Assembly: GCA_016839785.1 (NCBI GenBank)
Contig: JAEOTQ010000049.1
Coordinates: forward strand, 1-29,707
Source of the DNA: Candidatus Hodarchaeota archaeon
GTDB taxonomy: Archaea > Asgardarchaeota > Heimdallarchaeia > Hodarchaeales > Hodarchaeaceae
Direction: 5' to 3'
DNA length: 29,707 bases
A model generated the notes under the pieces. That model saw only the letters and a program-made list of their open reading frames with translations, was not told the origin of the DNA and searched no databases. Position numbers and translations under genes: made by a program. This document shows, piece by piece, positions 1 through 29,707 of the stretch. How positions within the stretch are numbered: the first letter of the stretch is position 1; each line of letters begins with the position of its first letter.

Positions 1-374
1 CCAGGAACTCCAAGATGTCGGTGAGATGTTCCCATTGCAAGAACGATCACATTAGCACGATATCTTTCCGAAGGAGTAACAACCTCAATCTCGGAATCCC
101 CTAAATTTATATCAGTGACCTCAGCCAGCTCTTTAACTACAGCACCAAATTTTTCCGCTTGTTTTTTAAGCCTATCAGAAAATTCCATACCTGTAATTTC
201 GCTGAAACCGGGATAATTCTCAATTATAGGTGTAGTTGCTGCTAAACCACCTACTGCTCCCTTATCTAATACAAGCGTATTCCAGCCCATTCTCGAACCA
301 TATATCGCAGTGGCCATACCTGCAGGCCCTGCACCAATTATTATCATATCATATTTCAGAGAATCTGTGCCCAC
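1..374 (-). CDS. trxB: Thioredoxin reductase-like FAD/NAD(P)H disulfide oxidoreductase (5' part; runs off the window)
   Basis: Not in the ORF track; translated by hand from GTG at 374: MGTDSLKYDMIIIGAGPAGMATAIYGSRMGWNTLVLDKGAVGGLAATTPIIENYPGF...VIVLAMGTSHRHLGVPG. Has the GxGPAG FAD motif and the TrxB-typical ENYPGF and LGVPG motifs. The CxxC active site lies outside the window. Confidence 0.88.
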   Translation of the reverse strand, partial: MGTDSLKYDMIIIGAGPAGMATAIYGSRMGWNTLVLDKGAVGGLAATTPIIENYPGFSEITGMEFSDRLKKQAEKFGAVVKELAEVTDINLGDSEIEVVTPSERYRANVIVLAMGTSHRHLGVP

Positions 375-614
375 TCTTTGCTACACTCCAATCTAGTAAC
401 ATATAAATGAGAATATTTTATATGGATAAATGATTTATTATTAATCTTTTGTGATTCCAAAATATAATGATCTCAATCTGAACGCTAATAAATACAGTAA
501 CTAGAAATATAATTGCTATTTGAGAGAATGCTTTTTACACATTGCAATTGACTAAAATCAATTTAATTTCTCATTAAAAATTATGTATAGGCAAATCATT
601 TTGTTGATCTACCA

Positions 615-3224
615 ATGAAGATTACAAAAACTACTACTTCGTACATCAATTTCCTAATGGATGTAAACAATCATATAATTCATGAACGAGATTATTTAAT
701 CCTTTTTGACCAAAATAAGCAAACCAATAAACATCTATTGGCGCAAGTTAGTAGATTAACTCAAGAAAAAGAGAATGAAATGAAGGGAATCGCAAATATT
801 CTCGGTGAATTTGAAATGGATGAATTTCGCTTATTTCCATGTCGAATTCCTGTTTCAATGGATTCAGAAATATCTATTCCTCCAAGAGGATTGATTTCAA
901 AAATCATTTCCTATGATGGTGAAGAAGGTATATACTTAGGAGATATTATTACTTCTCCTAACTCAACTGATCCCTTCTTAATATCTCCTCAGTTTTTAGA
1001 ACGTCATGTTCTTTGTGTGGCGAGTACTGGAGCAGGTAAGTCTTATAGTATTGGGGTTTTGTTAGAAGAAATTCTATTAAAATTCAAAAATGCCTCAGTC
1101 CTTCTTTTTGACGTTCACAATGAATATTGGGGATTAGGATTAGAAAATCCAGGTCATGAAACAGACAGCCTTGATCGAGCGGGATACACCCCTCAGGGTT
1201 TCTCTGAACAAATTTTGGTCTTCGAAAAGGATTCGATTGGATTAGGTGCATATTTTGATTTACCAAAGTTAAGAAGATTGCTAGAAATATCTGCAGCCCA
1301 GGATAATGCTCTCATAAATATATTACAGGAGCCAGAAAATTTAGAAGACATTTTAACTAAATTACAAACCGCTGATATTCATACAGGAACCCGAGAAAAT
1401 TTAATTTCGAAAATCAACACTCTATTCAAACAATTTGTATATACTGAAGAATTAGATATTCCTTCTCTCGTAAGAGCAAATCAAGTATCGATCATTCGAT
1501 TGGATCAATATACCGATGAGAAAAAACGTAATACTCTTGTTACAGAGCTACTTACACAAATTTTTCAGAAGAAAGTCCAGGGTGAAATCTCAAATGAGCA
1601 AGAAATTCTCATTATTCTAGAAGAAGCACATAGATTTGCTCAAACTAGTGGTATACTTGCCAGAATAGCACGTGAAGGTAGAAAATTTGGAATCTATGAG
1701 ATATTAATATCTCAACGGCCAGGAGACCTACCAGATAATATCATTGCAAATATGAATACCTTAGTTGCTCTTCGTATAAAATCTGAAAAAGATATTACGA
1801 AAATAAGGTTGATGGAAGGGATAAATTCAGATACAGTTTCAGTTCTTCCTCATCTCACAAAAGGGGAAGCTCTCATTGTCGGTCTACAAGATGGAATTTC
1901 AAGTCCAATTAAAATAAAAATTCGCTCACGTCTGACCAAACATGTTGATCCTCAAAAAGATGTCATGCCAGAATCAATTCCACGGTATCCAGAGATAAAT
2001 CACTTCAAGGAACTTGAAGAATCAGTGGAAGACCTCACATTGGATACTAGTACTGATGAAAAGGATTCAATTTCGTCGCAGCTTACAATGAAACCAATTG
2101 ACCATAAGGACTTAGTAAATCTCCTCTATTGTGAACATATTATGATTACTCATAAGCTCACAGGAATTTGTTTGTATAAATATGGCACTTCAATGTTGAA
2201 AGTTGATCCACAATTAGTTTCTGGATTTTTAACAGCAATATCAAGTTTGTTCACTGAATTAAAAAGCGAGGAAATAAAAGATCGGACTATAGTCAGAGAC
2301 TTTTCCGAGGAGATTGGTGATCGAACTTTCAAAATCATAACTTTTGAAGGAAATTTCTCTGTAACCGCATTAATATTAGAACGTCCTCCAAAGTTTGGGA
2401 AACGATTGAGGAAACGAGGTAGGGAATTTGTGTATGCTTTTGAAAAGAAATTTAACAAACATCTATCAAATTTTATTGGAGAATTAGATCCTTTTCAAGA
2501 GGTTATTGAAGATCTTGATCAATATTTTGGGTTATCATTATTAGGACCCCTCACAATTAAGATAGATGATGAAAAACACGTGGTAGACGATCAGCTTCTT
2601 CAGGTGATTCAAGAACAAAGTAATCAACTAGCAAATACTGAAGGATTATTTATCAAAGAAATAGTGAATCATGGTTTCTTTAGTTCAAAATTCAAGTATA
2701 TAGAAATATTTGAGCAGCTTCTAAATCTTTTTAGAGAAAAAGTATTAGTTCCACAAGATTTTAATCGTAGATTACCTATTTTGAACGGTGAAGCTTTATC
2801 TATAGATGATGAAATTCCTATTGACGACACGCTACTTTCTCAGGCACAGGAAATTGACGAACTTTCTACAGGATCTACTCAGCATACTGGAATTATCGAT
2901 GAGTGGGTAACACAGATGGTCTCAGAGATTCATGATAACTCTTTACCAGATCAGCTTAAAGAAGATATATTAGTTCGAGATATCATATTTGAGTCAAATA
3001 TTAAACTAAAAGACAGCACTCCTAATATAAGTATTTATTCAGAAACAGAACTAGTGAAAAGTTTAGATTTACTGTCCAGGGCTGGTTTTATGATAAATAA
3101 AAAAGGTGTTAACCCTTTACGTGGCCCTAAGTATATTATTTCAACTGAAAATGCAGACTTAATCGTATCGATCTCAATGTATAAGGAAGATGCATATCTC
3201 TGTGTCATAGCTCAACTAGAATGA
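615..3224 (+). CDS. HerA/FtsK-superfamily (DUF87-type) ATPase with C-terminal longin-like domain and further C-terminal domains
   Basis: Walker A ASTGAGKS, FDVHNEY, Walker B ILEEAHRF, IAREGRKFG (Arg finger) and SQRP are all HerA-type motifs. After an acidic linker comes HIMITHKLTGICLY...DPQLVSGFLTAISS...FEKKF...FIGELDPF, typical of Asgard longin-like domains. Confidence 0.85.
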   Translation: MKITKTTTSYINFLMDVNNHIIHERDYLILFDQNKQTNKHLLAQVSRLTQEKENEMKGIANILGEFEMDEFRLFPCRIPVSMDSEISIPPRGLISKIISYDGEEGIYLGDIITSPNSTDPFLISPQFLERHVLCVASTGAGKSYSIGVLLEEILLKFKNASVLLFDVHNEYWGLGLENPGHETDSLDRAGYTPQGFSEQILVFEKDSIGLGAYFDLPKLRRLLEISAAQDNALINILQEPENLEDILTKLQTADIHTGTRENLISKINTLFKQFVYTEELDIPSLVRANQVSIIRLDQYTDEKKRNTLVTELLTQIFQKKVQGEISNEQEILIILEEAHRFAQTSGILARIAREGRKFGIYEILISQRPGDLPDNIIANMNTLVALRIKSEKDITKIRLMEGINSDTVSVLPHLTKGEALIVGLQDGISSPIKIKIRSRLTKHVDPQKDVMPESIPRYPEINHFKELEESVEDLTLDTSTDEKDSISSQLTMKPIDHKDLVNLLYCEHIMITHKLTGICLYKYGTSMLKVDPQLVSGFLTAISSLFTELKSEEIKDRTIVRDFSEEIGDRTFKIITFEGNFSVTALILERPPKFGKRLRKRGREFVYAFEKKFNKHLSNFIGELDPFQEVIEDLDQYFGLSLLGPLTIKIDDEKHVVDDQLLQVIQEQSNQLANTEGLFIKEIVNHGFFSSKFKYIEIFEQLLNLFREKVLVPQDFNRRLPILNGEALSIDDEIPIDDTLLSQAQEIDELSTGSTQHTGIIDEWVTQMVSEIHDNSLPDQLKEDILVRDIIFESNIKLKDSTPNISIYSETELVKSLDLLSRAGFMINKKGVNPLRGPKYIISTENADLIVSISMYKEDAYLCVIAQLE

Positions 3225-3285
3225 CCAATATACTAGAGACAAGTACAGAGGTTCCATTAAACGCACAAACAATATAGAAAAAGGG

Positions 3286-3340
3286 GAAAAGATCCTTGAC
3301 TATTCTTTAAACTCGGCCTTTCTAGAAAAGATCCTTGACT
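3286..3340. repeat. Exact 16-bp direct repeat GAAAAGATCCTTGACT (3286-3301 and 3325-3340)
   Basis: Read directly. The second copy encodes the last codons (VKDLF) of the 853-aa gene; the first copy lies 39 nt further downstream on the minus strand. Confidence 0.9.
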
Positions 3341-5883
3341 TTTTGTTCTTCTCCTGCAAAAGCATCCAAATCACCTAACCATTTGGGAAGCTTCTTTTTA
3401 TATCGTGTTTCAAAATCATTCAAGAATTCACCAAGCTTTTTACGGAGTTCGGTTGAGGTACTGTCTGCAAATATTGCGGCAAAGACCCATTTGGCATATT
3501 CAATTGTTAGAACGACATCTCCATGGTCAATAGTCTTGAGGAGTTGCTCACTCCGAACAGCTTCTTTTGCGAATGATGTAATAGCAGAAAATAATCCAGC
3601 AACTAGGGCTGGTTCTACTTGTGATTCATCTGCAAATGTGTGCGAAAGAACAGCCCGTCCATCCAGCATCATGACGTGAAGCGAATCGATAGTTACTTCT
3701 TCGAATGAATAGGAAAATTCACGATGCCACAAGGTTATGATCTGACTAAAAGATACTTCGGCATCGTATGTGACCTCATCGAGAATTGAGTGAATTTCAC
3801 TTATTGAAGTTTCAGTATTTTTTGCTAATTGAGAAATAGTCTGCATATGCCCTGTGATAGCATTTCGGATCATTTCACCCTTCTCAGACTTCATCCATGC
3901 TTTTGTTATTAATTCTTCCGTCTTTGCATTTTTGGAAGGTGTGGCTGCAATCATCAATATGTCCGCTTTCTTTTCTAATTCATCTACACTCAGTAGTCGT
4001 GTAACATCGGAAAAAATCGACTTATATTGAGTTTTTTCTTCGCCTTTTTGCGTTCTCACATGAAATTGTTTTCCAGCAAGGAATAAAATTCCTCCATAAA
4101 TTAAGACAATGGCTAAAGGATGAAATAGATTATATGGTATTGAGAGAATTTGTAAAAACTGACCACCTGATCCCTGCCAAATTACAGGTATCTGACGAAG
4201 CTCAGGTAGAATGAACTGATAGCCAGCGAATGTCCCGCCTTTCCACACTGCTGTTAACCAATTCAAATCGATGGTTCCCAAAACAGATGTAGCTTGCAGA
4301 AAGGGTGCGACTAAAATTTCTTTCTGATAACTAGGATACAAATCCCCCACAGAGAAACCTAGGATAGTATACCAACCCTCGTTGTACCAGCCAAATAAAA
4401 ATAGACTTACAGATAAGATTGAAAGATAGGTAACGATACTTGTTCCAATTATACTCCAATTCCATCTACGAATAAATAGGACCAATGTCGCACTTAAAAG
4501 AAAACTCGCATAATTCTGAGTCAACCAAAAGAAGGTTGCATATTGAACGGTGTTAAAATTAGTGAAAATGCTTTTAACAATTACTAAATATGTTAAGAAT
4601 CCGACAGATAAAAGAAAACCTACTAAAACGCCAGAAAGAGTACTTTTCGCTATATTAATCCTATTGAAACGGCCTACTGATATTTTAAAAGCTTTAAAGC
4701 TTTCTATAAGCTTAAGCAGTAAATATATCGAGAATGGTTCAAAAATATCTAAGAAAAGAACGAAAAATATCGATACCATGATAAAATAAGCAATAAAATA
4801 TGACACAACAAATATCTGATCGAAATATTGTACCAAAAACAATATTACAGCTAATCCTGACATAAAAGCTCCAACAGTAGATAAACTTTGAATCATTGCT
4901 ATATATAATTGATTTCCTAAGAATTTACCTTTCCTTGACAATAAACTAGCCTTTATTAGGTAGATACTAAATACGAACATGGCTATATAGGCAAAATATA
5001 TTTCTAAAAACCACCCCATTGAAGTTCCTTGAAGTAAGCTTGGATTTTCGGTCTCCCCTAATAGTTGTAAAATCGTCATCAATAAAAATAGAGTAATTGG
5101 CAATATAGCAATTAAAACTTTCAATAATTCTCTTTCATTATCCCAATTCTTCTCTTTAACCCTTTTTGTAACGGCATGAAACGGAGAAGCTTCAAGTTCA
5201 AATTCAATTTCCTGTAATCTCTGTGATGTCGATCGTGCCTCAGAAAGTTGTTTTTCCAGAGCTTTATTCTCGGCTTTGAATTCCGTAATAGCAGTATTCT
5301 TTTCATATGTATCTGATTCGGTTGTATTCTTTAATTGTTTTTGAAGCTGTGAGATCTCATTATTATTTCGTTTTATTAATTTTTTAATTGGATTTATCTC
5401 ATTCCGCTTCTCGGTCCAAGTCTGGTACAAAATTATTGCCATAGATATAATAGGTGACATTCCAAAAACGAAAGCAAGAATAACTATGGGGTAACTAAGG
5501 AAAATTACTATTGAATTGAAAAAATGTTGAAATAAATACTTTATCAGAAGTGGAATAGGAATAGAAATCGCTCCCTGGGTGATCACTGATTCGGAATCCC
5601 ATACAGTAGTCCATCCAGATGTTCCAGCTACTGGATAGTATTCTTGATCAATATATTGATTCGGATCTGGCACAAACGAGTTTAATATGCTGGGAAAAAT
5701 AAAATACGCAATATAGAATACAAGAAAACCGATATAAGCACGGTTAAAGAGTGTAGCAAAAAAATTCTCCGTCTTTCGTCGAGTATACAGGTACGGTAGA
5801 AAGAGAACGATTAAGGGAGAGAATGTTAATATCAGCGAAACTACTAAATTAATCGGGTCTGTTAGGAGATCAATATTTGTCAT
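3322..5883 (-). CDS. Polytopic membrane protein (~12 TM) with coiled-coil insert, possible HTH and C-terminal longin-like domain
   Basis: Many 20+ aa hydrophobic segments. Charged heptad-like stretch (NNNEISQLQKQLK...ENKALEKQLSEAR). HTH-like QTISQLAKNTETSISEIHSIL. C-terminal SLHVMMLDGRAVLS...EPALVAGLFSAITSFAKE...FLNDFETRY...WLGDLDAF. Confidence 0.8.
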   Translation of the reverse strand: MTNIDLLTDPINLVVSLILTFSPLIVLFLPYLYTRRKTENFFATLFNRAYIGFLVFYIAYFIFPSILNSFVPDPNQYIDQEYYPVAGTSGWTTVWDSESVITQGAISIPIPLLIKYLFQHFFNSIVIFLSYPIVILAFVFGMSPIISMAIILYQTWTEKRNEINPIKKLIKRNNNEISQLQKQLKNTTESDTYEKNTAITEFKAENKALEKQLSEARSTSQRLQEIEFELEASPFHAVTKRVKEKNWDNERELLKVLIAILPITLFLLMTILQLLGETENPSLLQGTSMGWFLEIYFAYIAMFVFSIYLIKASLLSRKGKFLGNQLYIAMIQSLSTVGAFMSGLAVILFLVQYFDQIFVVSYFIAYFIMVSIFFVLFLDIFEPFSIYLLLKLIESFKAFKISVGRFNRINIAKSTLSGVLVGFLLSVGFLTYLVIVKSIFTNFNTVQYATFFWLTQNYASFLLSATLVLFIRRWNWSIIGTSIVTYLSILSVSLFLFGWYNEGWYTILGFSVGDLYPSYQKEILVAPFLQATSVLGTIDLNWLTAVWKGGTFAGYQFILPELRQIPVIWQGSGGQFLQILSIPYNLFHPLAIVLIYGGILFLAGKQFHVRTQKGEEKTQYKSIFSDVTRLLSVDELEKKADILMIAATPSKNAKTEELITKAWMKSEKGEMIRNAITGHMQTISQLAKNTETSISEIHSILDEVTYDAEVSFSQIITLWHREFSYSFEEVTIDSLHVMMLDGRAVLSHTFADESQVEPALVAGLFSAITSFAKEAVRSEQLLKTIDHGDVVLTIEYAKWVFAAIFADSTSTELRKKLGEFLNDFETRYKKKLPKWLGDLDAFAGEEQKVKDLF

Positions 5884-6183
5884 TTCATCACTTCGAGTAA
5901 AGTTTTATGGTTAATTGTTTTTATCATATATACTTCGGTTTAAATCTTGCCATTTATAATCCCTCTTCTTATTCTCCCCGATTGAGGAGAAGAGATACAC
6001 CTTAGTTAATATGGTGTACATCAATTATTTCGATAAACCTAGAGAATTAAAGCAAGAAAATATTCAGCTAAACAAAAAAATGCTTTTCAATTGGAGTATC
6101 ACTAGTTTAAAACTAATAAAAATTCGAAACAAAGTCAATAACTTATTTCCAAGATAAAAGAAGAGTAATCAAATAACTGCTAT

Positions 6184-6214
6184 AGAAAAAAAAGAAAAGA
6201 ATGAGAGACGAGAT
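6184..6214 (-). terminator. Oligo-T tract terminator candidate for the 594-aa surface protein gene
   Basis: The minus strand directly after the stop is a pyrimidine/T-run tract (plus strand AGAAAAAAAAGAAAAGAATGAGAG), typical of archaeal U-rich termination. Confidence 0.5.
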
Positions 6215-7999
6215 TTATCGTCTCTTGCGATATGATGCGTAAAATACTGGTAGAGCAACTAATACAGAGATTAATTCAAATCCTGGTATGTTTAATCCCG
6301 TAGTATCGCTGCCTGATGGTCCATCAGTTGTTGTCTCTGGTTGAGCAGCTACAGCAGCTACCGCAGAGTAAGATGGATCATGATAGATTTCTCCACCATA
6401 CCACTCTGGAAATTCTGTGAATGTCAGATACAGGAGTTGGTTAATAACTTCAGTGTGTTGTCCTGCTCCTGGATGTACAATTTCTGGGGCAACTTTATTC
6501 GCCATAAAATATGTAAATGCCCAGGCGAGCGAAAACTCTACAATGAAATATGGTTTTGCGACATTTGCTGCAAACCATCCGCTTGGATCAAACAATGTAA
6601 CGTATACATCCCGATCAGTAGTAGCATTGATGTTGAATGGTTCAAAATCTAGCTCTCTTAGCTTGTAGTTCATCTTATTTTTGAAACTAGTCCAAAAGAA
6701 TACATTTCCATCTTTTTGGAGGTCGATAGTTGGATCTTCGGGTTCATCTAAGTGAGTAGCAAATTGAGGATTGCTAACTACTTGTGTATCGAACCAGTTT
6801 GTGGCTGTGACAACAGTCAATCCAAAGGCATCAGCCATGCTCATTCTAACTTTAGCATCGTCGTTAATAAAGAAGGCCATTTCTGACAATGTTAGTGTCA
6901 CACTAGAGGGAAATGTCCATGTACCAACTGTTTGACCTTGTAGTGCGGGAGGAACGTCTAGAGTATAACTGGGTGTTGCAGTAAAAGGAGTATCAATCCA
7001 ATCAGCGGCATGAGCAGTGATAAATGCACTGTCATCTTTTGTAACGAGTAAGTTTGTTTCACCGATATGATATCTGGTCTCTACTGTTCCCAAATTCACT
7101 TTAATTGAGGGAGTTGTTCCTAAATCAATCTCTTCCACTTTGAAAATATACTCAAATGCAAGATGATCTAAAACAGATGCTGCTACAATATCTTGTCCAT
7201 AAATAATTCCTTTAGTTTCTGGTAATTGTAGGCCCGCAGCGGATAAATAGTCTGGTCCCCGGAGTTTAACAGTAATATCTTGCCACAAGACAAACATATT
7301 AGTATAATTGATACCAAAAGTATAGCCATCTGCTGTTTGTTCAAAGCTGGCTTCGTAATCAAAAGGAGGAATTTCATAATGGGGCGCCATGGCAGTATTA
7401 AGAGCTGCTGCTACTTCTTGAATTGCAAAAGTATACCCCATGTAGAGATTATCTCCACTATCCATGAGAAGGGGATCTGAACCAGTTCCACCAGAATAGG
7501 CAACTAATGTCATGAAGTTGTTTGTAACGAATGCATCTGTATCCCAAGGAGTATTGAAATGTTGAACGAGCTGTTGGAATGGGGCTGTTGCATTTACGTG
7601 GACAAGATTTGTGTCAAGTGCCTCTGCTGCACCAGAAGGAGCTAAAGGTCCGAGTGTGTCAATAAGATCACCGACGTCATCAGGTAATAAATCACGGAAT
7701 TTTATCCAGTGCTCCATTTTCTCTAAAGCTGAGTAAGCTACTTCAATCCCAGATTTATTCATATAGCTCATAAAGAACTGTAAATCAGTTTCAGGGACTG
7801 AATCTATGCCTTCCACTCCAGTTTCAAAGTCGTAAATTACATCAGGGATAGCTGCATTTGGGTAAAGATCAATCTCGACAGCAAAATGATCCTCACTAAA
7901 ATCATGGTCTGCATAATCCGCGGCTTGAGCTGGAGAAGTAAATGTTAGAAGTATCAGTAAGAATATTACCGATATTCCCGTAATAACTTTTTTCTTCAT
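6215..7999 (-). CDS. Secreted cell-surface (glyco)protein with PGF-type C-terminal sorting/anchor signal
   Basis: Sec signal peptide MKKKVITGISVIFLLILLTFTSPAQA. Acidic, beta-rich body with sequons NKS, NAT, NYT, NAT. Thr/Ser/Gly linker ETTTDGPSGSDTTG, then IPGF + TM + RKRR. Confidence 0.85.
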   Translation of the reverse strand: MKKKVITGISVIFLLILLTFTSPAQAADYADHDFSEDHFAVEIDLYPNAAIPDVIYDFETGVEGIDSVPETDLQFFMSYMNKSGIEVAYSALEKMEHWIKFRDLLPDDVGDLIDTLGPLAPSGAAEALDTNLVHVNATAPFQQLVQHFNTPWDTDAFVTNNFMTLVAYSGGTGSDPLLMDSGDNLYMGYTFAIQEVAAALNTAMAPHYEIPPFDYEASFEQTADGYTFGINYTNMFVLWQDITVKLRGPDYLSAAGLQLPETKGIIYGQDIVAASVLDHLAFEYIFKVEEIDLGTTPSIKVNLGTVETRYHIGETNLLVTKDDSAFITAHAADWIDTPFTATPSYTLDVPPALQGQTVGTWTFPSSVTLTLSEMAFFINDDAKVRMSMADAFGLTVVTATNWFDTQVVSNPQFATHLDEPEDPTIDLQKDGNVFFWTSFKNKMNYKLRELDFEPFNINATTDRDVYVTLFDPSGWFAANVAKPYFIVEFSLAWAFTYFMANKVAPEIVHPGAGQHTEVINQLLYLTFTEFPEWYGGEIYHDPSYSAVAAVAAQPETTTDGPSGSDTTGLNIPGFELISVLVALPVFYASYRKRR

Positions 8000-8358
8000 T
8001 GTAAAAACACCTTTATTGGAATTCTCGATACTTCAACTCTTTTTACAAGATGACTCTGATCGAGTTCCAAGTCTATGTATATTTCAATGTCTCTATCTTA
8101 TAACATCATATGTTATGAATATCCGCAAAATCATATAGAGAAACTATTCGTAGGTCAGAATCACATTCAGCCTACCAAGATTTTTCCATTGCTGATTAAT
8201 TTCTATGTTAGCTGCCATCTCACTTCTGTGTTCAGACAACAATTTACTTTATCGCAAAAATTTTTGACATATAACGGCGATGATTACTACTCTTAACATT
8301 TTTTTGATCCACCCTGATTTTAAGCCTAATTTTCCAAAATTAGAGGAATAAAAGGGGC

Positions 8359-10029
8359 TTAAGTTCTTCTCTTTCTTGAAAGGAAGACGACGAGTATGGC
8401 TAAAGAAATGAATCCAGGAAAGAATGAAAAATGTGATATTTTAGATAACCCAATGTTAATTTTCTTAGATTCTAATACTGCATTCGAAAGCGATCTTATT
8501 TTAGTTGGATAGCCATTCCATGAGTCTATTTGAAATTCTTGGACATATTCTGTGGACGTAAGGTATAGAGTAGCAATTTTAAGTAATTGTTCTGCATTAA
8601 GAGACAATATCGACTTATTAGTAACAAAACGTGAAACACTATCAGCTATCAACGAATTTAAAAGAGAAGCCTCCTCTAAGAACAGAATATTCCCGCTTAA
8701 ACTTGGATGTTGATTTAATGCGATTGATTTAATTGTTGTAGGAATCACTGACCATTTTTCTGTATTAGGATCTTGATGAAGAGCATAATCATGTCCCTTT
8801 ATATGATTAATAAACAATAAATCTTCATTTTGAGTGAGGGTGATATTTTCTGTGGCCACAATATCAGACTGTATTAATTCCTCTCTTGATGTATTGCGTC
8901 CATCAATACTAACAGTTGAACTTTTCTTTGATTCGGAACCCTCTACTACCCCTAGATTATGAGAAACGAGAAATGAAAGAGAGGCTTGGTTGAATAACGA
9001 CATTCTTTTGTTAATATCATCTCCTTTATACCAAGAAAATGTATCATTAACCCGAATTAATTCAGAATATTCTTTTTCAACATGAGTCTCAGAGGCTCCT
9101 TGCCAAATTACTTCAGAAGGTAATTCTTCATTAATTACCAAATTCTGAATGGTTCCAACATTCATTTCTAATTGTGTTTCCACTCCTGTATTGGTCGAAG
9201 TTGAGTATTTTAATATTCTTGTAGAAAAACTTAGTGATTCAAATTCTATCAAAAGAAATTTGTCTGAAATTCTGAAACTACTTATTTGTTCTATATTAAT
9301 CGGATTCGTTTGAAATAGATAACTTATATTGGAATATGTTGCCGTAATTACCAATTCATTGTAGTTTTCTTGTATCGAAATCTCCATTGGATTAGTACTA
9401 GAATATGAACGGATATCATTAGATGGTACATACCCATGAATTGAATTTTTTACCATATGAACAGAATTTATTGAATCAAACAAAAATTCTAAGATATCAA
9501 GAGGGATATTCGCATACCCTACTAAGTACTGATCGTCTACAAAATCATGTCCATCCAAATTCAATGTCAAACCCAATAAATCTTGAGTGAGAATTACGCT
9601 CTCTCCTGAAGGTAAACTATAGACGGATAGATATTTAAAATATGGTAAGGATGCTTGCCATTCTACTGTTCCAAATAGAGGAATAAATTCAGTTCTTTTG
9701 ATATTTTCTACAGCTAAGAATGCAGACTTAATTCCGTGAGAATCATGACCGACTAGCGTTATATTATTATCGATATTTGGATTGGGATCAGTTTCAATCC
9801 CAAATTCTTGGCCAGTTAAAATGTTATCAAATAATTGCAGGGATTGCCCAGGGGAAATATCATTATTATAATCGAACCTTAAACCGAACAATGATTCTTG
9901 ATAGAAGGGATCAAGTTGTTCAAATTGGTAATTGATTTTCCCTACGACTCCAACATTGAATGAAGTTAATACAACAAACAAAAAAACAAATGTAAAGCCA
10001 AGTCGTATCACAGAACTCCTGAAACTCAT
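8359..10029 (-). CDS. Secreted cell-surface protein, diverged paralog of 6215..7999, with PGF-like C-terminal anchor
   Basis: N-terminal signal-like hydrophobic stretch and C-terminal FFPGFISLAILVVFLSRKRRT. Several N-x-S/T sequons. Colinear motif similarity with the neighbouring gene. Confidence 0.8.
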   Translation of the reverse strand: MSFRSSVIRLGFTFVFLFVVLTSFNVGVVGKINYQFEQLDPFYQESLFGLRFDYNNDISPGQSLQLFDNILTGQEFGIETDPNPNIDNNITLVGHDSHGIKSAFLAVENIKRTEFIPLFGTVEWQASLPYFKYLSVYSLPSGESVILTQDLLGLTLNLDGHDFVDDQYLVGYANIPLDILEFLFDSINSVHMVKNSIHGYVPSNDIRSYSSTNPMEISIQENYNELVITATYSNISYLFQTNPINIEQISSFRISDKFLLIEFESLSFSTRILKYSTSTNTGVETQLEMNVGTIQNLVINEELPSEVIWQGASETHVEKEYSELIRVNDTFSWYKGDDINKRMSLFNQASLSFLVSHNLGVVEGSESKKSSTVSIDGRNTSREELIQSDIVATENITLTQNEDLLFINHIKGHDYALHQDPNTEKWSVIPTTIKSIALNQHPSLSGNILFLEEASLLNSLIADSVSRFVTNKSILSLNAEQLLKIATLYLTSTEYVQEFQIDSWNGYPTKIRSLSNAVLESKKINIGLSKISHFSFFPGFISLAILVVFLSRKRRT

Positions 10030-11517
10030 TTAACTCCTTACCTCCAAAACTTTATCCAATGATTCTACTCTGTTAGGGTTAATAATATATGAAGATCGCT
10101 TTTTCTCTTTGATGATCATAATTATTCCTAAATCAGAAAGTCTTTTGACATGATGTTGGATGCTCGAATGGTGTACATTTATTTCGGAGGAAATTTTCGA
10201 TAGAGAAAGTGGGGATTTGTTTTGTAATAATACTTTGCAGAGCTCTTTTGCCACATCACTCTTCAGGGCTAATGCAATCTCTGATATTTGTAGAGATTCC
10301 GATCCAGTTAAGTAGAAAATATGATATTTACCAATTTTATGATGTGTCACAATATTAAAATCATCTAATGCTTGTAAATGCCATAAAAGGGAAGATATAC
10401 CACATCCCAAAGTACGCTGTATTTCTCTCAAATGTGCTCCTTGTTCTCCTTTCTCTTCTAAATACTCAACTATTTGCATTCGCATTTCATTGTCCAATAG
10501 GTCATCTTCATTTATTCTTCTTTTCTGTGGAGAATAAGCAATATGGGCTATAAAGAAAAATAATCCGAGACTTGCTCCCATAATTAAATCACGAAGGCGT
10601 GCCAGTATACCGAATTTAATTAAGCCTATTAGTGAAATAATGGCCGTAATACCGATAATACCAACCGTAACAAGCTGATCAAATCCTGATATCTGAAATA
10701 TTCCAGATGAATCAGAGAACGTATCAGTAGTCAGAAGAGCGATATCTCCTAATACATCAACTAATCCATCTGCATCAGGAGAATTCATACCCATTAATTT
10801 AAAATCGTTAATTAGTGGCGGTAATGGTAGATTGACTGAAAAACTTCCTACAACCACTTTATTTTGGACAAGCCACAGACCTGATTTAAAATCTGTTAGA
10901 TATGACTCGTTTACGGGTTGAGCAATTTCAGCTAATACTACAGTTTTCTCATGTAAATCGACCCAAGATGATGTCCCATTGAACTCATATGTTAATTGAT
11001 CTAGTTGTAGGGATGGTAGAGATTCATTCACTAATTGAATGCTATGCGTCTGAGATTCATGATTTATTGGATAAACTTCAGGCCAATAACCAGTTATCCC
11101 TAAGTTTTGTAGTTCTGCAACAGGAGTTTTGTCAAAGTACCTGTTTAGGATGAACAATCCTTTACCACTTTGCGTCCACGCACCTAGATCACCCACAAAA
11201 GAGAAATCAATCGGCAAATGAAGTTCATTGACCCACCAAATTGCTTCTATGCTTTTATTATCGAATGTAAAAGAAGAATTCAATATAACAGATGTAATAT
11301 TATAATACTCTACATCGATCTCTGCTTCCAATATCATTTCTTCGCTAAGTCGTTTATCGTTATCTGAACCATAAAAGATAGCGATTTTAGGATAATCAGT
11401 TGCGGTCACTGAGTTAGTATGAGCTAAAGTGATCTGATTTGGAAAGAAGGATAATACTCCAAAGAAAATGATGGTAAGTATGAGAATATTACACTTGAGA
11501 AAAAATCGTCTTACCAT
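10030..11517 (-). CDS. Membrane-anchored transcriptional regulator: signal peptide, extracellular domain, TM region, tandem winged-helix (ArsR/COG3398-like) domains
   Basis: N-terminal signal/TM, then an ectodomain with six sequons, then TM LVTVGIIGITAIISLIGLI. wHTH1 is LLDNEMRMQIVEYL...HLREIQRTLGCGISSLLWHLQAL; wHTH2 is LSLSKISSEINVHHSSIQHHVKRLSDLGII. The stop abuts the ATG of the next gene (TAAATG). Confidence 0.85.
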   Translation of the reverse strand: MVRRFFLKCNILILTIIFFGVLSFFPNQITLAHTNSVTATDYPKIAIFYGSDNDKRLSEEMILEAEIDVEYYNITSVILNSSFTFDNKSIEAIWWVNELHLPIDFSFVGDLGAWTQSGKGLFILNRYFDKTPVAELQNLGITGYWPEVYPINHESQTHSIQLVNESLPSLQLDQLTYEFNGTSSWVDLHEKTVVLAEIAQPVNESYLTDFKSGLWLVQNKVVVGSFSVNLPLPPLINDFKLMGMNSPDADGLVDVLGDIALLTTDTFSDSSGIFQISGFDQLVTVGIIGITAIISLIGLIKFGILARLRDLIMGASLGLFFFIAHIAYSPQKRRINEDDLLDNEMRMQIVEYLEEKGEQGAHLREIQRTLGCGISSLLWHLQALDDFNIVTHHKIGKYHIFYLTGSESLQISEIALALKSDVAKELCKVLLQNKSPLSLSKISSEINVHHSSIQHHVKRLSDLGIIMIIKEKKRSSYIINPNRVESLDKVLEVRS

Positions 11518-11970
11518 TCTTGTATAGCACCTTTAGACATTTTTGGTATGAGTATGATAATAAGTTATCCGAATCAATATTCCGCATCATGATGTTTACT
11601 AAGCTCATTTTGTCACATCAATGTGCCTCTGTATTTGGAACTTAATATTGAGGAACCTGCCGCTCGTTATTTTTTTTTCAATCTCGAAAAATCGGGGGAA
11701 GTGACTTAGTTGTACGTCACGCAATCTGATTTTCTTGCATCTTTCAATCAACCACAATAAAATCTTCTTTCTACACTCAAAAAAAATACTCTACTTGCTA
11801 CTTTTCATCAGAATACAAAACAATCTGTCCCGTAAGAAACACTTGGAGAAAATTCTGTGCTAGACATCAATTAAGGTCATTAGAATCCATTCTCAGACAT
11901 TTCATTAAGAAAAAAAGAATCTCAGTAGACTTTGTTTAGAAGCGGTTAAAATATATGGACAGATCATTTT

Positions 11971-11992
11971 GAAACGCTTATATAAAAGCGTT
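11971..11992. promoter_or_regulatory. BRE-TATA promoter of the pilin gene embedded in a perfect inverted repeat AACGCTT-ATATAA-AAGCGTT
   Basis: GAAACGCTTATATAAAAGCGTT read directly, about 100 nt upstream of the likely pilin ATG. It resembles the archaeal BRE + TTATATA on both strands. Confidence 0.6.
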
Positions 11993-12093
11993 GGAAAGAT
12001 GACCTACGCGAATATGTGTATGGATACTATGATTACACATTAAGACGAATCATAACTTATGAGAAAAAAATTCTCCCGTGGATGAAAAAAAAA

Positions 12094-13122
12094 ATGAAAC
12101 TAGTTAAAATATACCGTAAAAGACGAGCGGTGAGCCCTATATTAGCTGCTATCTTATTAATCGGATTAGCTGTAGCTGCAGGAGCCGTGCTTTTCGTCGT
12201 CGTTCTCCCAATGATTGGAGGAACCGCAAAAGTTGAGTTTGTTAGCGCAGTTGGAGCCGATCGTAATAGTGATGGCCTAATTGATCAAATCACTGTCTCG
12301 GTCCAAAATACCGGATCTGAAGCAGATACTTTTTCTGAAGGTACTATCTCCTTTACTGGTTGGAGTGTTGCAGGAAATGTTGAAATAGGACTAGCAAATC
12401 CTGTTAGTTTAGTTTTCAAAACAACAGATGTAACCCAACAAGTTTCTGAAGTGCAGACATTAACGATGACCCTTAAATTTGATACCAGTGCAGATATCGC
12501 TCTAACAGAGACTGATGTTGATATGGATCATGCCGCAACATTAACCGATTCTGATATGTTAATCGACTTCACTGATGGATATTGGTACGCTGAAGCTGGT
12601 GTGACTGGTGATGTTCTTTATAACGCAGACACTACCCGTAGTACTCACTCAGGAAAAGCAGGCGCTCAAATTGATCATAATAGTCATGCTGATGCAATTT
12701 ACTTTAGATCAATGGCCGCTCCAACAGGAGCAGAGACATGGCAAAACCTTAACAGCCAAGCTAACTCTCCAGAAGAGTGGGATGTAGCAGGAACTCCTAT
12801 TTTAAGCTTTTGGATGAAAACTGATGGAGGAACAGCTCCAGCTGCAGGAGGAACTGATCCTGATATATACCTTTGTTTAGCCATTTATGATGGTGCAACT
12901 CTCGAGCAATCAAACCAAAATGCGATTGCTAACGAGATAGAAGATCACGCAGTAGGCTTACAATCAGCTGATAGCGGATGGGTACACGTCTTAATTGACT
13001 TGTCTCAGTATAGCGGAACTTGGGCATCTACAACTGTGGGAAATTTTGGTATTCGAGTAATTGGTACCTCAAATCTAAATATTGCAATTGACGATGTCTC
13101 AGTCCACACTGCCTTAAATTAG
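12094..13122 (+). CDS. Archaeal type IV pilin-like protein (class III signal peptide) with C-terminal carbohydrate-binding-module-like domain
   Basis: KRRA|VSPILAAILLIGLAVAAGAVLFVVV is a prepilin peptidase site plus hydrophobic helix. The C-terminal LSFWMK...WVHVLIDLS...FGIRV...IAIDDV pattern is jelly-roll/CBM-like. Start moved from 12016 to ATG 12094 (12082 is also possible) to give a short basic leader. Confidence 0.85.
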   Translation: MKLVKIYRKRRAVSPILAAILLIGLAVAAGAVLFVVVLPMIGGTAKVEFVSAVGADRNSDGLIDQITVSVQNTGSEADTFSEGTISFTGWSVAGNVEIGLANPVSLVFKTTDVTQQVSEVQTLTMTLKFDTSADIALTETDVDMDHAATLTDSDMLIDFTDGYWYAEAGVTGDVLYNADTTRSTHSGKAGAQIDHNSHADAIYFRSMAAPTGAETWQNLNSQANSPEEWDVAGTPILSFWMKTDGGTAPAAGGTDPDIYLCLAIYDGATLEQSNQNAIANEIEDHAVGLQSADSGWVHVLIDLSQYSGTWASTTVGNFGIRVIGTSNLNIAIDDVSVHTALN

Positions 13123-13154
13123 GGGATATTTCTATCCCTCCTCTCTTTTTTCTT
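13123..13154 (+). terminator. Hairpin (GGGATA-tttc-TATCCC) plus pyrimidine/T tract after the pilin gene
   Basis: Read directly after the TAG stop; followed by TCCTCTCTTTTTTCTT. Confidence 0.6.
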
Positions 13155-13216
13155 AATTTCTCAAATTCTGAATGTTATGAACTCATTAATTATTTCATTG
13201 AGAAAAAAAATGCTGT

Positions 13217-13675
13217 CTATTTCAATCGACAGAATTCTGCACGATTTCTTACAAATTTATTAACAGCCATTTTCCCATCAGTAAGAATTTGACGCATGTT
13301 TAAAGCAAACTCATCCCAATAGGCTACTAATCTTTCTCGTTGATCCTTGGTTTTTACCATCTCAGTTGTCAGAAAAAAGGATATTTGATAGCCTTCTTCT
13401 GGACTTCTAATCACTTTGACACGGGCACCTGGATTTCTCCACAACTCGTTTCTTATTCGGTCAAAAATGAACTCTTCTACAGGATCGTTGAATGTCAATT
13501 TTAGGGAGGCAATAGCGGAGTTTCCTTGTTTTATCAGTATTCCATTTTTGAACTCTACTGTTTCTCGTTTAATGTTCTCACAGCATGGGTGATCGGGGTC
13601 AAGAATACAGTTCGGTTCCATACCTGCTGTACAAGGGACTGGAAAAAGTTGTAATTGTGATTCGTCTAAATTCAA
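13217..13675 (-). CDS. ARPC4-like protein (Arp2/3 complex subunit 4 homolog)
   Basis: NSAIASLKLTFNDPVEEFIFDRIRNELWRNPGARVKVIRSPEEGYQISFFLT aligns by eye with eukaryotic ARPC4 as recalled ([52 protein letters not shown]). The C-terminal helix KMAVNKFVRNRAEF matches KLSVNARARIVAEEF. TTG start with GGTGAG SD upstream. Confidence 0.85.
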   Translation of the reverse strand: MNLDESQLQLFPVPCTAGMEPNCILDPDHPCCENIKRETVEFKNGILIKQGNSAIASLKLTFNDPVEEFIFDRIRNELWRNPGARVKVIRSPEEGYQISFFLTTEMVKTKDQRERLVAYWDEFALNMRQILTDGKMAVNKFVRNRAEFCRLK

Positions 13676-13824
13676 TATAAACTCACCAAATATGACATAA
13701 TATTCAATTTAGAGAATATAAATGTCACTAGAAGTTTTCAGACTACATGTTAATAAAATTGAGGAAGGAAGTTGTTAATTCTCTTAAAAGAGAGAAATTG
13801 CTTCTATTTCAGTTTATATTGGGC

Positions 13825-14244
13825 TTAAAAATCTCGAGTTTTAAGTAACTTCATTTTGGTGGAACTAACCAAATAATGCATTAATCCTAGCTTCACACTG
13901 GAGTCGGTAATTAGCACGAGAATCGTACTCTGAACTTTGGAAATTATGCCTAATCCAACGGGAGTTTGAACATGGATAAAATCCACCTGATCTCCCAAAT
14001 TTAATTGGATACACGCACTTGAAAATGTACTTACTATTCCTGCAACCATTGCGGATACAACAGTTTCTACCTCATCTGACATTGGAAGAGTTCTGGCAGA
14101 TAATATAGGAAACCCCTCCTCACTTACTAACAAAACTTTTTTAACTCCTTTCACTGTTCCAAGACCATCAATGATCTTTTGAACTTTATCCATTGAATTA
14201 TACCCGTTATTATCTCCTAAGGACATATTTTCGAACGTGGCCAT
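13825..14244 (-). CDS. Roadblock/LC7 (MglB/LAMTOR-like) domain protein
   Basis: KGVKKVLLVSEEGFPILS...VSAMVAGIVS...LNLGDQVDFIHVQTPVG...ILVLITDSSVKLGLM is the classic roadblock pattern. Start placed at ATG 14244 after the AGGTGA SD (the ORF track uses GTG 14253). Confidence 0.88.
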   Translation of the reverse strand: MATFENMSLGDNNGYNSMDKVQKIIDGLGTVKGVKKVLLVSEEGFPILSARTLPMSDEVETVVSAMVAGIVSTFSSACIQLNLGDQVDFIHVQTPVGLGIISKVQSTILVLITDSSVKLGLMHYLVSSTKMKLLKTRDF

Positions 14245-14459
14245 CAAATTCACCTTTTAAGTATCAAATCATTCTATGAATTGATACTCTCCTTATAACC
14301 ACATAAAAATCAAAAAAGAAATGAAATTCCCGAATGCCAAGGAGAGGAGTTCTCTAAAGCATAGATGAAGGCAAAAGCTTTATTCTGAAACTCACATCCA
14401 AAGAGAAGCTTTTATTATTGCATTCTTATCCGAGGCAAATAGGCAAAGAGGTTAATGGA

Positions 14460-14642
14460 ATGAGTGAAAACATAAAAATGCAACGTTGTAATCCTTGTCA
14501 AGTTGCAGTTATGCCAAGTGAACATGGAACAGCTCGTTTTCCGTGCCCATCATGCGGAATGATACCAATCATTCGATGTGAGCGATGTCGAAAACTTGGA
14601 AATCGCTATATATGTCCTAATTGTGGTTTTTCTGGACCCTAA
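14460..14642 (+). CDS. Small zinc-ribbon protein (HVO_2753/DUF1610-like)
   Basis: Four CxxC pairs, FPCPSCG..IIRCERCRKLGNRYICPNCGFSGP. Conserved position upstream of EF-1beta. Start moved to ATG 14460. Confidence 0.9.
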   Translation: MSENIKMQRCNPCQVAVMPSEHGTARFPCPSCGMIPIIRCERCRKLGNRYICPNCGFSGP

Positions 14643-14707
14643 TTCTGTATTAATCAACAATGCTAATATTTTGTGATTTATTGATTGAACTATGAAGATG
14701 ATCAACT

Positions 14708-14995
14708 ATGTCTAATGTCTTAAGTATTTTAAAAGTAATCCCTGCTTCTCCAGAGGCAAATCGTGAGGAATTATTGTCTAAAGCGAAAGGTGAACTATCT
14801 GAAGGATTAGAGATAGAAATTCTAAAATACGAGGAAGAGCCTCTGTTTTTCGGTCTAGTTGCTATGAAACTTTTCCTAAAGACCGTTGATTCTGATGAGG
14901 GGAATGATGTTCTTCAGACATTTGAGCAAAGACTTCTTGACGTAGAAGAAATAGATAATTGTGAAATCGAACTTCAGACAATTATTGATTATTAG
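14708..14995 (+). CDS. ef1b: Translation elongation factor aEF-1beta
   Basis: MSNVLSILKVIPASPE...EEEPLFFGLVAMKL matches the aEF-1beta signature (EEP.AFGL), plus size and synteny. Confidence 0.9.
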   Translation: MSNVLSILKVIPASPEANREELLSKAKGELSEGLEIEILKYEEEPLFFGLVAMKLFLKTVDSDEGNDVLQTFEQRLLDVEEIDNCEIELQTIIDY

Positions 14996-15156
14996 ATAAG
15001 CATTTAATTTACTTCTCCTTATTGGAGATATGTATGGGGGAAGATTACGGAGAACACAAACCTTCCATTTGTCGTAATTCTGATTTTCCAAAAGAAAACT
15101 AATATTAAAGATAATAATTTTGAATATGATTAGTATACTTATTTCATAGAAAATCT

Positions 15157-17361
15157 ATGAGTTGGCGGAATAATTTGGCAAACGAAGTAGTATTAAAAGT
15201 AGCAGAAGCCAGACAAAGGGATGTAGGCCGTGGAAAGATCCGAATGGACGATATTAACATGAGAGAGATCGGAATAACAACTGGCGATGTTGTTGAAATC
15301 CGAGGCCGTCAAAAAACAGGTGCGATAGCATGGCCTGCCTACATTGAAGATCAGGGGGCTGGAATTGTCCGTATGGATGGGATTATTCGAAGAAATGCCA
15401 AGGTTTCTCTAGAAGAAAACGTACGTATACGTAAAGCACAAATCAAGGTAGCTAAATCGGTTAATATTGCACCAACTCGCCAAATATCATTGGATTATGG
15501 ATTTGAAGCTTTTGTAAAGCGAAAATTATTGGGTTATCCAGTGTCCAAAAATGATACTGTGCTTATACCAATATTAGGTAGGTCTATACCCTTCGTTGTC
15601 AATTCAACGACTCCTGCAGATATTGTACTTATTACTGACACAACTAAACTTAATGTTTCCGAAAAACCTATTTCTGAAGCCGAAACTAGTATGCCAGGAG
15701 TCAGCTATGAGGATATTGGAGGACTCTCAGATGCAATCCAAAAAATTCGTGAAATGGTCGAGCTCCCCCTGAAACATCCTGAACTTTTCAAGAAATTAGG
15801 AATTGATCCGCCCAAGGGAGTACTTTTACACGGTCCCCCTGGAACGGGAAAAACTCTTATCGCGAAAGCAGTTGCGAATGAATCTGAGGCGCACTTCATT
15901 CCAATACAAGGCCCAGAGATTATGTCGAAATTTTATGGAGAGAGTGAGGCCAGACTCCGTGACATTTTCAAAGAGGCGGAAGATAACGCACCTAGCATTA
16001 TCTTTATCGATGAAATCGATGCTATCGCCCCTAAAAGAGAAGATGTAACGGGAGAAGTTGAAAGACGAGTTGTTGCACAAATTCTCGCGTTAATGGATGG
16101 TTTAGAAAGTCGAGGAGAGACGATTGTCATTGGAGCCACGAATAGACCGAATGCTGTCGATCCTGCTCTTCGAAGACCTGGAAGATTCGATAGAGAAATA
16201 GAAATTGGGGTTCCCGATCAAAATGAAAGGTTGGAAATTCTTCAAATTCATACTAGACGAATGCCAGGAATAGAAAAAGTTGATATAAAGGAGTTAGCTG
16301 TTATTACACACGGATTTGTTGGTGCTGATCTTGCAGCTTTAGGTAGAGAAGCTGCAATGAGAAAGTTACGGGAAATTCTTCCTGACATCAACTTAAGCGA
16401 GGACACAATTCCCCCAGCAGTGCTTGATAACCTAGAAGTCGAAGATCGTCATTTTGAGAACGCGTTAAAAGAAATTCATCCCTCCGCCATCCGCGAAGTA
16501 TTCATTGAGGTTCCCAACGTTCGATGGACAAATATTGGTGGGATGGACCAAGTTAAGCAAGAATTAATCGAAACTGTTGAATGGCCGTTTAAACAGAAGG
16601 AGAATTTTGAACGGATTGGTATCAATCCACCACGTGCAGTCTTATTATTTGGCGCCCCTGGCACAGGGAAAACATTACTAGCTAAAGCAATTGCTACAGA
16701 AAGTCAGGTCAATTTTATCAGTGTAAAAGGTCCCGAATTGAATTCAAAATGGGTAGGAGAAAGTGAAAAAGCGATTAGAGAAGTTTTCAGAAAAGCACGA
16801 ACTGCAGCTCCAGCTCTAATATTTTTTGATGAAATTGATGCGGTTGCAGCGAGACGTGGATCATCTGATTCATCTGGAGCCAATGAACGCGTAATAAGTC
16901 AATTGTTAACGGAATTAGCAGGTATTGAACCTTTACGTGATGTTGCTGTTTTAGCTGCAACAAATCGTCCTGATCTGATTGATCCTGCTCTTCTTAGGCC
17001 AGGACGCTTTGATAGAGTTGTATATATTCCACCTCCCGAAGAAGACAGTAGAAAAAAGATTTTGGAGATTCATACCCGAGATATGCCCTTAGGAGAAGAT
17101 GTGAATTTAGACAGATTAGCTAAAGAGACCGAATTTTACGTTGGAGCGGATCTTGAAGCTATTTGCAGAGAAGCGGGAATGCTAGCCTTACGAGAAGATT
17201 TAACTGCTCAAATAGTATTATGGAGGCATTTCGAACAGGCACTGTCAAGTGTACATTCCTCATGCACGCCAGACATGATGAAATGGTATAGAGATCAAGA
17301 ATCGCAGTTCAGACGCCGGATAGGTGTAGATTCGCAGCAGACAATTCCTCTTTTCGGGTAA
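15157..17361 (+). CDS. cdc48: Cdc48/p97/VAT AAA+ ATPase
   Basis: N domain ([21 protein letters not shown]). Two AAA modules: [15 protein letters not shown] and [15 protein letters not shown]. Pore loops KFYGE and KWVGE; [13 protein letters not shown] and [10 protein letters not shown]. Confidence 0.97.
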
Positions 17362-17508
17362 GAGAAAGACTAGAGAAAATTCGAATAGTTAAATAATTAT
17401 TCATCATTACTTGAAATTTGACATTTACATTCAGATAAATCTCAATCCAGACAAATTTTTAGATTTATTCCAAAAAGAACGACTAAAAACAAGGTATAGT
17501 GACGATTA

Positions 17509-17781
17509 ATGGTATCACAAAAGTACCCATATTGGAGGCCATTTCCTCTGACTTTTTCAATCATGAATATCGTGGAGAGAAGAGAGGGAATTTTATTGGA
17601 AGATGATTTAGTACGCCTTCTCGAATCAGATGTAGGAGAATTCTCTGAACGCGAACTGAATCAAGCGTTAATGAAACTAGAAATAGAAGGATTAATACAT
17701 GTCCAAACAATAAAGAAAAATCAGAGAGTTATCAAACGCATCCAAAAAGGGAATAAATTCCTCACCGTCGGGGAAGACTAA
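17509..17781 (+). CDS. Small winged-helix protein
   Basis: FSERELNQALMKLEIEGLIHV followed by a beta-hairpin wing is a wHTH pattern. SD-like AGGT..GTGA upstream. Its stop overlaps the convergent gene. Confidence 0.7.
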   Translation: MVSQKYPYWRPFPLTFSIMNIVERREGILLEDDLVRLLESDVGEFSERELNQALMKLEIEGLIHVQTIKKNQRVIKRIQKGNKFLTVGED

Positions 17782-18734
17782 GATACAGACAGATTTTTTA
17801 ATTTTAACCCTAATTTTTCAAGTAATAGGCATACAGGACAGATTTCTTGAGTAGATAATTCTTTACATACCTTACACTGGTAGGTAGTTGATGTAACTTC
17901 AGAATTGGTGAAGGATTGAGATAGTGAATCGTGTACATTCACGATATTTACCAATGTACTAGGTCGCTTTTTTTCCATGTCTGATAAGAATAATCGAATA
18001 TCATTTCTCATTGCTGTATATGCGTACGGGCATGGCACGGAATGATATTCCAAGTTATTTGCATGCGCGTAAAGGACAATTTCAGGCTCAGAAATTTTAA
18101 CTAACGGACGGATCCGAGGGATGAATGAAGGAAACTTTTTACTAGGAATTCTTGATATTCGTTTGAATTTTCCTGCATCCCCACGAAGAAGATTCATTAC
18201 AATTGACTGTGCTTCATCATCTAAATTATGAGCAGTGGCAATTTTTGAAACCCCAACTGATTGACTCCCATAATTTAATGCTCTTCGTCGTAAGATTCCA
18301 CACAAAGCACAAGCAGATAATGAATTCCCGTCCTGTGTACTTTTATAGACGATTTCATCTAATGTGGCTCCATATAGATCCATAAAAGATATAATTTTAT
18401 GGTTGAGATTGTACTTTGAGGTTGTTTCTTGGGTTAATTTAAGAAACCCCTCACGATATCCTTTTATACCTTCATCTACTGTAATAGCAGTTATCTGATT
18501 TTTGGAATGAGGCTGTAAAAATACCTTGGACAGTAGATGCAATAAAATAGTGCTATCTTTACCACCTGAATAGCCTAGACCAATGTGGTCGTCTCTACTT
18601 AGCATTTTATATTTCTTTATTGATTTCTTGACCTTCTTCTCGAACAATTCAATAAAATGTTGTCTACAAAGACGTTTCTTTGTCATTGGATCCTTTGTAT
18701 ATGGTGGTTTACTACAACAATTTGATTTTTTCAT
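17778..18734 (-). CDS. tRNA 2-thiolation protein (TtuA/NcsA/Ctu1 family)
   Basis: PP-loop SGGKDS, CALCGILRR, AHNLDD, CPY, and terminal zinc fingers (LCRQHF; CKVC...CPVC). Confidence 0.92.
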   Translation of the reverse strand: MKKSNCCSKPPYTKDPMTKKRLCRQHFIELFEKKVKKSIKKYKMLSRDDHIGLGYSGGKDSTILLHLLSKVFLQPHSKNQITAITVDEGIKGYREGFLKLTQETTSKYNLNHKIISFMDLYGATLDEIVYKSTQDGNSLSACALCGILRRRALNYGSQSVGVSKIATAHNLDDEAQSIVMNLLRGDAGKFKRISRIPSKKFPSFIPRIRPLVKISEPEIVLYAHANNLEYHSVPCPYAYTAMRNDIRLFLSDMEKKRPSTLVNIVNVHDSLSQSFTNSEVTSTTYQCKVCKELSTQEICPVCLLLEKLGLKLKNLSVS

Positions 18735-18751
18735 ATCAATACATCTATTGA

Positions 18752-19051
18752 CTATGATTTGCGCTCGGAAAAGTTCAATTTAACAAGAGGAGGACATACT
18801 TTATCTGCTATAACTCCTCCATAAGCTATCGCTTTTTTTGATAATTCCTCAACATCCAATTTTGAAAATGCGGTCACTTCAAGAAATAAGCTGATTTCGA
18901 TATTCAATTCTCCCTTATCAGAGGATTCTAAGGTGATATCGATTTCACTATGTCCTAACTCATCCCCAGCTTCAGTAACTAAAAATTTGTGAATTTCCTC
19001 GTATAAATAATCAAGTAAGTCATCAGGATTCATTATGGACAAGAGATTCAC
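18752..19051 (-). CDS. Small acidic conserved archaeal protein (DUF3194-like)
   Basis: Size, acidic alpha/beta pattern, and position directly downstream of pfdB in the exosome superoperon. The true start may be a few codons downstream. Confidence 0.6.
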   Translation of the reverse strand: MNLLSIMNPDDLLDYLYEEIHKFLVTEAGDELGHSEIDITLESSDKGELNIEISLFLEVTAFSKLDVEELSKKAIAYGGVIADKVCPPLVKLNFSERKS

Positions 19052-19092
19052 CCTGACATGTTAATTTCAAGATAGAAAACTTAAGGCGGAGG

Positions 19093-19437
19093 TTATCCTA
19101 GGTCTTGACTTAATTTCTTTTGTAATTCCTCAAAACGTTCTACATTTTGCTTTTCTTGAGAGGATAATCCTTTTTTCTGAATTTCAAGCAATTCTCCTTT
19201 CTCATTTAATTCTTTTAAAACGTCTTGAGCCTTTTTTGGAAACATGACACCGCCAACAGCTTTCCAGACCTGGGTATCTCCTTCGAGAGTTTTTAACTCC
19301 TTCTTTGTAACTTCCATTTCCGAAAGTGCACGATCGATTTCATTTAACTGTAAACGGAGATTTTGTATATTTTGTTCTAGAGTCCTATAACGAACTAGTT
19401 GTTCTTGTTGAGCTGGAGAAAGTTCAGGGAGTGCCAT
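19093..19437 (-). CDS. pfdB: Prefoldin beta subunit
   Basis: ELSPAQQEQL, two coiled coils flanking the VWKAVGGVMF hairpin, and synteny. Confidence 0.93.
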   Translation of the reverse strand: MALPELSPAQQEQLVRYRTLEQNIQNLRLQLNEIDRALSEMEVTKKELKTLEGDTQVWKAVGGVMFPKKAQDVLKELNEKGELLEIQKKGLSSQEKQNVERFEELQKKLSQDLG

Positions 19438-19450
19438 TTTTTTATTTCCT

Positions 19451-19741
19451 CTAATATTGGGGATAATTTTTCTGGGTATTTACAATTTTCTTCGGGATTA
19501 TTTGAGTTAACTCGCATACCAAAGTAATCCAACGGAGCATTGAAGATATGTTCGCTTTTGCTGCTGTAATATCCTGTGAATTCACCGTAATTATCAGCGA
19601 AGTTCCTTCTAATTTCAACTTAATTTGTGATCTTTCAAAATGGTGGTCGTTAACTTCGGGAATTAATGATTCATAGATAAAATTGGCTTCTTCCAAGGAA
19701 TCAAGTCTAATTATTGTCTCAATACATACTCGACTATCCAT
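19451..19741 (-). CDS. pcc1: KEOPS complex subunit Pcc1
   Basis: EEANFIYESLIPE...RSQI...LIITVNSQDITAAKANISSMLRWI, and position between Brix and pfdB. Confidence 0.88.
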   Translation of the reverse strand: MDSRVCIETIIRLDSLEEANFIYESLIPEVNDHHFERSQIKLKLEGTSLIITVNSQDITAAKANISSMLRWITLVCELTQIIPKKIVNTQKNYPQY

Positions 19742-20316
19742 TATGCCACTTCAGGGTTCAAAGTGATTTCGAAAGATAACAAAGGTAGTTGATTTTTTGG
19801 ATCATTTCTAACTACTTCCCCACGAAATTTGCCATCCAAGTAGTCACGAAATTTTATTTTAAGACTAGTTTTCGATGGTTTACTAGCCTTAGGGACAAGT
19901 AATGGCTTTATAAAATTATGAATGTGCTCTTTCAATGATTCTGGAATATCTGGAGCATAATCGATAAGGATATTTTTATTCTCAATTCGTGTGTTTTTAT
20001 CCCCTTTTTGTGGAAAATTGAAATTCATTAATTTGACTTCAACATCAATTTGGAGAGGTGATTTCACGAAGTCATAGCAACAGAGAGAGATTGAATCAAT
20101 TTTTCTTGAGCTTTGAACAATGACCACCTTATCGATGCCCATATTCCAACAGAAATTTCGAATTTCTTTCAGACTTAATGATCCACGATTCATCCTTTTG
20201 GAAAAAGGAAGTGAAAAAGATATTAATTTACTTACACGTCTTATAAAATGAGAAGGATTGCGAGATGTCGTTATTAACAAAGGAGAGGCACCCTCTCTCT
20301 CGTTATCTGCCATCAT
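19741..20316 (-). CDS. Brix/Imp4-domain ribosome biogenesis protein
   Basis: LLITTSRNPS...NRGSLSLKEI Brix signatures, and synteny. Confidence 0.85.
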   Translation of the reverse strand: MMADNEREGASPLLITTSRNPSHFIRRVSKLISFSLPFSKRMNRGSLSLKEIRNFCWNMGIDKVVIVQSSRKIDSISLCCYDFVKSPLQIDVEVKLMNFNFPQKGDKNTRIENKNILIDYAPDIPESLKEHIHNFIKPLLVPKASKPSKTSLKIKFRDYLDGKFRGEVVRNDPKNQLPLLSFEITLNPEVA

Positions 20317-20357
20317 TCATCATTTTAACTAGATTCTTATGAGGGTGAAATCCCTCT

Positions 20358-20633
20358 CTAAGAATCAGTCTGCGTAGCAAGTCGTTTAGCTGTTCTTTGG
20401 GCTATTTTGCCTCCGGGGGTTTCTGGAGCCCATGATCCACCTGTATATCTGAATCCACAGAATTTGCATTCCCAAATCCCAATAGATACACGTTTAACTT
20501 TCAGGGAATCGCAGGAAGGACAAACATGAAACTTTTTTGAGTCCTGTTCAATTTTTTTAACTCGCTTGCGTATTGTAGCTCCATAACGGGTACCAAAACG
20601 TCCAGTTGAACCTACTTTCTTAGTACGACCCAT
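20358..20633 (-). CDS. rpl37ae: 50S ribosomal protein eL43 (L37Ae)
   Basis: RTKKVGSTGRFGTRYGATIRK, CPSC...GIWECKFC. Confidence 0.97.
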   Translation of the reverse strand: MGRTKKVGSTGRFGTRYGATIRKRVKKIEQDSKKFHVCPSCDSLKVKRVSIGIWECKFCGFRYTGGSWAPETPGGKIAQRTAKRLATQTDS

Positions 20634-20683
20634 TTTACCACCAAGTCTCCAATTTTAAGTGTATGTTTTTTACTTTTTGAAGG

Positions 20684-21538
20684 TTAGAAATCAAATTGAT
20701 ACATCTCATTCATTTCGGGGAATTGAGAACATTCCTCAATCTTCTCAAGTAACGGTGCCACCAAAGTAGCTCCTTGATCCAAAATTGTAGTAAACTCTTC
20801 CTCGGTGAATACTCCAGATTCTCCTTTCTGCATCGAACAGATAATTCCTTTATCAGTCATGGCAAAAGAAAATCGTGCTTCTTTTCCCCTATCTTCGAGT
20901 AGATTGGGATCATAGAATATGGAATCGTTAATTTTGGCAAAAGTTAGGCTAGCAACGGATCCGTTCCTTGGAAGAGGTTCTGTTTCCTCCAAAAGAGTAA
21001 CTTCTTCGAGATCCTCGTTGATTACAACCTTTCTTAGTCGGGTATTTGCAAGCGCGGCCATTGCGCCGAGAGCGGCAGCATCAATTAAATTTCCACCATC
21101 ATCAAGAATATAGACATCAATAAAAATAATCCAAACTTTCTTTCCAGGAATAACACATAATTTTGGATCCTTCATAGGCATAATTTTGCTTTCACGAATA
21201 CCACGATCGACAACACGGGCCAACTCAACGGTTCGGGGACCAGGAGGGCCACTTTCATTGGTTGGTGACGAAATTGGTGATATTTCTGCATTTACAGTAA
21301 TAACGCCGTCATTCGGTGTATCAGGGAAAGGTGAACCTAGCTGAGCTTTCACACCTGCTAGTATAACAGTTTCTCCCCATTTAACCATTGCTGATCCTTC
21401 TGCTTTTTTAATTACATTTGGAATAATCTGAACGGGTCTACCTTCCAAAAATTTTCTTCCATCTGCTCTTTTTCCTTTTTCAAGCAATTTAGTTATGTAT
21501 TGCTTCTCTAAAACTCCAACTATTTCTTCTGAACGCAT
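20684..21538 (-). CDS. rrp42: Exosome subunit Rrp42
   Basis: RNase PH fold motifs KAEGSA, PFPDTPNDG, ELARVVDRGIRES, DDGGNLIDAA. Start placed at ATG 21538 after AGGTGA (ORF track 21547). Confidence 0.95.
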   Translation of the reverse strand: MRSEEIVGVLEKQYITKLLEKGKRADGRKFLEGRPVQIIPNVIKKAEGSAMVKWGETVILAGVKAQLGSPFPDTPNDGVITVNAEISPISSPTNESGPPGPRTVELARVVDRGIRESKIMPMKDPKLCVIPGKKVWIIFIDVYILDDGGNLIDAAALGAMAALANTRLRKVVINEDLEEVTLLEETEPLPRNGSVASLTFAKINDSIFYDPNLLEDRGKEARFSFAMTDKGIICSMQKGESGVFTEEEFTTILDQGATLVAPLLEKIEECSQFPEMNEMYQFDF

Positions 21539-21547
21539 AATATTCAC

Positions 21548-22303
21548 CTACTCCTCTTCGTCCCCCACGTCATTAGTAGTACCCTCAATTTGGGTATATT
21601 TGGCCAAGACTGCTTCTCTTTGCAACTTGTAAACATCACCAATAGCTCGAATTGCGAGTGATAAACCTTCTTTTACTTCCTCAATTGTGAACTCACCATC
21701 ACATTGGAGCAAAGTGATTTCCCCAGTGTTAAAGTTCATCGCAACAGGCATGTCACCTTGGCCATCTTTATCTTCGACATCGGACAGGTCAACAACCATT
21801 TTGTCTGCGACCTTTCCTACAGCACATCCAGTAATGAAACCTTTCATTGGAATCCCCGCATCTGCAAGGGCTATTGAGGCTGCAGTCAACGCGGCACAGC
21901 GAGTGCCTCCATCTGCATCTAAAACTGTTATATAAACATCAATTGTACCGTTTGGAAACTTTTCTAAGAATAAAACGGCATCTAATGATTCCTTAATTAA
22001 TTTACTTAATTCATATTCTCTACGTCTTGGAGCAGGGCTTTTTCGCTCATTGACAGAAAATGTAGCTAATCGATATTCAACTCGGACTATAGCGCGATCA
22101 GGTTTTGCCAGATGTTTTGGGTGCAATTCCCTAGGACCGTATACTGCACATATTATTTTGTTATTACCCCAAGTTAGATAACAACTCCCATCTGCTCTGT
22201 CCAAAACACTACTTTGCATAGTAATTGGACGTAATTCATGAAGTTCTCTACCATCTAAACGTCGTCCATCATCCATAAGTAGAGATGTTTTTTCTTTTGT
22301 CAT
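21548..22303 (-). CDS. rrp41: Exosome catalytic subunit Rrp41
   Basis: GRRLDGR..ELRPI, VYGPRELHP, ADGGTRCA, EDKDGQGDMP with catalytic Asp residues present. Start at ATG 22303 (ORF track 22312). Confidence 0.96.
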   Translation of the reverse strand: MTKEKTSLLMDDGRRLDGRELHELRPITMQSSVLDRADGSCYLTWGNNKIICAVYGPRELHPKHLAKPDRAIVRVEYRLATFSVNERKSPAPRRREYELSKLIKESLDAVLFLEKFPNGTIDVYITVLDADGGTRCAALTAASIALADAGIPMKGFITGCAVGKVADKMVVDLSDVEDKDGQGDMPVAMNFNTGEITLLQCDGEFTIEEVKEGLSLAIRAIGDVYKLQREAVLAKYTQIEGTTNDVGDEEE

Positions 22304-22318
22304 ATATTTCAACCTTTA

Positions 22319-23026
22319 TTATAAATTCTTTTTTTCTTCTTCTAAATAAGCACGAATCCTATCTGTAAGCCCACTAGTATGAGCTTCTGCTTCAATCTTG
22401 CGAATTGCACGAATAACTAGATTTTCCTTTTCAACCGAATTTGCAGAAACCACAATACGTCCATTTTGACCAACAATAATTTGCGCATTAGTCATATTTT
22501 TTAGCAATTGAATCATACTGCCCTTCTTACCTATTATTCGTGGTATTTTCACTGGATCAACATCAATTAACCTTCCGTGGGTTATTTTTCGAAGACCTCT
22601 TCCTTGCATCGTAAGTACAGGATCTCTAGTACGATCAAAGTAAGTAATCTGTGCTTTAATGATGTCTCCAAAGTTTAAAACCTCTTCTAAGCTCTCTCTG
22701 AGAGAATCGAAATCGCGATCTAATACACTGTTTACTCGAAGAGCACCAACATATGGGCCTCGTATATCAACATTCCAAGAGGTAATTCCAACCCTAACAA
22801 TTTTTCCAATAATAATATCTCCCTCTAAAGGAATATAACAACCTTCTAATGGGACAACACCAACACTGTCTTTCCGTATTTTAACTAATCCAATCATGGA
22901 GGCTATAATTTCAGTTTCTCCTTTCACTTTTTTCCGATAGACTCCACCCGCAACATCGACTCCAGATCCACGTGCGAGAACTTCACCTGGTACGACCAGC
23001 TGATTTTTGCTTACTAATAATGTCAT
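22319..23026 (-). CDS. rrp4: Exosome RNA-binding subunit Rrp4
   Basis: VVPGEVL, YIPLEGDIIIG (S1 domain), PRIIGKKGSMI (KH domain), VGQNGRI, EAHTSGLTDRI. Start moved to ATG 23026 to remove the overlap with SBDS. Confidence 0.95.
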   Translation of the reverse strand: MTLLVSKNQLVVPGEVLARGSGVDVAGGVYRKKVKGETEIIASMIGLVKIRKDSVGVVPLEGCYIPLEGDIIIGKIVRVGITSWNVDIRGPYVGALRVNSVLDRDFDSLRESLEEVLNFGDIIKAQITYFDRTRDPVLTMQGRGLRKITHGRLIDVDPVKIPRIIGKKGSMIQLLKNMTNAQIIVGQNGRIVVSANSVEKENLVIRAIRKIEAEAHTSGLTDRIRAYLEEEKKNL

Positions 23027-23042
23027 TTTTATCACTTTATTA

Positions 23043-23777
23043 TCATAATCTAATTCTTTCAATAACTTTGATTTCAGAGCGACCCTTTGTCATGCCCTGT
23101 ACCATCTCCATAAACTCCCCTTGTACTCCCGCTGCAACACTTACAACCGCAATCCAAGATCCATCTTTCTGCCATTCATCCTTTTCGATCTGACCCTTAC
23201 GTTTGATTTCCCCATATGCTTTTCCAGTAAACTCAGGAGGTATCTGTACGGCTAATTTTACCGTCTCCATACTTATTGGAATAACTTTTCTAAGGTCAAC
23301 AATTATACTCTTGATCTGCTCTTCTGCTGATTTAGTCGGATCAACCATCACTTTAGCTTCTTTCATTGCATTTTCAATTCTCAATGGAGGATGGGGAGTT
23401 CGAGTTTTAGGATTTATACAGGTTTTAGCAAGTAAATTGACAATTTGTTTTCTTTTTTTCTCAAAAAATTCCTGTCTTTGCTCTGAGGTTAAGTTTAAAT
23501 CTCCTTTAATGAGGATTTTTTCTGCGATTTCAGTGATGTTGGTTGTTTGAAAACAATGATCTAAAATTTCTTCAGAAGCTCGTTCACCCTTACTCGCATT
23601 TTCAAAGACCTCATCCACTTCAAGAATGTCGCTAACGGTTATTGACTCATCAAGAAGTCCCATTTTGTACTTTAAGGCAAGTTCAGGATTAACTATCAAT
23701 TCAAACCTATTTCCTTCAAATTTGGCTCGTACAATGGATTTTCCTGAAAGATCAAATCTTCTTGCATCTCGTAACAT
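23043..23777 (-). CDS. Ribosome maturation factor SBDS/Sdo1
   Basis: GNRFELIV, ASKGERAS, INPKTRTPHPPLRIENAM, WQKDGSW. Confidence 0.95.
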   Translation of the reverse strand: MLRDARRFDLSGKSIVRAKFEGNRFELIVNPELALKYKMGLLDESITVSDILEVDEVFENASKGERASEEILDHCFQTTNITEIAEKILIKGDLNLTSEQRQEFFEKKRKQIVNLLAKTCINPKTRTPHPPLRIENAMKEAKVMVDPTKSAEEQIKSIIVDLRKVIPISMETVKLAVQIPPEFTGKAYGEIKRKGQIEKDEWQKDGSWIAVVSVAAGVQGEFMEMVQGMTKGRSEIKVIERIRL

Positions 23778-23779
23778 GA

Positions 23780-24517
23780 CTATTCCTCTTTATTCTTAAT
23801 TTGCTTAATGAGATTTAATATATCTATCGAGGTGAAATAGTTTAATTTTCGATCTGTACTGGATATTACAGCAATCTCGACCATGTCGGGATCGAGATTA
23901 TCATCAGAAACTTTTTGTAATGCCTTTAGTGCTACTAATATTCCCTCTTGGAGTGTTTTAGAAATTTCTGGGTAAGAATTTTCTAGCTCTTCCACAATAA
24001 TAGGAGTTCCTGAACCAATAGCCGCAGCCCTATACCCCCAATAACTACCACTCGGTTCTGTCATGAATAATTGAGGGCCTTTGATTTCATCTACTCCTGC
24101 AATTATTAATGAAACACCGAACGGTCGTACTCCTGCGTGCTGAGTATAAGCCTGTTTAACGTCAGCTATTCTGTGGGTAAGATTTTCAACCGTTATTGGT
24201 TCATTATAAGTGATTTGATGAATTTGGGCTTGAATCCGTGCCTGATTCACCAATATTCGTGCATCAGCAGTTAATCCAGCAATAGCAACAGCAATGTGGT
24301 CATCTATTGCAAAAATCTTCTTGACCATTTCTTTCTCAATCAGGGTGGTATGTAATCTTTTCTGTACTGCAAGAATGCAACCTTCTGCAGTTTTAATTCC
24401 AACAGCTGTTGTTCCCCTCTTGACCGCTTCAATTGCATACTCTACCTGAAACAATCGCCCATCAGGGCTAAAAATCGTACTCCCTCTGTCATAACCTAAT
24501 CCTTTTGGGGCAAACAA
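23780..24517 (-). CDS. psmA: 20S proteasome alpha subunit
   Basis: GYDRGSTIFSPDGRLFQVEYA, GLTADARIL, YTQHAGVRPFGVSL. Start moved to TTG 24517 (MFAPKGLGYDR) after an AGGTGG SD. Confidence 0.97.
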   Translation of the reverse strand: MFAPKGLGYDRGSTIFSPDGRLFQVEYAIEAVKRGTTAVGIKTAEGCILAVQKRLHTTLIEKEMVKKIFAIDDHIAVAIAGLTADARILVNQARIQAQIHQITYNEPITVENLTHRIADVKQAYTQHAGVRPFGVSLIIAGVDEIKGPQLFMTEPSGSYWGYRAAAIGSGTPIIVEELENSYPEISKTLQEGILVALKALQKVSDDNLDPDMVEIAVISSTDRKLNYFTSIDILNLIKQIKNKEE

Positions 24518-24991
24518 CTCATTCCACCTGAAACAGTACCTTTTTTGTTCTTTCTCTTTCAATCCAATCGAGTTTATCTCGAATATTTAACGCTTCAGAC
24601 GATAATTTTCTTCAAATCCTATTTTTAGAAAACGATCGCTCGATTTTTATTACAAATTTAGACAACTCTAAAAATTCCCCAATGAAAAAATTTCACAATT
24701 TCTGTAAGAAAAATAGAAAAAGGCTTTTAAGCGAAATCTTCCTTTGAATAAAGCTTTCTTCTTCCTCTATCAACAGAAATCATCTTGATTTTGTATGAAT
24801 TATTCCTGATAGTTGGTTCGGATCTGATAGAAAAAAAAGTCCACTAAATTCAAAATTTAAGCGACCCCAAGAGAGTAGCTAGGAAAGGGGATGGTAAGCT
24901 GTTAAAAACTATTTAAGTTGTGCATTTCTTCTGCTGATTCAAGACGATTTTCAGTGCATTTCTTTAAAAAATTCAGAAAAGGTGTTATTTC

Positions 24992-25429
24992 ATGGCTTAC
25001 GAACCGAAAAAAATTGGTACTGTCAAAGTAGGTAGATATATTATTGATCCAGACTCAAATGAACCATGTCGAGTTATTTCTATTGATAAAAGCAAACCTG
25101 GAAAGCATGGGGCAGCCAAAGCTCGAATGATGATTGTGGGACTTTTTGATAATCAGAAACGACAATTGATTTCTCCAGTAGATAAGAGGGTAAATGTTCC
25201 AATTATCGAAAAGAAAACAGGACAGGTGACTAATGTGGAGTCTGGCACAGGATTCGTACACGTCATGGATAATGAATCCTATGAAACATTTATAGTCGAT
25301 TCTCCGACAGAAGATGATTTAAAATCAAAATTAAATGAACTTTTTTCTGCAGGAAAAGGTGTAGAGATTGACTATTGGGTAGTCATGGATCGGAAAAAAA
25401 TCAATCTTGTAAGAGAGATGGAATATTAA
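24992..25429 (+). CDS. eif5a: Translation factor aIF5A
   Basis: Hypusine-site motif SKPGKHGAAKAR, VPIIEKKTGQV, AGGTG SD. Confidence 0.96.
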   Translation: MAYEPKKIGTVKVGRYIIDPDSNEPCRVISIDKSKPGKHGAAKARMMIVGLFDNQKRQLISPVDKRVNVPIIEKKTGQVTNVESGTGFVHVMDNESYETFIVDSPTEDDLKSKLNELFSAGKGVEIDYWVVMDRKKINLVREMEY

Positions 25430-25460
25430 TCGAATTAACTATGTAAAGGTTGTTTAATTA

Positions 25461-26321
25461 TTGGTAGAAGTATCACAAATTGGTATTTTCTCCCAAGTGC
25501 TTTGCGAAGAGACAATTACCATCTTAGATAGTATTTTTTCGCTTGAAGAAAGTAAAAATATTACTTATTCATTAAATCCTGAACTATTTCTATTTATTGA
25601 GAAAAATAAACCAAAATTAGTAGAAGGAATTCAAAAAACAACACTTCTAGACATGAATGTGGATTGTATATTCTCCATAGGTGGGGATGGAACCATACTT
25701 AGAATCGCCAGGGCGAAGCCTAATATTCCAATTCTGTCGATCAATAAAGGTAGAAAAGGATTTATGACCGAAATTGAGGCAGATGAAGTCAAAATATCTC
25801 TGAAAAAATACTTCCAAGGAGATTATAGACTTGAAGAACATACTAAGATTGCAGCAAAAATTGGTGAAGATTTACAAGCTTCTGCAATAAATGAGATATT
25901 GATAACTTCAGGTGATCTAATGAAACCAGTTGATTTCAAAGTCCTGGTAGACAATGAAGTGATTTCTGGTTCTTCAGCTGATGGTATTATCATTGCTACC
26001 CCAGTAGGTTCAACAGGTCACAATTTATCTAGTGGTGGAAGCATCATGGATCCTGATCTACAGGGTTTAATAATATCATGGATCAATCCAATTAACCTAG
26101 CTATCCGACCAGTTATTCTGGATTTTTCACGAAATTTAGAAATTATTTGTTCAACAAGAATTAATCCAATAAAAATGGTATTTGATGGACAGGTTAGTTT
26201 AGAATATACTACGCCAGTGAAATTTTCTTTTTCCCTTTCCCGAGAAAAAGTGAAATTTTATCGCCTTAGACATTTCACTTCACGATGGAGACAACACTTT
26301 CACCCTGAAATTAGGGATTGA
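25461..26321 (+). CDS. nadK: NAD(+) kinase
   Basis: SIGGDGTILR, INKGRKGFM, AINE, ADGIIIATPVGSTGHNLSSGG, DGQ. Confidence 0.93.
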   Translation: MVEVSQIGIFSQVLCEETITILDSIFSLEESKNITYSLNPELFLFIEKNKPKLVEGIQKTTLLDMNVDCIFSIGGDGTILRIARAKPNIPILSINKGRKGFMTEIEADEVKISLKKYFQGDYRLEEHTKIAAKIGEDLQASAINEILITSGDLMKPVDFKVLVDNEVISGSSADGIIIATPVGSTGHNLSSGGSIMDPDLQGLIISWINPINLAIRPVILDFSRNLEIICSTRINPIKMVFDGQVSLEYTTPVKFSFSLSREKVKFYRLRHFTSRWRQHFHPEIRD

Positions 26322-26863
26322 GTATAAACTTGGTTGATTACTCACAGTTAATACACGTATTAGATACAACGGCGTTTATTGGGCTGGATTTTCCTATTCT
26401 TCAGACATTTGAAGTGAGAAAGTTTCTAACCGCTCATTCAGTTATCGAGGAATTAAAAGACTTCCGTTCAAAAATGAATTTAGAGGTAATGCTACAATCA
26501 AATGAATTAGAGGTTTCATCTCCTAATCCAAAAGAATTAAGGACACTAACACACAGGATACACAAGTTAGAACCAAAAACACGTCTATCGAATACAGATA
26601 TACAGGTTCTAGCCTTAACAAGGCAGGTAAAGGGAGTATTAGTATCAAATGATCTTTCAATGCAAAATATTGCGAAACTGATGAATATCCCAATCCGTGT
26701 TGTAAGTGGAAAAAAAGTCACAGGAATACGTAGAAGTCATCTGAGATGTTTGAGCTGCAAAAAAACATTTCAAGAATCAGATCAACAGTGTCCTATTTGT
26801 GGGGGAGAGTTAAAGCTGTATTTTTACAAGAGTCGATCAAAAGATCTAAAACGAAAAGAATGA
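26318..26863 (+). CDS. nob1: Nob1-family rRNA maturation endonuclease (PIN + Zn ribbon)
   Basis: VLDTTAFI, VIEELKD, LSNTDIQVLAL, SNDLSMQN, then CLSC...CPICGGEL. The TTG start overlaps the upstream TGA. Confidence 0.9.
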   Translation: MSINLVDYSQLIHVLDTTAFIGLDFPILQTFEVRKFLTAHSVIEELKDFRSKMNLEVMLQSNELEVSSPNPKELRTLTHRIHKLEPKTRLSNTDIQVLALTRQVKGVLVSNDLSMQNIAKLMNIPIRVVSGKKVTGIRRSHLRCLSCKKTFQESDQQCPICGGELKLYFYKSRSKDLKRKE

Positions 26864-26930
26864 ATTAATAATAAAAATTCATCATAAGAAAGGACAACCA
26901 CGAGTAAAATTCTCTCAGGAAGAAAGAAAC

Positions 26931-27131
26931 TTGCCAGAAGAACTAAAATCTAAGGAAGAATTCATGACTACGCTTGATTTAGCATCAGTTTGCTATGTTA
27001 AACGATTAAAAGATTCTGATGTTGTTAAACTTAAACTTAGGACAAAAAAACGTCTATATACGTTTAAAACAACTCCTAAAGAAGCAAATCAAATCGTACA
27101 GAATTTAAATATTCCTGTCGAAGAGGTTTAA
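26931..27131 (+). CDS. rpl38e: 50S ribosomal protein eL38
   Basis: MPEELKSKEEF...VKLKLRTKKRLYTF matches the eL38 signature (K.K.R..R.LYT). Confidence 0.9.
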   Translation: MPEELKSKEEFMTTLDLASVCYVKRLKDSDVVKLKLRTKKRLYTFKTTPKEANQIVQNLNIPVEEV

Positions 27132-27237
27132 AGCTAACTGAATTCTATTCTCTTCTTCTGAAAAAAAATATAACTCATCTCGTTTTTAAAGGAAAATTAG
27201 GGGAAAACGCCTTCAACAGCGTTTATTAAAAAGAGAA

Positions 27238-27513
27238 TTAGTCTTGAGACTCTGATGTAATCGTTTCTAGTAAAGAAAGGATACCCCATATTTTTGTTCG
27301 GGCAAAAAGAGGGCAATTAGGATCTTGACTGATTTCATCAAGAATTGAGATTGCAAAATTTGCCCGTACTTCAGGTGGGTCATCTTCCTGACTATTCTTA
27401 CCTGTTACCGCCATAAATGCTTCTTTGGCAGCCCTTCTGATGTTTTTTGGAACGCTATGATCTGATGAGATTTGTTGCAGCAACATCTTTGAATTTTCAA
27501 TTTTATCTTCCAT
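27238..27513 (-). CDS. UPF0147 family protein
   Basis: DHSVPKNIRRAA, AISILDEISQDPNCPLFARTKIW. Confidence 0.9.
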   Translation of the reverse strand: MEDKIENSKMLLQQISSDHSVPKNIRRAAKEAFMAVTGKNSQEDDPPEVRANFAISILDEISQDPNCPLFARTKIWGILSLLETITSESQD

Positions 27514-27885
27514 TTTTGATCACCCAGACCTTCTAATTGATTAGAAAATAGAAATACGTAATATTCTGGTAATATAAACGGCGTTAGAGCAAGATTATTG
27601 AGCTCTGAATTCCTAGATTCTCTGTGACAGACTAATCAAAAAATCTAGAAAAACCTTTCTTTTCGTAAATTTTATTTTACTCCTTTTAAGTTAGATTCCC
27701 CTACTTTTATCTTGACGACTATTCCTTCATTTCGTATTGAGAAGGATTAGCACGATAAAGAATTGATAAAACAACTCTAATCTTTTTTTTTATCCCTAAG
27801 AAAATAGTATAAATATTTCATAAATAGACGACCCCTTGAAGTGGAAAACTCTTTTCTATGAAATATAATTGGAGAATCGGCTTAG

Positions 27886-28353
27886 ATGGAAGTAGAAAAC
27901 AATGATTTTAACGAATTTTTGATATATGAAATCATTGCTAATAATGGAAGACTAATCTGTTCTCACTGTGGAAACCGAGTTGTGTTAAACGATTTATTTG
28001 AAGAGAAAATTATCGCCGAAGTTGAAAATGGCTATATAGGACACATTAATTGCCTACTTCAGTACATAATGAAAGCTGAGCCTATTATTTCCTCAGGTTT
28101 GGCAAGTGGTCTATTCTCAGAGTCCCAAGTACGTCAAGACCTTTTATCGAGACCTTTTGAATCAGTTATTTTAGATATTAGTCGAGCTTGTTCGTATAGG
28201 AATTTAGCAATTTCATCACAAACTGGAGAATGCACTAGATTTATAGCTGCCGAGACAAATTTAATAGAAATGCGAAATAACAATAATCTATCGGTGTTAC
28301 TTGATTATATTGAAATCTCTCTTCCTGATCTTAGTGATTCGGATATCAATTAG
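27886..28353 (+). CDS. Hypothetical protein with putative zinc finger (CxxC...HxxC)
   Basis: LICSHCGNRV...GHINCL, GGAG SD upstream. No family recognised with confidence. Confidence 0.6.
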   Translation: MEVENNDFNEFLIYEIIANNGRLICSHCGNRVVLNDLFEEKIIAEVENGYIGHINCLLQYIMKAEPIISSGLASGLFSESQVRQDLLSRPFESVILDISRACSYRNLAISSQTGECTRFIAAETNLIEMRNNNNLSVLLDYIEISLPDLSDSDIN

Positions 28354-28393
28354 TAAGAGTATAATCCAAAGAAAAAAAATAGGTGTAGACAGA

Positions 28394-28633
28394 ATGAAGG
28401 TAGATCTTTCAAATATTCCTGATGCGGATGTAGTAGATGAATTAGCAAAGATGATTAAAGAGAAAGAGAAAATAAAAGCCAAGAAGGAAGGAAAAACTTT
28501 AGTAGTGAAGGATCTTTCTTCTAGAAAATTAAAATTCTATACAAAGAAAGTTCTAGGTAGAAAGGATTTACCTGGAGTCTATAAAGTCGTTTCCCAAGGT
28601 GACCACTTTCTCGTATATTTTCAGGAGCACTAA
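28394..28633 (+). CDS. rpl22e: Ribosomal protein eL22 (L22e)-like
   Basis: LSSRKLKFYTKKVLGRKDLPGVYKVVS resembles eL22 FSKRYLKYLTKKYLKK..LRD..RVVA. Basic 79-aa protein. Start moved to ATG 28394 after AGGTG. Confidence 0.75.
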   Translation: MKVDLSNIPDADVVDELAKMIKEKEKIKAKKEGKTLVVKDLSSRKLKFYTKKVLGRKDLPGVYKVVSQGDHFLVYFQEH

Positions 28634-28683
28634 TTATTCACTAGTGAACGTACAACCATGAATCACCCTTCAAATGGGATTTT

Positions 28684-29707
28684 ATGAATAAAAAACCTGA
28701 GAAGACCAATTGGGGAAGTGCCTTTGCGGGTCCACTATCAAAAGGATGCCGACAGTGTATTTTAGGAGAAAAACTAGTAGTACTAGTGAGTACAAAATGC
28801 TCTAGTAATTGTTTTTATTGTCCCTTAAGCAATGAAAGGAAAGAAGCCAATACCTCGTTTGCTAATGAACGCCCCTTTTCCAATATTTCGGATCTCCTTG
28901 TTGAGGCCTTACATATGGAAGCTAAAGGAGCAAGTATGACCGGTGGTGACCCCCTCGAGTTGCATTCTTTTGATAAAACACTTTCCTATTGCAAGGTTTT
29001 GAAAGAGCAGTTCTCGAATGATTTTCATATTCATGCCTACACAAGAGGGAAGGATTTGAATAGGGAGTTATTAGCAAGAATAGTTCCCTTCCTTGATGAA
29101 ATTCGTTTTCATGTGATCAATTTCGAAAAAGACTTCCCCAATGTTCAACTCACAACTGAATTTGATGTTGATGTAGGGATAGAGATTCCTGTGATTCCAA
29201 CGAAAGGAATCGATTATTATAACCGATTAATTCGTGAATTTGAGTCAATTATTCCTGAAAGGGATCATTTTTACTTCATTAATCTTAATGAACTTGAACT
29301 AAGTGAAACTAATTACCGTAAAATTCTTTCTCACAGATTAGAAGTCGATAAAGTTAATTTATCTGCCGTTAAAGATAGTTCTAAACTTTCCATTAAAATT
29401 GTGGAATGGGCATCCCAAAATACAAAGATTCCAGTTCATTATTGTGCACTTGCGACTAAAGATAATGTACAACTACCAAACCGACTATTTAGAATGGCCA
29501 TGAATATAAAACTTCCCTCAGATGTTGTTGTGGAAGAAGGTACAGATAGGGGACTTCTCATAAGAGGAGTGATTAAAGCTTCAGACTATGATCTAGAAGA
29601 GGTAAAACGATATCTTGTTTTAGAAGCTGATGTTCCAGCAAATCTAGTTCATATTGATCATGAAAAAAAAAGACTTCTTACCAACGCAGCCATATTAGAA
29701 GAAATCA
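28684..29707 (+). CDS. Radical SAM protein (archaeal COG2108-like), truncated by the window end
   Basis: Not in the ORF track; translated by hand: MNKKPEKTNWGSAFAGPLSKGCRQCILGEKLVVLVSTKCSSNCFYCPLS...GASMTGGDPL...DEIRFH...FINLNELE. Has CxxxCxxC, GGDP and an extra N-terminal GCxxC. Confidence 0.88.
   Translation, partial: MNKKPEKTNWGSAFAGPLSKGCRQCILGEKLVVLVSTKCSSNCFYCPLSNERKEANTSFANERPFSNISDLLVEALHMEAKGASMTGGDPLELHSFDKTLSYCKVLKEQFSNDFHIHAYTRGKDLNRELLARIVPFLDEIRFHVINFEKDFPNVQLTTEFDVDVGIEIPVIPTKGIDYYNRLIREFESIIPERDHFYFINLNELELSETNYRKILSHRLEVDKVNLSAVKDSSKLSIKIVEWASQNTKIPVHYCALATKDNVQLPNRLFRMAMNIKLPSDVVVEEGTDRGLLIRGVIKASDYDLEEVKRYLVLEADVPANLVHIDHEKKRLLTNAAILEEI

Follow-up and report, generated by a model that had tools for sequence, protein, structure and literature searches.

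The gene at positions 615..3224 (+ strand) of the 29,707-nucleotide stretch of DNA analyzed here (the window) encodes an 869-aa protein in which a HerA-like ring ATPase is followed by a tail with a predicted longin fold. HerA/FtsK-type rings are DNA pumps linked to nucleases, septa, conjugation, and virus packaging, and longin domains typify the membrane traffic of eukaryotes. As judged from alignments and phylogeny, we show that the protein is a real lineage-specific paralogue in the HerA clade of ring ATPases, with a complete catalytic core. Since a spare HerA copy has been permanently joined to a putative longin docking domain of eukaryotic type, the ring probably acts away from NurA-linked DNA repair, and perhaps at the membrane. 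Our search of the literature on longins, Asgard archaea, and HerA found no description of the 869-aa protein. This fixed HerA-longin fusion is a concrete, expressible protein for asking what longins did before eukaryotes, be it docking, GTPase control, or something else; were the ATPase an ordinary soluble repair helicase, it would be just another HerA paralogue.

The catalytic core retains the HerA motifs

The gene (P0001) is an exact open reading frame that reads through a HerA-like ATPase, a longin, a winged-helix (WH)-like, and a C-terminal domain. Among the matches listed, 63 relatives score between 400 and 1871 bits, and the next match scores only 148 bits. The P-loop ATPase core (aa 106-445; 930..1949, + strand) was delimited from Pfam DUF87, from alignments to 4d2i and 9x1l, and from invariant columns. 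The DUF87/HerA central domain (PF01935) matches aa 107-240 with an E value of 2.6e-17 (64.1 bits versus a cut-off of 23.2), and the closest solved structures to the protein are the HerA chains 9x1l_A (E 1.9e-24) and 4d2i_A (E 4e-22). Four motifs co-align with HerA in these two alignments and are invariant in 41 family sequences: ASTGAGKS (Walker A, TGAGKS at 138-143), EEAH (Walker B, 336-339), REGRKFG (the arginine-finger region, intact; REGRK at 353-357), and SQRP (QRP at 367-369). An earlier note, made from the DNA letters alone, had read the HerA motifs as intact in the first ~440 aa, and this reading is borne out, the HerA-type core taken as a whole being intact over aa 1-445.

The N-terminal region (aa 1-105; 615..929, + strand) lies at the position of the HerA HAS-barrel, according to its alignment to HerA N-terminal parts (aa 108-245 of 9x1l are aligned to aa 59-197 of the query); Pfam gave no HAS-barrel match for the 869-aa protein. 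HAS-barrel matches in the sister clade described below are weak and sub-threshold in Pfam. Mean identity to the window protein among the aligned family sequences is 46% in the N-terminal region and 66.2% in the core. No TM helix of its own is predicted in the ATPase. The HerA equivalog models of NCBIfam were missed by a wide margin (NF040819, 108 bits versus a cut-off of 970; NF040937, 82.9 versus 800), as was the CedD model NF053655 (63.7 bits versus 600).

The tail has a fixed four-part layout with a predicted longin fold

Predicted models and family conservation show the tail to be laid out in four parts: a longin fold, a winged-helix-like bundle, a linker, and a small alpha/beta domain. 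The tail model has a pLDDT of 77 overall and ~90 in the longin domain (aa 496-642; 2100..2540, + strand). Its best longin match is synbindin/TRAPPC4 (2zmv_A; VIA Z 11.7, rmsd 2.7, 118 aa), followed by Sec22 (3egd_C, Z 10.7), VAMP7 (4afi_B, Z 10.2), a synaptobrevin-like longin (Z 9.9), and the Lokiarchaeal longin 8yqg_B (Z 9.9, or 11.2 with the first model). Longin matches overall reach Z 9.6-11.7, those to eukaryotic and Asgard longins over 114-133 residues lie at Z 9.7-11.7 with a sequence identity of 8-10%, and roadblock chains score lower (Z 7.3-7.9). The modeled domain thus has the elements of a longin fold, with a five-stranded sheet, one central helix, and C-terminal helices, in agreement with the longin-like domain that the earlier note had placed at nt ~2130-2530 (aa 506-639). 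A search of aa 490-662 against Pfam at E up to 10 returned no longin, roadblock, or other family, and Foldseek with the whole tail gave weak E values (best 3e-4). Conservation of the longin (61.5% mean identity) is close to that of the ATPase core, and its helix DPQLVSGFL(S/T)AIS is conserved.

An acidic, poorly conserved segment precedes the longin domain, and a second one separates the two smaller domains that follow it. Both acidic linkers noticed earlier are present: linker 1 (aa 446-495; 1950..2099, + strand) has a model pLDDT below 50 and 26% identity, and linker 2 (aa 723-762; 2781..2900, + strand) has a pLDDT of 24-31 and 10% identity. Directly after the longin, a predicted three-helix bundle plus hairpin (aa 643-722; 2541..2780, + strand; 39% identity) ends in IFEQLLNLFREKVLVP. 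Residues 193-269 of model 1 match the SAMD1 WH domain (6lui_A) and the MCM C-terminal WH domain (2ma3), both at Z 7.0, and also 2m45 at Z 6.7, in alignments that span 59-65 aa; Pfam at E up to 10 gave no match for this segment. Because Z 7.0 falls in a range flagged as possibly common, the term winged-helix-like, which the earlier reading had used, is plausible and not firm.

The C-terminal domain (aa 763-869; 2901..3221, + strand) is predicted with a pLDDT of ~90. It had been described as beta-rich; a separate domain is confidently modeled, but the predicted order of helix-helix-strand-helix-4 strands makes it alpha/beta rather than purely beta. Conserved motifs (DIL-R---FES and NPL-G-K, alignment A5) mark the domain within the family. 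Searches with aa 763-869 gave a best E value of 0.89 against PDB profiles, no Pfam match at E up to 10, and no usable match in the ESM Atlas, and hhalign against the family of the neighboring membrane protein gave a probability of 0.14%. The fold searches used models containing both the longin and the C-terminal domain, and longin matches filled both result lists. Short, seemingly stand-alone matches to the C-terminal domain (P0126, P0133, P0136, and P0151) were set aside, as they align as pieces of the ATPase family; they are probably gene fragments.

The fusion is kept throughout one Asgard family and is distinct from NurA-linked HerA

In a class search that took in 83 genomes, the full architecture turned up in 21/21 other members of the GTDB family to which the window belongs and in 0/61 genomes from elsewhere in the class. 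A phylum sample (n = 301) likewise had it at full length in all 20 other same-family genomes. Copy number is one match in 20 of the 21 family genomes, with two pieces in the remaining one (G136). The tail is no artefact, its architecture being kept in every sampled genome of this family. Two distant full-length relatives (P0062 and P0063; 33-37% identity) were not found in two same-order genomes or in the 83 class genomes.

Two HerA-NurA pairs lie elsewhere in the genome, with NurA on contigs C95 and C9, each adjoining another DUF87 gene. We thereby show that the 869-aa protein is distinct from the genome's two NurA-linked HerA genes. The genome, 84.5% complete, gave no match to the Rad50 zinc hook, which is not evidence of absence. 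In a quick tree, built without named CedB, VirB4, or FtsK reference sequences, the ATPase family, the two distant relatives, and a clade of 640-680-aa Asgard proteins group together (SH-aLRT 94), and this Asgard-only clade lies apart from the NurA-adjacent C95 HerA. No NurA, Mre11, Rad50, Sir2, or nuclease family matched among the 30 window ORFs scanned, as had been noticed from the letters.

These results agree with the proposal that this is not a DNA-end-resection HerA. All family members keep the tail, NurA-linked HerAs are present elsewhere, and the protein lies in a separate clade; it is therefore not a sole HerA that groups with canonical repair HerA, nor is its tail the product of misassembly or a frameshift, either of which would have counted against the earlier note.

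The longin subtype lies mostly just inside the membrane

A longin HMM found 27 other ORFs in the genome. Eleven of these, including all seven best-scoring, are membrane proteins in which the longin follows the last TM helix, with 7-48 aa between the two in all but one. Two of the longin-tailed membrane proteins are MFS transporters, encoded on contigs C76 and C14. Among 30 sampled database proteins bearing the longin module, 7 have Ig-like ectodomain families and none of the 30 scanned has a GTPase domain. The subtype thus mostly takes a juxtamembrane position on the inner side, in transporters and surface proteins, and amounts to a large unannotated group found at the cytosolic ends of the membrane proteins of these archaea.

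The second-best hit (E 4.7e-15) is encoded by the convergent neighbor of the ATPase gene, P0270 (3322..5883, - strand), a candidate partner. Some 11 TM helices are predicted in this 853-aa polytopic protein, along with a coiled-coil loop in the cytosol (aa ~155-250). Its C-terminal region, likewise cytosolic, ends in the longin-type domain (aa 731-853; 3325..3693, - strand), which lies 138 aa after the last TM helix, the exception among the 11 longin-tailed proteins. The longin is the most conserved part of P0270, at 84% identity in the family and 44% Asgard-wide, versus 26% for the TM core. The label of orphan given earlier to the ATPase therefore holds insofar as no NurA-type partner is nearby, but the convergent neighbor ends in the same longin subtype.

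P0270 adjoins the ATPase in 20/20 family loci and is followed by four envelope genes: a 594-aa surface protein that carries a signal peptide and a Heimdall-CTERM anchor (6215..7999, - strand; NCBIfam NF045529, 25.9 bits versus a cut-off of 24; 18/20 loci), whose membership in the system is uncertain; a 556-aa protein that begins with a signal/TM segment and has a TM anchor at its C-terminus (8359..10029, - strand; 16/20); a 495-aa protein with an ectodomain, TM helices, and two cytosolic wHTH domains matched by Pfam HTH_20 and HTH_HVO_0163_N (10030..11517, - strand; 16/20); and a 368-aa protein whose N-terminus bears a signal of the archaellin/type IV pilin kind (12016..13122, + strand; TIGR02537, 25.4 bits versus a cut-off of 20; 10/20). 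The upstream flank is equally fixed, with a thioredoxin-reductase-like gene in 19/19 other loci and PTPS and MptE-like genes in 18, and all 20 compared loci belong to one GTDB family. Adjacency to P0270 consequently proves little, and we rejected synteny as proof of a partnership after this control showed conservation on both flanks. The two genes are convergent, without co-transcription; P0270 homologues are widespread in other Asgard families, and 0/8 loci examined there have a HerA-like neighbor. The ATPase longin is no more similar to that of P0270 than to an unlinked protein on contig C105 (56.0 versus 55.1 bits). Complex prediction with tail aa 490-869 and the C-terminal 244 aa of P0270 gave a score of 0.01 (mark 0.32), which counts neither way, and the ESM Atlas returned only one Asgard cluster with P0270.

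Membrane docking and alternative roles

Our best guess, a tentative one, is that the ATPase docks at the membrane through longin pairing. The core would form a HerA-like hexamer that pulls a polymer through its ring at the expense of ATP, and six flexible tails would position the ring within the cell, with the longin as the docking piece. Because this longin subtype otherwise lies on the cytosolic side of membrane proteins, that of the ATPase could pair with the longin of a membrane protein. P0270, whose gene is followed by the envelope genes, would be the first candidate dock, keeping the motor at the membrane. The substrate may be either protein or, as for FtsK, coupling proteins, and the Ced system, DNA; binding of this substrate or of further partners would fall to the winged helix and the end domain.

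Other roles for the tail have to be weighed against this proposal. One that we judge rather unlikely is that the longin binds a small GTPase, as in TRAPP, DENN, Mon1-Ccz1, or SRX-SRbeta, whose cycle activates or places the ring. The folds nearest to the longin do act on or with small GTPases (synbindin/TRAPPC4 again; SRX 2go5, Z 9.2; Fuzzy/CPLANE 7q3d, Z 9.8), and Asgard genomes are rich in Rab/Rag/Arf-like GTPases and in longin or roadblock domains, which are fused in some cases, according to one report (PMC10933270). However, no small-GTPase family matched among the 30 window ORFs scanned, the scanned module-bearing proteins have no GTPase domain, and some longins work without GTPases (PMC10933270). 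The lack of a nearby GTPase is itself not decisive, because GTPase genes generally lie outside the operons of longin genes (PMC10933270). Recruitment to trafficking or GTPase signaling, as the earlier note had inferred, thus gains no direct support, and the juxtamembrane place of the subtype favors membrane docking no less than GTPase control. A tail that regulates its own ring seems quite unlikely: longins of adjacent subunits would pair into three dimers per hexamer, gating or stacking rings with no outside partner. Strong conservation of the longin and solved Asgard and bacterial longin/roadblock dimers, by entry title (8yqg, 'Dimeric structure'; 9jue, 'homodimer'; 3t1s, 'MglB Homodimer'), are consistent with such pairing, which leaves the juxtamembrane place of the subtype elsewhere unexplained.

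It is also doubtful that the protein is a soluble HerA of DNA metabolism with a non-NurA partner, its winged helix binding DNA and its longin dimerizing the tails or recruiting a nuclease in trans. In favor, its best sequence relatives are repair HerAs, the WH-like domain resembles that of MCM, and orthologous loci carry, 3-6 kb upstream, genes for an MBL/DRMBL-fold homologue (12 other loci) and a MutS-domain-V protein (9). Yet three unrelated housekeeping genes separate these from the ATPase, no nuclease is adjacent, the scores are far under all HerA equivalog cut-offs, and the WH match is borderline. We regard an anti-virus defense HerA with an unrecognized effector as highly improbable. PADLOC HerA models match the core only (best E 3.2e-36; mad8, E 8.8e-23), no PADLOC family matched in the 4 neighbors scanned, and the anti-phage models of NCBIfam were missed (NF042943, 66.3 bits versus 800; NF042944, 76.9 versus 850). 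A patchy, island-like distribution was sought and not seen: the gene is universal in the family (21/21), at a fixed site on the core chromosome near pterin, exosome, and proteasome genes.

Extending the preferred reading of docking through longin pairing, we speculate, with considerable doubt, that longins form a general membrane-address system in the archaea nearest to eukaryotes. Longin tails on transporters and on polytopic and giant surface proteins would recruit soluble machines, among them the HerA ring, which docked to P0270 would make up an envelope apparatus for translocating DNA or protein. If true, the longin-based recruitment of eukaryotic trafficking would have a prokaryotic forerunner here, and the HerA/FtsK superfamily would gain a new way of coupling to membranes.

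Comparison with known systems

The core, its motifs, and alignable N-terminal and central domains are common to the 869-aa protein and to archaeal HerA, which acts with NurA and Mre11-Rad50 in end resection (4d2i, 9x1l). The two differ in that identity is ~30% or less and the 869-aa protein has no adjacent NurA, falls in a separate clade, and bears a 420-aa tail that canonical HerA lacks. Closest by clade are the 640-680-aa Asgard HerA-like proteins (loci L140-L144), a sister clade with 30-32% core identity and likewise without a NurA neighbor; their tails are only ~200 aa with no longin HMM match, and they lie among other housekeeping genes (AAA_18 kinase-like, AIR-synthase-like, PIN_9, NAD kinase, and FEN1). 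The predicted longin fold is like those of eukaryotic and Asgard longins (2zmv, 3egd, 4afi, and the Lokiarchaeal Roadblock-Longin protein 8yqg), but here it is fused to a ring ATPase, and most of its relatives by sequence are tails of membrane proteins on the cytosolic side. Membrane-coupled members of the HerA/FtsK superfamily include FtsK, type IV coupling proteins, and the Ced DNA-import ATPase, and the 869-aa protein may similarly act at the membrane, beside envelope and pilin-like genes. Unlike them, it lacks a TM helix, and docking would go through the longin, a mode that to our knowledge is used by none of the three.

An apparently intact HerA core precedes a conserved longin-containing tail

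The open reading frame at 615..3224 (+) has exactly the coordinates assigned to it by the earlier note and encodes an 869-aa product. A Pfam scan placed DUF87, the HerA central domain, at aa 107-240 (64.1 bits versus a cut-off of 23.2), with weaker AAA_10 and HerA_C matches as far as aa 426; beyond aa 450, the scan returned no family. The closest solved chains are those of HerA, 9x1l_A (E 1.9e-24) and 4d2i_A (E 4e-22). The HerA motifs had been described as intact, and we found that Walker A, the EEAH Walker B, REGRKFG, and SQRP all align with these two chains and are invariant in 41 family sequences. Hence, judging from sequence, the ATPase core looks catalytically complete.

A first model of the tail, based on 9 sequences, was poor (pLDDT 59); a second, covering aa 490-869 and based on 39 sequences, reached pLDDT 77 and ~90 in its folded parts. 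We searched 48,161 PDB representatives by a method independent of Foldseek. Longins head the list, in agreement with the longin-like domain proposed earlier, which spans aa ~497-640 of the model. The matches include synbindin 2zmv_A (Z 11.7, rmsd 2.7 over 118 aa, second model), Sec22 3egd_C (Z 10.7), VAMP7 4afi_B (Z 10.2), the Lokiarchaeal longin chain 8yqg_B (Z 9.9, rising to 11.2 when the first model was the query), and sedlin, AP sigma/mu, SRX, and the CPLANE, C9orf72, and Mon1-Ccz1 longins (Z 9.8-7.2); roadblock chains scored lower (Z 7.3-7.9). The wHTH-like segment (aa ~643-720) is borderline, with residues 193-269 of the first model matching SAMD1 6lui_A and MCM 2ma3 at Z 7.0. Both predicted linkers are present as acidic stretches that lack conservation and that the models leave disordered. 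In the end domain (aa 763-869), the model confidently sets a pair of helices before a strand, a third helix, and four strands; no fold or family was placed for this domain, the longin having taken up both fold-search lists. Compared with the window protein, family sequences average 66% identity over the ATPase core and 61.5% over the longin, 39% over the winged helix (wH), 38% over the end domain, and 10-26% over the linkers; conservation along the protein tracks function.

A word-indexed search returned 63 relatives at 400-1871 bits, most of them 850-915 aa long with 95-100% coverage and labelled Hodarchaeales, Hodarchaeota, Heimdallarchaeota, or Promethearchaeota (one, Thorarchaeota). Scores then fell sharply to 148 bits, the level of ordinary HerA-like proteins. 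Within a phylum sample of 301 genomes, the full-length protein occurs in 20/20 genomes of the window's GTDB family besides this one; in three other families, only the core matched, at 30-34% identity and in frames of 620-700 aa. A search of 83 genomes of the class, queried with a distant family member, matched 21/21 family genomes and 0/61 others. With the full-length form present throughout the family, the misassembly or chance frameshift fusion that the earlier note had considered is excluded, and the tail is real and conserved. Family genomes have one match each, except one in which a single contig (G136:C163:3637-6045) carries the gene split into two parts, aa 1-467 and aa 586-867; the split may reflect a frameshift or an assembly fault.

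The protein is not the repair HerA of its genome

We compared the protein with the NCBIfam equivalogs for repair HerA (108 bits versus a cut-off of 970), Thermoproteota HerA (83 versus 800), anti-phage HerA (77 and 66 versus 850 and 800), and CedD (64 versus 600). Judged by these scores, all far under their cut-offs, it is placed outside the named HerA families. As noted before, no repair partner is adjacent: 0/30 window ORFs match NurA, Mre11, Rad50, Sir2, or a nuclease effector. Six DUF87 matches were found in this genome (4.04 Mb, 84.5% complete), and a check for a separate herA-nurA locus showed that two of the six genes, on contigs C95 and C9, adjoin NurA genes.

We built a quick tree from 42 cores by maximum likelihood, with no named CedB, VirB4, or FtsK references included. 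In it, the family (11 rows, SH-aLRT 99) shares a clade (SH-aLRT 94) with two distant full-length relatives and with five HerA-like proteins of 640-680 aa that other Asgard families encode. The NurA-adjacent C95 protein lies outside this clade, and the C9 protein has a very long branch. The 869-aa protein is thus not the genome's repair HerA, as had been anticipated. The five Asgard proteins (loci L140-L144) carry an uncharacterised ~200-aa tail and have neither a NurA neighbour nor a longin.

A convergent membrane protein also ends in a longin

The description of the ATPase as an orphan holds for repair and nuclease partners, but a longin-tailed membrane protein of 853 aa (3322..5883, (-)) converges on it, ending 97 nt from the ATPase stop. 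It is predicted to cross the membrane ~11 times and to have, on the cytosolic side, a coiled-coil loop and an end of 240 aa that matches a profile built from the ATPase longin (E 4.7e-15). This longin end (3325-3693, (-)) is near-invariant among family members that are otherwise 62-66% identical, and is the best-conserved part of the protein (identity 84% in the family and 44% Asgard-wide; TM core, 26%). Homologues of 720-770 aa, without helices 1-4 or the coiled coil, are widespread in other Asgard families (27-36% identity over aa ~215-853); at eight such loci, we found no HerA-like neighbour and no conserved neighbours.

The polytopic protein is the first of five envelope genes (3322-13122). 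The second encodes a surface protein that has a signal peptide and is anchored by a Heimdall-CTERM segment, and the third a doubly anchored protein. The fourth product, membrane-bound, combines an ectodomain and TM helices with two wHTH domains on the cytosolic side, and the fifth resembles a type IV pilin. Most orthologous loci keep this order, with homologues in 20, 18, 16, 16, and 10 of 20 loci, respectively; those missing are mostly where contigs end.

The upstream side is as fixed as the downstream side. A thioredoxin-reductase-like homologue occurs in 19/19 other loci, PTPS and MptE-like homologues in 18/19. Twelve of these loci also have an MBL/DRMBL-fold protein (e.g., L001:5709-6620, (-)) and nine a MutS-domain-V protein (e.g., 737 aa at L003:3697-5910, (-)); in orthologous loci, both recur 3-6 kb from the ATPase on its upstream side, a position past the window's left end on this contig. 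The window also holds an archaeal exosome-proteasome block (18752-24562, (-); prefoldin beta, Pcc1, L37ae, a Rrp42/Rrp41-like RNase PH pair, Rrp4, SBDS, and proteasome alpha), which marks the region as core chromosome. Because both flanks are fixed and all genomes come from one family, the region is merely syntenic, and adjacency of the ATPase and the 853-aa protein says little about partnership. Elsewhere in the window, an ARPC4-like protein (13217-13675, (-); Pfam E 1.8e-7) adjoins a Roadblock/LC7 protein (13825-14253, (-); E 6.2e-9), a pair also seen in loci L117 and L118, and a 74-aa ORF (14418-14642, (+)) with four CxxC pairs has the appearance of a putative zinc ribbon.

Related longins often lie next to membranes

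The longin profile matches 27 other ORFs in this genome. Eleven, including all seven top-scoring ones, are membrane proteins with the longin beyond the last TM helix; the gap is 7 to 48 aa in ten and 138 aa in the 853-aa neighbour. Among them are single-pass proteins of 827-2768 aa and two MFS transporters. In the latter, MFS_1 proteins at C76:20341-22083 and C14:17178-18833 (loci L151 and L152), the last TM helix leads straight into a longin-type domain on the cytosolic side; this fusion may merit a separate look. The HerA-like ATPase is the sole soluble enzyme in the top-scoring longin group.

A search with the tail alone gave 399 matches at E up to 0.001 among 1.84 billion representatives. 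Most span tail residues ~50-265, i.e., longin plus wH, often at the C terminus of proteins of 1000-1900 aa. Of 30 module-bearing proteins scanned, 7 have Ig-like families (Big_1, Big_3_5, MG), 1 has PCI and winged-helix families, and 22 have none. The matched frame of one metagenomic relative (L094:5440-6015) is interrupted by a stop codon, and this sequence was left out of the alignment.

Discussion

We tentatively suggest, as a possibility rather than a probability, that, by pairing with a longin beside the membrane, the tail brings the motor there. The motor would be hexameric, and the first candidate for pairing with its longin would be the 853-aa neighbour, whose relatives occur elsewhere without the ATPase.

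Control of the ATPase by a GTPase is unlikely; in its favour, the tail resembles the synbindin, SRX, and CPLANE longins, and against it, 0/30 window ORFs match a small GTPase. We consider it equally unlikely that the protein is a soluble DNA-repair factor with another partner. Self-pairing of the tails seems a little less probable still, and would leave the juxtamembrane position of the related longins unexplained. A defence role is very improbable: PADLOC HerA models match the ATPase core only, and the four neighbour genes scanned gave no match to defence models.

Our full-text literature searches turned up no paper connecting HerA with longins in Asgard archaea. Asgard longin, roadblock, and GTPase repertoires have been described, with no mention of HerA in the portions of these accounts consulted (PMC10933270, PMC13734099). 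The analysis thus shows the 869-aa protein to be a HerA paralogue specific to one lineage, whose longin-wH-X tail is fixed and which stands apart from NurA-linked repair.

Follow-up and report, generated by a model that had tools for sequence, protein, structure and literature searches.

Among the open questions about how the eukaryotic cytoskeleton originated is the rise of the seven-subunit Arp2/3 complex. ARPC4, the pairing partner of ARPC2, is a core piece of this actin-branching complex of eukaryotes, and a minus-strand open reading frame (ORF) in the archaeal DNA analysed here (29,707 nucleotides, referred to as the window) had been named an archaeal ARPC4 homolog in an earlier, sequence-only reading. 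The locus comes from a Hodarchaeales-like organism, a group that PMC12077186 describes as recently proposed to be the eukaryotes' sister lineage, and it raises the question of whether the encoded protein is a true ARPC4 and, if so, what it might do. The reading preferred here is that of a metal-binding homodimer that organises actin filaments; we give this combination a probability of about 0.35, and its parts are weighed separately below.

The ORF is a genuine, conserved gene. It has 71 relatives of 62-88% identity, from metagenome-assembled genomes (MAGs) labelled Hodarchaeales, Heimdallarchaeota or Promethearchaeota. Comparison with 11 same-genus orthologues gave dN values of 0.21-0.39; dN alone is given, with no dN/dS number, because synonymous sites were saturated in all 11 full-length comparisons. 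The start codon occupies a shared aligned position in each of the 12 genus loci, and is TTG in 11 and ATG in the remaining one. Upstream of it (Table 1), an element resembling TGG(T/A/G)(G/T)GA(G/A) was found at the place matching the Shine-Dalgarno-like hexamer in 11 aligned genus loci, and most of these 11 have A/T-rich, TATA-like elements about as far upstream of the start codon; on this sequence evidence the ARPC4-like gene probably has its own promoter. No RNA runs containing the stretch were listed, and the six runs in which it occurs wholly or partly are DNA from marine-sediment metagenomes. NCBIfam contains no model for the protein.

Table 1. Positions in the window of the ARPC4-like gene, its candidate expression signals, the segments of its product and its upstream neighbour.
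Feature	Position	Strand	Details
ARPC4-like CDS	13217..13675	minus	152 aa and a stop codon; start codon TTG at 13675-13673; based on ORF list, Pfam, fold match and start conservation
Long C-terminal helix	13223..13348	minus	Residues 110-151; conserved K135, N139, K140 and R143; from the secondary structure of the model
Pfam ARPC4 profile core	13235..13537	minus	Residues 47-147, corresponding to profile positions 62-162 of 167
PEEGYQISFFLT strand motif	13367..13402	minus	Residues 92-103; common to eukaryotic ARPC4 (alignments)
N-terminal cysteine cluster	13580..13633	minus	Residues 15-32 (C15, C23, D26, H29, C31, C32); probable metal (zinc) site
Shine-Dalgarno-like GGTGAG	13682..13687	minus	6 nt before the TTG start; putative function
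TATA-box-like TTTATATT	13715..13722	minus	40-47 nt before the start codon; candidate from sequence
Roadblock/LC7 (MglB-like) protein, 142 aa	13825..14253	minus	Upstream neighbour on the same strand; Pfam PF03259, 35.9 bits

Profile, fold and motif comparisons all bore out the ARPC4 assignment. The Pfam ARPC4 model (PF05856) matched the ORF at 31.3 bits (E 1.8e-7; 30.2 bits in the genome scan), above its curated gathering cut-off of 22.2. Searched against PDB sequences, the family profile found ARPC4 at E 3.1e-13 and 8e-13 and ARPC2 at E 0.049; a PDB look-up with a family member from Heimdallarchaeaceae displayed chain residues 59-153 and no others. The AlphaFold model of the 152-aa protein (mean pLDDT 84.6, pTM 0.73) consists of an N-terminal three-stranded sheet, a helix, two further strands and a 40-residue C-terminal helix, which together make up the whole ARPC4 fold. 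Foldseek returned 11 matches at E <= 0.001, namely nine ARPC4 chains (ranks 1-9) and two ARPC2 chains, the best of them being an ARPC4 (E 9.2e-7, TM 0.74). With VIA-align, residues 1-152 of the model were superposed on residues 11-167 of ARPC4 chain 1tyq_F, with 148 of the 152 residues aligned (Z 16.1, rmsd 2.2 A), and Z ranged from 15.1 to 16.1 over eight ARPC4 entries; the alpha/beta domain and the long helix after it superpose on the solved ARPC4 structures.

The motifs on which the sequence-only reading had relied, P-x-EGY-x-ISF, NS...D-x-V-E and the long C-terminal helix, are all present in the ORF or its model. P92-E-E-G-Y-Q-I-S-F-F-L-T103 matches P-x-EGY-x-ISF-x-LT, with P92, E93, G95, I98 and F100 at least 80% conserved across the family, and N52-S53 ... 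D64-P-V-E67 matches NS...D-x-V-E. HMMER alignments pair these segments of the ORF with their counterparts in bovine and fission-yeast ARPC4; in alignments K135, N139 and R143 likewise pair with K, N and R of eukaryotic ARPC4, so that NS, P-x-EGY-x-ISF and the K/N/R set on the last helix are found in alignments and in family conservation alike.

A chance ORF, or a chance likeness to ARPC4, would fit the weak result of the lone sequence against PDB sequences (E 0.08), but is refuted by the Pfam score above cut-off, the profile E of 3e-13, the whole-length Z of 16.1, the 71 relatives and the low dN beside saturated synonymous sites, and we put its probability close to nil. It is almost certain that the ORF product is a true, stand-alone homologue of ARPC4 (p20-Arc) from a Heimdall-group (Hodarchaeales-like) Asgard archaeon. 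Compared with eukaryotic ARPC4 (PF05856; chain F in 1K8K, 1TYQ and 3DWL), it has the same whole-length fold, falls in the same length class (152 versus 167-168 aa) and shares the motifs NS, D-x-[VI]-E and P-x-EGY-x-ISF and, on the C-terminal helix, K-x3-N-x3-R; identity is about 18-20%, and the Pfam profile covers residues 47-147 of the ORF only.

The sequence-only reading had also mentioned an ARPC4-like gene reported in Heimdallarchaeota with no settled function. This agrees with the literature, where homologues of ARP2/3 subunit 4 from Asgard archaea or Heimdallarchaeota are named, with no function assigned in the passages that name them (PMC7444086, PMC7522288, PMC12583498, PMC12077186). 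The ORF is a further member of a family already in print for Asgard archaea and adds little as a discovery. In the profile search, all named proteins among the 120 of 123 matches listed were Asgard MAG proteins, and the distant members (20-30% identity) came from Heimdallarchaeaceae. A search of representatives gave 17 unnamed clusters, including one spurious repeat protein (P0082). Longer, fused ARPC4-like proteins (about 380-395 aa; e.g. P0083 with 383 aa, family f27) contain the same module with its cysteine cluster, and add to it an N-terminal ATC_hydrolase-type domain (28.5 bits in P0083, cut-off 28.1) and a C-terminal Cys-containing tail, whereas the present ORF encodes the bare module.

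An N-terminal cysteine cluster, absent from the sequence-only reading, was observed in residues 15-32. In a 37-row family alignment C32 was invariant and C15 and C23 were at least 90% conserved, and the cysteines are among the best-conserved positions in the archaeal family. At least four cysteines within residues 12-36 were present in 103 of 117 family sequences; the other 14 comprised eight gene calls starting after C15, five fragments and one sequence with two cysteines. The cluster would set the archaeal family apart from eukaryotic ARPC4, which is not known to have such a cluster or a bound zinc.

Sets of four cysteines within a short loop are most often structural zinc sites. Judged from these sequence patterns, the N-terminal segment probably binds a structural metal, most plausibly zinc, through its four cysteines, which in this clade would be C15, C23, C31 and C32, alongside D26 and H29. 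The clade to which the ORF belongs has a variant of the pattern, confined to that clade in an unrooted tree, in which the C-x2-C-x2-3-C part is replaced by D/E-x2-H/D-x-C-C with four cysteines kept; as the third Cys of the general C-x2-C pattern is here Asp or Glu, the site may be altered or lost. The same cysteines could instead form a switch in a metal- or redox-sensing regulator, in which zinc release, a disulphide or an iron-sulphur centre would control pairing or partner binding. Such a role, which is compatible with the preferred reading, would account for the conservation of the cysteines and for the fusion of the module in P0083 to an ATC_hydrolase-type domain and a Cys-containing tail, but short-loop sets of this kind usually have the structural function just described and no redox or metal-handling gene adjoins the gene in the window, and we regard it as quite unlikely.

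The complement of actin and Arp2/3 genes was taken from the host genome (4.04 Mb, 84.5% complete). The ARPC4-like gene is single-copy, with one match each to the Pfam model and to the family's own profile, and the latter revealed no second paralogue of ARPC4/ARPC2 fold in the genome scan. A single match to the actin model PF00022 was obtained (439.7 bits; contig C4, 22817-23923). This model is a sensitive one, since it matched in 5 of 14 control genomes, all five of them bacterial, and with a single actin-family gene no Arp2-Arp3 pair was detected, so that Arp2 and Arp3 beside a conventional actin were not found in this genome; at 84.5% completeness a missed Arp gene is possible. Gelsolin domains scored above cut-off at five places. 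The Arp2/3 subunits searched for were ARPC2, ARPC3, ARPC4 and ARPC5. The models for ARPC2 (PF04045), ARPC3 (PF04062) and ARPC5 (PF04699) had no match in the genome at E <= 1, the negatives for PF04045 and PF04699 being weak because neither matched any control genome. Of these four subunits, ARPC4 alone has an archaeal relative detected in this genome. For the window itself, a scan of 28 ORFs bore out the earlier statement that neither actin nor another Arp2/3 subunit is encoded there.

The genes around the ARPC4-like gene in the window are translation and proteostasis genes. Neighbours differ between families and are conserved within families only, and no actin-related neighbours were found in the window or in the scanned loci of other families. 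A Roadblock/LC7 gene adjoins the ARPC4-like gene in 11 of 12 genus loci, that of the window included, with about 150 nt and a TATA-like element lying between the two. The scan of other families covered 49 neighbour ORFs from 16 loci, out of 62 with a length of 90 aa or more, 13 having been set aside as near-duplicates found in sister loci or as short ORFs at the edges, and none of the 49 matched Roadblock at E <= 1e-4. Roadblock/LC7 was rejected as a family-wide partner and is taken as a genus-level feature.

In another family (f4), all 13 loci have a conserved helical protein of about 150 aa, of no known family, upstream of the gene. It was considered as a hidden ARPC3 or ARPC5 and rejected: its best Pfam match was to an unrelated family (E 9e-4) and its best match among PDB sequences had E 0.83, its model (pLDDT 88.9) had no Foldseek match at E <= 0.001, and a wide VIA search found generic helical bundles only (Z <= 8). 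The best ESM Atlas score was 0.78, and the protein had no match in the genome of the window.

These genome and neighbourhood results bear on the idea that the protein is a subunit of a cryptic Arp2/3-like complex, the other subunits of which are too divergent for profile detection. The idea is helped by the weakness of the ARPC2 and ARPC5 negatives, by the incompleteness of the genome and by the putative ARP2/3 protein homologues that PMC12077186 describes as encoded by some Hodarchaeales genomes. It is opposed by the single actin-family gene found with a sensitive model, which leaves no detected Arp2-Arp3 pair, by the lack of a second ARPC4/ARPC2-fold paralogue under the family's own profile, by the lack of neighbours conserved across families, and by the helical protein of f4, which has no match in this genome and shows no likeness to ARPC3 or ARPC5; it appears very improbable.

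The sequence-only reading had proposed a homodimer, and self-pairing was indeed predicted for the archaeal protein, whereas eukaryotic ARPC4 pairs with ARPC2. The predicted homodimer scored 0.66 (0.68, 0.66 and 0.65 in three runs) and the best of three controls 0.00; for calibration, 20 of 30 proteins with structures solved as one-chain pairs attained the mark applied, as did 1 of 23 with structures solved as single chains. Contact agreement among the three runs was at least 100% and partner pLDDT at least 88. In the predicted two-fold interface, helix 65-86 and the long C-terminal helix (115-152 in the interface list, with N139 and R143 inside) would lie antiparallel about an axis near residues 137-138. 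Conservation of the interface was rejected as support for the dimer: mean entropy was 1.76 for interface residues and 2.08 for the other residues of the same two helices, which is not a significant difference (Mann-Whitney p 0.13). The proposal thus stands as a model prediction well above its controls, but the pass may merely echo the solved ARPC2-ARPC4 pair, through the model's memory of it or likeness to it, and would then express likeness and not binding. On balance, the modelling favours a symmetric homodimer, and by such self-pairing one gene would supply both halves of the eukaryotic ARPC2 plus ARPC4 assembly.

For the function of such a dimer, the preferred reading is that it would bind the sides of filaments formed by the genome's single actin and organise them as a clamp, a bundler or an anchoring platform. 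No nucleation of branches is proposed, because no Arp2 or Arp3 was detected. We hold this actin-side role as a tentative suggestion. An equally tentative alternative keeps the same fold, probably dimeric, and dispenses with actin binding: the protein would be an adaptor or chaperone-like scaffold, for example for a Roadblock/LC7 module and a small GTPase, and recruitment to actin would have taken place on the eukaryotic stem.

Structural likeness is one source of this alternative. Ranked behind ARPC4 and ARPC2 in structural similarity come class I type III secretion chaperones such as InvB, SicP, CesT and SigE, which are dimeric, and the fold can therefore be seen as a general alpha/beta platform for partner binding. 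The structural likeness is distant (Z 4-5.7 over about 90-100 residues), does not extend to the sequence (5-11% identity) and may reflect just a common arrangement, and these chaperones possess neither the 40-residue C-terminal helix nor the cysteine cluster. Against a fold-only explanation, the polar surface positions N52, S53, D64, K135, N139 and R143 are common to the ORF product and eukaryotic ARPC4, which argues for a conserved interaction beyond the fold alone.

Gene context bears on the scaffold alternative in both directions. It is favoured by the Roadblock/LC7 gene that immediately precedes the ARPC4-like gene, on its strand, in 11 of 12 genus loci, by the helical protein in the equivalent position in all 13 loci of f4 and by the lack of actin-related genes in the scanned loci, but the Roadblock neighbour is not kept outside the genus, and the spacer with its TATA-like element separates it from the ARPC4-like gene. 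Distribution also favours the alternative and, like the missing contextual link to actin, counts against the preferred reading. Of 400 genomes from the phylum, 70 contained the ARPC4-like family, the figures for some families being 0 of 12, 0 of 19 and 1 of 135, whereas all Asgard phyla are reported to have actin (PMC7444086); the protein is therefore no general requirement of the Asgard actin system.

The earlier reading had further suggested a pre-duplication ancestor of the ARPC2/ARPC4 clamp. That the gene is single-copy, that ARPC2 went undetected and that the fold matches the ARPC2 C-terminal domain (Z about 10) would all fit this suggestion. In the form considered here, a metal-stabilised homodimer that grips Asgard actin filaments from the side would represent the ancestral clamp, and its duplication would have given rise to the ARPC2-ARPC4 pair, with Arp2, Arp3 and the remaining subunits joining later; we consider this history unlikely as it stands. 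If it were true, the archaeal protein would offer a living model for the first stage in the emergence of branched actin networks. Being small (152 aa), single-copy and predicted to self-pair, the protein is convenient for direct tests. The C-terminal domain of eukaryotic ARPC2 (p34-Arc, PF04045; chain D, about residues 120-276) has the same fold of an alpha/beta domain plus a long helix, and VIA-align gave Z 8.1-10.2 for most chains over about 130 residues at 10-12% identity. This likeness is much weaker than that to ARPC4, and ARPC2 has two such domains where the ORF product has one.

The sequence-only reading had taken the product of the minus-strand ORF starting with TTG (table) for an archaeal homologue of ARPC4, Arp2/3 complex subunit 4, and this identification is sound on both sequence and fold. 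The motifs it described were found in place, namely N52-S53 ahead of D64-P-V-E67, the strand motif P92-E-E-G-Y-Q-I-S-F-F-L-T103, and the long C-terminal helix, which the model folds as one helix at residues 110-151. Against the Pfam ARPC4 profile (PF05856) the protein scored 31.3 bits (E 1.8e-7; curated cut-off 22.2), with residues 47-147 matched to profile positions 62-162 of 167. A search of PDB sequences with the single sequence placed ARPC4 chains at the top, yet weakly (E 0.08). The profile of A3, an alignment of 37 archaeal family members, retrieved fission yeast ARPC4 at E 3.1e-13 and cattle ARPC4 at 8e-13, with ARPC2 next at E 0.049. An AlphaFold2 model built on 22 relatives (mean pLDDT 84.6, pTM 0.73) was compared with the PDB using Foldseek; of the 11 matches with E <= 0.001, ranks 1-9 were ARPC4 chains (best E 9.2e-7, TM 0.74) and ranks 10-11 were ARPC2. 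VIA-align returned eight ARPC4 entries at Z 15.1-16.1, followed by the ARPC2 C-terminal domain as second-ranked likeness (Z 6.2-10.2) and then by type III secretion chaperones (Z <= 5.7). Because the superposition on 1tyq_F (rmsd 2.2 A, 148 residues aligned) takes in model residues 1-152 and chain residues 11-167, the modelled ARPC4 fold covers the whole protein and not just the part matched by Pfam. In alignments with eukaryotic ARPC4, K135, N139 and R143 are paired with K, N and R.

The 2017 paper on Asgard genomes was reportedly the first to list the ARPC4 family. In the passages covered, Asgard homologues of subunit 4 are named (PMC7444086) and are counted among Asgard cytoskeletal genes (PMC7522288, PMC12583498), putative ARP2/3 homologues are ascribed to some Hodarchaeales genomes (PMC12077186), and a 2026 preprint places ARPC4 among catalogue-matched Asgard-eukaryote structural clusters. 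Among the papers listed that name ARPC4 with Asgard or archaea, the term appears once or twice in the Asgard ones, none was evidently devoted to the archaeal protein itself, and no passage on a cysteine cluster or self-pairing was found, although supplementary ESP tables may hold more. With its variant cysteine pattern, the window's protein adds one more member to a family that Asgard archaea were already known to have.

Relatives with E <= 0.001 numbered 71 of 77 candidates, with 62-88% identity across nearly the full length. All named relatives are annotated 'hypothetical protein', under MAG labels of Hodarchaeales, Hodarchaeota, Heimdallarchaeota or Promethearchaeota. Compared with 11 same-genus orthologues, dN was 0.21-0.39, and synonymous sites were saturated. 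Among the genus loci the start codon occupies one shared aligned position (TTG at 11 of 12, ATG at one), and the 18 residues preceding the internal Met19 are conserved; the 134-aa gene calls in public data are therefore probably truncated. Two short elements precede the start (table), similar ones lie at similar distances in other genus loci, and together they suggest a promoter of the gene's own.

The N-terminal region carries a cluster of cysteines. In other lineages, most members have C-x8-9-[YF]-P-C-x2-C-x2-3-C ahead of the first strand, and the clade of the window's protein, likewise with four cysteines, has C15-x7-C23-x2-D26-x2-H29-x-C31-C32; some close relatives retain C-x2-C-x2-C-x2-C. 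Cysteines were counted in 117 sequences aligned to the family profile, a partly redundant set of database proteins and ORFs from the loci (118 were tried; P0082, a spurious repeat protein, did not match the profile). At least four cysteines within residues 12-36 were present in 103 of the 117. Eight had three, all of them gene calls beginning after C15, five fragments lacked the region, and the relative P0072 alone had two. Across the 37 rows of A3, C32 never varies, and C15 and C23 show at least 90% conservation. A quick unrooted tree of 50 rows placed the D/H-CC form nowhere outside the window's own clade (SH-aLRT 99), with C-x2-C or a pattern related to it in every other lineage; the form seen in the window is therefore probably the derived one. 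The conserved pattern points to a putative structural metal site, most likely for zinc. Eukaryotic ARPC4 is not known to have such a site.

A homodimer binding Asgard actin filaments, as a pre-duplication ancestor of the ARPC2/ARPC4 clamp, had also been proposed from the sequence. Prediction with two copies of the protein and A3 gave a score of 0.66 (runs 0.68, 0.66 and 0.65), against 0.00 for the best of three controls; of proteins solved as pairs of one chain 20 of 30 reached this mark, and of those solved as single chains 1 of 23 did. Contact agreement between runs was at least 100%, and partner pLDDT was at least 88. The predicted interface is symmetric and is formed by helices 65-86 and 115-152; on the axis, residues 137 and 138 each contact their own counterpart (137-137, 138-138). 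Since structures of ARPC4 paired with its fold-mate ARPC2 have been solved, the pass may be a memory of them, showing likeness and not binding. Conservation of the interface did not significantly exceed that of the remaining residues of the same two helices (entropy 1.76 vs 2.08, p 0.13). Family conservation reaches at least 80% at positions both inside the interface (R73, L78, F123, N139, R143) and outside it (N52, S53, S57, D64, P92, E93, G95, I98, F100, K135, K140). The proposed homodimer is thus supported by the model, with that caveat, and a clamp-on-actin role is a plausible hypothesis.

The assembly containing the window (contig C246) comprises 4.04 Mb in 248 contigs and is 84.5% complete. 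It encodes one actin-family gene (439.7 bits), gelsolin domains above cut-off at five places, and a sub-threshold profilin-like match (13.7 bits). Profiles of ARPC2, ARPC3 and ARPC5 found no match in this incomplete genome, the ARPC2 and ARPC5 negatives being weak because neither profile matched in any control genome. The ARPC4-like gene is single-copy there by both the Pfam model and the family's own profile. Two other genomes of the genus had two matches each, G070 (contigs C83 and C30) and G075 (C125 and C51), which could reflect a paralogue or a mixed bin. At locus L011, where a Roadblock gene again lies upstream, the copy shares only 53% identity with the window's protein.

Across the phylum, 70 of 400 genomes had an ARPC4 match with E <= 0.001, 69 of them above cut-off; with completeness of at least 90% and contamination of at most 5% required, the count was 19 of 90. 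The window's own family, its own genome left out, had matches in 20 of 21 genomes, and other families in 26/31, 3/3, 3/5, 6/6 and 4/4; four had none or nearly none (0/12, 0/19, 0/14 and 1/135, that one below cut-off). The top scores to the eukaryote-based Pfam profile (48.7, 46.2 and 42.8 bits) came from two other families of the same class, where some of the higher-scoring matches span profile positions 13-164; the window's genus scored lower, at 30-37 bits.

Features of the window around the ARPC4-like gene
Feature	Position	Strand	Basis
853-aa ORF	3322-5883	minus	no Pfam at E <= 0.001, no NCBIfam above any cut-off
594-aa protein, Heimdall-CTERM sorting domain at end	6215-7999	minus	NF045529 25.9 bits; no Pfam domain
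556-aa ORF	8359-10029	minus	no Pfam at E <= 0.001, no NCBIfam above any cut-off
495-aa protein, C-terminal HTH domains, after 556-aa ORF	10030-11517		
368-aa protein, convergent with ARPC4-like gene	12016-13122	plus	archaellin/type IV pilin N-terminal signal, TIGR02537 25.4 bits; no Pfam domain
ARPC4-like gene, 152 aa	13217-13675	minus	ORF list
GGTGAG	6 nt before TTG start of ARPC4-like gene	minus	sequence
TTTATATT	40-47 nt before start codon of ARPC4-like gene	minus	sequence
Roadblock/LC7 (MglB-like), 142 aa, directly upstream of ARPC4-like gene	13825-14253	minus	Pfam 35.9 bits
PP-loop ATPase, prefoldin beta, Pcc1, L37ae, two RNase PH exosome subunits, Rrp4, SBDS, proteasome alpha	17778-24562	minus	Pfam

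The gene's neighbours, which also include aEF-1beta and CDC48, are archaeal housekeeping genes, and their ordinary conserved row shows the contig to be archaeal chromosome. The gene order in the genus is aEF-1beta, a small zinc-finger protein, Roadblock/LC7, the ARPC4-like gene and then the convergent pilin-like gene, shorter relatives of which occur at the same spot in other genus loci. The MglB likeness of the Roadblock/LC7 protein is weak (18.3 bits). A Roadblock gene adjoins the ARPC4-like gene at 11 of the 12 genus loci, the window's included, and the twelfth begins at a contig end; the pairing is not retained in the loci of other families. Neighbours in families other than f4 (described below) are PFOR beta with PadR-TRASH, an IFT52-GIFT-domain protein, CYTH with RNA cyclase, or Nuo with carbamoyl-phosphate synthase genes, so the neighbourhood gives nothing consistent on function. 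The Heimdall-CTERM protein is probably a surface protein; its sorting domain marks the Heimdall group.

Family f4 of the phylum scan has, at 13 of 13 loci (L006:2023-2460 (-), L007:853-1290 (+) and 11 more), a gene directly upstream on the same strand for a helical protein that is conserved and about 150 aa long; a class-V aminotransferase gene and a radical-SAM gene flank it. Within f4 the helical protein is a candidate to partner the ARPC4-like one. The model of the helical protein (pLDDT 88.9) has six helices and a hairpin, and no match was found in Pfam, PDB sequences, Foldseek, a wide VIA search, the ESM Atlas or the window's genome. A protein labelled Heimdallarchaeum has the same sequence as one from f4. 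Fused forms were seen in the database relative P0083 (383 aa) and in ORFs of 383-394 aa from genomes G300-G303; in these the ARPC4-like module (23.0 bits) is preceded by an N-terminal ATC_hydrolase-type domain (28.5 bits) and followed by a tail that contains Cys. In a further family (f13; L009:191-1420 (+), L029:1-1338 (+)) the ARPC4-like ORFs are 203-210 aa long, being extended at the N-terminus by about 60 aa, and the gene is convergent with one for an IFT52 GIFT domain / ABC_transp_aux domain protein (67.5 and 60.1 bits).
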